64,000 bases of DNA from an uncultured virus (IMG/VR IMGVR_UViG_3300047157_000140) (taxonomy: Duplodnaviria > Heunggongvirae > Uroviricota > Caudoviricetes > Crassvirales): the IMG/VR virus record IMGVR_UViG_3300047157_000140; one strand, 5' to 3'. The notes beneath the pieces were generated by a model, which was not told the origin of the DNA, did not search any database, and worked only from the letters and a program-made list of their open reading frames with translations. This document shows positions 1 to 64,000 of this stretch, piece after piece; position 1 is the first letter of the stretch, and each line of letters opens with the position of its first letter. A program made the translations under genes and the position numbers.

Positions 1-3000
1 CTGAAATCAAACTCTGCGCCAGCAGCTTCTAGGTCAGCTGACTTTAAAGCAAACTCAGTAGCGTCTATTTTAATATTTTTACCATCAGGCATTTTTACTA
101 ATATCTTACTATTAGTTCTAGCTAATGTGTCATCAAAATCAAATACACTTATACCTTTAGGTGTTTTACTAAATTGATTTTCTGCTTTTATTATATTAGC
201 AGATTTATTGTATTCTGTTTTAGAGTATTGTAATCCCGTGTCTATAATCTTACCTGTAGAAACGTCATATAACCTTAATCCTGTACCTGAATATCTGTTA
301 TCAGTAGGTTTAGATCCTACTTTGTGATCTATACCCATAGCTGATTGAGTACCATCTTCTCTAAGTTTTTTATCAATTACATCTGGTAAAACCAACGTGG
401 CATAATTTTCTAATTCTGCAACTAAAGTTTCTTTATTACCAGTTATAACATAGTCATATACTAATCCTTTTATGTAATCAGCTGGTATCATATGCTCTAG
501 TACACCTGGGTCATTTTTTTTAGTTGAGAAATTTTTATATGTCAAAACATTATCATCACCATCTAACATTAAAAACTTAGGGCCAGCCGCTGCTTTACCA
601 ACACCAACCATGTTTCCAAACTGAGTGGCTAAAACCCACTGCACTTGCTGGTATGTTAAATCACCATCTACAATACCTTTTCTTAACACATCTGCTAGCT
701 TTAACAATACACGTCTATCTTCTAAACTGCTATTATATAGTTTTTTTACAAAATCTTTTTTACCGTTATCATCAAGTTTGTTAAATGGATTTCCATAATA
801 CCAATCTTTTTTAGTTATATTACCGTCTCTAAAAAGACCTTTTGTAGACTCTATTTTTAAGTTTCTATTTGTATCTTTAGTATTCTGAAATAATGAAAAA
901 CGAAAAACATTTCTTTTACCGTTACTCTTGAACTCTGGTATAGCCGTTGCTTCAGATTTTAATAATTTTTAAACCAGCACTGTCATTAACTTCAAAACCA
1001 GCTACTTTGGCTGGGTTTGTTACACCTTGATATATACCTCTTATAAATTCATTTTTACAGTTAGGTTTTTTCTTAGATATATATTCTACGGCTTTTCTAC
1101 CTTCTATTAACACCATTTAATACTATTCTAGATCTGGCTGTACTTTTAATGCCGTGCTTAGCGTTTAAAGCTTTAACAGTAACCTCACCGTCAGTTATTT
1201 TTTCATGTAGAGTTTTCTATAGCAAAATCTAAGACCTTTTTCTATTACTTATAGACTCGTATGTGTTTTTCACCATCCAAGGTTTACCTAATTCTTCAGC
1301 TATTTTTCTAGCATCTTTTATGTCAGAAGCTTTTAGCACTTGAGATATAGCTTTTACTAACCACCTTTCGTTAGTTCTTTCAATGTAGTTAGTTCTATAT
1401 ACGTGTTTAGCGTTATGGAGTCACTTAAAGCATCTATAACAGCTTTACTCTGTTCAGACTCGTACATTGTTTTACTGAACTGAATGGTAGTGTCAAAACC
1501 TCTATTTTCAATAGCTTTCTTATCTAGACCTACATTTATATCTTTTATTAATTGCTCAAGCTGTATGTCTGCAATTTTAATGCCACTCATCTCAGCAACT
1601 TCAAGAAGCTTTTTAAGAAACTTACCGTCTGTCAGTAAATGACTAACCTCTATTTTATTATATTCAGCCGCTATTTCTTTAGCAAGTTTTAACTGCCTAG
1701 CTTTAAGCGTAGTATAACCACCTAATGTAAAATAAGCACCCCACTCTCCTCTAGTAGGTGCTGTCATTTCAAAGATAGCGTTACCTTGGGCTGTTTTTTC
1801 TCTATCTAATTGTTTAAGCTTAAATAGTTTACCGTAAGATTTTTTTATAGAGCTCAACGGAAACGATTTAACGGCTGTTTCATAACTGTCGTTGATAAAC
1901 TCCTTGTATTTTTCACTAACAACTAAGTTACCTCCTTTGTTAGATATTTCACCCATCTGATCTTTTATAGTTCTAGATATATACTTGTCAACATTTTGCT
2001 TCTATGTTTTCTATTATTTTACTCAGTTGCTAATTGCACTCTACCGATGTTTTTAATTAGCACCATGCTAACATCTCTTAAAACATCTTTCTTAACAGTT
2101 TCGCTATAAAAGTCTTTATTTTTTCTATCTTTAAGTTTATCAAAGCTAGTTAGTTTTCTAGCCTTTTTACCTTGATCTAAATTAGATACTTGGTTTGCTT
2201 TGTTGCTTACTGACTTTTTTAAAGTACCGTCTTCTCTGTTTAAGCTTTCATTAGCAGCGTCTTTAGCAAAGTATTTAAATACCTCTTTAGATCTTTCTTT
2301 AAAAAAAGTATTAATGTAAGCAGCTACATTGTTGTACTTTTGTTTTTCAGATTCAAAATCTTGAACTAATCCAACTACGTTTCTAGCTTTACTGTTTGCT
2401 TTTTGACTAGGTATCTTATCATACAACATCATAGCAATCATGTCTTCTTTTTTACCTTCAAAGACCTAGCTTTTGATTTGGCGTGTAGTTACTACCTTCT
2501 TTTAAACTATTAAAAACAGATTCTGCCATACCCCTGTACTTATCATAGCTATTTCAAAACCTGCTTCTGTTTTATTTTCGCTATATTGTTATATATGTCG
2601 TTAACTTTCTTAGCTTCTGCTGATGTTTGTGAGTACTGTACATTTCCAGCAACATCTACATCACCAATCTTTGTTTTAGCTTTACCTTCAGCTTTATCAA
2701 CAGCTTCTTCAGCTCTTTCACTTAGCTTACCTTCTTTGATACTAGTATTGTATTCTTTAAGAAAGTTATATATACCGTCACCTGTTTCAAAATTAATGTT
2801 TTCAAAACCTAGTTTAACAAACTGATCTTTAAAAAAGTCACTAATTTTTTGTGTTATATTTTGCTCTGCCATTACAGCATCAAAATTATCAGTAAAAACA
2901 TTTAGGTACTCTGTATCGCTTGGTTGAGTACCTAGCTTTTTTTCTATTATTTTTCTTTGCCTAGAGTTTAGTTGTTTCTTAAACTCATTAACTATTTTAC

Positions 3001-4909
3001 CTTGACTACCTATACCACCTATTAAAGAATTAAGTATAGGATGTAAAACCTCGTGTTGAGCAACTGTGACAGCGTTAACTTTTCTTGCTCTAGCTTTGTT
3101 TATAAAAATTTTACCTTTACCAACAAAAGAACCGTCAGATATTTTAGCGTCACTTTTACTAACCTCTTCAAAACTTAAACCTTGATCTTTAGCAATAGCA
3201 TTAAAATAATCATTTTCATTTTCGAAATCCTGAACATCTAAACCTTTTCTTTTTGCAAAAGACTCTATAGCTTTATAGTTTTTATTGTAAGCATTGTCAA
3301 ACTTGTTAGATCTTGCCTGTGCTATAGCTTGCTTTCTTTGATCTTGAGTAGCTACGTCTTGATTGTTTTCGTATTTTAACTCAATTTCTTTTATTTGTTG
3401 TTTTAAACTAGAAGCTTTGTTTTTAGAGGAAACTGTTGACTTACCAGATAGTGAATTAACTTCTCTTTCAAGTTTTATTATTTTAGCTCTATCAGCCACG
3501 TCATTAACTTGGCTGTTTATATCCATGTCTATGTTAATGTCTTGTTGCCTGTTTTGAATTATTTGATTCATGACAGGGCTATTTTCTACTGAAAAATCAC
3601 CACCAACAAAAGCTTCATCATCTAAAGACATTATAGTTTCTTGAAACTTTTTACCGTTCATCTCCTCACCGTTAATTTTATACTTAGGATTGTTTCTTAT
3701 TCCTCTTTTAACAGTTGAAGCTAACGTAAATGTTTTATCAGCAACACCTTCTAACAAATATTCTTTTGGATCTATGTCTTGTCCAGCAGCAACTTGACCA
3801 CCTATCTCACTAACTATTCCGCCAGCTGTTTCAGTAGCAGCCATACCACCAGCTTGTAGTAACTTTGTTCCTCTTGATAAAGAGCTTTTAGCTGCTCCTC
3901 TACCTATACTTGTACCAACTCCTAACGTAACCATACCTGTTACAGCGTCTACAAAACCAATTGTATTACCTCTAGCTACAGCTTTACTTTTTATATCATC
4001 ATAAAGATCTTTGTTAGAGGTCATTTCTTCAAGCATTGATAATTTACCTTCACTTGAGCTTGAAGTCCATTTATCACCATACACTTCAGCTCCTTTTTCA
4101 TTTAAAAGATCCATAGTAGTAAAACCTTTTTCTAAAGTTTTTGATATACCACCCATAAGTCCACCACCAGCTCCTTGTAAAGCTGTTATAGTGCTTAAAG
4201 CTTTTCCAACTCTACCAGGAATCATTTTACCGTACTTGCTAGCCGCAAATCCAGCACCAAACCCAGCTGAAGCTCCTTTTAAAGCCGTTTTAATTGACTC
4301 ACCATTTTGTAAAGAGGAAGCCATCATAGCCATAGATTGCATAGAGTACTGAGTCATCACGGTTTTGTTTTCTGACCAACCCATAAAAAAAGCTTTAATA
4401 CCACCGTGTTTTTCTACATTTTTAGCATAAGTATCGTCAAAAGCTTTCATCTCATCTGTTCTACCTATATTTAAAGATGTATTCATATCTTTAACTAGCT
4501 CTTCCTTTTCAGATTCACTCATTCCAGACATACCTTTGTTATGTAGGTTTAACGAAGAATCTAGTGTTCCACCCAAATCCCAACCAGCGCCTCCTGATCT
4601 AACTACATCAGATACCCAGTCAACAGCTCCATAAAGAAAACCCATGTCTCCTTTACCTTTAGCCTCTTTGTTTTTAGCATCTACGTAATCTTGTCCAAGA
4701 AAATCTTCAAAAGCGTTATTCTCCTCTTGTGATTCCGATAAAGTATTTACCGAATTGGAGTCCGTATCTTCTGATCCCGTGTTTGACTCCACTTGTACAG
4801 GATCCGATGTCTTTCCCGGCGAGTTGTAAGATTTTATAACAGTTGCTATATTCTCTTCAGGCTCACCAGCCTCGATCATGCGCTGCACGATTTTTTCTAG
4901 TTCGTTCAT
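1..4909 (-). CDS. Giant internal virion (ejection) polyprotein, N-terminal/central part; frameshifted and running off the left edge
   Basis: ORFs 2549..4909, 2019..2441, 1357..1956 and an open frame to position 1 join up across small indels. Contains a Gly/Ala-rich region, HExxH (AQHEVLH), a sigma-2-like stretch and a HAD-like VFDFDDTL near 130-155. Last gene of the tail/ejection block. Confidence 0.7.
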
Positions 4910-6091
4910 TTATTCTGAGTATTTCTCTATTAATGATTGTGCGTCTCCGCCACTTGGTTTTTGTGTTTTAGGCCACATATCGTCTGGTATGTTTTGGCCT
5001 GATAATATATATTGTAAGTCGTTAGGATCGTTTGGATCTACAACTATTTCTTTACTCCCGTTGTAATAAGTATATAATCCTTCTTCTTCTTCTAAAGGTA
5101 CTAGCTCATCATTACCACTAAGTGTTCTATTTAAAACAGATGGATCTCCTTGACCTAAAGCTTCCCAACCAGCATTAATGTTATCTAATCTAGCCTTGTA
5201 TTTTCTACTAGAAGCTGTACCGCTATTAAATCTTCCTTTACTTTGATTTGTGTTGTAACTATCTAAAGCAGTGTTTTTAAACATGTCTAAGTAAGAGTCA
5301 GTAACTATTTGTTTAAGCTCTTCTGATCTTGAATCGTCATATATAAGATCTCTAGGTAAACCTAAACCACCTTCCATTATAAAGTCGTCCATAGCTAAAG
5401 ACTTAACAGTGTCTCTATTGTTCATCATTTTGTTTAGCTTCAACCTGTATATTTGTTCTTGTCCTTTAGACAAAGGTGCTTTCAATTTAAAAGCTTGTTC
5501 ATTCATGTTTAGTATTTCACCAGCAGCATTGTTATCTTTAACCGTGTAATCAGGCAGGTCATTAAACTTTATAGCTCCACCGTCATTTTCAAACATTAAA
5601 TCACCTGAATCACTTATTAACATATCCATTTTATCAGTATAAATACCACTTAACATGTTTACTTTATTAGGATTATTAGCATCACTTAAGTTACCTGCAT
5701 AACTAGTTTTTAAATACTCGTCTTTATACGTATGGTAATTTGTAAGCTGATTGTTTAAATTTTCAAATGCAGATTCTTTTTCTTGAACCATTTGTCTAAG
5801 CTGTAGATTTTGAGGACTACCAGCAGGAGTATTTTTTATTCCAAGTTTTAATTTTGCTATTTCAGATTTTTTAGCAAAAGCCCATTTTTGTACACTTCCT
5901 TTATATTTAGCTGGTATTTTAGCTAGCTCAACACCATCTGGCAACTTATCTAAATAAGCATTTACTCTATCGTTGTTTATTTGTTTAGCTTGCTTTTCTC
6001 TGAAAGCTATGTTTGGATTTTCTTCTTCAGATGTATTCGGGTTTTGTGGACCTGCTAAATCTTGTAAGTATTGTTTTGTCTCTAATGCCAT
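4910..6091 (-). CDS. Putative internal virion protein
   Basis: Intact 393-aa ORF lying between a pilot-like gene and the giant gene; synteny only. Confidence 0.55.
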   Translation of the reverse strand: MALETKQYLQDLAGPQNPNTSEEENPNIAFREKQAKQINNDRVNAYLDKLPDGVELAKIPAKYKGSVQKWAFAKKSEIAKLKLGIKNTPAGSPQNLQLRQMVQEKESAFENLNNQLTNYHTYKDEYLKTSYAGNLSDANNPNKVNMLSGIYTDKMDMLISDSGDLMFENDGGAIKFNDLPDYTVKDNNAAGEILNMNEQAFKLKAPLSKGQEQIYRLKLNKMMNNRDTVKSLAMDDFIMEGGLGLPRDLIYDDSRSEELKQIVTDSYLDMFKNTALDSYNTNQSKGRFNSGTASSRKYKARLDNINAGWEALGQGDPSVLNRTLSGNDELVPLEEEEGLYTYYNGSKEIVVDPNDPNDLQYILSGQNIPDDMWPKTQKPSGGDAQSLIEKYSE

Positions 6092-6104
6092 CTTTTGTTA
6101 TTTA

Positions 6105-6779
6105 TTAAGATTCTCGATGATTAGCACCACCTGGTAAGAATGTACTACCAAAACCTACGGCCTCACCAATACCACCCATTAATTGTTTTGTAGCTCTTTG
6201 TTTTTCAGCTATAGCACCTTCGTATCTTTGACCAGCTCTACTTAACATACCGCTAGTTCTAGCAGCTTGAGCTCTTCTTGTATACATTTCACCTTCTACT
6301 TGTCTAGCATTCATCTTACCTTGTTCCTGCATTACAGTTAGTTGGTTAGCAGCTTCTTGCTGACCTATACTAGATGTTGCTTGTTGTAAGTTTTGTGACT
6401 GTTGATTAGCCATTGATTGAGCTAGAGCTGCAATACCAGATCCACCAGCTGCACCTTGTAGGTTCTGCATAGTGTTACCTAAAGCTTGTTGCTGCTGTTG
6501 AGCTAACATATCAGCTTCTTGTGTGTTTACTGTTAAATCTTCATATACGTTTTGCTGATTAGCATAAGGGTTAGATATGTCTTGACCCTCTAAAGCAGCT
6601 AATTGTTTGTCATAACCAGCTTTAGCCTCTCTCATCTCTTTTTTTCTTGCTCCACTACCTATTATTCCACCTGCTATTTTAGATCCTATTTTAAGACCAG
6701 CGGTTATAGCTAAAGGGCCTATACCGTAATTTATACTAGGTTCTACGTATGGTAATGTTTCTAATAATTCTATTATCAT
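6105..6779 (-). CDS. Putative DNA ejection/pilot protein
   Basis: 224 aa with a Gly-rich amphipathic N-terminus and Gln/Ala-rich coiled coil, the usual composition of podovirus pilot proteins. Confidence 0.6.
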   Translation of the reverse strand: MIIELLETLPYVEPSINYGIGPLAITAGLKIGSKIAGGIIGSGARKKEMREAKAGYDKQLAALEGQDISNPYANQQNVYEDLTVNTQEADMLAQQQQQALGNTMQNLQGAAGGSGIAALAQSMANQQSQNLQQATSSIGQQEAANQLTVMQEQGKMNARQVEGEMYTRRAQAARTSGMLSRAGQRYEGAIAEKQRATKQLMGGIGEAVGFGSTFLPGGANHRES

Positions 6780-6800
6780 CTCTTTAAATTTTTATATTTA

Positions 6801-6811
6801 TATAATTACAC
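6801..6811 (-). promoter_or_regulatory. Candidate middle/late promoter element RTGTRATTATA
   Basis: GTGTAATTATA upstream of the 6779 start; near-identical copies at 41245-41255 (-) and 49888-49898 (+), all intergenic. Confidence 0.4.
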
Positions 6812-6812
6812 G

Positions 6813-7157
6813 TTATCTGCTACTTTCAACTACTTCAGAGCTAACATGAAATATTTCAGCAGCGGTAGTGCTGTTATTTTGTAAATCAATTTCAGCGTAG
6901 TAACCAGCTATGCTACCCATATTAACCGTATTGTCTTTACTAAACAATATAAAGTCAGTAGCTGAAGGTCTAACTGCAAAAGGCTCTATGTTACAAGATA
7001 TTGTAAAATCTGTAACAGCTGTTATAACACCTATTTTTTTTATATCTCCGGCTGTATTAAAACCTCCAACAGCAGAAGTAGACGCGTAATAAGCAGTGTC
7101 ACCTATCTGAACTGAATCTTGTACCGGGTATGAAAAAGTTAATGTTATATTTGCCAT
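6813..7157 (-). CDS. Small structural (tail) protein
   Basis: 114-aa beta-rich ORF in the tail block. Confidence 0.5.
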   Translation of the reverse strand: MANITLTFSYPVQDSVQIGDTAYYASTSAVGGFNTAGDIKKIGVITAVTDFTISCNIEPFAVRPSATDFILFSKDNTVNMGSIAGYYAEIDLQNNSTTAAEIFHVSSEVVESSR

Positions 7158-7166
7158 GTTTTATTT

Positions 7167-8969
7167 TTATGGGTTATTTGTTAAACTAACAGCTATGGTA
7201 AACGTCATATCAGAGCTGGCATCTATTACTTCATCTAGTTTTGCAGTCCAACTATAATGTAAATCTTGAGCTGGAGCAACACCAACTAAACTAGTAGGCG
7301 ATATTGTTAAACCTTGTGTTTGATGAAAAGCTGACGAACTTGTTGCTGATATGCTTAGCGCTATTTGTTGTAAATTATTTCCGTAGAAGTTACCATACAT
7401 AACACCAGTACCACTAGTTAAGTTTGTTAGTGATAAAGTTCCATACGCTACTGTTTTAGCCGCTGTGGCACTATTACCATTACCATCGTTATATGATGCT
7501 CTATGTGCCCCTAATATTAGTCCACCACCTGCTCCAGTAACTGTAGGTGTGTATAATCTAAATCCACTAGAACCACTAACACTTTCTGCCGCCATAAAAT
7601 TACCAAGATCTAACACGTGAGAAGACGCTGTTGTTCCAAAGAAATCTACAGTAGAAACAACAGTAAACGTTAAAGATTTGTTGCCAGAAGCGTTTAAAGT
7701 AGATGGGCTAACCGTAACACTTGTTACATCTATAGACGAGTCTGTACCTGACGATGAGTTAGTATTAGTAGAAATAAAATCTTCAGCTAATGGTAGTCTT
7801 GTTAAAACCATATCAACGTTATCTGTTAAAACTAAAACAGATGTTACTGTTTTTGTAAAATCATACTCAACAAAAGGTTGACCAATGTGTACAGCTGAGG
7901 GATCAGATGTAAAAGTTCTTGAATCTGTAGCCGCATCTGTTTTTACTGTATATGTAACATCACCTATTTGCGATATAGAAAAAGTAACCTCTTGATCACC
8001 ATTAGAATCTATGTTAGCTGCTAGTTGAGATCCACTAAAAGGCACGGTGCTTAACGTAAAAGTATATAAATCATTATCAGTTACAGCTGGTATATTTATA
8101 TCAAATAAAATTAAACCAGAAGAAGGTATTGTACCTGTAAACGAAACTCCATTAACAAAATCACTTGTTGTGAAGTTGTATGATAAAGAGTCTTCGTTAA
8201 CCATACTTAATCTAAATTGAGCTCCAACATCTCCATATATTACTAGTTTTCTAGTACCCCTATCAAATGTCATTGCTGACGTGTTTAATCTAAAAGCTGT
8301 TATTTTACCTGTAGAAACAGCTGCTATAGTTCCACTAGCGTTTGCTACAAAATCTATATTATCACCACTTATAGTTTCACTAGGCACAACCGCTTTTACT
8401 GTAAATGCTCTAGCAGTTAAGTAAACATCGCTAGTGTAAGTATCTGTTACTGTTACAATATAAGTTTCTTCTAAACCAGTAGCTATAGTATACGAAGGTG
8501 GTGTTTCAAAGAACTTACCTGACGAAGCTGTAAATGTTTTAGTGAATAAAGTAATTGTAGAACCTACAACACCCGATCCACTGTAAGCAACGCTTGATTG
8601 ACTAGCTGGAGTCGCGTTAGTTACTACACTATCTAAAGTACCACTTATTGTTCTTGGAACTAGCTTTTTTAATATAGCCGCTCCATCTATATCTATAACA
8701 AAATCAACATCAGCACTAGGTGTAAATGAATTATTTATATCAACCGTTACAGTAACCTCGTTGTTATCAGCGTACGGTGTAGTTGAATTAGCTAAAGTTA
8801 TACTAGCTATACCTGTAATACTACCTGTGTTGTTAGCAAAATCAGAAGCTTGTAAAACATAACCATTGTCAGGTTTTATTTTTAAAACTAAACTTGCTAA
8901 AGAACCTACAGCCTGCCCACCTGGTGTCTGTGTTGATGTTGAGTTTATAGTACAGTTAGTTAATGCCAT
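7167..8969 (-). CDS. Tail-associated beta-rich structural protein
   Basis: 600 aa, Thr/Ser/Gly-rich, directly follows the nozzle gene. Confidence 0.6.
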   Translation of the reverse strand: MALTNCTINSTSTQTPGGQAVGSLASLVLKIKPDNGYVLQASDFANNTGSITGIASITLANSTTPYADNNEVTVTVDINNSFTPSADVDFVIDIDGAAILKKLVPRTISGTLDSVVTNATPASQSSVAYSGSGVVGSTITLFTKTFTASSGKFFETPPSYTIATGLEETYIVTVTDTYTSDVYLTARAFTVKAVVPSETISGDNIDFVANASGTIAAVSTGKITAFRLNTSAMTFDRGTRKLVIYGDVGAQFRLSMVNEDSLSYNFTTSDFVNGVSFTGTIPSSGLILFDINIPAVTDNDLYTFTLSTVPFSGSQLAANIDSNGDQEVTFSISQIGDVTYTVKTDAATDSRTFTSDPSAVHIGQPFVEYDFTKTVTSVLVLTDNVDMVLTRLPLAEDFISTNTNSSSGTDSSIDVTSVTVSPSTLNASGNKSLTFTVVSTVDFFGTTASSHVLDLGNFMAAESVSGSSGFRLYTPTVTGAGGGLILGAHRASYNDGNGNSATAAKTVAYGTLSLTNLTSGTGVMYGNFYGNNLQQIALSISATSSSAFHQTQGLTISPTSLVGVAPAQDLHYSWTAKLDEVIDASSDMTFTIAVSLTNNP

Positions 8970-8970
8970 T

Positions 8971-11900
8971 TTAGTCGTTGTTTTCTTTTAAAGTTATAGT
9001 TATGTTAGCTGGTGCAACATCACCTGAGATACTTGCCATGTTACCAATACCTTGAACAGAAAACTCCTCAGTATCAATGTTATCTAAAGTTGTAGCAGTA
9101 CCATGTATGAAATTAAACCATTTACCTTCTTTACCTTTAAACTCATTTGCCTTACCTGATTGTAAGTCTGTTTCAACAGCTGTGTTAAACCAACCAAATT
9201 TACTTGTATTGTTATAATATTCAGTGTCACTTAAGTCTTGTTTCCAATAAGGTTGAGATCCTTCGTAATTAAGAGTTTTAAAGCTTTTAACCACATCTGG
9301 ATTATCGTTAAATATTAATTTTATACTAGAGTTATATTGTACTCCATAGAAATTATTTCTAACTTCATTGTCATGAGAGTACATTTCTCCGTTTTTAAAT
9401 GTATAATACATGTTATTTAGTGATATACCGTTTTCTGGTATATATGATTTTCTACTTGGCCAACCTGCTACGTTTTCTTTAAACGAAACAGTGTCATCAG
9501 CACCTCTAACTGTATTACTTTGTAATGATATATTGTATGATCCTTTTTTGTCGTCAAAAGAACCTATAGCTATTTGACTAACCGCTAGTTTGTCTGTAAA
9601 GTAATCAGCCATACCTTTAGGTGATAAAGGTTCTAAACCATCTCTAGATAACCTTAAAACAGTTCCTCTGGCTCTATCAGTAAAATAACTTCTAAAACCG
9701 TACTTAGCAAAACTTTCTGGGTTTAAACTTATACCAAAGTCACCTACATAAGGCATTGATTGACCTAGAACAGCGTTGTTAGATGTTATATTCGCGTTAC
9801 CATCAGCATTAAATAACGCGTCTTTATTTGTCAACACTCTTAAAACTTTATCTTCACAAAAAACAGTAACATCAGTATCTCTAGTATTAAGTTTTTGTAT
9901 GCTACCATACTCTGGGTTAAGATCTTTAGTTATAGATTCAGCCATTATAAACTGATTTAATCTATTTACACTAGCTGTAGAGTTAAATATACCTGAAAAT
10001 ATTAAACCATTTGTTTTTACCTCTTCGTTATATTGTTCAGCAACAGTGCTACTAGCTTTAACACCTTTACTTATTTTTTTAGCGTTATAGTCGTCTCTTA
10101 TTCTATTAGATTCAACACCATTAGCAAAAGAATAACAGTTATGGTAATCTAAAGCTATATCGTTGCCGTGTGTGCTAATAGCGTAAGCATTACTAGCTTC
10201 GTAGTATATATCTAATTCAGCAACCTCTTTAGGTTCAGTTTCCCATATACCTGGATTATCTGTAGTGAAACCATCTAAATCGTCTTCATCTACGTAAGTT
10301 GTACCTATTTGTATAGGTGTGTGATATTGGTAACCATCTATTATATTAGCAACATTATCTTCTGGAGCCCATTGTATTGGTTTATCTAGTTTTATTGTAA
10401 ATATTACAACCCTTGAAGATGCAAAAGTACCTGTTCTTCCACCACCATTGCTTTTTCTACCTTTATACATTATAGCCCCACCTCTTCTATACCCTTTTAT
10501 TTCGTAAGCTGTAGAATCAGGATCGCCAGAAAACTTTATATAGTTGCCGATTGTTTGTAAAGAATTAACAAAATCTTTATGCTCAGGAGCTACTGTGTTA
10601 CCAAATTTAATCCACTCACCCCAAACAACATCATCTTGGCCGCTGTTAGTGTTTTTACCTTTTTTACCAAAATTATGGAAAGCTAGTTCAATAACTGTCT
10701 CACCTTGCCTTATTCCATATGCCTGTGTGTTTTCAACAGTACTACTTGATACTTCACCTAAGTTTCTATTTACCTCTACATCTCCTTCACCGCCTAGATC
10801 TTTTGACCATTGATATTTTTTAAATCTTGGTATAAACCAATCAGCCGCTAAACCAGTTCCAACACCTTTGTCTTTCTTTTTCCAATAATTATACCTAGTA
10901 CTTGATCCACCACCAGTGTTAGAGCCTAGCGATGTACCCGCGTCGTTTCCAACTTGCCAAAAGTTATTTTGAGATAATACTCTTATTTCGTCTATGTTAT
11001 TAAACTTTAAAATGTTTTGTTCTAAAGTAGAATCTCTATATATTTTAGCAAAAAACCTTCCTTGAAACTCTGGTTTTAGTTTTCTAACTTTTTGAGCAAT
11101 TTCTACCGTCATAGAAACACTTTGTATTGTGTTGCCATCTCCTACAGTACCTAGCCAATTAACATCAGACTCATCAAATGCTTTTTCTATATTTATTTGC
11201 CAGTATTTGTCTTCAGGGCAATCAGTGCTTGTTCCAACGAACTCTAAGTTACTAGCTGCTCCTTCATACACTATGTTAGCTATATCGTAATACTTAGTTA
11301 CGTTGTTACCTTTCTTGATTCTAACCATTAAGTCAGTTAGTGTATGTATTGAGGCTGTAGATAAATCAATATCATCACTGCTACCAGTGGTTCCACCAAA
11401 ATGTGGTTTCCATAAAGTTCTAGGTATCCTTATTTTTGTAGTACTTTTTTCTGGGTAACCACCATCAATGAATAAATTACCATTACTGTCTGCTGTAGCT
11501 ATACCTTTAGATACTTTCTGAATTGTTAAAAAATCAGGAGCATCATTTTCTATAGCTATAATCTTATACCTAGCTTCTTCTTCTACAAAAGCATCACTAT
11601 CGTGTTTCTTCTTAAGTATTATAAAAGTTTCGTCGTTAACCTTGTTTCTTTCTGCGGACGGAAAAGCTAACCAAACGTTACCATCTTCAGCAGGATAATG
11701 TCTATCCATTGCTAAATTATAGTACTCAGCCGATGTTTCTTTTAAAAAGTATTTATAGTGTGTTGCCCAAGACGGAGGGTTGTTTAAAAGTTTTACTTGT
11801 AAGATATTCCAGTTTACAGCTTGTGATTTAGGTAATTGAATAGACCCAGTTGTATCTGTTAGCACTGGTGTTTCTCTACCAAATTCATCTCTATAAACTA

Positions 11901-13383
11901 CACCAACCTGGTATGTTCTCATAGACTTAATTGACTTACCTGGTTCTCTAATAGCGTAATCTGAGCTATCTGATTGTATTATTGAAACACTAAACTTAGG
12001 TGTTATCTCTGCGTTATTAACATCTTTAATGTCATATTGTTGAGTATAATTACCATAAAGCAACCTATTAGCTGTAAACTCTTGAGCTTTAGCTTTTTTA
12101 GGAACATTATCCCAAGGTCTAAGCAATTGATTAGATGGTAATATTTTGTATATTATTTCAGACTCTATAAGCATAGAGTTGTTAGTCCACTCTTCATCTT
12201 GATCTTCAGGGGTTCCTTTTAAACTTTTTACTGTGTAAATACTAGTGCTGCTGTCTTCTTTATATAGTATATCAACTTCAACTACATCTTTAGGCATGTA
12301 GCTAGTTATGAAATTAGATATAGTTAATTTTTTCAAAGAGTTAACCATACCTTTATTAAAACCTTTTTTAGGTGCATAATCAAATTCACTAGGTAAAAAA
12401 GCAACTTGACTAAAAGGACCAATAGCAGAGTACTGACCGTCATCATATTTATATCTATATGCAAATCTAGGAAATTTAAATTCAAAAAGAGATTTATCTT
12501 CCATTAATATAACTTTCCAGTCTTGAGCACCAGTGACTATACCATCAGATACTGAATCTAAATTTAACTTAAATGAGTTTGGCGAAAAAGAAAGTAAATC
12601 TATAACAGTAGCTATAACCTCATCATCTTCACTTTCATCAAGTATTGTAAATCTTAATCTATCTCCAACCTGAAGGTTCATATTATGTTGAAACGTAAAG
12701 TTACTATTAGAATCAGGGTGAGCACCAGGTGACAAAGCTTCTCCACTACCGTCTACAAAGCTTTTTGCTATACATACACTTTCGACTATACCAGACCTAG
12801 ATGAGGCTGACATAGATATAGTTGGCGCTTGTATCGGTGATTTCTTTATAACGGTTACATCATCTAAAGTAAAGTTATAAGTTGCTGTTGAGTGTGCTGT
12901 TGTTAACGCGGTGTGCGTTGTGAAGTTTGAAGATCCTGCTTTAAATTTTTTAATATCAACAGTTTTAGGTTCTGATCTATTATCTGTAAAAAACAATAAA
13001 CCTTCTATTATGTTAATACCAGTTATTAAATTGTTTCTACTTAAATCTAAAACACCTGTGGTGTCAACTAAAACAGGTGAAACTGTTTTTGAATATTGAT
13101 CATATTCTACTATAGCATCAACTGAAGTACCAGCTATAAGCCAATATATTTTATCATTAGCTGAATCCTTGCATGATCCTATACACTTAGCTCCACTTAT
13201 ACCTATAGCTGAAGCGTAAGCTAGTTTATTACCGAGAACGTTTTGAATAGAACCCACGTCATCACCCTCTGAGCTGGCTACTTGTACGTTTAAAGCGTCT
13301 CTGTATTCACCACTAGGAACTAACCTTTCGTCCAGGTCTTTGTTCATTCTACCCGAGCGAAAATCTCGTTTTATTTCTGGCAT
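8971..13383 (-). CDS. Tail nozzle/stabilisation protein (tail tubular B-like)
   Basis: 1470 aa; N-terminus 'GRMNKDLDERLVPSGEYRDALN', plus 'FAYRYKYDDGQYS' and 'YQVGVVYRDEFGRET', resembling stabilisation proteins of Bacteroidota podoviruses. Confidence 0.75.
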   Translation of the reverse strand: MPEIKRDFRSGRMNKDLDERLVPSGEYRDALNVQVASSEGDDVGSIQNVLGNKLAYASAIGISGAKCIGSCKDSANDKIYWLIAGTSVDAIVEYDQYSKTVSPVLVDTTGVLDLSRNNLITGINIIEGLLFFTDNRSEPKTVDIKKFKAGSSNFTTHTALTTAHSTATYNFTLDDVTVIKKSPIQAPTISMSASSRSGIVESVCIAKSFVDGSGEALSPGAHPDSNSNFTFQHNMNLQVGDRLRFTILDESEDDEVIATVIDLLSFSPNSFKLNLDSVSDGIVTGAQDWKVILMEDKSLFEFKFPRFAYRYKYDDGQYSAIGPFSQVAFLPSEFDYAPKKGFNKGMVNSLKKLTISNFITSYMPKDVVEVDILYKEDSSTSIYTVKSLKGTPEDQDEEWTNNSMLIESEIIYKILPSNQLLRPWDNVPKKAKAQEFTANRLLYGNYTQQYDIKDVNNAEITPKFSVSIIQSDSSDYAIREPGKSIKSMRTYQVGVVYRDEFGRETPVLTDTTGSIQLPKSQAVNWNILQVKLLNNPPSWATHYKYFLKETSAEYYNLAMDRHYPAEDGNVWLAFPSAERNKVNDETFIILKKKHDSDAFVEEEARYKIIAIENDAPDFLTIQKVSKGIATADSNGNLFIDGGYPEKSTTKIRIPRTLWKPHFGGTTGSSDDIDLSTASIHTLTDLMVRIKKGNNVTKYYDIANIVYEGAASNLEFVGTSTDCPEDKYWQINIEKAFDESDVNWLGTVGDGNTIQSVSMTVEIAQKVRKLKPEFQGRFFAKIYRDSTLEQNILKFNNIDEIRVLSQNNFWQVGNDAGTSLGSNTGGGSSTRYNYWKKKDKGVGTGLAADWFIPRFKKYQWSKDLGGEGDVEVNRNLGEVSSSTVENTQAYGIRQGETVIELAFHNFGKKGKNTNSGQDDVVWGEWIKFGNTVAPEHKDFVNSLQTIGNYIKFSGDPDSTAYEIKGYRRGGAIMYKGRKSNGGGRTGTFASSRVVIFTIKLDKPIQWAPEDNVANIIDGYQYHTPIQIGTTYVDEDDLDGFTTDNPGIWETEPKEVAELDIYYEASNAYAISTHGNDIALDYHNCYSFANGVESNRIRDDYNAKKISKGVKASSTVAEQYNEEVKTNGLIFSGIFNSTASVNRLNQFIMAESITKDLNPEYGSIQKLNTRDTDVTVFCEDKVLRVLTNKDALFNADGNANITSNNAVLGQSMPYVGDFGISLNPESFAKYGFRSYFTDRARGTVLRLSRDGLEPLSPKGMADYFTDKLAVSQIAIGSFDDKKGSYNISLQSNTVRGADDTVSFKENVAGWPSRKSYIPENGISLNNMYYTFKNGEMYSHDNEVRNNFYGVQYNSSIKLIFNDNPDVVKSFKTLNYEGSQPYWKQDLSDTEYYNNTSKFGWFNTAVETDLQSGKANEFKGKEGKWFNFIHGTATTLDNIDTEEFSVQGIGNMASISGDVAPANITITLKENND

Positions 13384-13386
13384 GCT

Positions 13387-14286
13387 TTAGTGTTTTATTT
13401 GTTTAGATTTACCTCTCATTACTTGAGTTAGCTCTTCTATCTTTATATTTGATAATCTTAATTTAGCTTGTCTAATTGCCGCAAACCTTTCTTTTTTAAA
13501 TCTTGCTACTATGTATTCTTGTATATTTTCTCTAGTTGATAATATAGCGTGAGCTATCCACTTGTACATTGCTTCTTCAGCAAACTTATGTACTATCATT
13601 TCAGAATCTGTACCTAAACTATCGCTAACATATTTTAATGTTATTGTTTTATCGCACAGATCAGAACTAAAATGTATTCTACCTTTTAATTCATCTATAA
13701 AGAAAACACCATTAGATTGAGCATTTTCTGGATTTAAACCAAATCTTTTACCTGTGTCTGTATGATACTCGTATAAGCTTTGATCAGAGTTTTGAGAAGT
13801 GCTAGTAGCATTAGAACTGAAAGCAGACCAAGTATCTGAATCACTAGCTGTCGATAGTTTACCACCACTTCCAAAAGTATAATGAAAGTTACCATCTTGT
13901 AGTATAGCTGTTGGGTTGCTAGTTTTTCTAGCAGGATATATAATATGTTCTAAACCGCTATCATCATGAAAAGTAAGTTTAACATAGTTAACATAATCAT
14001 GAGGTAATGGCATTGTTAAAGAAGGAGGTATTTCTATCTCCTGAGCTTTAGTAGATTTAAAAGTGTCGTAGCTAAGTTCTTGTATTGCTCTTTGAGCATG
14101 AAACAAAACATCTTGTCTTCTTACTCTAGGTATTATTTTACCTTCACCAACATAGCTAATTAAGAAGTTTCCTACAATGTCTTTTAAACTTATAAACTGA
14201 TAGTTACCGTAGTTTTCGTCTCCATTATTAAAGACGCCGTTGGCACCTTCATAATAATTTTCATTTGTTCCTGTTAGTAATGCCAT
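13387..14286 (-). CDS. Tail ring/adaptor protein
   Basis: 299 aa with 'LPHDYVNYVKL' motif, between the capsid and nozzle genes. Confidence 0.6.
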   Translation of the reverse strand: MALLTGTNENYYEGANGVFNNGDENYGNYQFISLKDIVGNFLISYVGEGKIIPRVRRQDVLFHAQRAIQELSYDTFKSTKAQEIEIPPSLTMPLPHDYVNYVKLTFHDDSGLEHIIYPARKTSNPTAILQDGNFHYTFGSGGKLSTASDSDTWSAFSSNATSTSQNSDQSLYEYHTDTGKRFGLNPENAQSNGVFFIDELKGRIHFSSDLCDKTITLKYVSDSLGTDSEMIVHKFAEEAMYKWIAHAILSTRENIQEYIVARFKKERFAAIRQAKLRLSNIKIEELTQVMRGKSKQIKH

Positions 14287-14290
14287 CTAT

Positions 14291-15025
14291 TTATTGTTTT
14301 TCTTGTGTTATCTGTTGAGACTCTTCTGTAGCAGCTGTTTGATACAAGCTTGGATCTTTAAGTATTATACCAGATAGTTCTAATATTTTAATAACCAAAT
14401 TCTTTTCTTCAGCAGGGTGTAACTCAAAGTTTACTGTTGAACTACTATTGTATAAAGCTTTTTCATTAACAATAGTAAAACCCCAAGAAACTGTAGCTGG
14501 TCTAGCTATGTAGTTACAAACAACGTTATCACTACTTGTTATACTTGTAGGGTATATTTTTATTCTATTATTTCTATGTGACTCAGTGCTTCCTGAATCT
14601 CTAACGTAAACTGGGTAAGTTTCTGTAGGAGCAGTTAACGGTGAGTTTAATATATGGTGAATGTTATTTTGATTTATTTTTTCTATCTCAGCGTCATAAC
14701 CACATTTATCAGTATATAGTTCACCCATTCTATAATGATCTGGAAGTATACCTATACCAGCTCCGCTTACAGATACTGTTTGTCTATACTTTTCAAATAT
14801 ATCTATCTTTTCATTTATAAGATCTATCATGTCAGCATAAGTAGTGTCATTTTTTCTCTGCATCACTTCTTCGAACTGACTCAGGTCATAAAAATATTGT
14901 TCAAATATACTCATTTGAGCTTGATTAGCTAACAAGTTAAACTCTTGAGGTGTTATATAACCTCTTTGTTCTTTATTAGCTATAGCTAAAACTCTTTGAT
15001 ATACTGTATCTATACTTACTGCCAT
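14291..15025 (-). CDS. Tail ring/adaptor protein
   Basis: 244 aa; 'NKEQRGYITPQEFN...LPDHY...YIARP' head-tail connector pattern. Confidence 0.6.
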   Translation of the reverse strand: MAVSIDTVYQRVLAIANKEQRGYITPQEFNLLANQAQMSIFEQYFYDLSQFEEVMQRKNDTTYADMIDLINEKIDIFEKYRQTVSVSGAGIGILPDHYRMGELYTDKCGYDAEIEKINQNNIHHILNSPLTAPTETYPVYVRDSGSTESHRNNRIKIYPTSITSSDNVVCNYIARPATVSWGFTIVNEKALYNSSSTVNFELHPAEEKNLVIKILELSGIILKDPSLYQTAATEESQQITQEKQ

Positions 15026-15043
15026 GTTTATTTATTTTTATAA

Positions 15044-15068
15044 TAAAGCCACCATTACGGTGGCCTTA
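15044..15068 (-). terminator. Probable intrinsic terminator
   Basis: GCCACC-N5-GGTGGC hairpin followed by a T-rich run on the minus strand, just after the 15081 stop. Confidence 0.6.
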
Positions 15069-15080
15069 CCATAATGTGTA

Positions 15081-15842
15081 CTATTTAAGTTTCTTTTGTA
15101 TTGTAATTAAAACTTCCATACCCTCGTCAGTTTTAAACCAAGCTGCTAAAGCTGAGTAAGGATGTTCTTCAAATGGTACGGAAAATAATTTTCTTCCGTT
15201 ACTTGCCCAAGAGAATACTCTATTGTCTGGTGATAATCTTATTATACCAGCTTCTGTAGCTTTAACACCTAAATCTCTAAGCTGTACAGAATCATCTTGC
15301 AAAAGCTCTAAGAATAAATAAGGATTATTTCTAGCCATTAACATAACGTCTCTTCTTATTTCTTTAGATGACATTTTACTAACACCACTACCTTGTTCTA
15401 CTCTTAATATTGCTTCAGCTTGATCTATTTCTATTTGTTTTGAAGCAACTAAAGCTTCGACTTCAGCTTCAAGATACTCTAAATCAGCATTAGCATTTTT
15501 AACTTCATCATGCTCTTTGTAGATTACTCCTTTTAAAGGGTGATATAAGCTTAATAATTTTTGTAGATTTTGTTTTCTGGCAGGTACAACTAATGTACCA
15601 TTTCTAAAAGCAACATGACCTAAAGTAGCTTGACCTTTTTGCTCACTAACTAGCGGCGATGTTTGGTTTGTAGCATACTTTATTTCTTCTTGCACTCCAG
15701 TTTCTTTGTTAAAATACAACAAAGGTTTTCTACGTGTATGTCTACTAGGTATAACATACAGTAAAGGATTTCCTTCACCCATAAGGTGGTATATCCTGTC
15801 TTTAATTTCCCATCCATCGATGGATTTTGTTTGTTTTTTCAT
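15081..15842 (-). CDS. Hypothetical protein downstream of MCP
   Basis: Intact 253-aa ORF flanked by two hairpins. Confidence 0.55.
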   Translation of the reverse strand: MKKQTKSIDGWEIKDRIYHLMGEGNPLLYVIPSRHTRRKPLLYFNKETGVQEEIKYATNQTSPLVSEQKGQATLGHVAFRNGTLVVPARKQNLQKLLSLYHPLKGVIYKEHDEVKNANADLEYLEAEVEALVASKQIEIDQAEAILRVEQGSGVSKMSSKEIRRDVMLMARNNPYLFLELLQDDSVQLRDLGVKATEAGIIRLSPDNRVFSWASNGRKLFSVPFEEHPYSALAAWFKTDEGMEVLITIQKKLK

Positions 15843-15860
15843 AATATAATATAATTTAAT

Positions 15861-15898
15861 AAAAGTAATAATTACCCCCGTTTATACAACGAGGGTAA
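15861..15898 (-). terminator. Terminator after the major capsid gene
   Basis: Minus strand TTACCCTCGTT-GTATA-AACGGGGGTAA followed by TTATTACTTTT. Confidence 0.65.
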
Positions 15899-15920
15899 GA
15901 ATTACATTGGTTAATAGTAA

Positions 15921-17390
15921 TTAGTCACCGATAACTCCATCAGCAGACTTTAGCAAAACAAAGTTGTTTGCTGCTTGAACACATAAACATCTCTCAGATA
16001 AGAAATGAACGTTCATAGCGTCTTCATCAGAAGTAAAGTTACCTCCTACAGATCCTGTGATCCAAGATTTCATTCTTCTATCGTCAGCTTCAGAAGCTCT
16101 GTATCTAACGTGTAAGAATGGTCTTGCAATGTTTTTACCAAGTGCTTGGTCATAAACAGTTGAAGTTCCAGCAGGAACAATAACACCTTCAATGTCTTTA
16201 ACTAATCCACGAGTTGTAGAATCGTTTAAGTATTTCCAGTCAGTCTTGTAGAAATCGTAAGAACCTCTTCTGAATCCAGAGAAGCCTAAGTTAAGCGCCA
16301 TATCTTCAGAGTTGTCAAATACACCGTAAGATGTACCTCCAGTTCCGTAAGAATTTTGAGAAGCTAACATGTTATCGATAGCAAGAGATACTCCTCTGTT
16401 AAGGAACATCATGTTTTCTTCGATAGCACCTTGCTTGTCAAGTTCTTGTAAGATAAGGTCAAAATCAGCTAAACCGTCATCAGCTGCAGATCCACCGAAA
16501 TCAGCATCAGAGTAAACTAATCCTCTTGACTCGATAGCAGCAAACATACCTTCAGAACCTTTAACAGTAAAACTGTTAGATCCAACTCCAGGGTCAGCGC
16601 TAAATGAGTGAGCAGCTTTTTCAGCTTCAATCATAGTCATTTCTAATTGGTCCTCAAATCTTAATCTAGCTTCGTGCTCAGATTTTAAGTACCATAAGTA
16701 TCCAGATGTTCCAACTTCAGTTGTAACTTCAACCCACCCAATTTGAGCAGTGTCAGATCCGTTTACAGAATACTTGTCTCTAATAATGATTGGTGAATTG
16801 TTAAAGTATTCGCTTTTAGCGTTTACAGTGTTACCAACATTTATAGATCCTTTTCCGTATTCAGAACCGTATACAAATAAAGAAATTCCAGTTGTAGCAG
16901 CGTTGTTAGCAAAACCTCCAGCGGCAGCTCCGTTTAAAGCAGTAGCTTTGTAAGGAACAGCAGTTCTAGTAGTTGTAGAAGGTTTAGCAGTAATATAACA
17001 TTTAGTAGTTTTACCACCTTTACTAATAACAACAGTGTCTCCAATGTTAACATAAGCAGCTTTATCTACGCTAGCAAATGTAATTTTGTTTATAGCAGCG
17101 TCTCCAGATGCAGCAATTGAACAGTCGTCAAATGCAATGTGAATTCTACCTTGCTCAGACCAAACTACTTGATCAGAAGCCATTGGCATTTCAGCTCCTA
17201 CCATACGTAAGAAACCTCCAACAGTTCTATTTCCATATCTTTCTACTTCTTTTTCATACACTTCTGGTAAGAATTGTTTTGTGAAATTAAAGTCGTTACC
17301 TGTAATAGACAGGTAATTGCCAGCAAATAAAGATTTGTCTGGTCTTGGTGTTAGGTGCGCTAATGCAGCACCCGTTGAATTAAAAGCCAT
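15921..17390 (-). CDS. Major capsid protein
   Basis: 489 aa; follows portal and acidic scaffold, has highly-expressed codon usage (TTC/TAC/AAC) and a downstream terminator. Confidence 0.85.
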   Translation of the reverse strand: MAFNSTGAALAHLTPRPDKSLFAGNYLSITGNDFNFTKQFLPEVYEKEVERYGNRTVGGFLRMVGAEMPMASDQVVWSEQGRIHIAFDDCSIAASGDAAINKITFASVDKAAYVNIGDTVVISKGGKTTKCYITAKPSTTTRTAVPYKATALNGAAAGGFANNAATTGISLFVYGSEYGKGSINVGNTVNAKSEYFNNSPIIIRDKYSVNGSDTAQIGWVEVTTEVGTSGYLWYLKSEHEARLRFEDQLEMTMIEAEKAAHSFSADPGVGSNSFTVKGSEGMFAAIESRGLVYSDADFGGSAADDGLADFDLILQELDKQGAIEENMMFLNRGVSLAIDNMLASQNSYGTGGTSYGVFDNSEDMALNLGFSGFRRGSYDFYKTDWKYLNDSTTRGLVKDIEGVIVPAGTSTVYDQALGKNIARPFLHVRYRASEADDRRMKSWITGSVGGNFTSDEDAMNVHFLSERCLCVQAANNFVLLKSADGVIGD

Positions 17391-17407
17391 AGTTTAATTT
17401 TTAATGA

Positions 17408-18589
17408 TTATTTTTTAAGTTTAATTTTAAAGTCATTAGAAGATTCACCAGATATAGCTCTTACTTTAAAACCACTAACATCAGCAACTTTTTCGTGAAT
17501 ACCACGAGGTGCCATGTCAATGTTTTTAGATTTAGCAATACTATTTTTTATAGCATCAGCTTTACCTTGCTCGTAAAAGTGATTAGCAACCAAGTCAGGA
17601 TTCATTGCTGTAAATAAAGACTTATGATAACCCTTAGCATCTGACATTTCATTGTTTTCATTTAAGAACTTCTTAGTGAAATTATTAATGTCGCTTTGAG
17701 TATTTTTAATCTTATCAGCATCCTTAACGTTAAACCTATACTTTTTATCACCCACGGAATAATCAAAACCTTTGAAATCTTTGGTAAAAACATTTTCAGT
17801 TTTCTTTAAAAATATAGATTGGTGCTTTTCGTTAATCTTTGATTCCTCATTATAACGATTGAAAAAATCAACTGCTTTCTTTTGCTCAGGCGCTAACCTG
17901 CTTCCAGCTTTGATCTCTTCGTAATATTTAGACTTTTGCCCGTCTAAGTGGCTTTTAGCATTTGCAACTTGCTCCTTTAATGCTAATTTTTTTCTTCTTA
18001 TATCTCTTTCCTCATCAACTTCTTCGTCGTACTTAAAATTGTCTTCCATTAAGAAATCAATTTCATCTCTATTCAAATGAGGTTTTGTTTGTGAGTAGAA
18101 CTCTCTAAGTAAAGCATTGTCCTCTAACTTAGAATAATCTTGATTTAACTTAACATAGTCTTCTAAACTACCACCAGTTTCATCAATAAAATCTACTACT
18201 TTCTGTATGTTTTCAGGTAAAGGTGTTCCAGATTCTCTAGCTTCTTCAACAGCTTCAGCCACTTCTTCTGTTAACTCTTCTGTTTTTTCAACAACTTCTT
18301 CTTCAGTAATCTCCTGTAAAACAGGTTCCTGTTCTTCAACTTGTTGTTCTTCTACAGTTTCTTGCTCTAAGACTGGTTGTTTTATTTCGTTTGTATCGCT
18401 AGTTGGAGCTTTATCTTCAACGCTAGACAAATCTAATTTAACAGTACCATCTTCTAACACTTCGTTTTTTGGAGCAGTTACTTCTGCTTCTACCTTAGTC
18501 TCAACTTCTTGTTGATCTACTAAGTCTTGTTCAACGTTTGTTGTTTCTACAACTTCTTCTTGAACATCGTTTTCTTGATTTTCAGCCAT
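17408..18589 (-). CDS. Capsid scaffolding protein
   Basis: 393 aa, very acidic N-terminus plus coiled coil, between portal and MCP. Confidence 0.75.
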   Translation of the reverse strand: MAENQENDVQEEVVETTNVEQDLVDQQEVETKVEAEVTAPKNEVLEDGTVKLDLSSVEDKAPTSDTNEIKQPVLEQETVEEQQVEEQEPVLQEITEEEVVEKTEELTEEVAEAVEEARESGTPLPENIQKVVDFIDETGGSLEDYVKLNQDYSKLEDNALLREFYSQTKPHLNRDEIDFLMEDNFKYDEEVDEERDIRRKKLALKEQVANAKSHLDGQKSKYYEEIKAGSRLAPEQKKAVDFFNRYNEESKINEKHQSIFLKKTENVFTKDFKGFDYSVGDKKYRFNVKDADKIKNTQSDINNFTKKFLNENNEMSDAKGYHKSLFTAMNPDLVANHFYEQGKADAIKNSIAKSKNIDMAPRGIHEKVADVSGFKVRAISGESSNDFKIKLKK

Positions 18590-18614
18590 AATATAATATT
18601 ATAAAATTAAAAAA

Positions 18615-21046
18615 TTATCTTGGATCAAACGACCTTAATCCAAATCCACCACCTAATATATCATTACCTGCAGACTCAAAGTTTTTAGGTGGTTTTTTGT
18701 TATTTCTTTGATCTATTAGCTCACTTTGTTGTGATGCTTGTATTTTTGTTCTTTCGTCTTTACGATCTTCTTTGTATTTATCTTTATTTTAATCAGACTT
18801 TAAGTCCATTTTTTAAGCTCATGATTTATTTGAAACTCGTGATTCATTAACTCTTTTTTAAGTAAAGCTTCTTTTCATTTTCTAGTTTCATTTAAATCAG
18901 CTTTACCTTTTCTAACTGCATCTTTTGACTAGTGAATAGCTTGTTGTTTTTGTACTTCAGCTTGAGCAGCAACTTGTTGAGCTTGTGCATTAGCTTGTGC
19001 TTGAGCTTGTATATTTTGTTGTTGCATCTGCTTGATCTCTTTCTTGCTTTTTTCTTTCTTCGTAATTTTAAGCATTTGATTAGCTAGCTTAATATTTTTA
19101 ATATTCTCTAATATCAATAGCATCTTCTAAATCATACTTTAAACTGTTGATAAAGCTATTTGTATATTGTTTTCAAGCATTTGCTTTTCTTCTTCATCAG
19201 GTGCTAGCTCTATAAATATACCAAAGTCATACAAGTGTAATTGATTCATTTCTTCTAAAGTAGCAACATTATGATTACCTATTTTTTGTATAAAAGCATC
19301 TCTTAGTGGAGAGTATTCTAAAACATCAGATATTCTTAAAGACTTATTACCTTCAGCTACTTGCGATGTTAAATATAAACCAGACTTTGCATATATGTCT
19401 TGTTGCTGTATTACTATTCGCAGCTGCAAGTTTTTGTATACCAACTAAAGCATGTTTATCTGGTGTGCTAGCATCTCTAGCTTCGTTTAACCCGGGTAAC
19501 ATCTCTTATCATTTGTAAATAATAATTATATGTTTATTAAGACTTTGCATTTTTTGCCCACCAGAACCACTTTGTATTTCTTGAATAGGTACTTTACCTG
19601 GGTTCATATCACCTTCTTGAGTCATTGATCTACCAATAACACTACCAGTTTGGAAGAACATATTTAATGCTTCTTGTGGATTATAATTAGTTCCATTACC
19701 TAAATCTATTTCAGCTAAACCATCAGCATCTAAATAAACACCATCTGGTGTCATTCTAGCCATAACCTGTTGCAACTTTAAATGTGTTAACTGAATCATG
19801 TCAGCAAACGTAGTTATTCTACTAACTAAGTGACTCAATTCTACCTTTATACATTCTTGGAGCAACAATAGCATAATTCATTTTAACTTTAGTATAATCA
19901 CTTTTAGGTCTCATCATGTTTTGTGCTAGGCTCCATTTAAGAAGTTTATTAGTACCTAACTATTAAAGCTCCTTCATATAAAACTCTAAAGATCTATTCA
20001 TTTTACCATACTGTTGTTCTAATAGCTCAACATTACTGGATCAAATTCATCATCACGTACTATTATTTTAGTTGCACCAGTTGAAGTTTCTTTTACTTTA
20101 TAAACCTCATTCATGTAGGTTTTGTAATTAAAGTACAACACTTGAACTGTGTTTTTATCTAAATTGTTTGTATCATTCTGTGATTTAAGTAAACCGCTAG
20201 ATGTAAAACTTGACCTAGATAACTCTTAATGTCTTCTTGCGTAAGTTCAGGAAATTGCTTTTTAACTCGTTTATAGGTATTGTTTTAACTTCACCAACAT
20301 AATATAGATCGTCAAAAAAGGATCTTCAGTATAAGACCATATTAAGTTAGCTGGGTCTACATAATCTATTTTAATACCTTCGGTTTTAGTAAAAGTGTTT
20401 TTTACAGCACCAATACCTAACACAGTAAGATCATAGTAAAATCTTTTTCTTGTTTTTCATAATTGTTACCTTCTAGCAAACGTTAATAGCTTGCTCTTCG
20501 GCTAACTCAGAAGCTTGTTTGTAAGACAACTGCATGTGTAATTGTAATTCATCTTCTGAATCTGGTAACTTCTTAGGATCATTTTCTTGTAATACTCAAT
20601 ACCAAAAGCTTCTTGAGCAAAGTTAGCTAATTCTTTAGTTTCCATATCTCTCAATATAGACTCCATGTATTCTGTTCTTTTACTAACCAAAAGGATCTTG
20701 AGAGTAAGCTTTTATATCATAACTTCTTTCAGATATACCATTAACAACTATATCTACAAACTTAGGTATAATAGGTACTGGTTTCCAGTCTAAATTAAGA
20801 TAAGACAAATCACCATTTATAGATAATTCGTCTTTATATTTTTGTATTGATTGTTCTCCTCTAGCGTATAATCTTAGTTTATGAAATTCTGTTTGATTAT
20901 TGTAAAATCTATTTGTACCTGAATCTCTACTTAAACCATTCACTTTCTATAGCTTTAGCAACTTTCAAGCCATATTCTTGGCTACCATTTTCTCGGTCGC
21001 TAACTACTTGACTAGGAAAAAAACTTTTTAGAACTTGATCAGCCAT
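18615..21046 (-). CDS. Portal protein (frameshifted in this sequence)
   Basis: Fragments 'LNLDWKPVPIIPKFVDIVVNG', 'NPQEALNMFFQTGSVIGRS' and a Gln-rich C-terminus; ~2.4 kb between TerL and scaffold. Confidence 0.8.
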
Positions 21047-21047
21047 A

Positions 21048-23257
21048 TTATTGTTTTATTAATTTTGAGTGCATGCCTTTATTTTTATATTTAGCTATAC
21101 TTATGTTTAAATTTTGTTTTTTCTGTTATTGGCATAAGGTGTATATAAATGTTTGTTACAAGCCATTATAGCTAAACCAGAACTAATAGTAGCATCAAAC
21201 TTAGTTCTTTATTTATATCAAATTTAGCCCAATCATTTAACGTTCTATTAAAATACATGTTACCAGTTGTATCCATCTTGTTTTATACCTACATATTTTG
21301 TATGTACATTTCAATAGCAGCAGCGTGAGCTTGCTTAATATCTTCACTTGTATTTGGTATACCACCTATTTCTTTTTCTGTACAGATAGTTTATTCCAAA
21401 CTTTATCAGGTCTATTCATACTAAAACCTCTATAACCTCTTCGTTTTAAATAATATAATAATCTTGGTTTATTGTTTTCTGCTAATATTGGCATACCATA
21501 AAAAACTAAAGCCATTAACACATCTTCAAAAAATATTTCAGCAGTTTGTGGTCTAGCTATATATTCTAAAAAAAATTGACTAGGTGGACAGTCTTCCATA
21601 GACTAAACTTACTTAAGCCATGCAAAGATCCTTTGGATCCTTTACCATCAACTGTTCCAGATATATCATAACTATCACATCCAAAAGCACCCATGTGCTC
21701 ATTACCTGGATATTTACTCCGTTTTTTGTATAACGTTGTTTTGTAATTCTTGACTTGGTATCCAACTAACTTTAAATCTACCTTTTGGATCTGGGTAAAA
21801 AATAACCTTAGTATCTTTAATACCGTTATCCCATTGAAAATTTCCTTGTACTCATTATAGATATTTGCATTTCTTCGTTATAATCTATTTGTTCGTATAT
21901 TTTAACTAAATTAAATATACTATTTTTGCTTCGTCTCTAAAAGCGTGTTCTTCTGTACGTGGAAACTGTCTATAAAACTCATTTAATCCATCTTGATCGT
22001 TTTTAAACCATCAGCTTCATTTTGCCAATGCTCTATAACACCTGTGTCTAATACATCTCCCCACGGATCTAATCTTTCTTGCTTTGGCGTGTTAAAAACA
22101 GGTAATCCATAAGAATCAATGAATCCTTCGTAATTCCATTCCATAGGAATGAACAAAGCTATATAGAGTCCTGACTTGTTTGACCATTGCTGTTTCTTTT
22201 AGTAACATCAGAGTCTGTAATATAATTTTTTAAAATTATCACCACCTTTATCTAAAGCGTTTGATGTTGAACCCATCATACATTTACCAATAATTCTACT
22301 ACCTAATCGTAGTGTTGTTTTTGTAACCCTCCAGTTGTTTAATATATTGTCTGGCCTTTCCCATTTACCACTTTCATCGTGACTAATAGTTTTAATTTTT
22401 CACCATCATAACTATTATCACCAGTATTTTTCCAATCAATAGTTGTATCTAAACCTGTTAATTGTTCTATTTTTTCGTTACTAGTTAATTTTTCTTCTAG
22501 TTAACTTAGTAGCTGGTACTCTATAAGCAAGTTCTGTTTTAGGGTCGATCCATACCATCTTGTATTGGTTTAAAAAAGAAAGGGTAATTAACCGATATTG
22601 GTACAACTTTGTCGGTAAACATTTTTTTAGCATCAGCACCTGTTTTTGACAATATACCAAATCTTGCATCGTTAGATATTGTAGCCATGTTTACTGTTTC
22701 TCCAGAAGCCATAAATGAAAAACCAGATCTTCTATTTTTAAATAACACATACCGTAACACCTTTATCAGCTTTACAGGCTTCCCAAAATATAAAAAATAA
22801 TCTATTTGCTTCTCTAAATCTGGTTTACCAACATCAATCTTACTCCACTGTAAGTACATGTAGTGTGTTCCAGTTATGTAGTTTGATTCACCTTGGTTTT
22901 TAAACCAAAAACCCTTCTTCTCTTCTTTTAAACTCTTCCTCTATGTAATCTGCATATTTTTTTAAAATCATTAGGGTATTCTCTCCAATCAAATATAGTT
23001 TTTATTCTATTTAATTCTTTTGGGTATTCTGTTACCTCCCATTTATTCATGCTTAAACTTATGATATTTTTAGGTTCTTTAGGTAAAGCTATTTTTAAAT
23101 TTTGTATTTCATAACATCACCAATTTGACCAGTTTTAGATATAACAACAATATCATGTTCTTTATTATACCCGTATTTCCATTTTTTAGACTTGTTAAGT
23201 CTTTTTAAAGTATTTATTTATATAATCATTTATATTTTATAAAGTTTGCTCGTACAT
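21048..23257 (-). CDS. terL: Terminase large subunit (frameshifted)
   Basis: Walker A-like KNRRSGFSFM, Walker B-like HDESGKWE, nuclease motif GCDSYDISG and 'ILAENNK'. Confidence 0.85.
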
Positions 23258-23535
23258 TATTTAGATCTTCTTTCAGCAAAACCACCAAAAGCAACTTTTT
23301 CTACTTCTTCTTTTAGGTTTATTTTTAATATATTCTTCTTCTTCTTGTATTCTAGTAAGTATTTCAAAAGCATCAAATATAGCTAGCTTTTTTGTAGCAG
23401 CTGCGTTTTTTAATCTATCAGCTGCTTATATCATCATCTGAATCAACTATAGGTTCTTTAGCTACTTTAATTAATTCTTCAACAGCTTTGTGCCCAGCTT
23501 GGATTATATTCTTTCTTCGTTTCCTTGATATTCAT
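23257..23535 (-). CDS. Putative terminase small subunit (frameshifted)
   Basis: ~90-aa helical ORF (AGHKAVEELIKVAKE...DRLKNAAATKK) overlapping the TerL start. Confidence 0.5.
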
Positions 23536-24071
23536 ATTTAATTGTTAAATGTTTTAGTTCTAACTCGATAAACCTTTCATTGTTTATAATACAAACTCAT
23601 ATTCACTGTTTGGTGTAAAACCAACTAAGCTCAACCTCTTTTAAGGTAAACTTTTGTTTGTATACTTTATAACACCCATTAATGGTTGTTCTTATTAGTA
23701 TCAAACATGTCATTACGATTCAATTGGTTTAACAAAAGCAATAACCATCTAAAGGTTGCCATTTATTGTTCTTTTGATAAGCATATATTTGATCAATAAA
23801 AACAAAGTACAAATCATCCTTATATAGCTTTTACTGTCTTTTTCTTTACCTTTCATGTCGTGTACCTTCTAAAAACATTATGATGCACTATTATACCTTA
23901 TCACCTATACTTTATATTGTTTTAAAATTATAGGCGTTGTTTTACTATAGCTTCCTATTAACGTATTGATGTTAAATATATTGAGTATTAAGTATAAGTT
24001 TATTACCAATTTTTTTAGTATTATTATATCTTGTTTTTAGGTTTATTATAAAATTAAATAACGCTTTTCAT
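23480..24071 (-). CDS. Hypothetical protein, possibly GroES-like fold (frameshifted)
   Basis: Manual translation gives 'VGDKVIVHHNVFRR' and 'VGFTPNSEYEF'; several indels. Confidence 0.35.
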
Positions 24072-24289
24072 TAATACTCTAAATTATACTCTACAGCTAT
24101 TGCCATATTTTTATTAAAATCTTTCCAAGGAATAACATCCTCGCCTTTTTTTAATAAATATACTAAACTTTATCGTCTCCTTCGATTATATGAAATAGTA
24201 TGCCCTCCGTAAACCTCTTGGCCTACGGAGTAGTGCATAGCTTCATTTTTATAATCTTTACCGATACTAATCTTTCTTATCAGCTTCAT
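24071..24289 (-). CDS. Hypothetical protein (frameshifted)
   Basis: MKLIRKISIGKDYKNEAMHYSVGQEVYGGH...NMAIAVEYNLEY. Confidence 0.5.
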
Positions 24290-24581
24290 CTTCTCAGGTA
24301 TTTCAGTATATAGTTCCATCTTGTAAGTTAACAGATACTTTACCGTATTTTTCTTCAAGATCTTTTTGAATAGTTTGTAAATCCATTGTGCAGCTTTTAT
24401 TGTATTCAATGCCCTATATTTTTTGAACTTCTAAACCACCAACTTGCATTTGAACTTGATTTATATTGCTAACTTTTTCTTGAACTGATTTTAATTCTTC
24501 ATCAGTAATCTTTTTTACATCTTGAGCGATGTCCTCTACTTTTACGTCTTCCATTTTATTTAATTTAATTATTAATAATTA

Positions 24582-24957
24582 TACGTCTGTATAATCTTTC
24601 CATTTGTCTTCAGCTTTCATAGCTGTGTAAGCTTGAATTACAGGGTTTTTAGCTGTAGCGCCTACTCCCATAACAAAACTTCCACTTAACTGAAGCGAAG
24701 TCGTCATTGTACTTACCCACGGTATCTCTATGTGCTTTGTCTTTCCAGATTTTAGCTGTATAATTACCTTGAGTACTTTTTACTACTACGTCTTCATAAA
24801 CAGCTTCCGTCTTTATAGACCCATCAGAGTTGTACACGGCAGCTGTTTTTAATTGATTGTTAGTGTACTCATTTGTTGAGTAACCAACATTTGTAACTTT
24901 TACATAAGCATCACTAAGTGTGATTCCTTTGTAAACGTAAGATCCTTTTAATGCCAT
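24582..24957 (-). CDS. Tail-fibre-associated small protein (frameshifted)
   Basis: MALKGSYVYKGITLSDAYVKV..., downstream of the tail fibre. Confidence 0.5.
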
Positions 24958-25013
24958 TGTTTTAATTTTTAAATTGTTATTATTCTATGTTATATATTAT
25001 TTTCACGCTCCAT

Positions 25014-25451
25014 TTACCCATTGGCTTGAACTATTAGTTTCATTAAAAGATGTTGTTGATAAAGAACCCATACTAAATGGATATTGAGTACTAAAACCAT
25101 AACGCTATTTTCACGTTTTTTCGCGATACCCAATGAATAAGTTGTTCCTGTTGTAAAATTTAAACTTGAATACCCTACTCTTGGATTATTTTGTACGTCG
25201 TGGTCGTAACCATAAAATTCAGACATCGCGTGAGGTGCGCTTAAATCTTGAGGTAGTGGGTATCCAGTAGTATTGTTAAAACTAGGGTTTAGAGGTATAT
25301 CACCGCCGCTTGAGTCGGCAATAGGGGATAGAAACAAACCTTTTAAGCTAAAAGAATTTTCACCATCAGCATTGTTAGCCGTGTAATCATCTTCATTTTT
25401 CTCAGAAAATATTTTTAACAAGCTTAATTCGCCACTTGAAGGAACTGCCAT
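25014..25451 (-). CDS. Tail-fibre-associated protein
   Basis: MAVPSSGELSL...PHAMSEFYGYDHD, a pattern often found after phage tail-fibre genes; 3' end uncertain. Confidence 0.5.
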   Translation of the reverse strand: MAVPSSGELSLLKIFSEKNEDDYTANNADGENSFSLKGLFLSPIADSSGGDIPLNPSFNNTTGYPLPQDLSAPHAMSEFYGYDHDVQNNPRVGYSSLNFTTGTTYSLGIAKKRENSVMVLVLNIHLVWVLYQQHLLMKLIVQANG

Positions 25452-25452
25452 A

Positions 25453-25764
25453 TCACCAAGGAGTTTTAAAAGTTACATTAGTAGGTAGTTTTTGTTCTTG
25501 TATGTCTCTTTCTATTATAGCAACATGAGTGTTATAACAATCGTGAGAATTAACCCATCCTTTCACTGTTGTTTCTAGTATATTCTCTAAAGGTGTAAAG
25601 TTGCTAGGATCTAACTCTACTTTTATATGCCCAATGCTAGCACCAACATAATCACCGTCTTCACCTTTAATCAAAAACTCAACCCCTGTTATAACATTTT
25701 CAAATTCACCTAAACTAGGGGCACCTGTAAGTATATTGATTTTTGTAGTATAAATTATTGCCAT
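25453..25764 (-). CDS. Putative tail fibre assembly protein
   Basis: 103 aa, 'NFTPLENILETTVKGWV...PW', translationally coupled to the fibre gene. Confidence 0.5.
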   Translation of the reverse strand: MAIIYTTKINILTGAPSLGEFENVITGVEFLIKGEDGDYVGASIGHIKVELDPSNFTPLENILETTVKGWVNSHDCYNTHVAIIERDIQEQKLPTNVTFKTPW

Positions 25765-28700
25765 TATTTTATTTGTTTTTTAAGTTCGTCTATTTCAGCT
25801 TTTAATTCTTTTATAGCTTCAAGTAGTATTGGAGCTACACCTTGGTGTCTCATTGACAACATACCATCTTCATTTTCTCTTACAAGTTCTGGTACAACTT
25901 CCTTTACATCTTGTGCTATAAATCCTATATCTTCTTTTATATCTAATATACTATCTGATTTTTTCCAATCAAATGTTACACCTTGTAATTTCATAGCTTT
26001 ATCTAAAGCTGATTCAATAGGTTTTATATTTTCTTTTAATCTTTTATCTGATGGAGATCCATAAGCAACAACATCTCCAGAAACTATAAGAGAAGTAGAG
26101 TTTAATTTCATTCTTGTTACAGCAGCTGTTCTAAATTCCATAGCATCGCTACTATGATCATACTCTATTTTACCAGCAATACTTGCTGTTGAACTTGTAC
26201 CATCTGCAAAACAAATACTACAACTCGAAGTAGCTGCTCCATCGATTGTAATACCCACGTTTCCACCTCCAGCTACAACTAAGTTTTTACCGTGCGCGTT
26301 ATAGGATCCAGGAGAATCAGTTCCTATACCTACTTCTCCAGTCGTTGCTTTAATAGTCATTCTTGTGGCTCCATTAAAAAATGCCATGTCTTTAGGAACA
26401 CCTGATGATTGAGTAGAGCCAACTGTCATTAACGCATTTGTATTAGTAATAAATGCTTTCCCGTTAAGAGTTGTAGAAGTTCCTTTAATTTCAATAGCGC
26501 CCGTGTTTCTAATAGACATTATTTCATTAGCTACTCCAACATTATTTCCATTAACTTCATTGTTAGTTGCAAATATTAAATCTCCACGACCTTGAGTTGT
26601 ATTTCTTTTAAAGAATATTCCTGCTTTTACATAAGTATTATTACTAAGCATACTAAAACCAATACTTGCAGAATCACCATCTGTGTCGTTTTCATTTGCT
26701 AAAAGTAAATTATTTGCATCTCCTGATACATCGCTGGTAACAGTTAATTTTCTACCAGGTGCCATCGTTCCAATACCTACGTTCTGAGTAGCATCTATCA
26801 TCATTGCTGATGCGCTTGTCATATATGAAGCAGATCCACTTCCATCAGGACCAGCTGTCCAAAAATGTATTTCTCCAGTATTCCAGTTAGTATCTGCACC
26901 TTTCCCTGTTTTTTTACCACCAATAGCTCCATATACTGATGAGTAATTACCTGATTCAGACAATGCACTAAAAGTTATTAACGGTGAATGAGTTGAGTTT
27001 GTGCTACTGTGATTATAAAGATTTAAACCTAAAGAATAACCTATTGCTGTTGAGTTACTGTTTCCTGCACTAGATAAAGTTAGAATTGGATCTCTACCAT
27101 CAGTAATCCAACCAGCTCCATTAGTAGTAAGCGTTCTACCATTACTTCCAGAATTTGTATAATTATGATTTCCAGAATCTGTATTACTCATATTGTAGAA
27201 ACTTCCACTTGTAGGATTATTAACATTGAAACCTCCTGCAGTTGTAACAGTTCCTATTCCGACTTTACCAGCATTGTCTATAATTAAATCTTTTACTATA
27301 GAACCTTGATTACTATTACTTTGTGTTCTAACAAGCTGCAAGTCTCCGTGGTTAGATAAAATACCTCTATTGTAACTAGTACCTTGCCTACTCCATACCA
27401 TACCACCACCACCAGAATCAGCTGCGTCAAAAGTTAAATACTTACTCCAGCTTTCACCACCGTATCTTTCGTCAACAGCAACATTTGAAATTGTTGTTGT
27501 ACCATTGAAATAAGCGTTGGTTTCAATTGTTGATATATTTGTTGATATTCTAAAATTCTTACAATGTAAAGTTTGTCCATTACCAGTTACTAATCCACCT
27601 GAGGCGGTTGATGATCTCATCCATAATTCAATTTGATCACCTGGTCTTATTTCGCTAATATCTACATCAAACTGTCTAAGCGCATGTACAGATGCACTAA
27701 CACCACTCGCTAATCCATTTGGAGATGCACTTGAGAAGTGACCATGTTTTAATATATTACTAGGTGTAGACATAGCTGTATTTGTGCCATTGTTTCTCGC
27801 GACAGCCCAACCCCAATAATAAGTACCACTAGATATAAAACCTTCCCATTTAACACTTATAGATCCGGCTTTAGAAACTACAATCCTAGCCATTCTTTTG
27901 TAGTTAGCATCACTATCAGTTATAACCTCATCGTGTTCATGGGCAGCTATTATTTTATCACCAGCATCGTAAGCAACTGCTCGACCCTCTGTTATAACAC
28001 CAGAATCGTTTACTTCAAATGTTGGTGATCCACCTTGAGCATCAGAAATCCATAAAGCGTGATCATTACCACCATCTATTCTTAAACCATAAGTAGTTGC
28101 ATGACCATTTCCATCATTATGCTTTCTAATATACATACCCCAGTCACTGGAGTCATTCATTATTTTTATTCCAGCATCATTACTATTTGCATCACTACCA
28201 GTATAATTTATTAATATACTATTTGTTAAAGTACCAGTTATACCTCCAGTTATTTCAACACCACCACTTGTAGTTTCAAACTTTTTAGTACCATTGTGAT
28301 AAAGATTAATTGCTCCACCACTTTGTGCATCTAACATAGAAGCATCACTTGGATTTCTAACTAATAAAGCACCTGTTTTTAGTACTAAACTACCTGCGCC
28401 TGTTTCGTCTATAAAACTATTACTTCCATCATGATATAGTTGTAAATCTTTACCATTACCTAAGGCTATTCTTGATTTATCTTTCCATATGGTATACATT
28501 TCTGTTGTATTAGTGCCATCATGCACTGCGCTACCACCATCTAAATAGAAATAATCAGCTGAGGTTGCGTTATTTTCACCGTTATCAGCTTGGAATATTA
28601 AATTACCATCTTGCTTTTCTTGTTGAATATAAAATGATCCTTCTTTGCTTTTTATCGTACTGTGACTTCCGGTATGATATAATTGTAAATCATCACCTGA

Positions 28701-31700
28701 ACCTAGTTTTATTTTTTTATCATCATAAAGATGTAAATTTTCTTTCAAAGTTACATCACCAGTATTGTCTATTTTTATGTCTTCATTAAATGCTGAATTG
28801 TAAGAATTACCAATATATAAATAATCGTTTGTACTATTCCATTTTATAAATCCACCATCTGTACCAGATAAACTATCTCCTATCCATATTTCTGCAGCCG
28901 CACCTATTATTTGTAAATTTCCGTTTGTTCTTAGGTTTTTCTCAAAAGTCGATACTCCATCAGCTTTAATTGTTAATCTTGTTCCAAAGCCATTAGAACC
29001 ATCTTGTGTTTGAAAAAGTAAAGAACCTTTATCGTTAGCACCGTCTCTATATCCTGCTACCGTCGCTACACTGTCATTATTGTTAGAAAATATTAATTCT
29101 CCAATTGGAACAGTACCAGATGTTCTCTTACCATTCATAAACTGAGTGGCAACTGAACTTGTGTTAGCGTGATTAACTACATTAAGAGTACCATTAAAAT
29201 CAGCGTCTCCTTGTATTTTAAAGATCTTTGTTTGACCGTTTCTACCACGATGAGTTAAATTTTTACCTTGAACACAGTCATGTAAGTGTGATATAGTTGT
29301 GGATGCTGTAGAACTAGGAAGTGTTGCTATTGTAGTTTGATCAGTTAAAGATTCTATAGTAAAGTAATATGTAGCAGCATTAGCGCTAGCGGTTTTCATA
29401 GAAAGCGTATACTGACCATTACCATCACCTTCTACTTTTAAAGTTGGTATTGTTGCACTATTAGTATCATCGGGATAAAAACCGTTCATTGATTCTATTT
29501 GTACATCTTGATAATGGCCAACCATTATTTTTGCTGTAAAAGTACCTACATGACTAGTACCATGAGCAGTACCAGTTAATCTTACTATAGTTGCTAATTG
29601 ACTATTAGTTACACCAGTAGCGTAAACCCTAACATAACTATTAGATATTGATACATCACAATATTTTTTATGTGGATGTGATATTCTACCTGAGAAAGTA
29701 CCACCACCAGACTGGGAACAAAAGCACCAACTCCAGATAAAGTTCCTGCAACTGATATGTTGTTAGCGGCTATTGTTCCTGAGGAGTAAATATTTCTCCA
29801 TGCTAAACTTGCGCTATGACCTAAATCGTACGCGTTATGAGTATTTGGATAAACTTTACCATTTATATCAATATTCATAACATGGGTTCCAGCGGCGTGA
29901 AACTTTAAATTTTGACCAGTAGAGTGTAAGTTTGCTGCTAATTCTATATCACCTGCAAAAGTTGAGGTTCCTGTTCCATTAACATCTAAAATACCTCCAA
30001 CAGTAACAGTACCAGTGTTAGGATTTAATGCAAGATTAACTCCACTAGGGGTTGTTATTTGACCACCACCAATATCAATACTACTACCAAAACTTGCCCA
30101 ATTATCATGTGCTAGTGTCAGTGCTGTACTCATTGATCCTGCGCTAACAGTTCTAAATTCTAATCTACCATGTCTTGCTGATACATCGGTCCATATACTT
30201 TTTATTTGCGAACCATAAACACTTGTCGTCCCTGTATAATAACCACCCATGTTTATCACACCATGAGTATCTTCATCGGCTGGTGAAGGTTGTAAAATGC
30301 AATAAATCAATTTGAGCACCACCAGCTCCTGTGTTTGTTGATTCTACTCTTATAGCATCACCAGAGCCTTTTACATGAAGTAAACCTGCTAAACCGGATT
30401 CTATACCAATACCAACTTTACCTGTATAATCAAAATGAGCAATAGTTCCTCCACCATCACCTAATATTCTCACATTGTCGTCACCTTTGATTTTTAAATT
30501 TAAACCATCAGAGTGAATATAAGATTGAGCACCTGTAGCACTTGAGGCGCTAGAATTTCTAAACCAAATTCTTTTACCATCAGATTGTGTTATATCACCC
30601 GCAAAAGTTGCGGATTTATCTGTATTTAACGTTAAAATTAAATTAGTACTTTGTATATCTGTGTGTGAAAAGTATAATCTAGCAGAATCAGAGCTCATAA
30701 AGAATTGAGCATCTCCAGAAGTTCCTCTAATAAAACTTAATAAACTTTGTTGACCTTTTAAAGCTAATTGCGCGGTAGTAGAATCACCACCACCAAGACT
30801 TAAAGTTCCTGCAAAAGTTGCGTTTTGAGATTTATCTAGTGTAAGTGCTGTTGTTAAAGCATCACTACCATCAGGGGTAGTATAAAATATCATTTTACTA
30901 GGTGCGTCAGAATTAGCTACAGCTTGACCATCTGCTACTACAGATATAGCACCCATCTGTGCAAAATCAGTTCCATCAAACCCTTGCCATCTTATCAAGC
31001 CACCTTGACCATCAGGTAAAGCCACTGTTGGTGCGGAAGCATCTCTTGCTCTTAATGATATTAAATTAGCTGTACCATCTCTTCTACCTTCTACAGTTAA
31101 TGAACCTCCTTCACCGGCTCCACCACCGCCGTCTGGATTTGTACCATCTGTATAAAAAGCAATTTTTTCAACATTTGAATCAAACATATGTAATCTAGCA
31201 CCATTAGTAGATTTTTCACCCATACGTATGATAGGATCAGTACCACTCCCATTTTGTATAATGTCTATTGCTGATTGTTGAGAGCTTATTGATTGTGATT
31301 TAATGCTTAAACCGGTTACATCAGTTGCGGTTAAACCACCGGTTCCTAAGTTACCTGCAAAAGTTGTGTTACCGTCTATATATGTGGTACCACTAGTGTG
31401 TAGTGATAGTTGATTAGTTGAGTGATTGTAACCAAGCCAAGCGACATTATTAGCTGCAGCATCGCCAAACATATAGTAAGCATCAGCTGTACTTGATTGT
31501 TGTACGATTGATCTTGTAGTACCTTTAACGTGTAAAAATGTAGTTGCATCATATGGAGAACCTGTAGTACCAGGGCCTACAGTCACAAGTCCTGCAAAAG
31601 TTGCGGGTTAGTGCTGTTCTAGATGTACTACCACCGCTTCCATTGTTATGTGGTACACTAAAGTGCATATTTGCATCAAACGAATTTGTAGCATTTTCAA

Positions 31701-33617
31701 CTAAATTAATTCTACCAAACGCATCTCCACCTGAATGAGTATATCCTAATGCTAAAGTAGCAACGGCAGCTACACTTGCGTTATGAGTAGATGCTAATAC
31801 AGAAAGTATTTTATTTGTACCTGTGTTTAAAGTTACATTGCCTGCAAAAGTTGCATTACCTGAAGTATTAACATTTATATAATTAGAACTCCAAGCTTCA
31901 GTAGTATCATTGTAATATCTTAGGTTCCAACCATTAGAACCATCAAATAATTGCTGCCATTTGTTACCAGCGTTATTATAGTTTAAAATAAATGTATCTT
32001 GCGCTTCAATATTGCTTGTAGATGTAATAGCACCAGAACTAATAGTACCAGAAAAAGTTGAAGAACCATTAGCATTTATTGTAAGTCGAACACCACCAGC
32101 AGAACCATTTGAACTTGAACCTACAAACTCTAAACTTCCTGCTGTTGAAGTATCTGCACCATAAAATCTAATTTGACTTTTAGTTGTGCTTTCTTGTGAA
32201 ATTTTAATAGAACTTGTCGTATGTGATAAATTCTGACCTTTAGCAACAAATATTTTATCGGTTTCTACAATTCCTGCAAAAGTTGCGTTACCAGAATTAT
32301 CTAATGTAATTGCTAGAGTTTTTGAACCATCATATTCAGTAGTTCCTATTTTACCATAAGGCACACTGCCAGTCCTACCACCTTCAAAATAAATACCTCT
32401 ATCATTTGAAGTTCCTAATCTAATAGTACCACCACTTCCATCAGCATCAGATGAACCTTCAAACCTTGCGATTTCTGAAAGTGAGCCAGAGGATCCAGCA
32501 TTTTTAACGTGAAATTTTGTAGCTGTAGTATCGTAAGCGTAAGGCGTAGAAGTTCCAATACCGACGTCTCCGTTACTTTTTATAGTTACCGCTGTTGTAT
32601 CTCCAGCTGATGAGTTTGAAACTCTAAAAAACATTGACTTTGTCGTTGCTCTATTGTCAAAGTAAAAATCTCCTGTATAACTTTGAATGTAACTTGAATT
32701 ATCGCTTGATAAATGTCGTATTATTAAATCCCCTCCAGTGCCCGCTGCAAAGTATTTATTATCAACAACACTTACATTACCTGTAAAAGTTGCGTTTTGT
32801 GAACTGTTTAGTTCTAAAGCAGTAACTACAGTAGAACCATTGCTCGTTTGGAAATACATGTTACCTAGAGCGTTATCGTTAGTACCGTTGTGAGATACTT
32901 CTATCTTACCTAAAGAATTGTCAGCATGATCTTTAAAAACTATTTTTGATTCAGCACCTCCATCGGTATGTTCATTTGTAGTATTTTTTAAAGTTAGCAA
33001 TGGAGAGTCTTTGCTAACAGTTACATCACCTGCAAAAGTTGCTTTTCCAAAAGTTGATGGAGAAAATGTATTTGCAACGTGTATTCCTGAATTAAAAGTT
33101 GCCCAACCACCATCTGACATATCTAAGGTTAAAGCATCTATTGAAGAAGCACCATCTTTACCTTTAAATATTATATCTTTATCACTTACAGAATTTTGTA
33201 TTTTTACATCTCCTGCTGTTTGATTAATAAATAAAGCATTAGAACCATCGTGTAATATTCTAAGACCTGTAGTTCCATTAAGGTATAAATTATCACCTGT
33301 CCCTAAGATTACATTACCTGCAAAAGTTGCATTTGTACTACTGCCATCACCTAGTCTTAATATCTCTGTGCCTAAGTGAAGAAATTGAATACCATCCCCT
33401 ACTGTAGGGTGATCATAAAACCTTGCTAAAGTGCCAGAACTGTCAATATAAATTCTTTGATTATATACATCGATGTTTCTAATAAATAAAGTTCTAAAAT
33501 CTTTGGAGCTTGTAGTACCTAAATCGTAAGTAGCATCTGCGTGAGGTATTAAATGTCCTTTGATAGTTGAGTCACCAGCGTTATTTACTTTTAAAGCGCT
33601 ATTAACTTTTGCGCCAT
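25764..33617 (-). CDS. Very long modular tail fibre (~2600 aa) with C-terminal peptidase S74 intramolecular chaperone; split by frameshifts
   Basis: Contiguous ORFs 31549..33120, 30273..31586, 29609..30322 and 25764..29525; repeated ATFAG and VGIG motifs; C-terminal SDKRLKENI...GVTFDWK...GFIAQDV. Confidence 0.85.
29952..33330 (-). repeat. Dispersed 14-bp direct repeat GCAACTTTTGCAGG (ATFAG)
   Basis: Plus-strand CCTGCAAAAGTTGC exact at 30808, 31591, 31841, 32273, 33029, 33317; one mismatch at 29952, 30598, 31354, 32780. Confidence 0.9.
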
Positions 33618-33646
33618 GTTGGTTAAAATTTAATTATTTAATTATA

Positions 33647-34930
33647 TTACCCTATCTTAGTCATAAGAACTCTTATTGCATTAGCAGCTGGTGCTGATGC
33701 AAATGTTATTGCCACAGCTCCACTAGTTCCCCTTGCTACATCCGCCATAACTGTAAGCCCTGTCGATACTTCAATTAATTGAATCATGAACTGAGTACTG
33801 TCGGCACCTAGCCCGTGGTTTTTATGAGGTGCAGATGCTCCTGAGTTTAATAAGTTTATTGTTGTTACTGAAGCATTACCTATAGTTGTAGTAAATTGCC
33901 TAGCTGTTATATCAGTTGTTAAAGCTATAGTACCTGAATTATCTGGTAAAGCTACTACTCTATCAGCTGTTGGTTCACCACCTGTAAGCTTTATTTCATG
34001 AGCATCAGCTGTAGTACCTTCAAATTCTATAGTGTTGTTTTCTACAACTTTTACAGTTTCGTTTAATGTTGTTTGTGTACCTACTACTGTAAAGTTACCA
34101 GTTACTGTTAAGTTATCACCAACTGTAACTTCTGAGACGTAGAATGACCAATACTTATAGGAACACCAGAAGTTGCTGTACCTATTGTAATACCGTTTGT
34201 AGTATTAGAATTATCTATATTTAATGTAGAGGTTGAATCTAAGGATATATTACTACCATCTACAACTAAAGTACCATCTATGTCAGTATTGTCTAAATTA
34301 GATACACCATCTACGCTTAGATCAGTTGTTACCGTTAGGTTGTTACCAATAGTTACATTATTTGGTAAACCAATTTGTAAAGATACGTCTGTGCCAGATT
34401 TAGAAGAAGCGGTTTCAATTTCATTTGAAGTACCTATTATTCTTAAATCATCTGTTAATAGATCTACATTAGCAGCTCCTGAATCACCATCGACAGTAAG
34501 TGCTGTAGCTATACTTTCGCTACCAGCAGCTGTTAATCTACCTTGTTGATCTACAGTAAATGTAGGTATTGCTGTTGCACTACCATAACTATTTGGTGTA
34601 ACAGCTGTATTATCAAGGTCAATTTCTAATGTCGATCCGGATAACACTTGTTGATATACCAGTGTCACCAGATATGGTTAAAACAAAATTACCTTTAATA
34701 ACGTCATATGAATTACCACTGTCATCAGCAATTACCTTAACTTGTCTTATATCACCACCAAGATCTATCCAAGAAGATCCGTTGTAAACTTTAGGTGAGT
34801 CTGTTCCTGTGTCGTATATTATTTTACCCTCTACGTTAGATGCAGAGCCTTCTGTTGTTTTGTGGAGTATTGCGTTTTGCAGCTCCGATACACTTCTTAA
34901 GTCTAAGTGATTTAAAATAGGTATTGCCAT
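33647..34930 (-). CDS. Tail fibre/tail structural protein (frameshifted)
   Basis: ORFs 34619..34930 and 34108..34668 plus downstream frame; 'YGSATAIPTFTVDQQGRLTAA' fibre motif. Confidence 0.7.
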
Positions 34931-34934
34931 AGTT

Positions 34935-35642
34935 TTAGTTTAAGTATGCGTAGCCACTTTCAGCAGCTGCTAAGTTTATTGTTAAGTTGTTTTCGTCAGT
35001 ATATACTACCCCAGCAAAAGCACCTACATTAGTATAAACACTATCAGAACTAGAAAATTTTATACTAACACTAGGAAACTTACCCAGGTTATGATTTATC
35101 ACCCATGATGCGGATGCTGTATTTTGATGATGCGCAAACGTTAAGTCGCCACCACTTTCAGGAAATATATCTACGCCGTATATTTTGTTATTTACAATAG
35201 ATCCATTAGAAGTTTTAAGTTCTAACGTTAGGTTGTAAAAACTAGAATTACTGTCTACTTGTAAGCTTTTTACCTTATAAACACCAAAGTCATTTTTATT
35301 GTTTATGTCGTAAATAATTATATCTTTGCCACTTAATAGAGTTAAAGCATTATTTATAGGGTCATCGTAATTATAATAATTAAATTTACTAACTTTTATA
35401 CTAGTAACATTAGCTAAAGTATTACCGCTAGATAAAGTGAATTTTATATCTCCATTAGATATATTAGTTTGCTCACATCTATATGTAAAAGAGCTACTAG
35501 AGCCAGATGTGTTTGTTTCTGATAAAAAAACTTGTATGTCATTTACAGAAAAATTTCTAGTAGAACCGTCAGAGTTAGAACCTAAAAGCTTATCACTTCC
35601 CTCTACTGTAGCGTCTAAATTATATTCACTAATTCTACTCAT
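34935..35642 (-). CDS. Tail structural protein
   Basis: 235 aa with C-terminal 'WVINHNLGKFPSV...SGYAYLN' module. Confidence 0.6.
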   Translation of the reverse strand: MSRISEYNLDATVEGSDKLLGSNSDGSTRNFSVNDIQVFLSETNTSGSSSSFTYRCEQTNISNGDIKFTLSSGNTLANVTSIKVSKFNYYNYDDPINNALTLLSGKDIIIYDINNKNDFGVYKVKSLQVDSNSSFYNLTLELKTSNGSIVNNKIYGVDIFPESGGDLTFAHHQNTASASWVINHNLGKFPSVSIKFSSSDSVYTNVGAFAGVVYTDENNLTINLAAAESGYAYLN

Positions 35643-35646
35643 TATG

Positions 35647-36102
35647 CTATTTTTTTAGTATATTTCCAATCTTTTCTCCACTTCGTCCACCAAAATAGGC
35701 TAAAACAACAGCCATCATAACTTTTTCAAAAGTATCGTTCCAAGTAGCACCTATATTAAAAGGTATTGAATCTACGCTATCAAGTATACCAGCTAGAGAA
35801 AATATAACAATGCACCACACTAATACTAGTGGGCGCACGTTTTTTGAAAGCCATGAATCTGATGCAGAATCTGCTTGCCATCTAGACGTAATAGACTCTA
35901 TTTCTTTATTCTGTTGCTCGTAAATTAATTGTTGAAGTTTTATTTTATCCTCACTGCTAACATCTGATTTACCTATTTGAGCTATAGCTTCAGCAGGCGA
36001 TGTTGCACCTTTTAGTAAGTTACCAAGGGTGGGATTTATCATAGACGCAGCACCGAATAGTAGTTTACCTACTGTGCTTTCTGTAAATTTCTTTTTAGAC
36101 AT
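35647..36102 (-). CDS. Holin-like membrane protein (3TM holin type)
   Basis: 'RWQADSASDSWLSKNVRPL', two hydrophobic helices and 'AYFGGRSGEK'. Confidence 0.7.
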   Translation of the reverse strand: MSKKKFTESTVGKLLFGAASMINPTLGNLLKGATSPAEAIAQIGKSDVSSEDKIKLQQLIYEQQNKEIESITSRWQADSASDSWLSKNVRPLVLVWCIVIFSLAGILDSVDSIPFNIGATWNDTFEKVMMAVVLAYFGGRSGEKIGNILKK

Positions 36103-37109
36103 TATTTATCGTATTGTCCAGCAGCGTTAGGTTTTCTGTATTTAACAGAAGCTTGAATCCTTGACGTGTAAGGTACGGCTGATGCAACTTTTTTACCAAA
36201 ACTACTATTAGGATCTATTTGATTTTTACCAGTTCCTAAATTTGGTTTTAAATCAGATAAAGCTTTTGCTGGTGATTCTTCTTCTTTATTACTTTCATTA
36301 GCGCCAGATAAGTTAGACATATATTTAGCATCTAATTGACCTCTGTCAGACAATCTAGCTTTTTTGTTATCTAAGCTTCTTTGTTTTCTTCTAGCTTTCT
36401 TGTCATTACCATCCGCTGTAGCTTGATCGATTTTAGCTTGCTTTTTATCAATAGATCTACTTTTTCTATCTATTTTGTTTTTGTCTTTTTGAACACTAAC
36501 AGCGCTAGGCTTTGTAGATGGAGGTGTTGCATTTACTTTTACGTCAGCAGTAGGAGTTGAGTTTGATTTAACTATAGGTTTAGATTTTATTTCAGAAACA
36601 GATTTGTTACCACCTTTAATAGTAGTGGTATCATCTTGCTTCCAACCTCTTTTAGTATACTCATCACGTCTAGCTTGACTGTTTAAAGCAAAGTCCTTCA
36701 TATTGGTGTTATATTTTTTGCCACCAGTAGTAGGTACTTTTGGACCAGTTTCACCCATTTTTGTTTTGCTATCACTACCACTAGATCCAAACATAGATCC
36801 AATACCAGCGCCAAGACTTACGTTACCAACAAAGTTTAACGCTTTACTAGCAAAAGATTTTTTTGGCACATACTCAATTGCTTTTTTTAAACCTTGCCCA
36901 AGCAATTTTTTACCCCCTTGCTTTATAGCTTGCCCTACAGCTGTTCTACCAACTGCAGCTAAACCTGCTCTAGCTATTACAGCGGGTAGTATTTTAGTTG
37001 GTGCTTCTACTTCTCCCATACCACCTATTCCAGGTTGTGTTGGGGCTTGACTCGATTGTGAGTCTTTGATGTTGTGGAATAAATTTCCGGGTCTTTTGTT
37101 ATATGCCAT
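36102..37109 (-). CDS. Low-complexity basic protein with xPxK motifs
   Basis: 335 aa, Lys/Gly-rich; EAPTK and ESPAK. Confidence 0.6.
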   Translation of the reverse strand: MAYNKRPGNLFHNIKDSQSSQAPTQPGIGGMGEVEAPTKILPAVIARAGLAAVGRTAVGQAIKQGGKKLLGQGLKKAIEYVPKKSFASKALNFVGNVSLGAGIGSMFGSSGSDSKTKMGETGPKVPTTGGKKYNTNMKDFALNSQARRDEYTKRGWKQDDTTTIKGGNKSVSEIKSKPIVKSNSTPTADVKVNATPPSTKPSAVSVQKDKNKIDRKSRSIDKKQAKIDQATADGNDKKARRKQRSLDNKKARLSDRGQLDAKYMSNLSGANESNKEEESPAKALSDLKPNLGTGKNQIDPNSSFGKKVASAVPYTSRIQASVKYRKPNAAGQYDK

Positions 37110-37129
37110 GATTTTTTATTTGTATTGTT

Positions 37130-38275
37130 TTATTTATATTTTTTTAGTTTAAATGGCGCAGCTGATCTATCTCTACCATACTTTGTTGCAGAATCATCAT
37201 CTTTCCCACCACCTGTTATTCTACTTATAAATCTAGTTAACATTGTACCATCATTGTTTTTGTCATTTAAAATAGTATCACCATCACCATCTCCATCAAC
37301 GTTCATTAATCCGCCTAGTGGCCCAAGTGAAGCAGCTAATATACTTGCCTTAACTTTACCAGCAGCATCTTTTAAAGAGCTGTTACCAGTTTCTGTAGTT
37401 TCAGTACTTGAATCAGTAGTTCCAGCGTCAGCAGGTCCAGCACCTCCAATTGGCTTATTACTGCCACCTGATAAACTTTCAGTATAACTTGAATCGCTAG
37501 TGTCAGATCCTAAATCTATTTCAGATGTATTTCTAAGGTTTGCAATATCATCAGCAGTAGCTTCAGTTGTAGAACTTCCTTCTGTAGCAGCTGTTGCTTT
37601 TTTCATAGAAACATTGTCAGGATCATATTCAACTTTAGTTCCATCAGCTTGATTAACACCTTGCTGATTAGCCATTTGAGATCTTTTATAACCAGTCGTG
37701 TAGTCATCAATATTTTCTTGAGACTGATTTACTTTCATATTAAGTCTTTTACCTTTCTTAGTAAGATCAAACTCTTCTTTTGTCATACCACTTTTTATTG
37801 CTTTTTTCAAAGCATTGTCATATCTACCAGTTTGTCTTCTATTCTTGTTCTCGTACTTATCTTTTCTATTCTTATTAATCTTACGCTCTCTTATAAGCAT
37901 TCTAGTTTCTTGTGGGCTAAAAGAATCCATGATAGAACCATCTTTAGCGTCTTTACCATCAGAAGGAACATCTTTCATATCCATAGAACCTTTTTCTTCT
38001 CTATAGTTATTAGTTAAACCCTCTTTAGTTGGGTTTTGTGTTCCGTATTTAGTTTGATTATAACCTTTTGCTTTTTGTACTTCCGCATCAGCATCTGCTT
38101 GAGACATACCTTTAGATAATAAGTCTTTATGCATTTGTCTATAAGTATATATAGATTTTTTACCTTTTTTAATGTTTACATCTTTTAAAAGGTTTTTACC
38201 ACCCTCACTGTGGACCATTCTTTCATCTTTCTTGAATGGTGATGCGCTTCTTAGTTTAAATGGTGCTCTTGCCAT
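37130..38275 (-). CDS. Low-complexity protein with xPFK motifs
   Basis: 381 aa; RAPFK, ASPFK, AAPFK and an EF-hand-like NVDGDGDGD. Confidence 0.6.
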   Translation of the reverse strand: MARAPFKLRSASPFKKDERMVHSEGGKNLLKDVNIKKGKKSIYTYRQMHKDLLSKGMSQADADAEVQKAKGYNQTKYGTQNPTKEGLTNNYREEKGSMDMKDVPSDGKDAKDGSIMDSFSPQETRMLIRERKINKNRKDKYENKNRRQTGRYDNALKKAIKSGMTKEEFDLTKKGKRLNMKVNQSQENIDDYTTGYKRSQMANQQGVNQADGTKVEYDPDNVSMKKATAATEGSSTTEATADDIANLRNTSEIDLGSDTSDSSYTESLSGGSNKPIGGAGPADAGTTDSSTETTETGNSSLKDAAGKVKASILAASLGPLGGLMNVDGDGDGDTILNDKNNDGTMLTRFISRITGGGKDDDSATKYGRDRSAAPFKLKKYK

Positions 38276-38301
38276 AATTATTGATTTTTAATTTTTAATT
38301 T

Positions 38302-38634
38302 TTAGTTTCCAGATAGATTTTTTGTAGGTACATGTAAAGTTCCTCCGTCTCCATTGCTTTCTTCTTCCTCTTCCTCTTGCTGTTCCTCTTGAGTTTTTGG
38401 TACGCATTTATTACTAACAGGATCTTTAACGTGATTAGGTGGGCATTTACCTGGAGTTGGGCTTTTGCCAACACCTTGCTGTTCAGCTGCGTTTATACCA
38501 CCCTCTACAGCTTCTTCTATGTTTTTAGACATAATTTGAGAAGTGTCGCCTGCTCTTTCGTTTACGTAGTATTTAAAAGGTGCTCCACTACCTGATTCTC
38601 TTTGTCTTTCAATTATTGATTTTATCTTACTCAT
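38302..38634 (-). CDS. Hypothetical protein
   Basis: 110 aa; GAPFK and a CPP...KCVP motif. Confidence 0.55.
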   Translation of the reverse strand: MSKIKSIIERQRESGSGAPFKYYVNERAGDTSQIMSKNIEEAVEGGINAAEQQGVGKSPTPGKCPPNHVKDPVSNKCVPKTQEEQQEEEEEESNGDGGTLHVPTKNLSGN

Positions 38635-39002
38635 GTGTTTTTAATTTTATCACTAACATCATATGCTTCTTTTTCCCAAGCTAAAGACTCTAGTCCTTCT
38701 GACATAGTTTCTCTACTAAAAGTTTTCATATGAGATCTTGTTGTTGGTTTCCAAGTTACCTCGTTTTTATTATAACTTAATCTTCCAGATGCCATTTGAT
38801 CTAAGTGCACATCTTCATGTGCTATCACTTCTTCTTTCATTTCATCAGGAACAGATGGATCCATGAATATAGTACCATCTCTATTAGCTTCGGCTTTTAT
38901 ACCACCTTCTAGCTCTTTATATATAACAGGTCTACTATGCGTAGACATTTCTTCATCTATGCCAAATAGCACGCTTTTATTTTTAGGTAGCTTAAATCCC
39001 AT
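38631..39002 (-). CDS. Small zincin-type metallopeptidase
   Basis: EVIAHEDVHLDQ (HExxH) with downstream WEKEA as a possible third ligand. Confidence 0.7.
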   Translation of the reverse strand: MGFKLPKNKSVLFGIDEEMSTHSRPVIYKELEGGIKAEANRDGTIFMDPSVPDEMKEEVIAHEDVHLDQMASGRLSYNKNEVTWKPTTRSHMKTFSRETMSEGLESLAWEKEAYDVSDKIKNT

Positions 39003-39175
39003 TAATCCATTACTTTGTCTACAACTTTACCAGCTACTTTACTAGCAACTGCTCCAGCCACAGCTTCAACAATTTTGTTTGGTGATCCTTCACAACCACA
39101 GTTTGGTATACCACAGCAATCACTCATCTCATTTGCCATACCTAAACCTTGAGGTCCTATTCCTTTTGTTCTCAT
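39002..39175 (-). CDS. 57-aa peptide missing from the ORF track
   Basis: MRTKGIGPQGLGMANEMSDCCGIPNCGCEGSPNKIVEAVAGAVASKVAGKVVDKVMD; fills the gap exactly with coupled start/stop. Confidence 0.65.
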   Translation of the reverse strand: MRTKGIGPQGLGMANEMSDCCGIPNCGCEGSPNKIVEAVAGAVASKVAGKVVDKVMD

Positions 39176-39177
39176 AT

Positions 39178-39618
39178 CTATCTTTCTTTATCTTTTATCA
39201 TATCATCTATAGATTTATTGTAAACCTTATCAGTGTATGATTTGTTTTTAAAAAATTTACTTCTTTCTGATGTAGGTAAATCCTCTTCAGCTAACATTAT
39301 TCTGTACATTCTAGTTATTAACTGACTGCACTTAAAAGAAGTTTTATATATAGTATATTTGATTGTAGTTCTATTTCTATGACGCCAGGGTTCTATCCAA
39401 CCATCTCTTCTTAGCCTTTCCCACCTGTTTTTATCCCAAGAGTATGTATACACTCCTTGTATAAAATCATTACGTGTAAATCGCGATTTGCAATCTAAAT
39501 ATATAAGTAATTCTAAATCTGCATCTTTTAGGCTATAAGTTTTACAGGCCCATTTTCTAATGAGCCTATAATACTTGAATAAATTTATTTCTCTTAAATT
39601 AGTTGGAGTTAGTCTCAT
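39178..39618 (-). CDS. Hypothetical protein, possibly winged-helix DNA-binding
   Basis: Likely start MRLTPTNL overlapping the groES stop; 'DADLELLIYL...RWERLRRDGWI'. Confidence 0.5.
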   Translation of the reverse strand: MRLTPTNLREINLFKYYRLIRKWACKTYSLKDADLELLIYLDCKSRFTRNDFIQGVYTYSWDKNRWERLRRDGWIEPWRHRNRTTIKYTIYKTSFKCSQLITRMYRIMLAEEDLPTSERSKFFKNKSYTDKVYNKSIDDMIKDKER

Positions 39619-39872
39619 TCTACTAATACAACATCTTGCATCTGTATAACATGATACAGTTTTTCTTTCCATCTTATACTGTGACCAGCATGTCTATCAA
39701 AGAATATAACATCTTTTTCCTTAAGTCCTTCAACTAATGTACCTGTAGACACTATATTAGCTTTAATATACCTGTTTTCAGTATCAACATTGTCTGTTAT
39801 TAAAAGTCCACCTACTTTCTTCGGCTCTACTTTATGTTTTTCAACTACTATATAATAATTAACTGCTTGCAT
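39615..39872 (-). CDS. groS: Co-chaperonin GroES-like
   Basis: 85 aa with 'KKVGGLLI' mobile loop and 'VIQMQDVV'; adjacent to GroEL. Confidence 0.8.
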   Translation of the reverse strand: MQAVNYYIVVEKHKVEPKKVGGLLITDNVDTENRYIKANIVSTGTLVEGLKEKDVIFFDRHAGHSIRWKEKLYHVIQMQDVVLVE

Positions 39873-41051
39873 TGCTTATTCTTACGTTACTTATTACACA
39901 ATCTGCTGATATTATAGTTAAAACTACCGATATAGCGTTTTTTAGAGCTGATTTTGTCACTAAAACTGGATCTATTATACCAGTTTGTATCATATTCTTA
40001 ATACAACCGCAAGTTACATCAATTCCTTCGCCATCTTTTAGCTTTTTATGCGATATATCTTCCAAACCTGCGTTACTTAATATAGTATAGAATGGAGATT
40101 CAACCGCTTTTGCCAATATTTGTTCACCTTCACCTTCAAATGGTGTGTTTTTTACAGCATTTAACAAAGCCACGCCACCACCCGGGACTATTCCTTCTTT
40201 CAAGGCGGCCTTAACAGCGTAAATTGAATCTTCTATTCTATCTTTTTTCTCTTTAAGCTCTATTTTAGAGTCAGCACCAACTTTTACAACAGCTACAGAG
40301 CCGTTTAACATAGCTAATCTTTGTTCTAGTCTACGTTTTAAGTACTGATTAGTCTCTTTTTTAATACTTTTCTTTACATCTTTAACTCTTTGCGATATTT
40401 TAGCGTCCATACCTTCTATAGTAAGAACAGTTACCTTATCTTCAGTTACAGCCGTTGAAGCTTCACCTAAAACATCAGGTTGTATTAGATCTAAATCATC
40501 TCCTAGCTCTTCATTTATAACTGTTGCTCCAGTTAATAAAGCTAAATCCTCTATTGTATCAGCTTTTGTTGGGCCAAATCCAGGGGGATCGATGACATCT
40601 TTTAGCATGCTACCTTTACGTCTATAGCTGTATCTGTTAAGTATGTATTTACCTTTTCTAAGTGCTGAATTTATACCTTGCTTAATAAATCTAGTAGAAA
40701 GCTCTGCATATTGTTCTTTTTGTACTTCTTTAATCAGTGCTTCAGCAAGGACGGTAGCTGTAGTAGTACCGTCACCTGCTTCTTTCACTGTGTTTTTAGC
40801 GGCTTCTTTAATAAGAGTAGCTCCGAGGTTTTCAACCGGGTCATATAAGACAACAGATTCTGCTACTGTTACACCGTCTTTTGTAATGACCGGGTTGCCT
40901 CTAGCATCTTCGTATATTACACACTTTCCAGATGCTCCTAGAGTAGACTTCACTGCTTTCGCTAATTTGTCTACACCCGCAATTATTTTACTTTTAGCTT
41001 CATCACCAAAGTTTAACTCTTTGACAACTCGCTGGGTTGGTTATATTCCAT
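39859..41051 (-). CDS. groL: Chaperonin GroEL-like with an internal deletion and indels
   Basis: VKSTLG, ITKDGVTVA, AGDGTTTATVLA, PGFG, EGIVPGGG and GIIDP motifs; only ~397 codons. Confidence 0.85.
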
Positions 41052-41078
41052 TTAATTAAATTTAATTTGATTTATACT

Positions 41079-41239
41079 ATTCGAATGTTTTGACTACTTT
41101 AGGACCTTGCTGATGCTTCTAGCTTTTTAGCAAAGTGATCGATGCTTCCATCAATTGCTGCTTCAGCGCCTTCAATAGTTTCTCCTTTTAACGCAGTAGG
41201 TGATAATCCTTGGGAGTTACCCGGTTCTTTTGTAGCCAT
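41079..41239 (-). CDS. Small hypothetical ORF, first gene of the late strand (frameshifted)
   Basis: MATKEPGNSQGLSPTALKGETIEGAEAAIDGSIDHFAKKLEA...GPKVVKTFE. Confidence 0.45.
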
Positions 41240-41275
41240 ATCACTATAATCACATAATATTCTTGTTTTTTAAAG

Positions 41276-41322
41276 TGTGACAATAGGCACTTACTTATAT
41301 ACTATTATAGGCTAGTGTCACA
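41276..41322. promoter_or_regulatory. Inverted-repeat site TGTGACA-N33-TGTCACA (copy 1)
   Basis: Perfect 7-bp arms around a 33-bp AT-rich spacer; the same geometry recurs at 48438-48484. Confidence 0.75.
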
Positions 41323-41525
41323 AAAAAAAATTGTAACAAATTTAGAGGTATAGTGCTACCCCCTATCCCCCTGATAATCAATCAATTACGAAACGCATTT
41401 TAATTTACCGGGCCCCACCTGTTTTCCTACGCCCACCCCCTCGACCCCGTCTCACCATGCACTGACTAACTAACACATTTAATTATATTTCTGTATATTG
41501 TTTCACATTTTCACTCGCATATGTA

Positions 41526-41610
41526 TGACACAATGACATGACACATTGACACATGACAATATAATAATGAAGTATGACATCTTGACATAGTGCGGCATGA
41601 CATAATGACA
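41526..41610 (+). repeat. Nine direct TGACA repeats (iteron-like)
   Basis: TGACA at 41526, 41534, 41539, 41547, 41554, 41575, 41583, 41598, 41606; four pairs read TGACA-N3-TGACA. Confidence 0.85.
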
Positions 41611-41639
41611 TATTCTATTACTAAACAAATAGTATACTT

Positions 41640-41672
41640 TTACAAACGTAATACGATACTAAATGGATAATA
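41640..41672 (+). promoter_or_regulatory. Early promoter-like motif copy 1 (TTACAAA-N3-AATACG-N8-TGGATAATA)
   Basis: One of six copies with invariant blocks and spacing, upstream of plus-strand ORFs. Confidence 0.8.
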
Positions 41673-41722
41673 TAAATGTAACAAATAAATAATAATAATA
41701 ATAACTAAATAATCTTACAACT

Positions 41723-41950
41723 ATGAGTAACTTAATTTCAAAAAGATTCGTCATCAGACAATCACTAATCGGTAAAAATCAAACAATCACTGTCAACTTC
41801 AAAAATGGTAAAACAGTCACTTACAATCACGATAAAGTGTATGAAGTAATGAAAGACAAACTACTATCAATGAACTGTTTCAACAAGTACAAGTCTTACA
41901 CTTCTTCAACTAGTGTTCCAGTAATTGCTAGAACAGTAATATCTGAGTAG
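41723..41950 (+). CDS. Early hypothetical protein
   Basis: 75-aa ORF after motif copy 1, A-rich leader. Confidence 0.65.
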   Translation: MSNLISKRFVIRQSLIGKNQTITVNFKNGKTVTYNHDKVYEVMKDKLLSMNCFNKYKSYTSSTSVPVIARTVISE

Positions 41951-42006
41951 TATTACAACTGTGAGTTCCACTTGTTTCTAACAGTATAAATTGCGAATGA
42001 GTAAAA

Positions 42007-42046
42007 TGTAGTAATGGTTTATGTGAGTTCGATTCTCACACTACAA
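42007..42046 (+). ncRNA. tRNA-minihelix-like element (acceptor-like stem plus T-arm)
   Basis: TGTAGT-N10-GTGAG TTCGATT CTCAC-ACTACA-A. Confidence 0.5.
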
Positions 42047-42066
42047 CTAATAATAAATAAATAACT

Positions 42067-42267
42067 ATGTCAAATTTTAAATTCAGAGGATTTATTCCCG
42101 CAGTGACTAAATATGTAAAGTCAAAACCAGTAGTAGAAGTAATAGCAGAAGTAATAGCTTTTGGTGTATTAATGCCACTAGCAGTATCAGGTATACTATT
42201 TATGATAGTAGGTTTATTAACAGGTGAGATAGATCCTACTCATGCTAACTTTGGAATATATAACTAA
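42067..42267 (+). CDS. Early small membrane protein
   Basis: 66 aa with a long hydrophobic segment. Confidence 0.6.
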   Translation: MSNFKFRGFIPAVTKYVKSKPVVEVIAEVIAFGVLMPLAVSGILFMIVGLLTGEIDPTHANFGIYN

Positions 42268-42347
42268 TGGAAGATTTCATAACTATGTATAAATCAGGTG
42301 AAATATCACTTGAAACATTACTCGAATTACTTGGTGGTTACATATAA

Positions 42348-42380
42348 TTACAAATCAAATACGATCACTAATGGATAATA
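42348..42380 (+). promoter_or_regulatory. Early promoter-like motif copy 2
   Basis: TTACAAA tca AATACG atcactaa TGGATAATA. Confidence 0.8.
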
Positions 42381-42405
42381 ATAATAACTAATAAATAATA
42401 ATAAT

Positions 42406-42543
42406 ATGCAGTGGATTTTAACTTGCGATAATGGTAAAGAAATAGATATGTCTTACTATATCGGTCAGCAAATGGAAAATAAAATAACTAGACAAGATGT
42501 TCTTGACAGAATAGAGTTCTATAAATTAACTAATAAAAAATAA
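42406..42543 (+). CDS. Early small hypothetical protein
   Basis: MQWILTCDNGKEIDMSYYIGQQMENKITRQDVLDRIEFYKLTNKK, A-rich leader. Confidence 0.5.
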   Translation: MQWILTCDNGKEIDMSYYIGQQMENKITRQDVLDRIEFYKLTNKK

Positions 42544-42670
42544 TAATATGTATAATCAATCAGCCTTAATTAGAATAGCAGCGAAACTATTCCCAGAAAA
42601 AAATGTGTTTAACCTTACTAGAAAAGAACAGTCAGAAGTTCTAAAAGTATATGACAAATTCGGTTACTAA

Positions 42671-42875
42671 TATGAAAGTATTTAAAGATTACCCTCAAGA
42701 ACAGATCGACGCTAAACTTAGACAAGTCGAAAAGTTCGAAGCAAAGTACGGTACTAATAATACTGTAAGTAAAGCTTGGCGCAAATGGTGTACTAACCAC
42801 GAATATCGCCAAAGAGAATGGCAGTTTAGACAAAGTGTCGCTGCAAGTATTAAACCTAATGTAGACTACAGATGA
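42671..42875 (+). CDS. Early hypothetical protein
   Basis: Likely start MKVFKDYPQ within track ORF 42651..42875. Confidence 0.55.
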
Positions 42876-43052
42876 TAGAATTATTAACAGGTGGATTATA
42901 TATAACTATACTAGTCCTAATATATAACAGTCAAGAATGAAAAGAAAACACTCACATAAAAAGATACTAACTATATCTCGAGCTCAAATAGAAGCAATAG
43001 AAAGACAGTATTGGACAAAGTATAATAATAGTAGACTAGAATCTATGTTAAT

Positions 43053-43085
43053 TTACAAACCTAATACGAATACTAATGGATAATA
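43053..43085 (+). promoter_or_regulatory. Early promoter-like motif copy 3
   Basis: TTACAAA cct AATACG aatactaa TGGATAATA. Confidence 0.8.
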
Positions 43086-43263
43086 TAATAAATATATAAT
43101 ATGAAATCAATTAAATTCGTCAACTCGACAACTATCAGACTAAACAATATGACCTACAAAGGTTATAGTGTTAGCAATTTACCTAAAAAGTTTGCCTTTA
43201 TATACGATGAAGACAAAGAACAAGACGGTATCACTTCATGGTTTAACTACAAAGGTCTTACTT

Positions 43264-43518
43264 ATGTATCCTAGTAATATGAAAGAACTGTGTGAGTACT
43301 CTGAAAACAAGAGAAAACTACAAGGTAGAGAGCACAGACGCAAGCATTCACATCACACTATGTACTCAGGTTTAACTGATAACGAGTGGAATAGAGTTAA
43401 AACAGGTCAAAAAGCTACATTTTCTAAAGCTAGAAAGTTTACACACAACAAAATGTGGCGTGATACACATAAGAAATTTGACAATAGCCAACTAATACTA
43501 ATTAAAAAAACATTATGA
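43264..43518 (+). CDS. Early basic hypothetical protein
   Basis: 3' part of track ORF 43168..43518 (MYPSNMKELC...). Confidence 0.5.
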   Translation: MYPSNMKELCEYSENKRKLQGREHRRKHSHHTMYSGLTDNEWNRVKTGQKATFSKARKFTHNKMWRDTHKKFDNSQLILIKKTL

Positions 43519-43790
43519 AATTAATTAAAATAACAAAGCAAGGATCTCTTCATTTTAGATTAAGTGACGGTAGGTTAGGAGCGTGCTACGAGAGTGGATA
43601 CGTAAGAGTTCAAACTAAAGGTAGAAATATGTATCATGGTGAGTTTACTATGTATCAAATTAACAAACTAATAAAGTTAAAACCAAGAACAAAAGGTGAT
43701 TACTTTCCAATATATGAAAGAAAACTAATAAATAACTGTGTAGATAGAATACAATGTTTACTAAACTTTAACAATAAAAACTGTATATAA
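43515..43790 (+). CDS. Early hypothetical protein
   Basis: 91-aa ORF with ATGA-coupled start. Confidence 0.6.
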   Translation: MKLIKITKQGSLHFRLSDGRLGACYESGYVRVQTKGRNMYHGEFTMYQINKLIKLKPRTKGDYFPIYERKLINNCVDRIQCLLNFNNKNCI

Positions 43791-43954
43791 TGAGTAAAAT
43801 GAAAGAATTAGATACGATAGCACAAGGTGTAGCGGATCACATGATAGAAATAATAGAAGATAGCGTAGATTGGCAAATGTCTGAAGTAGAACTTGAAGGT
43901 GATGCTTACAATGAGGCTAAGCAATATGTAATCAACGTAGCGTTAAATAAATTA

Positions 43955-43987
43955 TTACAAACGTAATACGAATGAGTTTGGATAATA
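43955..43987 (+). promoter_or_regulatory. Early promoter-like motif copy 4
   Basis: TTACAAA cgt AATACG aatgagtt TGGATAATA. Confidence 0.8.
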
Positions 43988-44013
43988 TAAATGTAACAAA
44001 TAAACAAATAACT

Positions 44014-44202
44014 ATGTATTGTAAATGTGGAGATAAAGTACACCCTGTAAGATTAAGCTTAGGTTATAAAACATGTATGCCTTGTAGCACAACACAAACA
44101 TACTCTTACGTACCTATTATCGAGCATAAAACAGGTAATACAATACAAATTGTAAGTCAAGAAGTAAGTGCATCAGTGCACAGAGCTTGGCGCAGAAAAT
44201 AG
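44014..44202 (+). CDS. Small zinc-finger protein (DksA/TraR C4-like)
   Basis: MYCKCGDKVHPVRLSLGYKTCMPCS. Confidence 0.6.
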   Translation: MYCKCGDKVHPVRLSLGYKTCMPCSTTQTYSYVPIIEHKTGNTIQIVSQEVSASVHRAWRRK

Positions 44203-44293
44203 CTAGACGAGTAGCTTAATTAGACAAGTTTGAAGCTAACCATGAAAAATAGGTTATATGATGTATTCTTGTACATAAGTGAATAGCTAGCAA

Positions 44294-44371
44294 TCGAGGC
44301 GGCGGCATACTGGTCAAAAGCGCGGATAAAGCATAATACTAGTTAGTACCGGTCCGCGACTGGTGCCTCGA
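44294..44371 (+). ncRNA. Unidentified structured RNA, array unit B
   Basis: GC-rich 78 nt closed by TCGAGGC/GCCTCGA; internal CGCGGA/TCCGCG. Confidence 0.5.
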
Positions 44372-44374
44372 AAA

Positions 44375-44482
44375 GGGAGTGATAAGGTAAGACTATTAAA
44401 CTACTTGCACCTAATATTAACAATGTTAAAGGTACAAAGCAGATGTTAAATAGTAACGGCGGTTCGATTCCGCCCACTTCCA
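44375..44482 (+). ncRNA. tmRNA-like mini-RNA: alanyl tRNA-like domain without an mRNA-like domain
   Basis: Acceptor GGGAGTG/CACTTCC with G3.U70 and A73; stemless D-loop ATAAGGTAAGA(C); helix ACTATT/AATAGT; AAC linker; T-arm GGCGG-TTCGATT-CCGCC. Confidence 0.75.
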
Positions 44483-44487
44483 CTAAC

Positions 44488-44575
44488 AGAGAGATGGCAG
44501 ATATGCAGAGATATACTTGTCAACAAAACAACGGCGGGTTTACGTAAGCGAAGTACTTCGTTGGCACATCTCTCT
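44488..44575 (+). ncRNA. Unidentified structured RNA, array unit D
   Basis: 88 nt closed by the 9-bp stem AGAGAGATG/CATCTCTCT. Confidence 0.5.
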
Positions 44576-44583
44576 TAATATAA

Positions 44584-44662
44584 TACCGGCTTAACAGTAA
44601 ATCAACGTCTCGGCTTCCTTGAGGTATCAGTTGTACAAAGCCAGTTGTAGTGACAGCCGGTA
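44584..44662 (+). ncRNA. Unidentified structured RNA, array unit E
   Basis: 79 nt closed by the 8-bp stem TACCGGCT/AGCCGGTA; internal GGCTT/AAGCC. Confidence 0.5.
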
Positions 44663-44668
44663 ACTTAT

Positions 44669-44742
44669 TGCGCGGTAGAGCAGATGGTTAGCTCGCGAGT
44701 CTCATAAACTCGAGGTCGGAGGTTCGAATCCTCCCTGCGCAC
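44669..44742 (+). tRNA. tRNA-Met (CAT), initiator-like body
   Basis: Cloverleaf: TGCGCGG/CTGCGCA, D-stem GAGC/GCTC, anticodon arm CGAGT-CTCATAA-ACTCG, T-arm GGAGG-TTCGAAT-CCTCC. Confidence 0.9.
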
Positions 44743-44749
44743 CTAACAT

Positions 44750-44782
44750 TTACAAACATAATACGTATGGTTGTGGATAATA
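44750..44782 (+). promoter_or_regulatory. Early promoter-like motif copy 5
   Basis: TTACAAA cat AATACG tatggttg TGGATAATA. Confidence 0.8.
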
Positions 44783-44808
44783 AATATGTAATCAAATAAA
44801 TAATAAAT

Positions 44809-45045
44809 ATGAGTAAAATTAAATCCGTCTACGACAACCTTTTGCCCGACGTTAAAACAGAATTGCAAGCTAGTGCTAGAAAATACAGCACAGCTAAAAG
44901 ACTAAAGTATACGCTTATGTCAAAAATGTTATGGTCAGAACTAAGCGTCTATGAAGTTAGAGACTTATTAACTTACGGTAACTTAAACAGTTGGGAACTA
45001 GATTGCTACAGTTTTATGTACGGTGAAAAAATAATACAAAGATGA
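44809..45045 (+). CDS. Early hypothetical protein
   Basis: 78-aa ORF after motif copy 5. Confidence 0.65.
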   Translation: MSKIKSVYDNLLPDVKTELQASARKYSTAKRLKYTLMSKMLWSELSVYEVRDLLTYGNLNSWELDCYSFMYGEKIIQR

Positions 45046-45257
45046 GTGACTCAGTAAAAAAATACTACGAAATGGTAGACGAAGGCAAGATAGAACCAAG
45101 ACAAATGCCTATTAAGATAGATGATAAAATATATATCACTGCATTAGAAGATAAACTACAAGACATAGCTTGGTCATTAAAAGAATACTATGGTAATATG
45201 TCAGACAAGGATTACTTAATAAATAAAATAGATAAAATAATAAATAAAGAAATATGA
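45042..45257 (+). CDS. Early hypothetical protein
   Basis: 71 aa, ATGA-coupled. Confidence 0.6.
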   Translation: MSDSVKKYYEMVDEGKIEPRQMPIKIDDKIYITALEDKLQDIAWSLKEYYGNMSDKDYLINKIDKIINKEI

Positions 45258-45757
45258 GTAAATTTATAACAGATGAGTTAGTCGAAGAAAGACTAATCAA
45301 AAAAGGTTTCGGTGAACAAGATTCACACGATGAAGAGCATGTTAAAAAAGTAGTGTGTAAGCATTACGATTTAGAAATAACAGACGATTGGTCAAATAAC
45401 TGTGATCACTATATATACGAAGAAACTACAGCAGATGGTTATAGTGTATGGATTAGTACTTACATGCAAGATAAGGTTTCTGTAAGTGAAAACGTATTCT
45501 ATTATGATAATGATCTTGCAGATCAATTTAAAACAGCGGTTTACGATAATGATCACAGTGATGTTAAGATATATGTAGATGATATACATGAAGATAACTA
45601 CTGGTTACAAGATGCCATTAGAGACTTATATGTAGAATTAGTTGATGTATATACTGATATGGTTAGAGATGAACTAATAGACGAAGGTTATGAAGATCTA
45701 CCTACTGACGAACAAACTTCAGTAGATTTATTAAACTTACTAGCAAACAACGAATAA
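45254..45757 (+). CDS. Highly acidic hypothetical protein
   Basis: 167 aa, strongly Asp/Glu-rich. Confidence 0.65.
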   Translation: MSKFITDELVEERLIKKGFGEQDSHDEEHVKKVVCKHYDLEITDDWSNNCDHYIYEETTADGYSVWISTYMQDKVSVSENVFYYDNDLADQFKTAVYDNDHSDVKIYVDDIHEDNYWLQDAIRDLYVELVDVYTDMVRDELIDEGYEDLPTDEQTSVDLLNLLANNE

Positions 45758-45758
45758 T

Positions 45759-46235
45759 ATGAGTACAAGAAGCGTAACTATGGTAGTCCATAGATCAGAG
45801 GCAGAAAAATACAAGGTAGGTTTTGCTATACATCCGTCGGAGATTAGTGACAAAAGCTATGTAAATATGTATTTACACCATGATGGTTATCCTGAATATA
45901 CAGGTGTAAACCTTTCTAATTGGGTTAACCATATGCAAAAAGTTAAAGGCTTTACTAATTTCGGTGACGCATCAAGAATAGCATCACACTTAGTTAAAGA
46001 TTTTCATTATAACTCTCAATATTTATATCCTAATGTAGACAATATAGATCATCACTATACTTATATCGTATGGACAGGTAAACCTGATGTGTGGATTAGT
46101 TGTTACAATAATTATACTAATGAATGCGTATTCGTTAATACTCCAGATAAAATAATAAGTAAATGGTCTAGAAATGATATGGAATACACAAGTTGGAATA
46201 AAAACCCTAACAATCAAGAAAAAATTACAAACTAA
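45759..46235 (+). CDS. Hypothetical phage protein
   Basis: MSTRS...YLHHDGYP pattern familiar from phage hypothetical proteins. Confidence 0.65.
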   Translation: MSTRSVTMVVHRSEAEKYKVGFAIHPSEISDKSYVNMYLHHDGYPEYTGVNLSNWVNHMQKVKGFTNFGDASRIASHLVKDFHYNSQYLYPNVDNIDHHYTYIVWTGKPDVWISCYNNYTNECVFVNTPDKIISKWSRNDMEYTSWNKNPNNQEKITN

Positions 46236-46257
46236 ATACGAACAACATTGGATAATA
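46225..46257 (+). promoter_or_regulatory. Early promoter-like motif copy 6
   Basis: TTACAAA cta AATACG aacaacat TGGATAATA. Confidence 0.8.
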
Positions 46258-46262
46258 AATAT

Positions 46263-46505
46263 ATGACTGAAAACGAAATAGAAAAACTAGCAAAAAGAAT
46301 TGCTAAACTAGTATTAGAAGGCTTATCAGAGATACAGTTTGAAGAATTAGTATCTCCTGAAACTGAAGAACAAGAATTATTAGCTGAACTAGCTACTGTG
46401 ATGACACAATTAGATTATAACTTACAACTAGAAGATTATAATAAATGTGAACAATTAAAAAGAAAAATAATTAAAATAGAAAATAAACTAAATAAATTTA
46501 AATAA
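46263..46505 (+). CDS. UVR (UvrB/C) motif protein
   Basis: C-terminal 'LDYNLQLEDYNKCEQLKRKIIKIE' fits the UVR coiled-coil pattern. Confidence 0.5.
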   Translation: MTENEIEKLAKRIAKLVLEGLSEIQFEELVSPETEEQELLAELATVMTQLDYNLQLEDYNKCEQLKRKIIKIENKLNKFK

Positions 46506-46506
46506 T

Positions 46507-47361
46507 ATGATTAAACCAATGCTCGCATACAAAGTAGACAAAAAACCTGTCGACTGGTCCGAGAAAGTATACATTCAACCTAAGCTTGATGGCGTAAGGT
46601 GTGTTATATACGTTGACGACAAAGAAAACATTAGATGTTTCTCACGTACAGGTAAAGAATTTCACAATCTTGAACACATTAAACTATCGTTAAACAAATT
46701 TTTCTTTGACTATGCTAATGTAGATGTTGTACTCGACGGCGAATTATACAACCATGATCTTAAAGATGACTTCGAAAAGATTATATCATTAGTTAGAAAA
46801 CAAAAACCAACTGATGCTGATAAAGCTGAAGCTGAAAGGTTAATACAATTTCACTGCTATGACTATATAGAAACAGTTATGGACAAACCTTATAGTTACA
46901 GGTCTGATCAACTAGCTTGTTCTGATATGTATAACTACTGTATTAAATACGTAGAAACTACTCTAGTTAATTCTAAAGACTCTGCACAGTTAAGACATCA
47001 GTATAATCTAAATAACGGTTACGAAGGTTCTATACTACGTCTAGACAAACCCTATCAGCAGAAACGTTCTTATAACTTACAAAAGTTTAAAGACTTTTCA
47101 GACACTGAAGCTACAATTGTAGGTTACGAAGCAGGTAAAGGTAAACGCACGGGCACGCTAGGTAAATTTTTAATGCAAGATGATGACGGTAACAAATTTG
47201 GTTGCCCTCCAGGTAAAGGCTACAACTATGAAGATTTAGCTAATATATTAAATAACATTCATGACTACATAGGTAAGCGAGCTACGTTTACTTATTTCGA
47301 ACGTACTCAGTACGGTAGTTACAGACATCCATTATTTAAAACTATTCGTAACTATGAATAA
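46507..47361 (+). CDS. ATP-dependent DNA ligase
   Basis: Motif I QPKLDGVR, LDGELY, GYEGSILR, LQKFK and an OB domain. Confidence 0.92.
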   Translation: MIKPMLAYKVDKKPVDWSEKVYIQPKLDGVRCVIYVDDKENIRCFSRTGKEFHNLEHIKLSLNKFFFDYANVDVVLDGELYNHDLKDDFEKIISLVRKQKPTDADKAEAERLIQFHCYDYIETVMDKPYSYRSDQLACSDMYNYCIKYVETTLVNSKDSAQLRHQYNLNNGYEGSILRLDKPYQQKRSYNLQKFKDFSDTEATIVGYEAGKGKRTGTLGKFLMQDDDGNKFGCPPGKGYNYEDLANILNNIHDYIGKRATFTYFERTQYGSYRHPLFKTIRNYE

Positions 47362-47528
47362 ATTTAAAATTAATCCTAAGCAAGTTGCTATTGGTTTTAT
47401 ATTATTCTTAATAATATGTAAATGGCTAAGTTAATATACCAATTATACAACGATAACATGATAAGCGAAGAGGTAGTACACTTATTATTAGACGCTCATT
47501 ATAATAGAGTAAACAAAACTAGATACAG

Positions 47529-48053
47529 ATGAATATATTTTATTTAGATAAAGATCCAGTAAAAGCTGCGCAAGTACAATATAACAAGCATGTTGTGAAG
47601 ATGATATTAGAATCAGCCCAAATGCTTTGCACTGCGCATCATCATTATGCTGAAGAGGTTGGGTATGACAATAGCTATATACCCTATAAAAAAGCTCATT
47701 ACAATCACCCATCTACAATATGGACTAGACAAAACAGTAGGCAATATTACTGGTTATTTCAACATATGTTAGCATTGGGTAATGAGTATACTAAAAGATA
47801 TGACAAAAAGCATTTAAGTATAACTAAATGTTTTGATGCTTTAAAAAATTGTCCTGTCGGTATGCCTTTAGGTGGTAAATTTAATCAACCACCACAAGCT
47901 ATGCCAGATGAATATAAGCGTGATTGTGCTATACACGCTTACTGGTTGTACTATGTACACGAAAAGAAAAACATAGCGCATCACAAAGAAACATTATATG
48001 ATACTAAATACATTGAAAATGTTGTTGGTTACAGCAACAATATACCATGCTGA
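47529..48053 (+). CDS. Pyrimidine-dimer DNA glycosylase (DenV-like) family protein
   Basis: MNIFYLDKDP...KHVVKMILESAQML...HYNHPSTIW. Confidence 0.7.
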   Translation: MNIFYLDKDPVKAAQVQYNKHVVKMILESAQMLCTAHHHYAEEVGYDNSYIPYKKAHYNHPSTIWTRQNSRQYYWLFQHMLALGNEYTKRYDKKHLSITKCFDALKNCPVGMPLGGKFNQPPQAMPDEYKRDCAIHAYWLYYVHEKKNIAHHKETLYDTKYIENVVGYSNNIPC

Positions 48054-48339
48054 TCCTGCTCAATGCAATGCAGACTATTTAACTACAGCTTCATTAAAAA
48101 CTATTAATGAGGCTAATCCTCAAGGTCATCGCTGGATAGCGGTATCTAGAGATCTAGAACAACACGGTTTTGTGTTTGGTACTAGAGTTTGTGTTGAAGG
48201 AGCGGGACAGTTAGATGGTGAATGGACGATAGAAGATAGAATGAACAAAAGATGGACCAATAGAATAGACTTTTTAGTTAACAAAGAATTAAAAGGTGGT
48301 AAATGGAATAACGTAAAAATAACAATTATAGATGAGTAG
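47998..48339 (+). CDS. 3D-domain (MltA-like) cell-wall protein
   Basis: TATIYH...TAS...IAVSRDL...FGTRV...EDRM...RIDF. Confidence 0.65.
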   Translation: MILNTLKMLLVTATIYHADPAQCNADYLTTASLKTINEANPQGHRWIAVSRDLEQHGFVFGTRVCVEGAGQLDGEWTIEDRMNKRWTNRIDFLVNKELKGGKWNNVKITIIDE

Positions 48340-48437
48340 AAAACAAGCAATACATTTAATTAATACAAATGCCTTTGGCATCAAAGATAAAATTAAAAAT
48401 TTTATTAAACCAAAAACTAAACCTAAAAAGAAAGGAC

Positions 48438-48484
48438 TGTGACAACAGCCCTTAAAGATTAATAAGTAATAAGCAAATGTCACA
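48438..48484. promoter_or_regulatory. Inverted-repeat site TGTGACA-N33-TGTCACA (copy 2), overlapping the ATG at 48477
   Basis: Same arms and spacing as 41276-41322. Confidence 0.75.
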
Positions 48485-49115
48485 CGAAAGAAACATAAAA
48501 TGGCTAAATGATAGACGCGTGGTTTATAGAAGATTTCCTATAAGCGATACGCCTACTGTTGAGACAGATAAATACATGTTCTTTGAAGACGGTACTTACG
48601 AAAACTATTCTCTATTTAATACTAAAGCTAAGATCACAACTTACAAGTCACTGAAGTGGCATATGCTTGTTTTATATTATTTAAACATAGATGGTATAGA
48701 AGGTGACATTGTGTCACTTGAAGATGACATGAGATCTATATTTAATTTTATAGCAAACAAAGAAAATGGATTTGTAACTTTTTTTATAAAACAAACAGTG
48801 TTGAACGACATGATAACAAGTGTCTTTAATCAAGGTGGTGATATACCTAAGAATAAAATGCGTAAAGTAATATTTAAGGACTATAGCGGTTTAACTCCTG
48901 AACAGAAAATGTCAATCGTTGGCAAACTAATAGGAAGAGCATGCAAAGTAGATCAAGAATCTATTTATCAGACAATGTTAGATTTAAATGACTTCGGTAA
49001 GAAAATCACAATTGCTAGAATAGCAGGTCTACTTGATTGCTCCTCAAGAACAATTTATAGAAACATGAACAAAGAATTAACACATGAAAAAATACTATTA
49101 AATGAAGAAGTATAA
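48477..49115 (+). CDS. C-terminal HTH DNA-binding protein (candidate replication initiator/regulator)
   Basis: ITIARIAGLLDCSSRTIYRNM helix-turn-helix. Confidence 0.65.
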   Translation: MSHERNIKWLNDRRVVYRRFPISDTPTVETDKYMFFEDGTYENYSLFNTKAKITTYKSLKWHMLVLYYLNIDGIEGDIVSLEDDMRSIFNFIANKENGFVTFFIKQTVLNDMITSVFNQGGDIPKNKMRKVIFKDYSGLTPEQKMSIVGKLIGRACKVDQESIYQTMLDLNDFGKKITIARIAGLLDCSSRTIYRNMNKELTHEKILLNEEV

Positions 49116-49860
49116 CATACAAAACTACATAAGGTATAAAGAAGATTTAAAATCATCTTTAGCTTTATTAGAAGGTAAAAGCTACAAAGACTGCACAAGA
49201 AAAGAATTAATAACTAAATTCTTACCATTAGTAGAAAGTTTAGCTAGAAAGTTTTCAACAAGTCAACAGGCTTCAGGCGTTCAAAGTATAATGGATTTAA
49301 TTCAATCAGGATCATCTGGTTTAACTAAAGCTGTAGATAGATTAGACTGGGAAACATTAGAAAAATCAGAAGACGTAGAGAAAACATTAAAAAGCTTTTT
49401 TAGTAAAAGAATAAAAGGAGCTATAAGAAGATCAATAGATATAAATAGAGGTGATATACGTATACCAGAGCACAAGCTTAATGAAATACGAAAAAACTTT
49501 GGTAAAGACGAAAAGATGGTTGCTTTGTTTTTTAATTCTATATTTTTAAGTATAGACGAAAAGCCAAACAATGACGATAACCCTATATATGATATACCTG
49601 ACAAATCAGAGCCATACAATCAACAGTTATTAAACATATACTTAACTGGTTTGCTTAAAAAACATTTAAACGAATTAGAGTATCAAATATTAAGATTAAG
49701 TTACGGTTTAGACTGTGATAAACACGCGGCGAAAGATATTGCCAAAATACTAAACATACAAGGTAGTAGTTCTTACGTTAGAGTTTCTCAGCTAAAAAAA
49801 CAAGCTGTAGACAAACTAATATTATCTGTAGATCACTCGCAAGTGCTTGATTACCTGTAG
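49102..49860 (+). CDS. Phage sigma-70-family factor
   Basis: Region 2 'LPLVESLARKF...DLIQSGSSGLTKAVDR...RIKGAIRR...IRIPEH'; region 4 'ILRLSYGL...KDIAKIL...RVSQLKKQAVDKL'. Confidence 0.88.
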   Translation: MKKYNIQNYIRYKEDLKSSLALLEGKSYKDCTRKELITKFLPLVESLARKFSTSQQASGVQSIMDLIQSGSSGLTKAVDRLDWETLEKSEDVEKTLKSFFSKRIKGAIRRSIDINRGDIRIPEHKLNEIRKNFGKDEKMVALFFNSIFLSIDEKPNNDDNPIYDIPDKSEPYNQQLLNIYLTGLLKKHLNELEYQILRLSYGLDCDKHAAKDIAKILNIQGSSSYVRVSQLKKQAVDKLILSVDHSQVLDYL

Positions 49861-49922
49861 TTTAAGTGATTAAATATTAAATAATATATGTAATTATACT
49901 AATAAGAAAAAACCATAAACCA

Positions 49923-50465
49923 ATGACTATAAACGAAAAGCTGGCTACAATCCAGACAAAATTTAAATCGAAAAAAAGTAGATTTAATTCCTTTGGCAAA
50001 TACAACTTCAGATCAGCCGAAGACATTCTCGAAGCAACAAAACCCTTTCTATTAGAGTTAGGAGTTACAGTAACAATTAATGAAGAGATCATTAGTGTTG
50101 ACCCTTTACCTATGATGCAGTCTACTGCTTCTGTAAGTGATGGTGATAATGCTATACACGCTACTGCTATAGTCGGTGTAGACTTAAATCAAAAAGGTAT
50201 GAACGTACCTCAACAGTTTGGTTCCGCATCCTCTTATGCTAAAAAATATGCGTTAGGTAATTTATTCTTAATTGATGACACAGCGGACAGCGATGCTACT
50301 AATGATCATGGTAAAAAGAAGTTTGCGCCAAAAACTAAAACCTCAATAACAGCAGATCAGTTAGCAAAAGCTAAAGACTATGTTAAAGCTGGAGGTAAAA
50401 TAGAAGCTATAAAAGCTAAATATGCTTTGTCTAAAGAAGCAGAGCAAGAACTAACAACATTATAG
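49923..50465 (+). CDS. erf: ERF-family ssDNA-annealing recombinase
   Basis: FGKYNFRSAEDI...QQFGSASSYAKKYALGNLFLIDD..DSD. Confidence 0.88.
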   Translation: MTINEKLATIQTKFKSKKSRFNSFGKYNFRSAEDILEATKPFLLELGVTVTINEEIISVDPLPMMQSTASVSDGDNAIHATAIVGVDLNQKGMNVPQQFGSASSYAKKYALGNLFLIDDTADSDATNDHGKKKFAPKTKTSITADQLAKAKDYVKAGGKIEAIKAKYALSKEAEQELTTL

Positions 50466-51197
50466 ATGAAAAAAGAAGATGTGTTAAAACAATTAGAAAA
50501 TGACAAGCATTACTACGGTGACTTTGGTAAAAAGTATCTTAGTAACTCTGACATTTCTACTTTATTAACAAATCCTTTAGCGCTAGGTCAACCATCAAAG
50601 CAGATACCTGCATTTTTAGTTGGCGGTTATTTTCATACTGCGATACTAGAACCTGAAAAGCTTAAAAACTTTAAAGTTGTAGAATCAACAAGTAGAAACT
50701 CTAAAGCGTATAAAGAGATCTCAGGTGGAGAATTATGTTTATTGCAAAACGAAGTAGATAAGATAGAACTGATGACAGATAAAATGATGTCAAACGAAGT
50801 TTGTAGAGATCTTATACGTGGTAGTAACATAGAATATGAACGACCAGGGATTACAGAGCTTGAAGGCGAGATGTGGAAAGGTAAAGCTGATATTATAAAC
50901 CATGATGAAAAGCTGATCATTGATTTGAAGACGACAGCAGACATTACAAAGTTTAAATACTCAGCATCCAAGTATAATTACGACTCACAAGCTTATATTT
51001 ATAGTAAACTGTTTGGTTATGAAATGTTGTTTATAGTTATAGATAAAACAACTCACCAAATAGGTATTGTTTGACTGCTCACCTCAATTTTATGAAAAAG
51101 GTGCTGATAAAGTTCAACAAGCGGCAGAACAATATAAATTATTTTTTAAAACAGAGGATTTGATCCTCAACAGTTTTTTTTAACTAAAACCCTTTAA
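50466..51197 (+). CDS. PD-(D/E)xK exonuclease, RecE/ExoVIII-like (3' indels)
   Basis: LSNS, FHTAILEP, KGKADI, IIDLKTT, YDSQAYIY; adjacent to ERF. Confidence 0.8.
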
Positions 51198-51382
51198 AAA
51201 CCTAAATATGGCAAGAAAAAGAACAACAAAAAGATTATGTACAGTATCAGGAATAACTACAAGCACAGATAATTTCTATGCTAACCAAACACATGTTAAA
51301 GCTGTAGATAACTTAAGAAGAAACTCTGGTGCAACTAAAGACCAGATAGCAAGAATGTTTAACCAAGTAAACGCATATTAAT

Positions 51383-51697
51383 ATGGCATCAATAATTAAA
51401 GCTAGTATTAACCTTAATGAAATACCTAAAGATAAGATCTATGTAGGTAAAAAAGGTAAATACTTACCAATTACAATAACCTTGAATGACGAGCTAGATC
51501 AGTTTGGTAATCAAGGCCCTGTAGTTGTAGAACAATCAAAAGAAGAAAGGGAGGCTAAAGTAGCTAAAACTTACCTTGGTAATGTTAAAGTGGTGTGGAC
51601 AAACGGTGATAACGTAGCCGCAGCACCTAAACAAGACCAACAAGCTCAAGCGGCACCAGTTGCAGCGGTTGCTCCAGCAGATGATTTACCGTTTTAG
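51383..51697 (+). CDS. Single-stranded DNA-binding protein
   Basis: 104 aa ending in DDLPF, within the recombination/replication block. Confidence 0.7.
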   Translation: MASIIKASINLNEIPKDKIYVGKKGKYLPITITLNDELDQFGNQGPVVVEQSKEEREAKVAKTYLGNVKVVWTNGDNVAAAPKQDQQAQAAPVAAVAPADDLPF

Positions 51698-51800
51698 TGG
51701 AGTGTGAAATGTGTGGGCAAGGAATGACGCAGGACGAATATATGTTCTGGACATTTGCCCTGACTGTAGAGACGGAAATTAATTAAATAAAATTAAATCA

Positions 51801-53471
51801 ATGCAGACAACAGAGATCAATGGATTCTTGATTGATGGTTCAATCAATATGGCCTAGAAGAGAAGACACAGGGTATATGTCCCCTGTGTTCTCACGATAG
51901 GAAACCTAAAACCAAAAAGCTTAAATGTGCTAGCTATGATTGGGAACGTGGTCTCGGTACCTGTCACAACTGTGACACTAGTTTTCAACTTCATACTTAC
52001 CAACGTAAAGGTGCTAGCGAAAGAGTCTATGTAAGACCTGATGCAATAGAGCAGTTTGACGATGTAAGTACGAATGTTGAGACATGGTTTGGTACAAGAG
52101 GTATATCAAAGAAAACACTGCAAGACTTACAGGTTACTGAAGGTCAAGAGTGGATGCCTCAAACTAGTAAGATGGAAAATACCATACAGTTTAATTACTT
52201 TATGGGTGATCAACTTATTAATGTTAAATATAGAGACGGTAGAAAAAACTTCAAGTTATACAAAGGTGCTGAAAAAGTATTTTACAATATTAATAGTATT
52301 GTAGGTTATGATGAATGTATAATTGTTGAAGGTGAAATGGATGTGTTAGCTTTGCACGAAGCTGGTATTAAAAATGTAATATCAGTACCTAACGGTGCTA
52401 CACTAAATTCTAACAACCTAGATTATCTTAGATAATTGTATTGATTATTTTGAAGATAAAGACTAAGGTTATACTTGCAGTTGATGCTGATGAAGCCTGG
52501 TCAAGCTTTAAAGCAAGAGTTTATACGTAGACTCGGTGCTGAGGTTTGTTACACTTGTAGATTTTGATGACTGTAAAGATTCAAATGACTATTTAATTGA
52601 ACATGGTGCTGATGCCTTACGTTCTGCTATACACGCTGCAAAGCAAGTACCGCTAGAAGGTGTTAGTACATTATACGATATACGAAGATGAACTTAAAGA
52701 CTTTGTTAAAAATGGATTTAAACCTGGGTTTCAAGTCGGGCTTAAAAACTTTGATGAAATATTTTCGACATACACTGGTCAGTTTATTACGGTTACTGGC
52801 ATCCCTAGTAGTGGTAAGTCTGACTTTGTTGATCAAATGTGTGTTGGATATAATACAAACTATGGATGGAAGACTGCATTTGCGTCTCCGGAAAATGCTC
52901 CAACATATCTTCACGCACATAAGTTAATGCGTAAGGTTTGGCAAGGTATGCCTTCACCTAGCAGATATAGATGGTGAACAATGGAATAAGTTGCAGACCA
53001 CGTAAACGATAATTTCTTTTTCATTGACATGGAAAGATATACTCTTGACCATGTACTACGTAAAGGCGCTGAGCTTGTTAAACGTAAAGGTATTAAATGT
53101 TTAGTCATTGATCCTTTTAATAAGGTTAGAGATGTTAATTGTAAGACTGAAGATGTTAATAGGTATACAATGGAATATCTAACTAAGATAGAAGTATTTG
53201 CTAAAAAGTATGATGTATTAGTATTTATAGTTGCGCACCCTACAAAGATGTACAAGGCTCTGATGGTAAAATAGAAGAACCTACAATGTATAATATTAAA
53301 GGTGGTGGTGAATGGTACGATGCTAGTTATCATGGTTTATTAGTACATAGAGATTATGATGCTAAAACTGTTAAAGCTAAAGTATTAAAAGTTAAGTTTC
53401 AAAACCTCGGTGAAAACGGTGCTGAAGCTTTTTTAAATGGGAACACAAATCAGGTTGCTTTATACCTTTGA
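51801..53471 (+). CDS. Primase-helicase, T7 gp4/Twinkle-like (frameshifted)
   Basis: Zn finger CPLC..CHNC, TOPRIM IVEGEMD, Walker A GIPSSGKS, Walker B LVIDP and VAHP. Confidence 0.88.
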
Positions 53472-53527
53472 TTCAAGAGAGTTATGGAGCACTATTTTTA
53501 AATATTACAAATACTATTACGAAAAAT

Positions 53528-54169
53528 ATGAAAAAAACATATGATAATGCTAATGAAGCTTACGAAGATCTTCTACACGAAGCAATAACAGAAGGTGTAG
53601 ATTTCGATGACACAAAAGCTTTATTTAATTGTGGTTTTACTATTACAAACCCACAAGATAATTGGATAACAAATAAAGAACGTAAATGGAGTTTAGAATA
53701 CGCTGAAGCTGAGTGGGCTTGGTATTTGTCTGGTGATCCTAGTATTGATAAGCTAGGAGAAATATACGGTAAGATACCACCGATATGGGAACGTATGGCA
53801 AACAGCGATAGAAAAGTAAACTCTAATTACGGTTATCAATGGAAAAGAAATAATCAAATAGATTATGTTGTTGCAAAGTTAAGACAAAACAAAAACACAA
53901 GGCACGCTGCTATAAGTATATACGATGCTAAGGAATATGAAGATTACAGGAAAGATACACCGTGCACTTATGCTATACAGTTTACTATCGTAGACAATAA
54001 ACTTTGTATGTCTGTCTATATGCGTTCTAATGACATCTGGTACGGTTTCTGTAATGATCAATATCAATTTTCATCTTTACAAAAACTAATTGCTGGACGT
54101 CTTAATTTAGATACTGGATGGTATTACCATCACGCGCACAACATGCATCTATATAACAACAAACTATAA
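53528..54169 (+). CDS. ThyA-fold enzyme, dCMP (hydroxy)methylase-like
   Basis: DTPCT catalytic Cys, MRSNDIWYGFCND and NMHLY. Confidence 0.8.
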   Translation: MKKTYDNANEAYEDLLHEAITEGVDFDDTKALFNCGFTITNPQDNWITNKERKWSLEYAEAEWAWYLSGDPSIDKLGEIYGKIPPIWERMANSDRKVNSNYGYQWKRNNQIDYVVAKLRQNKNTRHAAISIYDAKEYEDYRKDTPCTYAIQFTIVDNKLCMSVYMRSNDIWYGFCNDQYQFSSLQKLIAGRLNLDTGWYYHHAHNMHLYNNKL

Positions 54170-54172
54170 AAT

Positions 54173-54934
54173 ATGTATTATTTATACCACATACCAGGTA
54201 AAAAGATTGGCGTAACGCGTAATCTTAAGAACAGAGTTACCCTTATACAAGGCTATAAGGAGAATGAGTATGAGGTTCTTGAACAGTCAGAAGATATAGA
54301 TTATATATCAGACCGTGAAATAGAACTTCAAACGTCTTATGGCTATAAAAAAGATATAAAATTATATAAAAACCTATTTAATAAAATGAAAATAAACATA
54401 ACAGAACAAACCTCAACTTTCCCTTGTCCGGTTAATAAACTAAAAGGACAACTTATGGATAACATAGGTTTAACTTGGAAGCATCCAGAGTTCGGTAAGT
54501 TTGAAATAACAAAAGAAAACATACCTTGGATAATGGCCAACGTTAAAACTTCAATGTTTAACAACGATAGAAGCTACATTTATAACAAAGCTTTTTACGA
54601 AGCTTACTACAATACAGATCACACACCTGCTAAAACAGATGAAAGGTTTGATTTAATAAGAGATTGGGCTGCTACAAGAGGCTTATATGACAAAGGTGAT
54701 TCAAATACACAATATGTCAAACTACAAGAAGAGGCTGGTGAGCTTGCTAAAGCATTGCTTAAAGATGATAAACCAGAAATTGTAGATGCTATAGGTGATA
54801 TAGTTGTAGTACTTACAAACTTAGCACACTTACAGGGATATGATATAGAATATTGTATTGATGAAGCTTATAAAGTTATAGCAGCAAGAACAGGTAAAAT
54901 GATTAACGGAACATTCGTAAAAGATGCAGATTAA
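54173..54934 (+). CDS. MazG-like NTP pyrophosphohydrolase with a GIY-YIG-like N-terminus
   Basis: C-terminal KLQEEAGELA...DAIGDIVVVL; N-terminal YYLYH...KIGVTRNLKNR. Confidence 0.75.
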   Translation: MYYLYHIPGKKIGVTRNLKNRVTLIQGYKENEYEVLEQSEDIDYISDREIELQTSYGYKKDIKLYKNLFNKMKINITEQTSTFPCPVNKLKGQLMDNIGLTWKHPEFGKFEITKENIPWIMANVKTSMFNNDRSYIYNKAFYEAYYNTDHTPAKTDERFDLIRDWAATRGLYDKGDSNTQYVKLQEEAGELAKALLKDDKPEIVDAIGDIVVVLTNLAHLQGYDIEYCIDEAYKVIAARTGKMINGTFVKDAD

Positions 54935-55211
54935 AACACAAGATAAGATAGTACAACAAGTACTAAGGAAGATGGACGAACGTAGTTTAATAGGTCAAAA
55001 GAAATATGGAGCTACTATGATGCAAGAAATTGAAGGTCAAGAAAAAGATCTTAATAGATTTCTTGTTGATGTACAAGAAGAATTAATGGACGCGTTATTA
55101 TACATTGAAGCAGCTAAAAGATGTTTACAAGATGAGGTTGAGGAAGTTGCTTATAAAAGATTTACTAGTGACGTAACTAATATAGAGGTCAATGAGGAAG
55201 AAACTTTATAA
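54924..55211 (+). CDS. Second all-alpha NTP-PPase-like protein
   Basis: ERSLIGQKKYG...QEELMDALLY. Confidence 0.55.
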   Translation: MQIKTQDKIVQQVLRKMDERSLIGQKKYGATMMQEIEGQEKDLNRFLVDVQEELMDALLYIEAAKRCLQDEVEEVAYKRFTSDVTNIEVNEEETL

Positions 55212-55647
55212 ACGCAAAAAGGGTCCAGTACAGTCAAAGAAAATAACCTATGATGGTATCAACTTTGCTTCTGGGCTCGAGCGTTATATGTATATGGCAC
55301 TACGTAAAGCTAAGATAACAGCTTTGTATGAAGGCCAAACGTTTGAGCTTTCTGAGTCTTTTGATTTTCCTTTTGAAGCATACGAAAGATGTGGTAATGG
55401 TAAAGGAGAATATAAAAACAGAGGCAAAAAGAAAATATTAAACATTAAATATACACCAGACTTTGTAGGTAAGGGTTTTATAATTGAAACTAAAGGTAGA
55501 GCTAATGAATCGTTTCCACTTAGGTGGAAGCTTTTTAAAAAGTTAATAACAGAAAGACGATTAGGACCACTTACATTATATAAACCACAAAATCATAAAG
55601 AATGCGACGAAACAGTAAGGTTAATCCTAGAGAAAGCAAAAGAGTAG
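55192..55647 (+). CDS. Endonuclease (T7 endonuclease I-like resolvase)
   Basis: FASGLE...YTPDF...IETKG. Confidence 0.8.
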   Translation: MRKKLYKRKKGPVQSKKITYDGINFASGLERYMYMALRKAKITALYEGQTFELSESFDFPFEAYERCGNGKGEYKNRGKKKILNIKYTPDFVGKGFIIETKGRANESFPLRWKLFKKLITERRLGPLTLYKPQNHKECDETVRLILEKAKE

Positions 55648-55902
55648 CTAGACAAAGATACGGAGAACGCAAACTAAACACGTGGATAAAATGGAGATGG
55701 AAACAGTTTGGTGTAATTAGATATAAAGATTTATTAAAACAATGTAAAGATTATAATATATGAAAGAAAAGAAAAATTGGAGTTTGTCATTTGGATTTTA
55801 CCCTGGTATACTGCTAGGTGTTAGATCTTACAATGAACCAGAGCAAACCACTCATGTGCTATACATACCTTTTGTAGATATAGCTTTAGAAATATTTCAC
55901 TA

Positions 55903-56862
55903 ATGGGTTTGTTTGATGAGCGCATAGCGTACAAACCGTTTGATTACCCTGAATATTATACTGAGGGTTGGTTAAAACAAGCTCAGGCGTTTTGGTTACA
56001 CACTGAAATACCTATGCAAAGTGATATTAAAGATTGGAAAGAAAAATTAGATGAAAAAGAAAAAAACCTTGTCGGGAACATACTTCTTGGATTCGCACAG
56101 ACGGAATGCGCGGTATCAGACTATTGGACCCAAAAAGTCGTATCGTGGTTTCCTAAACACGAAATAAGACAAATGGCCATGATGTTTGGCTCACAAGAAA
56201 CAGTACACGCTGTGGCTTATAGTTATTTAAATGAAACATTAAAACTAGAAGATTATGAAGCGTTTTTACACGAACCTGCAACAGCCGATCGTTTTGATAA
56301 CTTGGTTGCTTATGATGGCGACGACCCTGTGGGTATCGGAACCTCTCTTGCTATCTTCTCCGCTTTTGCAGAAGGCGTTAGCTTATATAGTGCCTTTGCT
56401 GTTCTTTATAGTTTTCAGCTACGCAATTTACTTAAAGGCATCGGACAACAAATGAAATGGTCCGTGAGAGATGAAAGCTTACATAGTAAAATGGGTTGTC
56501 AGTTGTTCAGACATATGTGTGAAGAAAATAAAACACTTTTAAAAGACTGTGAATCAGACATATATAAAGCAGCTAATACTATGGTTGAATTAGAGGAAAA
56601 GTATATAGATAAAATGTTTGAAATGGGTGACATTGAAGGTATTAAAGCTTACGACTTAAAACAATTTATAAGAAAAAGAGCTAATGAAAAACTTATTGAA
56701 CTTGGTTACAAAGAAGCTTTCGAGTTTGACGAAAAAGCAGCTGACAACCTTAGTTGGTTTTATCATCTTACCGGGGGCGTCACTCATACTGATTTCTTCG
56801 CTATTAGGCCGACTGACTATAGTAAAGCAAATGAAGGAGAAGATTTCGAAGACATATGGTAA
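55903..56862 (+). CDS. nrdB: Class I ribonucleotide reductase beta subunit
   Basis: FWLHTE, ETVHAVAY, AEGVSLY, RDESLH and C-terminal DFFAIRPTDY. Confidence 0.93.
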   Translation: MGLFDERIAYKPFDYPEYYTEGWLKQAQAFWLHTEIPMQSDIKDWKEKLDEKEKNLVGNILLGFAQTECAVSDYWTQKVVSWFPKHEIRQMAMMFGSQETVHAVAYSYLNETLKLEDYEAFLHEPATADRFDNLVAYDGDDPVGIGTSLAIFSAFAEGVSLYSAFAVLYSFQLRNLLKGIGQQMKWSVRDESLHSKMGCQLFRHMCEENKTLLKDCESDIYKAANTMVELEEKYIDKMFEMGDIEGIKAYDLKQFIRKRANEKLIELGYKEAFEFDEKAADNLSWFYHLTGGVTHTDFFAIRPTDYSKANEGEDFEDIW

Positions 56863-57108
56863 CAAGAAGAAAACTACTTAAGCTTTTAGCTTACACAAAT
56901 AAGTTAACATCATATCAAAAGTTTCGCATCACGTGTAGGTTACATGGGTGCGGGTTTTTTGATAGCAGGGCAATGGACATTAGATCCTAGGCTTTTCATG
57001 ATAGGTTTTATATGTGTTATAGTACAAACATCATCAAGAAAACAATGGAACTTAGTTGCATTGAATATTAATGGGCTAATAGCTTGGATAACTCATTTTA
57101 TAAAATAT
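56856..57108 (+). CDS. Small membrane protein between nrdB and nrdA (indels)
   Basis: Hydrophobic 'GAGFLIAGQW...FMIGFICVIVQ...WNLVALNINGLIAW'; fused to nrdA in the ORF track, probably by error. Confidence 0.5.
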
Positions 57109-58828
57109 ATGTGGAACAATGAATGGAAAAAAGGTGAAGACTACCCAAAGTGGGGAGACACCGAAGTATATAAAAAAACAATATCTGGAGGATACTTATA
57201 TCAAGGAGAAACACCTAAGGAGGCTTATAAAAGAGTCGCGAAAACGGTTGCTCGTAGATTATATAAGCCAGAAATGGCAGAAACTTTCTTTGAGTATATT
57301 TGGAATGGTTGGCTATGCTTGGCTAGTCCGGTACTTAGTAATACAGGTACTGATCGCGGTTTACCTATTAGCTGTTTTGGTATCGATGTGGCTGATAGTA
57401 TACAAGACATTGGACAAAAAAACTTAGAGATGATGCTACTCGCTAAGCACGGCGGTGGAGTTGGTATCGGTATAAATCAAATAAGACCCGCCGGCGCTAA
57501 AATAACAGGAAATGGAACAAGTGATGGAGTTGTGCCGTTTTGTAAAATATACGATTCAACTATACTTGCCACTAATCAAGGATCTGTCCGAAGAGGAGCT
57601 GCATCAGTTAATATCAATATTGAGCATGCCGATTTCGAAGAGTGGCTTGAAATTAGAGAACCTAAAGGAGACGTCAATCGTCAATCGCTCAACTTACACC
57701 AGTGCGCTGTGGTCGGCGATAAGTTCATGCGAAGACTTGAAGCAGGAGATAAACAAGCTAGAAAAAGATGGAGTAAACTTCTTCAAAAGCGTAAAGCAAC
57801 TGGAGAACCTTATATCCTATTTAAAGGGAAACACAAACAAAAATAACCCAAAGCATACAAAGATAACGGTCTCAAAGTTCATATGACAAACATATGTTCA
57901 GAAATAACGTTACACACTGATGAAAATCATAGTTTTGTATGTTGTTTATCATCATTAAATTTAGCTAAATATGAAGAATGGAAAGGTACAAACCTTATTT
58001 ATGACAGTATATGGTTCCTTGATGGAGTCATGGAAGAGTTTATACAACGAGCTAAAGGCTTACGAGGCTTTGAAAACGCGGTTAGGTCAGCTACGAAAGG
58101 AAGAGCGCTTGGCCTTGGGAGTTTTGGGCTGGCACACGTACTTACAAGAAAAAGGTATCTCGTTCGAAGGTTTACTTGCTCAGTTTGAAACTAGGAAAAT
58201 TTTTAGTCAAATTAAAATTGAAAGTGAAAGAGCTAGTATGGCACTTGCAGAAACTTACGGAGAACCTTTATGGTGTTCTGGAACTGGTATGCGTAATACT
58301 CATTTACGTGCTGTTGCTCCTACTGTTTCTAATAGTAAGCTTAGTGGAAATGTTTCGCCGGGTATAGAACCTTGGGCTGCAAATGTTTTTACAGAACAAC
58401 AGCTAAAGGTACTTTTATACGTAAAAATCCTACTTAGTTAAACTATTAAGAAAACTTAAAATAAATAACAATGAAACGTGGGATAAAATACTTGCCGATG
58501 GTGGTAGTGTACAAGATCTTGCTGAGCTTGATGATGTTGTTATGGCACACGACGTCACCCGCAAAGGAGGTATTTAAAACTTTTAAGGAGATTAATCAAC
58601 TAGAATTAGTTAATCAAGCTGGACTGAGACAGCAGTATGTAGATCAGTCAGTTAGTTTGAACTTAGCTTTTCCTAGTGTAGCTACGCCTAAATGGCTTAA
58701 CAAAGTTCATTTTGAAGCTTGGAAAAAAGGTGTTAAAACTTTATATTATACAAGGACTGAATCAGTGCTTACGTGGAGATATTGCTACTCAAGCTATGAA
58801 TGAAGATTGTTTAGCTTGTGATGGATAA
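57109..58828 (+). CDS. nrdA: Class I ribonucleotide reductase alpha subunit, no ATP cone (frameshifted)
   Basis: PISCF, GGGVG, RRGAA, TNICSEI, CCLSS, APT, DQSVSLN, KTLYY and C-terminal CLAC. Confidence 0.92.
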
Positions 58829-58860
58829 AAATAAAGGGGGATTAATTTCCCCCTTTTTTC
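58827..58860. terminator. Bidirectional terminator at the strand convergence
   Basis: AAAGGGGGA-TTAATT-TCCCCCTTTTTT. Confidence 0.8.
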
Positions 58861-59210
58861 ATTCTAATAGCCTTGTTTTGATCTGACGTAGCAGGTTTGC
58901 TAACAGGCTTATTATTGTTGTTGCTATTATTATTGTTTGAATTATTATTATTACTAGGGCTATATATAGGCCTGTTGTTGTAATAAGGTTGATAGTAACC
59001 AGGATATTGATTCCAGTTATTATAATAGTTATTGGGATACCTTACTATTTTATAATACACATTAGGCCTTATCATGTTTATAGGCAATCTAAGAGTATCA
59101 CCAGTTTCTGTAACAGCTAAAACATGTGTTACCATTATTTTAGGTTTTTGATCTTGCACAGCACAGCTACCTAACACTATGCTTAATAAAATTAAAATTG
59201 ATTTTTTCAT
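58842..59210 (-). CDS. Lipoprotein
   Basis: MKKSILILLSIVLGS-C lipobox; Asn/Tyr/Pro low-complexity tail. Confidence 0.7.
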   Translation of the reverse strand: MKKSILILLSIVLGSCAVQDQKPKIMVTHVLAVTETGDTLRLPINMIRPNVYYKIVRYPNNYYNNWNQYPGYYQPYYNNRPIYSPSNNNNSNNNNSNNNNKPVSKPATSDQNKAIRMKKGGN

Positions 59211-59214
59211 ATAA

Positions 59215-59622
59215 TTAACATTTCCAACGTCTACGCGCTGCTTTACCTCTTTCACCAGTCCAACCCTTGGATCTAGCACAGAAAGATTTTCTTCTTTTAG
59301 CAGCTTTACTACCTGGCTTTACATCACCAGTAACTGCTGTTTGTAAATTACTACCTGGGTTTTTAGCCTTATAAGCTTTAACACCTGTTGATGTCATACC
59401 AGCGCCTTCTTCAGTAGATCTAAAGTTTCTGCCTTTACCTTTAGTAGTTTTTCTTATTTCTCTTTTGTTTTTTCTTTCAGCTCTACGTTCAGTTCTAAAC
59501 TCTTTACGTTCAGCTCTAGATTCTTTTCTCTCTTCCTTTGTTCTCTTTTTACTTGGAGAAGAGCATTCTTTTTTTAACAAAGGAGAATTATATAGTGCTC
59601 TCTGTCTAGCTAACCAAGTCAT
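59215..59622 (-). CDS. Very basic hypothetical protein
   Basis: Lys/Arg-rich; 'NPGSNLQTAVTG...RRKSFCARS...RRRWKC'. Confidence 0.65.
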   Translation of the reverse strand: MTWLARQRALYNSPLLKKECSSPSKKRTKEERKESRAERKEFRTERRAERKNKREIRKTTKGKGRNFRSTEEGAGMTSTGVKAYKAKNPGSNLQTAVTGDVKPGSKAAKRRKSFCARSKGWTGERGKAARRRWKC

Positions 59623-59783
59623 TATTTAGGTACACATTCATTAACTTGTTTAGGCGAACCGTCAGCGTTTTTCTTACCACTAGGTGAGTCTTGCAAGCCT
59701 ACCTTCTTATGTGTTTTCCAACAATTTATTTTTGCTGGTGATCTAAAATGTGTTACGCTTTGTACTTTTTTACATATACTCAT
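59622..59783 (-). CDS. 53-aa peptide missing from the ORF track
   Basis: MSICKKVQSVTHFRSPAKINCWKTHKKVGLQDSPSGKKNADGSPKQVNECVPK; coupled to both neighbours. Confidence 0.6.
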   Translation of the reverse strand: MSICKKVQSVTHFRSPAKINCWKTHKKVGLQDSPSGKKNADGSPKQVNECVPK

Positions 59784-60234
59784 ATTACCATGTATTTAGT
59801 TTTGTTATTTTCGTCTTGTATACGCTTTTAAACATCTATTTCTATTCTTATCCTCAGATACATAACTTATATGCACCCAGTTAGGATTTTCATCCGTACC
59901 AAATTCCCATATCATCTGATCGTAATCTAAGTTTGCTTTTATCCACTTATACATCTCTGCATTAGTAGCATGACCATATGTATCATCAATATCAATTGCT
60001 TGACCATTACAATGTTGTGATTTAGAACTTCCGCCAATAGCTTTGTTAAGTTCAGGTCCACGATAAAACGAGTTGATCTTTATAGGACCTCCTACGTGCT
60101 TTCTAAGAGGCTCAAACACTTTTTCTGATATAGTAATCATGTTTAATAAATGATCATCAGTAGGATCGTTTTTAAACCTAGCCTTTCAGCTGTTATGCTA
60201 TACACTCCTTCGTGTAGACTTACGTGCTTATCAT
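59780..60234 (-). CDS. Peptidase M15-type endolysin (indels)
   Basis: SFYR..LNKAIGG...SQHCNGQAID...WVHIS zinc motifs. Confidence 0.85.
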
Positions 60235-60437
60235 TTTTCTTTTTTCTACCTTTACGAGCCTTACCTTTAACAGCGTCTGTTATGTCAGCCACTTGGCTAC
60301 CAACTTCTTTTATCAGCAACATCTATTTCTTCCTTAACAGCTTTAACTCTTTTTTTAGTTTCTTTAACTGTAGCTATAACTTTTTCATCTATAGTAGTTT
60401 TACCTAAAACCCAGTTCCAAAATGACACATTAATCAT

Positions 60438-60857
60438 TTATTCAAATTTACTTGCTTTGTTTAATTTCGTATTATTGATTCTTGAATTTCTTTTAAATCC
60501 TGCAGGTAATTCAAGATCTAAACCAGCTTTAAAAACTGTTTCTTTTATACCACCTTTAAATATAATAATTGTAGGTGCCATACGAACTCTATATTTCTTT
60601 TTTGCAACTGGAGCTTTAGCTATATCAACTCTATAATACGTCGCATCTTGTAGTTGTTCCCATTCAGCAAAACAATTAACTTCATTAAACTTAGCCCAAA
60701 ACTCTACAACAATAGGTATACTATCATCATCACCAAAAGCATGGTGTCCACTTATTTTATCTTCAAAATTTGATCATCTAATCCAGTATTTATCAGGAAC
60801 TTCTGATTGGCTATATGATAAAAATGGTATTAATAATAATAAAATTAAGTATTTCAT
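60438..60857 (-). CDS. Secreted thioredoxin-fold-like protein lacking CxxC (indels)
   Basis: Signal peptide, 'IVVEFWAKFN' and 'YRVRMAPTIIIFKGG'. Confidence 0.5.
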
Positions 60858-61180
60858 TATCTATTTTTTTGTATCTCGTATAATCTTTCATCTATCTTAT
60901 CTAGTTGCTCTAATATCATCTTCTACATCTTCTTGAGTGTCCATATTGTCTGACGAATCAATTCGTCTTTTAATCATATTCTGATTCTATAGATAACAGG
61001 TTCAGGTAATTCTTTAGCTAAAGCTATATCTGCTTTAAACTAAACCAAACACCAGCTAAAGATATTATAGCCAAATATTACATGCTCCTATTGTTTTTAA
61101 TGATATACCAAAATCTGGTTTACCATCACCATCTATATCTATACCTATTTGATGTATTTTCGTCGATATTCTTTGCCATT

Positions 61181-61486
61181 TTATTTCTCTTTTAATTCTT
61201 CAATTGTTGCTATAAGTTTTTCTACATCTTTCTGTAGGTATTCAATTCTTAAATCTTGCTTAGCATCATCAGGTAAAGCACCCATTTCACCTCTAGGCCA
61301 TTTTATTCTAAACTCATCGTTTAATGTTTGATTATATTCTAATCTAACAATTATAGAAGCTTCTATGTTACTTATTTTTGCTGTTAAATCAAACCATATA
61401 CCAGCTACAGATATAATACCTATAATTATACCTATTAATGTTTTTATATCAAGTTTTACTTCTGATTTTTCTGATAATTCTTCCAT
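61181..61486 (-). CDS. Membrane-anchored coiled-coil protein
   Basis: One TM helix (LIGIIIGIISVAGIWF) followed by a coiled coil. Confidence 0.6.
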   Translation of the reverse strand: MEELSEKSEVKLDIKTLIGIIIGIISVAGIWFDLTAKISNIEASIIVRLEYNQTLNDEFRIKWPRGEMGALPDDAKQDLRIEYLQKDVEKLIATIEELKEK

Positions 61487-62663
61487 TATCTAAAGGTATA
61501 TTAATCCAAAATTAGTTAAGTATATTTCACTATCCCAAAACTTAGTATATTCACCTTCAATAAACAAACCTATTGATTTACTAATTTTCCAACCCAACAT
61601 TAACCAGCTTGATAGTCACTCCATTGTTCTGGTCTAATAATTATTTTATTAAACCACCTTTACCCCAGTTGTTTCTGTTAAATAGCTAAAATCTTCATCA
61701 CCTTGTATATATTTATGGTAAGGTAATATCCAATTACCATAAGCATGTAGCCAAAAGTTATTTTTGTAATGGTAAAAGTCAAAACCTACAATAGGTGCAA
61801 TTTCACCAAAAGGATCTAATCAGCCCAAGCTTCATTGATTGTATCTATTCAATAAATCAGGCAATTATTCTGTCTCTAAAATCAGCATCTGTATAAGCAA
61901 CAATATCTCCTTGTTCATTTTTCCAATACCAATCATATGTTTGTTACCAAACTCATCATTTTGTGAATAGTATAAGTCATCATAACCATATTCAAAACCT
62001 AAAGAATACCATGGGTTTAGCAGCATACCATTTTCATCTTGTTCATTTAACCATATTTCTACTGGATTATAACCATAAGGACGTTGATGTGTACGATATA
62101 TTGCACCAGCAGATATACTAAGTTTCTTACCAATAGGTAACCTGGCTCTTAATTCACCAGATGTGTATTTAAACCCTACATTACCAGTTTCTCTAGCTTC
62201 AAATTTTAGCTATGTGATATTTACCTGTGTGTCTTATAAATAATCTTTTATTTTAAATTCATCACCATTCATCTTTCTTTTTCCCAATGTAACAAATATT
62301 CTAAACCTTTACAGCTGATGTAGGTGCTGATAAACCTATTTGTTTTTCTTCGGTACCACCTGTAAAAAGTTACCTGGTTTTACTTTCGTAATCAAACCTA
62401 GCTAGCTTACGTATACCAAAACCATATCTATAATCAAAGGGTGATAGTACTGCTCTGATCTATCTACCTCTGGTATACCATAAAAATCTTGTGGATCTGT
62501 ACGTATAAAATACTTTGGCACTTCAGATTTAGCGTTTTCTATATTACCAGCCGCGTATAGAACTGTACCGTATTTTAAGAAATCATTGTATAATTCTTTA
62601 AAAAATTGTGCATTAGCATTGCTGCTTAATAGCATAATTAGTATAAATTAGCAAATGTCTCAT
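61486..62663 (-). CDS. Exported aromatic-rich protein, possible outer-membrane beta-barrel (frameshifted)
   Basis: Signal peptide (..SSNANA-QFF), alternating-residue strands (IVGFDFYHY, FWLHAYGN, IGLFIEGEY), C-terminus ending ..TFR. Confidence 0.45.
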
Positions 62664-62700
62664 ATGTTAAGTCTTATTTATAGTTAAGTATCACTTGTTT

Positions 62701-64000
62701 TTATTTTTCTTAATTTTTTTATTCTTGAAGGTGCTTTTTTTCTTTTTTACCTTTAAGTTTTTTATTTAGAATTAGCAGATCTTGATTCTTCATATGGGTT
62801 AACTCCTACATCCCAAGTACTCCAACCTAATAGACATAGCTATTCTTTGCCAAGCAGCATTTGCTCTATCCATAGCTTCTTTTAAATTATTTATAATCAT
62901 ACAGCTCTATCTAACGGTACGTTAGTTGTAGCTGATACAACATTACCTATAGCTAATAAGAAGGATTATCTAATCCAAAACCATTATTTTCTATTTTTTT
63001 TGTTAAACTTGTATGTTTGAAAGCACTATATAATTTTCTTAGTTTACTACCAACTGGTGGAGATATGTTAGCCGCTCTATCATAGTATAAGTATGATCAG
63101 CTGACCTTTTATTTTCTTGTTCTAAAAACTTCATTATAATATTTTTACCTGTAGAAGCAACCAGCACCATATATACCAGAACCTCTTAACATAGTATCAG
63201 CCATGTTATTTATTTGCTGTTCTTTTTTTCTTATTTCAAATCTTCTTCATCTTCACCACCAAACAACAACCAAACATAGCGTTTTGTAACCTGTAAACAT
63301 AAATTTTGTATTGCCCCATAGTAAGCTATTTTAGATACATTAGTTTTCCAATCACCTCTACCGTTTTTAATATCTAAATGCTTTTTAGTTAATCTCTAGT
63401 ATACTGCATTGGTGTATTTTGAAAAGCTAATATTAATCTACCTAATGGACCTGCTTGTTGTTGTGATATTCATATCAGGTCTTGCTGACTGCTGTGCTTT
63501 TTCTGAAGCCTCTCAGCAAAATCTTCAAAAGCTTTTTTTCAGCTTCTTTTCAGATAAACCTTCTTTTAAATAAGTGTTTAATTCTATTTCTATAAAAGTA
63601 GCACCACCAGAAGCTATAGCAAAACTATCAGCTATTTGAGTAGGTGTAAAACCTTTTTTAATAAATAAGCTATAGCTGCATGCGCTTTGTTTTTAGAGTT
63701 AGCAACAGCACTAGCTATTTCAGCTTCGTTTACATCACTTTGTAACCTGATCTTCTTTGCTTTAAAGTGGTGAATTAAATATCATAGCTAAAATCTTTCC
63801 AATATTGTGGTTGATTAGCAAAAGCTTTACCGGCTTTTAATGGGTTGTTGTCACTCCAGTTTATAAAGTTATACTAGATATTGTTTGTAAGTAAAGCTGA
63901 TCTCATATTAAAGAACATTATAGCACCAACAGAGTTGTTAACCCAATTCATAAAACCGTTGACCAATCTGTTCTGTACCAAAGTTTCTATTAGTACCGTT
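62701..64000 (-). CDS. C-terminal part of a giant virion protein (frameshifted; enters from the right edge)
   Basis: Continuous coding signal (GFTPTQIADSFAIASGGATFYRNR, GRLILAFQNTPMQY, NISPPVGSKLRK, GWSTWD); probably the same gene as 1..4909. Confidence 0.65.

Follow-up and report, generated by a model that had tools for sequence, protein, structure and literature searches.

The 64,000-nucleotide stretch analysed here (hereafter the window) carries a giant tail fibre gene of 7.9 kb (gene 2) and, upstream of it, a fibre-like gene (gene 1), both on the minus strand (Table 1). In this record, gene 2 is broken near 33605, 31605, 30288 and 29712 and reads as four frame pieces. Six frame breaks were counted in the fibre of this record, four of which are missing from the contigs of four public runs, and 20 letters missing here directly 5' of copy 6 of the repeat described below are present in contigs of four runs. 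In relatives, intact fibre ORFs of 1803–3918 aa were found, and the gene 1 counterpart is an intact ORF of 401 aa in one of them (L090). The original prediction, which treated the repeat region (29952–33330) as part of one tail fibre gene, needs correction on this point: the region spans three reading-frame pieces here, and two genes exist.

The fibre resembles known tail fibres and lies in the virion block, with structural genes flanking it upstream and downstream. Its distal piece matched 18 PHROG families, mostly tail fibre, and the Peptidase_S74 domain is located at residues 1238–1295 of the last frame piece, the C-terminal place of such a chaperone. For the motif-bearing pieces, no Pfam family and no strong tail-fibre family match were found (Pfam, PHROGs). 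A PDB sequence search with two fibre pieces returned chance-level matches only (E at least 0.06), and the structure predicted for two modules, with no alignment input, was all-beta with a mean pLDDT (44.5) too low for further use. Against 50,697 phage records, megablast of the fibre gave zero matches, while tblastn gave four weak matches to Roseobacter and Pelagibacter phage fibres (33–49% over 11–21% of the query); no close cultured relative was present among these records.

Table 1. Features of the fibre locus and candidate recombination genes (positions in the window).
Feature	Positions	Strand	Remarks
Gene 1, fibre-like, upstream	33647..34930	-	frame shifts near 34650 and 34133
Gene 2, giant tail fibre	25764..33617	-	ATG 33617, stop 25764; PHROG tail-fibre families
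Peptidase_S74 (intramolecular chaperone)	25878..26051	-	PF13884, 71 bits, E 9.9e-20; fibre C-terminal end
Copy 1	33317..33330	-	exact, ATFAG; joins N-terminal part to module 1
Copy 2	33029..33042	-	exact, ATFAG
Copy 3	32780..32793	-	one mismatch, ATFTG
Copy 4	32273..32286	-	exact, ATFAG
Copy 5	31841..31854	-	exact, ATFAG
Copy 6	31591..31604	-	exact, ATFAG; frame break immediately 5'
Copy 7	31354..31367	-	one mismatch, TTFAG
Copy 8	30808..30821	-	exact, ATFAG
Copy 9	30598..30611	-	one mismatch, ATFAG with GCG
Copy 10	29952..29965	-	one mismatch, STFAG
Degenerate copy	33089..33102	-	ATFNS; first 9 letters retained
Degenerate copy	33044..33057	-	STFGK; retains CAACTTTT
Degenerate copy	32048..32061	-	STFSG; retains CAACTTTT
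Degenerate copy	30084..30097	-	ASFGS
ERF-family single-strand annealing protein, candidate catalyst	49923..50465	+	PF04404, 108 bits
PD-(D/E)XK-type exonuclease	50466..51074	+	adjoins ERF

We searched the window for the 14-mer GCAACTTTTGCAGG, allowing up to two mismatches. As originally claimed, six exact copies and four copies with one mismatch were identified, and none with two, all on the minus strand within 29952–33330. Shuffled controls (n = 100) contained 0.63 copies on average and three at most, and never ten or more (0/100); the repeat is real. All ten copies are read in the open frame of their own piece, with the consensus [A/S/T]TF[A/T]G (ATFAG in seven copies, ATFTG, TTFAG and STFAG in one each), and conservation extends beyond the motif to the peptide LTLDxSxNATFAGxV. 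Besides the ten, there are four or more degenerate copies. The modules between copies are 70–215 aa long and weakly alike, the top mutual identity being 37% over 59 aa, in line with the dissimilar modules of ~70–210 aa described beforehand. No exact repeat longer than the 14-mer was found in the fibre, the flanks being at most 60–84% alike, and no site pairs from the same locus had similar flanks. The ten copies are all direct repeats, i.e. the inverted sites of site-specific shuffling systems were not found. Moreover, the copies are confined to the proximal 3.7 kb of the gene, the distal 4.2 kb, including the Peptidase_S74 end, containing no exact or one-mismatch 14-mer. This distribution does not support the terms "receptor-binding modules" and "host-range system" of the original prediction.

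The third letters of the repeat are almost fixed, as had been noticed: codon 1 ends with A in 10/10 copies, ACT and TTT are each found in 10/10, and codon 4 ends with A in 9/10. The Gly codon that follows varies (GGT 6, GGA 3, GGC 1), and so does the codon before (AAT, AAC, AAA, CCC, TCC or ACC). In the fibre, GCA makes up 0.43 of the Ala codons, compared with 0.24 in 36 ORFs outside it, and the background share of ACT is 0.45; in the same neighbour context, these shares do not exceed 0.50 for GCA and 0.61 for ACT. Codon usage and neighbour context are therefore ruled out as the source of the fixation, their shares being far below 9–10/10. The [V/I]GIG repeats of the same gene (five copies) do vary at silent sites, as claimed, although four of the five have GGA as the codon of the second Gly. 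For the VGIGT motif, the second Gly is GGA in 34 cases out of 51 (background 0.28). With one biased codon in VGIGT, codon fixation at conserved motifs may partly have another cause.

For the IMG/VR relatives, which were retrieved by peptide patterns located outside the motif, single-linkage dereplication reduced 197 [AST]TF[AST]G sites to 50. Among these, GCA is the first Ala codon in 29/33 (P = 1.5e-7), ACT the Thr codon in 41/50 (P = 1e-9) and GCA the second Ala codon in 28/33 (P = 1e-6), for backgrounds of 0.40–0.44; TTT (47/50) and GGT (29/50) are consistent with background. The proposed check of codon conservation against genome usage thus shows a fixation above background, both in the window and in its relatives. 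In a codon-blind search of IMG/VR for N-ATFAG-N-V, the exact 14-mer was found, among the matches listed, in 52 of 118 open-frame sites and, after dereplication, in 25 of 54, against 6.8% expected (P = 1.5e-15). The 66 remaining sites among the matches listed (56%) have other spellings, and a site thus need not carry the exact word. Another spelling, GCCACGTTTGCTGG, is made of rare codons (GCC 0.09, ACG 0.13); it was found at at least 18 fibre-context loci, occupies both sites in four contigs (L240, L270, L309, L344), and coincides with 20 of 96 homology endpoints in its own contig set, among the matches listed. Since alternative spellings also recur and sit at endpoints, what matters seems to be identity and not a specific word. 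The notion of two isolated pools, one for each spelling, is unsupported as stated, since 33 blocks of 75–86% identity connect both sets, among the matches listed, a further hit between copies of one and the same contig being set aside.

The homology endpoints between the window and its relatives, all comparators being metagenome assemblies, were then located with blastn. Thirty-one of the 70 endpoints (35 dereplicated blocks) fall at most 10 nt from a 14-mer; random placement put 5.4 there on average and 26 at most, and 31 was reached in 0 of 10,000 trials. The other 39 are away from any exact or near-exact 14-mer, with clusters at 31137–31142, 30406–30408 (beside a VGIG motif), 31416–31432 and 33084–33094 (a degenerate copy). 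In addition, 96 of 173 flank-sharing site pairs from different loci (55%; the pairs are non-independent events) break on one side at the motif, compared with 2–9% at control anchors placed 90–150 nt off it. Exact identity past the 14-mer on the unlike side extends over 0–3 letters in 90 of these 96 pairs, with a maximum of 9, and in junction alignments identity switches from about 0.3 to 1.0 within the motif. The alignment of related fibres, suggested as a check by the original prediction, thus reveals breakpoints concentrated in the 14-mer.

Individual copies illustrate these breaks. At copy 1, homology with L090 stops and homology with L002, L006, L094 and L095 begins. Homology with L003 and L001 stops at copy 4 and homology with L004 and L005 at copy 5; the latter is also a start for L096–98, as is copy 6 for L089, L091 and L096–98. 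The L090 homology starts at copy 7 (97.9%), with an identity of 0.37 upstream and 1.00 downstream; that with L001/L081 starts at copy 9 (91%; 0.33 upstream, 1.00 downstream) and at copy 10 (97.9%), together with that of L091 (88%). Upstream of copy 8, the same module is common to L082/L084 and L083 at 90–95%; past it, L082/L084 and L083 carry two different modules, neither like that of the window, and L086, L088, L006 and L094/95 match the downstream module only. Concerning degenerate copies, the homology blocks of many relatives stop at 33084–33094, at the copy at 33102, and L001/L081 possess an exact 14-mer at roughly the place aligned with the copy at 30097, where their block stops.

The modules themselves are reshuffled. 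The 177 modules belong to 123 families, whose neighbours and order differ between contigs. The window module at 30821–30612, for instance, has different neighbours in L094/95, L088, L006, L100, L086 and L085, and in L006 the module immediately after it belongs to the same family as module 1 of the window. Because of this mosaicism, MAFFT gave a scrambled alignment for the segments of 20 relatives. Contigs of four public runs, from four studies, contain window modules that are identical but have different neighbours. Among the 15 loose ends of run contigs listed in 29.7–33.6 kb, 10, where the contigs diverge from the window, are at most 13 nt from a 14-mer; loose ends lie at copy 2 (33042 and 33049), and copy 3 is spanned by a run contig without differences. 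The run-contig joints between copies mostly have sides of 21–29 letters, which may be modules of other phages, and they were therefore not counted as deletion variants. The breakpoints and module neighbours of the relatives support the core idea of the original prediction, i.e. that modules are gained, lost, exchanged or reordered through crossovers in the DNA at the 14-mer; its interpretation as a whole is partly supported.

The phage ERF/exonuclease pair to which the exchanges had been attributed is indeed present (49923–51074) and might catalyse them. The reported absence of a site-specific recombinase was also recovered: no integrase, invertase, resolvase or transposase family was detected with PHROGs or Pfam in the 78 reading frames scanned, which include few of the ORFs <100 aa. 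As for diversity-generating retroelements, the PHROG and Pfam scans detected no reverse-transcriptase family, and no long near-identical pair that could form a template and variable repeat was found in the fibre. In De Paepe et al. (2014, PMC3945230), minimal efficient pairing segments are 23–27 bp for Red-beta and 31–34 bp for RecA, and an Erf/Exo pair matched lambda Red in recombining diverged DNA. As 14 bp is well below these quoted minima, events at the joint would be rare.

Taken together, we consider it fairly probable that the 14-mer serves module shuffling as a linker whose crossovers depend on sequence identity, resembling the motif recombination proposed for T-even gp37/gp38. The 14-mer would spell in DNA a joint peptide of conserved structure, (L-T-L-D-x-S-x-N)-A-T-F-A-G-(N/D)-V, which connects one shaft module to the next in a giant trimeric tail fibre. 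The owner of this fibre is an uncultured marine phage that has Flavobacteriia podophages as distant relatives. Because many phages that occur together share these joint letters in almost all of their modules, the letters would offer a short stretch of perfect identity, and infrequent recombination that depends on identity, by annealing or by template switching, would resolve there, between modules or between phages. The 14-letter identity itself would cause the crossover. As an exchange at the joint respects both the frame and the structural register, it would give a working fibre in which a module has been added, lost, replaced or moved, and such exchanges might alter host range. Lineages with the majority spelling would have the most exchange partners, and silent positions would therefore stay fixed.

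Alternatively, protein structure alone might set the junctions: illegitimate recombination would occur anywhere, only ATFAG joins would yield folding trimers, and the silent fixation would have an unrelated cause (translation kinetics, mRNA features or another constraint). The longer conserved peptide around the motif, the in-frame position of all junctions, the codon-biased Gly of VGIGT and a word shorter than the quoted pairing minima are all compatible with this explanation, and protein-level selection would likewise leave surviving junctions at the structural joint. However, identity-free recombination would not homogenise the spelling. The fixed codons are moreover not the favoured ones, GCA being at 0.24 in other genes, and a second spelling made of rare codons argues against a cause based on translation optimality. 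Concerning mRNA features, a GCAA/UUGC mini-hairpin is not stabler than shuffles in 4/4 contexts (z from -0.53 to +0.47), and no Rfam family was found in 25000–36000. The Bacteroidota -7 promoter box has the consensus TAnnTTTG, and GCT-ACT-TTT-G would create one; yet this box is not avoided elsewhere on the sense strand, with 21 occurrences seen for 16.4 expected in other ORFs (4 for 5.3 in the fibre). We therefore regard a purely structural origin as unlikely.

It is very unlikely that the exchange is initiated by a dedicated nuclease or recombinase with specificity for the 14-mer, in the manner of Rci or the fibre-gene invertases. The word is nearly invariant and sharply bounded, the break lies inside it, and the window has several ORFs of unknown function, all of which would suit such an enzyme; but the 78 reading frames scanned yielded no recombinase family, and on ten copies that are all direct repeats site-specific action would yield deletion alone. 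Other contigs also use other spellings as junctions, with other words at 56% of sites among the matches listed. As the comparators and run data are all short-read assemblies, and this record has many frame errors, the junctions could also be assembly chimeras joined at the shared word, the codon fixation then resulting from the counting of related copies. This artefact is extremely improbable: identity across the break is 14–17 letters in 90 of 96 pairs, below the usual assembly word of 21 or more letters, and 34 junctions were found again in at least two different contigs. L094/L095, L096–98 and L082/L084 share junctions despite different IMG/VR sample numbers, and the codon bias persists after aggressive dereplication, in relatives found by peptide patterns outside the motif.

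More tentatively, the 14-mer might be a shared recombination "grammar" of a whole marine phage metapopulation, with one spelling of the joint maintained in its silent letters by frequency-dependent second-order selection for recombinability. The fibre would then be an open cassette system, and other spellings (GCCACGTTTGCTGG) would mark partly separate pools. We find this extension rather doubtful; if true, silent letters, not proteins, would decide which phages trade fibre modules. No part of a phage evolves faster than host recognition, and the rebuilding of fibres without breaking their long trimeric fold is understood only in part beyond T4-like coliphages. With the crossover linker proposed here, one 14-letter DNA rule would explain much of the mosaicism that abundant, uncultured marine phages show in their giant fibres. 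Silent-site fixation together with breakpoints is a measurable signature, searchable in any virome. For laboratory phage-bacterium systems, the joints also suggest places where chimeric fibres could be spliced naturally and in register, and synonymous recoding offers a direct test of the old "linker" view of how phages evolve by modules.

Short repeated sites in a coding region also join alternative C-terminal segments in frame in the R64 shufflon (Rci/sfx) and in the Gin, Cin and Min systems, where a dedicated recombinase acts on inverted sites within one genome. Unlike these, the fibre has direct sites, no recombinase was found among 78 frames, and exchange is seen between genomes. In Botstein's modular theory of phage evolution, mosaics reportedly arise from recombination at short similarity stretches. 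The collagen-like repeats of Duplessis and Moineau are said to act as recombination sites, and a similar role is reportedly proposed for the gp37 His boxes and gp38 glycine-rich motifs of T-even phages, in work attributed to Tetart, Desplats and Krisch in 1998 and to Trojet et al. in 2011. Relaxed homologous recombination by Rad52-like phage recombinases likewise gives mosaics at short similarity, but there the exchanges, between genes or prophages, involve diverged homology that extends over hundreds of bases (De Paepe et al. 2014, PMC3945230), against one 14-base intragenic word here. In Streptococcus thermophilus phage antireceptors, collagen-like repeats separate domains and variable regions of the host-range protein (Duplessis & Moineau 2001, as described in PMC5601072); those repeats are tandem Gly-X-Y, whereas the fibre has a single fixed word.

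The closest counterpart comes from T-even fibre and adhesin genes, in which short conserved motifs delimit variable segments and are proposed recombination hotspots for modular shuffling (PMC12032242). Our literature searches gave no match for tail fibre/gp37 His-box recombination, and no phage paper with "ATFAG" among the matches listed. As in gp37/gp38, the motif recurs within the gene, is conserved both as protein and as DNA and separates dissimilar segments, and the homology of relatives breaks at it. In contrast, the protein family and the motif are unrelated, the modules having no Pfam or PDB match. The modules here are shaft units of 70–215 aa and not hypervariable loops of a monomeric adhesin, and their joint is placed proximally in the shaft rather than at the receptor-binding tip. 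Relative to the T-even system, silent-site fixation and breakpoint concentration are here quantified across metagenomes. The fibre works like the gp37/gp38 system, yet outside those protein families, and is a fresh example of an already known route by which phages rebuild their fibres.

We scanned the whole 64 kb for the 14-mer GCAACTTTTGCAGG, which encodes the joint peptide ATFAG in the giant tail-fibre gene. Six exact copies and four copies with one mismatch were found, all on the minus strand at 29952-33330, and no copy with two mismatches was present in the whole 64 kb. Shuffled controls gave a mean of 0.63 matches, ten or more being reached in none of 100 shuffles, which bears out the count of the original prediction. 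All ten copies lie in a locally open frame and read ATFAG (seven copies), ATFTG, TTFAG and STFAG. At least four degenerate copies each keep part of the word. As had also been claimed, the modules between neighbouring copies are dissimilar: they measure 70-215 codons, in multiples of three except at the frame breaks of the record, their best mutual likeness is 37% over 59 residues, and no exact repeat longer than the 14-mer exists within the fibre.

Across the ten copies, the third codon letters are A (10/10), T (10/10), T (10/10) and A (9/10), while the codon before the word and the Gly codon after it (GGT 6, GGA 3, GGC 1) are variable. GCA is a minority Ala codon in the 36 other ORFs (share 0.24) and reaches 0.43 in the fibre; the share of ACT is 0.45. 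Codon preference or neighbour context was rejected as the cause of this fixation: with the neighbouring residue or letter taken into account, GCA does not exceed a share of 0.50, nor ACT one of 0.61. Relatives were then fetched from IMG/VR by peptide patterns outside the motif, yielding 104 loci (L081 was dropped, as it repeats the L001 contig) and 197 [AST]TF[AST]G sites in ORFs of at least 150 codons. Merging sites that shared at least 60% identity over 45 nt on either flank left 50 sites, in which GCA (29/33 vs. 0.44 background, P = 1.5e-7), ACT (41/50 vs. 0.40, P = 1e-9) and GCA at the second Ala (28/33 vs. 0.44, P = 1e-6) are in excess. Background usage fits TTT (47/50) and GGT (29/50); it does not account for GCA and ACT, so the predicted near-fixation of third positions withstood comparison with codon usage. 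A codon-blind scan for N-ATFAG-N-V returned at least 123 stretches and at least 124 sites, at least 118 of them in open frames. Among the matches listed, the exact 14-mer occupies 52 of 118 open-frame sites and, after dereplication, 25 of 54, vs. 6.8% expected from codon shares. The control motif VGIGT, another conserved motif of the fibre, had been said to vary at synonymous sites. This holds overall, its variation being background-like, but not for its second Gly, which is GGA in 34 of 51 relatives' sites (background 0.28) and in four of five in the window, i.e. a single fixed codon among freely varying ones.

We also aligned the fibre with the 104 loci by blastn, keeping blocks within 34000-29700 that reached 100 nt and 75% identity, and merging near-duplicates (35 blocks). 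As the original prediction implied, homology ends concentrate at the 14-mer: a copy is no more than 10 nt away from 31 of the 70 block ends, whereas random placement of ten sites gives a mean of 5.4 and reached 31 in none of 10,000 trials. Ungapped alignments of the junctions have an identity of about 0.3 on one side and 0.8-1.0 on the other, with the change falling inside the word. At 30821, an upstream module common to L082/L084 and L083 (90-95%) is followed by two different modules, both unlike that of the window, and L086 and L088 share the downstream module only. From 245 sites (up to two mismatches) in 52 loci, we compared the 60-nt flanks of pairs from different loci. Both flanks were alike in 77 pairs, only the upstream flank in 43 and only the downstream flank in 53; the share of breaks, counted over pairs that are not independent events, is thus 55% at the motif vs. 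2-9% when the anchors are moved 90-150 nt away. In 90 of the 96 break pairs, the sequences stay identical for just 0-3 letters past the word on the side where they differ, a stretch too short for an assembler mis-join there, and 34 junctions were found in two or more contigs. A second cluster of breakpoints (31137-31142, in the window and relatives) lies inside a module, away from the 14-mers, at a Pro-Asp-Gly-Gly-Gly-Gly stretch, possibly a joint of another kind.

When 36 loci were cut at the motif, 177 modules in 123 families were obtained, 35 of the families having at least two members. Window module 30821-30612 belongs to a family that sits beside different neighbours in L094/95, L088, L006, L100, L086 and L085. 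In L006 the module directly after it belongs to the same family as the first module of the window, whose place in the window is seven modules upstream. In addition, contigs from four public sequencing runs are identical to single window modules and continue into unlike sequence. Among the 15 points of divergence listed for 29.7-33.6 kb (466 others are outside this list), ten fall within 13 nt of a 14-mer.

The window is a piece of phage genome (GC about 33%) encoding virion proteins, portal and terminase fragments, a holin, an endolysin, GroES/GroEL, a ligase, a sigma factor, thymidylate synthase and ribonucleotide reductase. A capsid-region structural protein shares 43-50% identity with Flavobacterium and Cellulophaga podophage counterparts. 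The DUF7936 protein encoded downstream of the fibre may be a fibre accessory protein. In relatives the ORFs are intact (1803-3918 codons), and at four of the six fibre-region breaks (29712, 30288, 31605 and 34133) an in-frame version was found in contigs of four runs from four studies, among the rows listed. Since the portal, large terminase and ribonucleotide-reductase large-subunit genes also consist of many short frames (18600-25000, minus strand; 56944-58803, plus strand) while the genes of 1-18.5 kb are intact, the fibre breaks look like defects of the record rather than biology; it appears to contain indel errors in clusters. In one ORF, ~120 profile positions are missing from the start of the GroEL frame, and this gene may also be broken. 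At 31605, 20 letters present in contigs of four runs, immediately 5' of the 31604 copy, are absent from the record; in size, this loss stands apart from the breaks elsewhere (1-2 letters), and microhomology was not seen flanking the gap. Three runs have contigs in which 34064 is joined to 34749 (join sides of 90-93 letters), which points to a variant of the upstream fibre-like gene that lacks ~684 letters or has a different sequence in their place.

Features of the fibre region and chaperonin genes, with examples of identity jumps
Feature	Position	Strand	Remark
First fibre-region gene	34930-33647	-	Broken by two frame shifts
Giant fibre gene	ATG 33617 to 25764	-	Peptidase_S74 chaperone domain at end; four frame shifts
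Small DUF7936 protein gene	25453-25764	-	Directly downstream of fibre gene, overlaps its stop
GroES and GroEL-like chaperonin genes	39618-41040	-	Phage-encoded
Degenerate 14-mer copy	33102	-	Partial word kept
Degenerate 14-mer copy	33057	-	Partial word kept
Degenerate 14-mer copy	32061	-	Partial word kept
Degenerate 14-mer copy	30097	-	Partial word kept
Identity jump, L081	30611		Ungapped alignment
Identity jump, L090	31367		Ungapped alignment
Identity jump, L081 and L091	29965		Ungapped alignment

The joint is also spelt otherwise. In L017 it is written in rare codons, GCCACGTTTGCTGG, which recurs in at least 18 loci in the same LTLDxSxN-ATFAG context (GC 0.37-0.44; codon-family shares GCC 0.09, ACG 0.13). 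This spelling occurs in the fibre genes of L017/L288, L240, L270, L309, L344 and others (contigs of ~40% GC), and it occupies both sites of L240, L270, L309 and L344. Homology ends fall at GCCACGTTTGCTGG in 20 of 96 cases in this second-spelling set. The spellings do not define sealed exchange pools, as 33 blocks of 75-86% identity link the two sets. A third spelling, GCCACATTTGCTGG, was seen at 8 of 118 codon-blind sites among the matches listed.

The simplest account of these sequence comparisons, covering fixation and breakpoints together, would be that the 14-mer is an identity-dependent crossover linker. Its place would be a joint that is structurally permissive, where rare crossovers would give fibres in frame and in register. 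Against this reading, a word of 14 bp falls short of the minimal pairing lengths given in PMC3945230, other spellings occupy 66 of 118 codon-blind sites among the matches listed, and 39 of 70 block ends lie away from the 14-mers. As rival causes of the fixation, we tested an RNA mini-hairpin, a known RNA family and avoidance of the consensus of a Bacteroidota promoter box. The hairpin did not outdo shuffles in any of 4 contexts, 25000-36000 gave no Rfam match, and the box is not avoided. Exchange driven by a nearby site-specific recombinase was also tested; none was found among the 78 reading frames scanned, in agreement with the absence noted originally. In the window, the gene of an ERF-family annealing protein adjoins that of a PD-(D/E)XK exonuclease, and we infer that ERF may have a role in the exchange. 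Because the copies lie in the proximal shaft and not at the distal end, the link to host range is putative.

Among the papers listed by a literature search for 'ATFAG', none is on phages. Recombination at conserved motifs has been proposed for T-even gp37/gp38, according to PMC12032242, which cites Tetart 1998 and Trojet 2011. The window fibre differs in descent, not being homologous to those proteins, but is alike in working: the 14-mer joint would act as this proposed conserved-motif recombination does.

What the first reader, a model, noticed from the sequence alone, without database searches (positions are those of the whole stretch)
44375..44482. Phage-encoded 108-nt mini-tmRNA: tRNA-like domain with no mRNA-like domain
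Seen: acceptor stem GGGAGTG/CACTTCC with G3.U70 and discriminator A73, an 11-nt D-loop with GG but no D-stem ending in GAC, a helix ACTATT/AATAGT extending into one irregular ~50-nt hairpin with no anticodon arm, a 3-nt AAC linker and a canonical T-arm. Established: G3.U70/A73 is AlaRS identity, and this layout is the SmpB-binding tRNA-like domain of tmRNA. Normal tmRNA has ~250 more nt of pseudoknots and tag ORF, and tagless forms are known mainly from protist mitochondria. Inference: an early phage RNA that is alanylated and binds SmpB, acting as an SmpB decoy that shuts down trans-translation, a tag-free ribosome-rescue RNA, or a decoy against host tRNA/tmRNA nucleases.
Basis: partly seen in the sequence, partly recalled or inferred. 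Interest (0 to 1): 0.9.

Follow-up and report, generated by a model that had tools for sequence, protein, structure and literature searches.

The report
Phage tag-less mini-tmRNA with swappable hairpin
This marine phage carries a real 108-base gene for only the alanine-accepting, tRNA-like end of the bacterial ribosome-rescue RNA (tmRNA), a little-studied type already known from one mycobacteriophage, but here its middle hairpin is swapped like a cassette between otherwise near-identical phages.

Summary
Window 44375-44482 (+) folds into a 7-bp acceptor stem with G3:U70 and A73, a stemless GG D-loop, one long hairpin in place of the anticodon arm, and a canonical T-arm.

It belongs to a large family in uncultured marine phages whose capsid-like protein is closest to phages of Flavobacteriaceae. 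I recovered 124 unique elements. G3:U70 is kept in 89 of 90 distinct aligned sequences, while the neighbouring pair 4:69 and the T-stem covary.

A 78-nt relative passes Rfam's tmRNA threshold (57.6 bits against 47). The window's copy does not (15 bits).

The kind is already in print. Mycobacteriophage DS6A has a "TLD only" tmRNA, reported to inhibit E. coli tmRNA. More distant cultured relatives (Cellulophaga phi38:1, Calle_1, Maribacter Panino) carry full tmRNAs.

Two things appear new. One is the size of this family. The other is a hypervariable central hairpin: 52 classes, replaced exactly at the base of the helix between near-identical flanks. At least 9 of 22 classes tested share cores with free-standing structured modules elsewhere in the same non-coding RNA island.

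Most likely it is an alanylated SmpB ligand that blocks or short-circuits host trans-translation, and its hairpin tolerates insertions. Charging, SmpB binding and expression are untested.

Earlier notes of this scan report similar mini-tmRNAs in other phages.

The parts
44375..44381 (+). Acceptor stem, 5' strand GGGAGTG (G3 of the G3:U70 pair at 44377)
   Evidence: All 7 pairs are kept in the family; pair 3:70 is GU in 89 of 90 distinct sequences and pair 4:69 covaries.
44382..44391 (+). D-loop analogue ATAAGGTAAG: stemless, with a conserved GG
   Evidence: In alignment A2 (27 sequences) the second G of the GG is invariant and the first is conserved in at least 90% of sequences. It resembles the GGTTTTGAC-type D-loops of Bacteroidia and Cellulophaga-phage tmRNAs.
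44392..44454 (+). Central hairpin in the position of tmRNA helix P2, closed by ACTATT/AATAGT; this is the hypervariable 'slot'
   Evidence: for the fold; on its own z = -1.24. The closing pairs show all four Watson-Crick types across the family. There are 52 sequence classes in 124 unique elements. Its 26-nt core is free-standing downstream of the element in L002 and L020.
44455..44457 (+). AAC linker before the T-arm
   Evidence: AAC is the commonest linker, with GAA, GAC and CAC in other subgroups.
44458..44474 (+). T-arm GGCGG TTCGATT CCGCC
   Evidence: aligned to the tmRNA T-arm with high posterior. Three of five stem pairs covary and 100% of cells are paired.
44475..44482 (+). Acceptor 3' strand CACTTCC (U70 at 44477) and discriminator A73 (44482)
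   Evidence: A73 is part of the search patterns and of the regular expression, so its invariance in those sets follows from how they were collected. Where A73 was not required, in the scan, every family element listed ends in A.
44483..44487 (+). 3' trailer CTAAC; CCA is not encoded
   Evidence: A CTAA trailer follows 137 of 186 instances. It also follows the window's tRNA-Met and the full-length tmRNAs of Cellulophaga phages phi38:1 and Calle_1.
44295..44370 (+). Upstream structured module 'U', closed by CGAGGC/GCCTCG, 4 nt before the element
   Evidence: -26.6 kcal/mol, z = -1.87. The block at window 44317-44374, which covers most of this module, is near-invariant in six phages whose hairpins all differ.
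44488..44575 (+). Downstream structured module 'A', closed by AGAGAGATG/CATCTCTCT
   Evidence: z = -3.68; 0 of 200 shuffles fold as well. Present in 5 of the 6 aligned phages and precisely absent in L028.
44585..44661 (+). Downstream structured module 'B': a conserved core of about 65 nt with a covarying closing stem
   Evidence: 13 sequences, and 10 of 20 predicted pairs show compensatory changes. Absent in L010 and L017. The same core sits inside the mini-tmRNA hairpin in L034.
44669..44743 (+). tRNA-Met (CAT), last unit of the same ORF-free island (44203-44808)
   Evidence: 63.1 bits.

Best explanation
The element is a tag-less tmRNA: a phage gene that keeps only the tRNA-like domain of transfer-messenger RNA. 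It probably descends from a full-length phage tmRNA such as those still carried by more distant relatives.

Proposed mechanism (inferred):
1. It is transcribed with tRNA-Met and other structured RNAs from an ORF-free island among the DNA-metabolism genes.
2. Host tRNA-processing enzymes trim it and add CCA.
3. Host alanyl-tRNA synthetase charges it through G3:U70 and A73.
4. Host SmpB binds it.
5. Because it has no resume codon or tag frame, it competes with host tmRNA for SmpB and for stalled ribosomes. Trans-translation is then either blocked or ends without the degradation tag.

The hairpin in the place of helix P2 is a permissive slot. Modules from the island's pool of structured RNAs are exchanged there by recombination across the conserved flanks.

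Shown here: the structure, the homology to tmRNA ends, selection on the alanine identity pair, and cassette-like exchange of the hairpin. Not shown: transcription, processing, charging, SmpB binding and any effect on the host.
For: Layout and fold.

Homology to tmRNA:
- A 78-nt family member (L032) matches Rfam tmRNA end to end at 57.6 bits, against a gathering score of 47.
- The published DS6A TLD-only element scores 43.2 bits and is found by my family model at 35.2 bits, E = 5.5e-7.
- The 5' end resembles real tmRNA 5' ends that share the same 25-nt 3' end: GGGAGTGATAAGGTAAG against GGGAGTGATAGGCATCGAC. Of the 11 tmRNA-sized genomic hits, the 6 I submitted scored 98-137 bits as tmRNA.

Selection on alanine identity:
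- G3:U70 is kept in 89 of 90 distinct sequences while 4:69 is CG in 60, AU in 15 and GC in 15, and three T-stem pairs covary.
- G3:U70 is kept in 124 of 127 unique sequences.

Descent from a phage tmRNA: Cellulophaga phages phi38:1 and Calle_1 carry 362-nt tmRNAs (87.6 and 86.6 bits) and Maribacter phage Panino a permuted tmRNA (62.2 bits). The two Cellulophaga tmRNAs are followed by the same CTAA trailer as the element, as is Panino's acceptor piece.

CCA is also not encoded in most sampled Bacteroidia tmRNA genes.

Precedent for function: a similar TLD-only molecule strongly inhibits tmRNA, perhaps by titrating SmpB (PMC4131195 and PMC11915505, passages read; both cite Mao et al. 2009, which is not held).

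No SmpB domain was found in 80 window ORFs, so the partner would be the host's.

Hairpin as a slot: the flanks are near-identical and the hairpin is wholly replaced at its base in six phages. There are 52 classes, 12 of them on more than one acceptor type.
Against: - The window's own copy reaches only 15 bits on Rfam tmRNA, and only its 3' part aligns with confidence. ARAGORN does not call it.
- In the window's subgroup the D-loop has drifted from the tmRNA consensus: there is no GAC.
- Expression, processing, charging and SmpB binding have no data. The one read-laying run returned nothing.
- A simple SmpB decoy does not need a hypervariable 25-130-nt insert, and PMC4131195 says the inhibitory molecule worked 'whether or not chargeable'. 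Strong selection on G3:U70 is therefore not explained by titration alone.
- The element is dispensable or lost in some relatives. L005 has a chimera of its 5' half with the 3' half of tRNA-Met. L076 has degenerate copies. The cultured Flavobacterium elemoE phage and the Manatee Spring phage have neither form.
- tRNA-sized secondary hits of 31-40 bits to RF00023 in Bacteroidia genomes were not inspected and may be tRNA-Ala. If so, scores in that range are not specific to tmRNA.
Confidence: 0.6

Rival explanations
1. The tRNA-like part is mainly a processing and stability handle. It would work like a t-element or a natural 'tRNA scaffold': it recruits RNase P, 3' trimming enzymes and the CCA-adding enzyme, so that the structured RNA modules of the island, including the one held in its hairpin, are cut out and stabilised. 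The functional cargo is the variable module, and trans-translation is not the target.
For: - The element sits in a 606-nt ORF-free island of stem-closed units, and three of them (the element, module B and tRNA-Met) are each followed by a TAAC motif.
- Modules A and B are present or absent as precise cassettes.
- At least 9 of 22 hairpin classes tested have near-identical cores standing outside the slot in other phages.
- Module B has its own covarying stem and sits inside the hairpin in L034.
- Class 7 hairpins are class 1 hairpins with a roughly 60-nt module nested in the apical loop.
Against: - A cutting signal needs only an acceptor stem and T-arm. It does not explain why the G3:U70 wobble and A73 stay fixed while neighbouring pairs change.
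- It does not explain why the stemless GG D-loop of tmRNA is kept.
- The shortest members carry almost no cargo: a 47-nt element in L134 and 25-29-nt hairpins.
- The subgroup with acceptor GGGGGTG has one conserved hairpin, not a variable one.
- Folding energy of the window's hairpin and of module B is unremarkable (z = -1.24 and -0.48).
Confidence: 0.2
2. It is a decoy substrate for a host defence nuclease that cuts tmRNA or tRNAs. The variable hairpins would track different host nucleases.
For: - Hairpin turnover between phages with 98% identical ligase is what a host-phage conflict would produce.
- Phage tRNA clusters are a known answer to anticodon nucleases (established knowledge, recalled).
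Against: - The hairpins do not look like anticodon arms; by eye I saw no recurring 7-nt loop or shared motif in the listing.
- No defence or anti-defence gene was identified beside the island.
- No hairpin or module matched anything convincingly in 401 sampled Bacteroidia genomes. Only the T-arm and 3' end matched, and the other hits were 20-35 nt at E of 0.002-0.01.
- The conserved part, not the variable part, is what mimics tmRNA.
Confidence: 0.08
3. It is a non-functional remnant: a decaying internal-deletion derivative of a phage tmRNA, or a copy of the host ssrA end used as an attachment site.
For: - Degenerate and chimeric copies exist (L005; L076).
- Phages often integrate at ssrA and carry its 3' end (PMC9004378 and PMC11590407, passages read).
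Against: - All 15 modelled pairs are kept in 97.9% of cells across 90 distinct sequences, with compensatory changes.
- The 5' strand and D-loop, which an attachment site does not need, are conserved.
- No integrase domain was found among 80 ORFs of the window.
- The family persists across phages whose ligases are only 60% identical.
Confidence: 0.03

Closest known systems
'TLD only' (CDS-less) tmRNA of Mycobacterium phage DS6A (JN698994.1, 28478-28560)
   Same: - Phage-encoded.
- 83 nt against 108 nt here.
- 7-bp acceptor stem with G3:U70 and A73, stemless GG D-loop, one hairpin in place of P2 and everything beyond it, and a T-arm.
- CCA is not encoded; ACTA follows in both.
- My family model finds it at 35.2 bits.
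- Reported to inhibit tmRNA in E. coli (PMC11915505 and PMC4131195, passages read).
   Different: - A different host phylum (Actinomycetota, against a probable Bacteroidota host) and no sequence similarity beyond the shared tmRNA consensus.
- In the passages I read, DS6A is described as a single sequence.
- Here there are 124 unique members, three acceptor types, tandem copies, and a hairpin that is exchanged as a cassette.
Full-length phage tmRNAs of related Flavobacteriaceae phages (Cellulophaga phi38:1 and Calle_1, one-piece, 362 nt; Maribacter Panino, permuted)
   Same: - A related group of phages: the window's capsid-like protein is 35-44% identical to theirs.
- The same kind of ends: GGGGGCGACTGGTTTTGAC ... 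TTCGATTCC ... CCTCCA, followed by CTAA.
- Panino's lies in a tRNA cluster near a tRNA-Met.
   Different: They keep pseudoknots and a tag frame; ARAGORN reads a tag in Panino. They score 62-88 bits, above threshold. The window's element has lost all of that.
CDS-less organellar tmRNAs (jakobid/oomycete mitochondria; about 65-bp plastid genes of Mallomonadaceae)
   Same: A tRNA-like domain without a tag frame, retained together with an SmpB that is encoded elsewhere (PMC4131195 and PMC11915505, passages read).
   Different: Those are the organelle's only tmRNA and are presumed to rescue ribosomes. The phage RNA would act beside, and probably against, a complete host tmRNA. Rfam's mitochondrial model gave no listed match here.
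tRNA-like processing signals and engineered tRNA scaffolds (plant mitochondrial t-elements; stable small RNAs in the phage T4 tRNA cluster; recombinant 'tRNA scaffold' RNAs): recalled, not tested
   Same: A tRNA-like acceptor and T-arm module joined to, or enclosing, another structured RNA within a multi-RNA transcript.
   Different: None of those is known to keep tmRNA's stemless D-loop together with the alanine identity pair. The resemblance is functional only and is a lead, not a result.

Membership tests
tmRNA (Rfam RF00023, clan CL00001), tRNA-like domain | 7-bp acceptor stem with G3:U70 and discriminator A73 | tested here: met
   GU at 3:70 in 89 of 90 distinct family sequences.
tmRNA (Rfam RF00023, clan CL00001), tRNA-like domain | T-arm with a GGTTCGAnTCC-type loop, and a stemless D-loop with GG | tested here: met
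   No D-stem or anticodon arm is found by ARAGORN or the Rfam tRNA model.
tmRNA (Rfam RF00023, clan CL00001), tRNA-like domain | A helix (P2) leaves the domain where the anticodon stem would be, and it covaries | tested here: met
   Closing pairs show the AU, UA, CG and GC types: 87.7% of cells paired in A2 and 86.4% in A4. A4 was fitted to the model.
tmRNA (Rfam RF00023) | Score at or above Rfam's gathering threshold (47 bits) | tested here: not met
   The window scores 15 bits. Relative L032 scores 57.6 bits and passes. DS6A scores 43.2 bits and does not.
Canonical tmRNA (functional definition) | An mRNA-like domain with a resume codon, tag reading frame, stop codon and pseudoknots | tested here: not met
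   Only 63 nt lie between the D-loop and the linker. Family hairpins go down to 11-29 nt. The 28-nt class 3 hairpin has no stop codon in any frame (direct reading). Real tmRNAs with the same 3' end are 343-406 nt.
TLD-only (CDS-less) tmRNA, as in phage DS6A | tmRNA-type tRNA-like domain closed by a simple hairpin, with no tag frame, encoded by a phage | tested here: met
TLD-only (CDS-less) tmRNA, as in phage DS6A | Alanylation by AlaRS and binding of SmpB; inhibition of trans-translation | not testable with these tools
   Only indirect evidence: selection on G3:U70 and A73. No SmpB domain among 80 window ORFs.
tRNA (RF00005) | Cloverleaf with a D-arm and an anticodon arm | tested here: not met
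   Not called by ARAGORN or by Rfam at gathering score. No tRNA match is listed for 44375-44482 at E up to 10 (lower-scoring matches from the same clan are hidden by that tool).
Phage attachment site copying the 3' end of host ssrA | Only the 3' part of ssrA is present, next to an integrase | tested here: not met
   The 5' strand and D-loop are present and conserved. No integrase or recombinase domain in 80 ORFs.
t-element-like RNA processing signal | Cleavage by RNase P or RNase Z that releases neighbouring RNAs; no aminoacylation needed | not testable with these tools
   The context fits, but conservation of G3:U70 argues for more than a cutting signal.

The most novel reading that the evidence does not exclude
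The tRNA-like domain is a delivery or display handle. Phages of this clade plug members of a fast-exchanging library of small structured RNAs into the P2 slot of an alanylatable, SmpB-binding tmRNA head. The cargo is then stabilised and perhaps carried to stalled ribosomes or to SmpB and RNase R complexes. That would make it a natural modular RNA display system used in phage-host or phage-phage conflict. It would explain three things together: the strict conservation of the alanine identity pair, the 52 hairpin classes, and the presence of the same modules free-standing elsewhere in the island.
Probability: 0.2. Interest if true: 0.85.

Novelty: new variant of a known kind. Interest (0 to 1): 0.6.

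Why it matters
Tag-less tmRNAs in phages rest in print on one sequence, DS6A, and one inhibition experiment.

This report adds a family of more than 120 distinct sequences in abundant marine phages that probably infect Flavobacteriia. It has clear evolutionary neighbours that still carry full tmRNAs, and clear selection on the alanine identity pair. Together these suggest that manipulating host ribosome rescue with a stripped tmRNA is a recurrent phage strategy rather than a curiosity.

The family also offers natural variants for testing what the tRNA-like domain alone does on the ribosome.

The cassette-like hairpin, and the surrounding island of exchangeable structured RNAs (modules U, A and B), point to an undescribed layer of small phage RNAs. 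These match no Rfam family at E up to 10 and have no convincing match in 401 sampled Bacteroidia genomes.

Tried and rejected
- **Whole-genome searches:** none is held for this window.
- **Cultured phage DNA:** megablast of 20 kb against cultured phages gave no match. Sensitive blastn of the island hit 72 records, and all 40 rows listed cover only the tRNA-Met part.
- **Expression:** The look-up of sequencing runs listed 24 runs, 16 of them recorded as RNA, holding at most 0.40 of the sampled words. The single read-laying run returned nothing.
- **Cultured relatives:** the family model found no mini-tmRNA in five of them. The best hit, 29.1 bits, is the acceptor piece of Panino's permuted tmRNA.
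- **Tag frame in the hairpin:** rejected, because the hairpins are too short and some have no stop codon.
- **A two-piece tmRNA using modules A or B as the coding piece:** rejected. The domain is closed by its own hairpin. The 17-codon frame in module A is not tag-like (direct reading).
- **Attachment-site reading:** rejected, as there is no integrase.
- **Stop-codon recoding as the reason for the ORF-poor stretch 18.6-25.7 kb:** no longer frames appear under TAG=Q or table 4.
- **Island against 401 Bacteroidia genomes:** only T-arm-sized matches.
- **Promoter scan:** 2 sites against 3.2 expected, so it is uninformative. The scanner models sigma-70 promoters, and as I recall Bacteroidota promoters differ from that consensus.
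- **Earlier notes of this scan:** look-ups by place and by sequence returned nothing.
- **Mao et al. 2009:** not held.

Full report
**What is there**

Window 44375-44482 on the + strand reads as follows:
- GGGAGTG, acceptor 5' strand
- ATAAGGTAAG, a stemless loop with GG
- a 63-nt hairpin closed by ACTATT/AATAGT
- AAC, linker
- GGCGG TTCGATT CCGCC, T-arm
- CACTTCC, acceptor 3' strand, giving G3:U70
- A, discriminator

CTAAC follows, not CCA. The minimum-free-energy fold is exactly this layout: -29.4 kcal/mol, z = -3.29, and 1 of 200 shuffles folds as well. The layout survives when the whole 606-nt ORF-free island is folded.

ARAGORN and Rfam at gathering score see only the tRNA-Met at 44669-44743. 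In permissive mode Rfam's tmRNA model matches at 15 bits (E = 5.5e-4, gathering score 47), and only the T-arm and 3' acceptor strand align with confidence. One correction: its 'GAC' is partly helix.

**The window is a phage**

PHROGs and Pfam find the following:
- virion proteins, a tail fibre, a crAss-type muzzle domain
- GroES/GroEL-like genes
- DNA ligase, Erf and an exonuclease
- a sigma factor, thymidylate synthase and ribonucleotide reductase

Among 80 ORFs there is no SmpB domain and no integrase. No whole genome is held and no cultured phage matches at the DNA level.

The capsid-like protein hits 85 phage records. One is an uncultured phage from a spring. All the others are phages of Flavobacterium, Cellulophaga or Maribacter, at 22-44% identity. 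A marine Flavobacteriia host is thus the best guess, and it is an inference.

**A large family, not an artefact**
- The DNA ligase 2 kb downstream brought in 42 related viral loci. A covariance model of the element (R1) gives 33 matches of 51-83 bits in 32 of 43 sources.
- Of the 11 sources without a strong match, 3 do not reach the region (L004, L026, L035). One, L005, holds a chimera of the element's 5' half with the 3' half of tRNA-Met. The other 7 are L019, L021, L039 and L041-L044, whose ligases are 49-74% identical to the window's.
- Scans of the viral collection with the three types of 3' end gave 42, 90 and 22 stretches.
- From all loci I recovered 127 unique sequences in 186 instances. 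Two are full-length tmRNAs and one is a tandem pair, which leaves 124 elements of 56-185 nt, mostly 68-125 nt.

**Structure and selection**

On 27 hand-picked members, 98.2% of cells pair, against 80.4% in shuffles (0 of 500 shuffles reach the observed value) and 40-57% when the partners are slid.

On 90 distinct model-aligned sequences the figure is 97.9%, with 0 of 500 shuffles and 35-54% for slid partners. That alignment was fitted to the model, which favours the structure.
- Pair 3:70 is G:U in 89 of 90 sequences.
- The next pair, 4:69, is CG in 60, AU in 15 and GC in 15.
- Three T-stem pairs covary.
- The pairs closing the hairpin show all four Watson-Crick types.

A wobble pair held fixed in the middle of a helix whose neighbours change freely is the signature expected if alanyl-tRNA synthetase recognition matters (established: G3:U70 is the main alanine identity element). 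One of the three exceptions, with A3:U70, is the first of two tandem copies in L020; its partner keeps G:U.

**It is a tmRNA head**
- A 78-nt member (L032) matches Rfam tmRNA from the first to the last model position at 57.6 bits, above the gathering score.
- Real tmRNAs served as positive controls and score 77-137 bits.
- The genome scan with the element's 25-nt 3' end found 12 stretches. Eleven are 343-406 nt long with 5' ends such as GGGAGTGATAGGCATCGAC, close to the element's GGGAGTGATAAGGTAAG. The twelfth is a 116-nt mini form on a 903-bp contig of a metagenome bin.
- Thirty Bacteroidia tmRNAs begin GGGGCYGACNGGTTTTGAC or similar, end ...GGACGNGGGTTCGANTCC...CTCCA, and mostly lack an encoded CCA. 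The tally includes one unpublished genome, G095; none of its sequence was used.
- The subgroup with acceptor GGGGGTG keeps this consensus almost intact (GGGGGTGACTTGGTATTGAC), and the window's subgroup is the most derived.

**Relatives with full tmRNAs**
- Cellulophaga phages phi38:1 and Calle_1 carry one-piece 362-nt tmRNAs (87.6 and 86.6 bits).
- Maribacter phage Panino carries a permuted tmRNA in its tRNA cluster (RF04321, 62.2 bits).
- The two Cellulophaga tmRNAs are followed by the same CTAA trailer as the element, as is Panino's acceptor piece.
- The papers on these phages mention their tmRNAs only in passing (PMC8776804 and PMC11590407, passages read).

It is met only at a distance of 35-44% capsid identity. 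All close relatives have the short form. The short form is therefore an evolved state and not a deletion artefact.

**Precedent**

Hudson, Lau and Williams list Mycobacterium phage DS6A as 'TLD only'. They note that a similar molecule, chargeable or not, strongly inhibits tmRNA, perhaps by titrating SmpB (PMC4131195, passages read). The 2025 database paper says the DS6A form inhibits endogenous tmRNA when expressed in E. coli, and it reports CDS-less plastid forms (PMC11915505, passage read). Both cite Mao et al. 2009, which I could not read.

I located the DS6A element at 28478-28560. It is 83 nt long, scores 43.2 bits, and has the same architecture and an ACTA 3' end. My model finds it at 35.2 bits.

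The listings, and the passages I read in six papers, describe no marine or flavobacterial phage family of this kind and no variable insert. I did not open supplements.

Earlier notes of this scan report many phage mini-tmRNAs on other DNA. They agree with this reading but are unchecked notes, not independent evidence.

**The unexpected part: the hairpin**

Six phages were aligned across the island. The 58 nt before the element, the 17 nt at its 5' end and the 31 nt at its 3' end are nearly invariant, and module A is nearly invariant in the five phages that carry it. The hairpin between GGTAAG and AAC shares no conserved column.

Clustering the 124 unique elements gives 52 hairpin classes (at least 70% identity, single linkage). 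Twelve classes occur on more than one acceptor type. The commonest class has 21 unique sequences in 35 loci.

Within classes, changes are compensatory. For example, in the hairpin shared by L018 and L047, CCAT.../...ATGG becomes CCAC.../...GTGG (direct reading).

A BLAST of 22 class representatives shows that at least 9 have near-identical cores of 21-60 nt outside the slot in other phages:
- The window's own core stands alone between the element and tRNA-Met in L002 and L020.
- The L034 hairpin is module B, which in the window lies at 44585-44661.
- The L030 and L051 hairpins are the commonest class with a roughly 60-nt module nested in the apical loop. That module lies upstream of the element in L010, L012, L015 and L029.

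Modules A and B are themselves present or absent as precise cassettes. Module B has a conserved core of about 65 nt and a covarying closing stem: 10 of 20 predicted pairs show compensatory changes.

The island is therefore a mosaic of stem-closed RNA modules, and the P2 loop of the mini-tmRNA is one of the places where they sit. The phage's own Erf and exonuclease pair, acting on the conserved flanks, would suffice to exchange them; that is an inference.

**Mechanism**

I rate the identity as a tag-less tmRNA homologue at about 0.9. I rate the full proposed mechanism at 0.6: the RNA is processed, receives CCA, is alanylated and is bound by host SmpB, and so it blocks or short-circuits trans-translation.

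Selection on G3:U70 argues that the charged form acts. That means entry into stalled ribosomes and transfer of the nascent chain to alanine without a tag, rather than pure titration of SmpB.

The main rival (0.2) is that the tRNA-like part is chiefly a processing and stability handle for the modules. The two readings are not exclusive, and their combination is the boldest reading the data allow: an SmpB-binding or ribosome-directed display handle for a module library, at about 0.2.

A nuclease decoy (0.08) and a dead remnant or attachment site (0.03) fit the data poorly.

Nothing here shows transcription. The read-laying run returned nothing, and no cultured phage carries the element.

**Verdict**

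The size of the family, its clear descent from full phage tmRNAs, the selection on the alanine pair and the cassette-like hairpin make it a new variant of real interest to people who work on tmRNA and on phage RNAs.

Noticed in passing
window 44585-44661 (module B); also L023, L028, L029, L071, L156, L161, L163, L168, L176, L199, L206, L215: A conserved structured RNA of about 65 nt (core ...GGCTTCCTTGAGGT...TTGTACAAAGCC...) with a closing stem that takes at least five different complementary sequences. It matches no Rfam family at E up to 10. It is usually free-standing near the mini-tmRNA and tRNA-Met, but in L034 it is nested inside the mini-tmRNA hairpin.
   Followed up: partly
window 44488-44575 (module A) and 44295-44370 (module U): Two more stem-closed units flank the element. 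Module A folds well above chance (z = -3.68) and is precisely absent in L028. The block at window 44317-44374, which covers most of module U, is near-invariant in six phages. No function or family is known for either.
   Followed up: partly
L003, L010, L011, L014, L015, L023 upstream of the element; inside the hairpin in L030, L051, L055: The motif GGAAGTGTATTACA recurs. In several loci it forms the perfect palindrome AAGTGTA-T-TACACTT, which looks like a protein-binding operator. Its GGAAGTG could also pair with the element's 3' strand. The window has only a diverged version.
   Followed up: no
L005 7746-7834: A chimera of the 5' half of the mini-tmRNA and the 3' half of tRNA-Met, as if recombination between the two similar T-arms had deleted everything in between. 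It could be a real loss or an assembly join.
   Followed up: partly
L020 6977-7155; L076 (minus strand): Tandem copies. In L020 two mini-tmRNAs lie 3 nt apart with different acceptor types, and the first has A3:U70. L076 has two degenerate copies.
   Followed up: partly
L134 401-447; L125 342-425: Extreme variants. L134 has a 47-nt element with no hairpin at all: acceptor stem, 15 nt, then the T-arm. In L125 the 5' part looks like a true D-arm followed by a longer stem-loop.
   Followed up: no
window 56944-58803: The large subunit of ribonucleotide reductase is split into three consecutive ORFs (300, 156 and 110 aa) that cover successive parts of the Pfam barrel domain. This suggests introns, inteins or inserted elements.
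   Followed up: no
window 52154-53274: Toprim (primase) and AAA_25 (helicase-type) domains lie on separate small ORFs of 93 and 81 aa, as if a primase-helicase gene were fragmented.
   Followed up: no
window 18600-25700, minus strand: About 7 kb between large virion genes contain only ORFs of 57-145 aa. Reading TAG as Gln, or using table 4, does not merge them.
   Followed up: partly
window 43972-44202: The 76-aa ORF that ends at the start of the RNA island carries CxC...CxxC cysteine pairs (zinc-ribbon-like by eye). An ORF of similar sequence, also with paired cysteines, lies in the same position upstream of the island in L005, L020 and L076. It has no Pfam family.
   Followed up: no
window 39615-40953, minus strand: A phage-encoded GroES-like gene (85 aa) and a truncated GroEL-like gene (364 aa, matching only the C-terminal part of the Cpn60 profile) lie next to each other.
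   Followed up: no
G106, G087, G015, G107, G110, G027, G035, G095, G001 (unnamed Bacteroidia genomes): Secondary 77-nt matches to the tmRNA model at 29-40 bits, end to end. They may be tRNA-Ala genes. If so, scores in this range are not specific to tmRNA.
   Followed up: no
L109 523-630 (MW202828.1, spring-water phage): A 108-nt match to the Rfam tRNA model (47.3 bits), far longer than a normal tRNA and not called by ARAGORN. It may be a tRNA with an insert.
   Followed up: no
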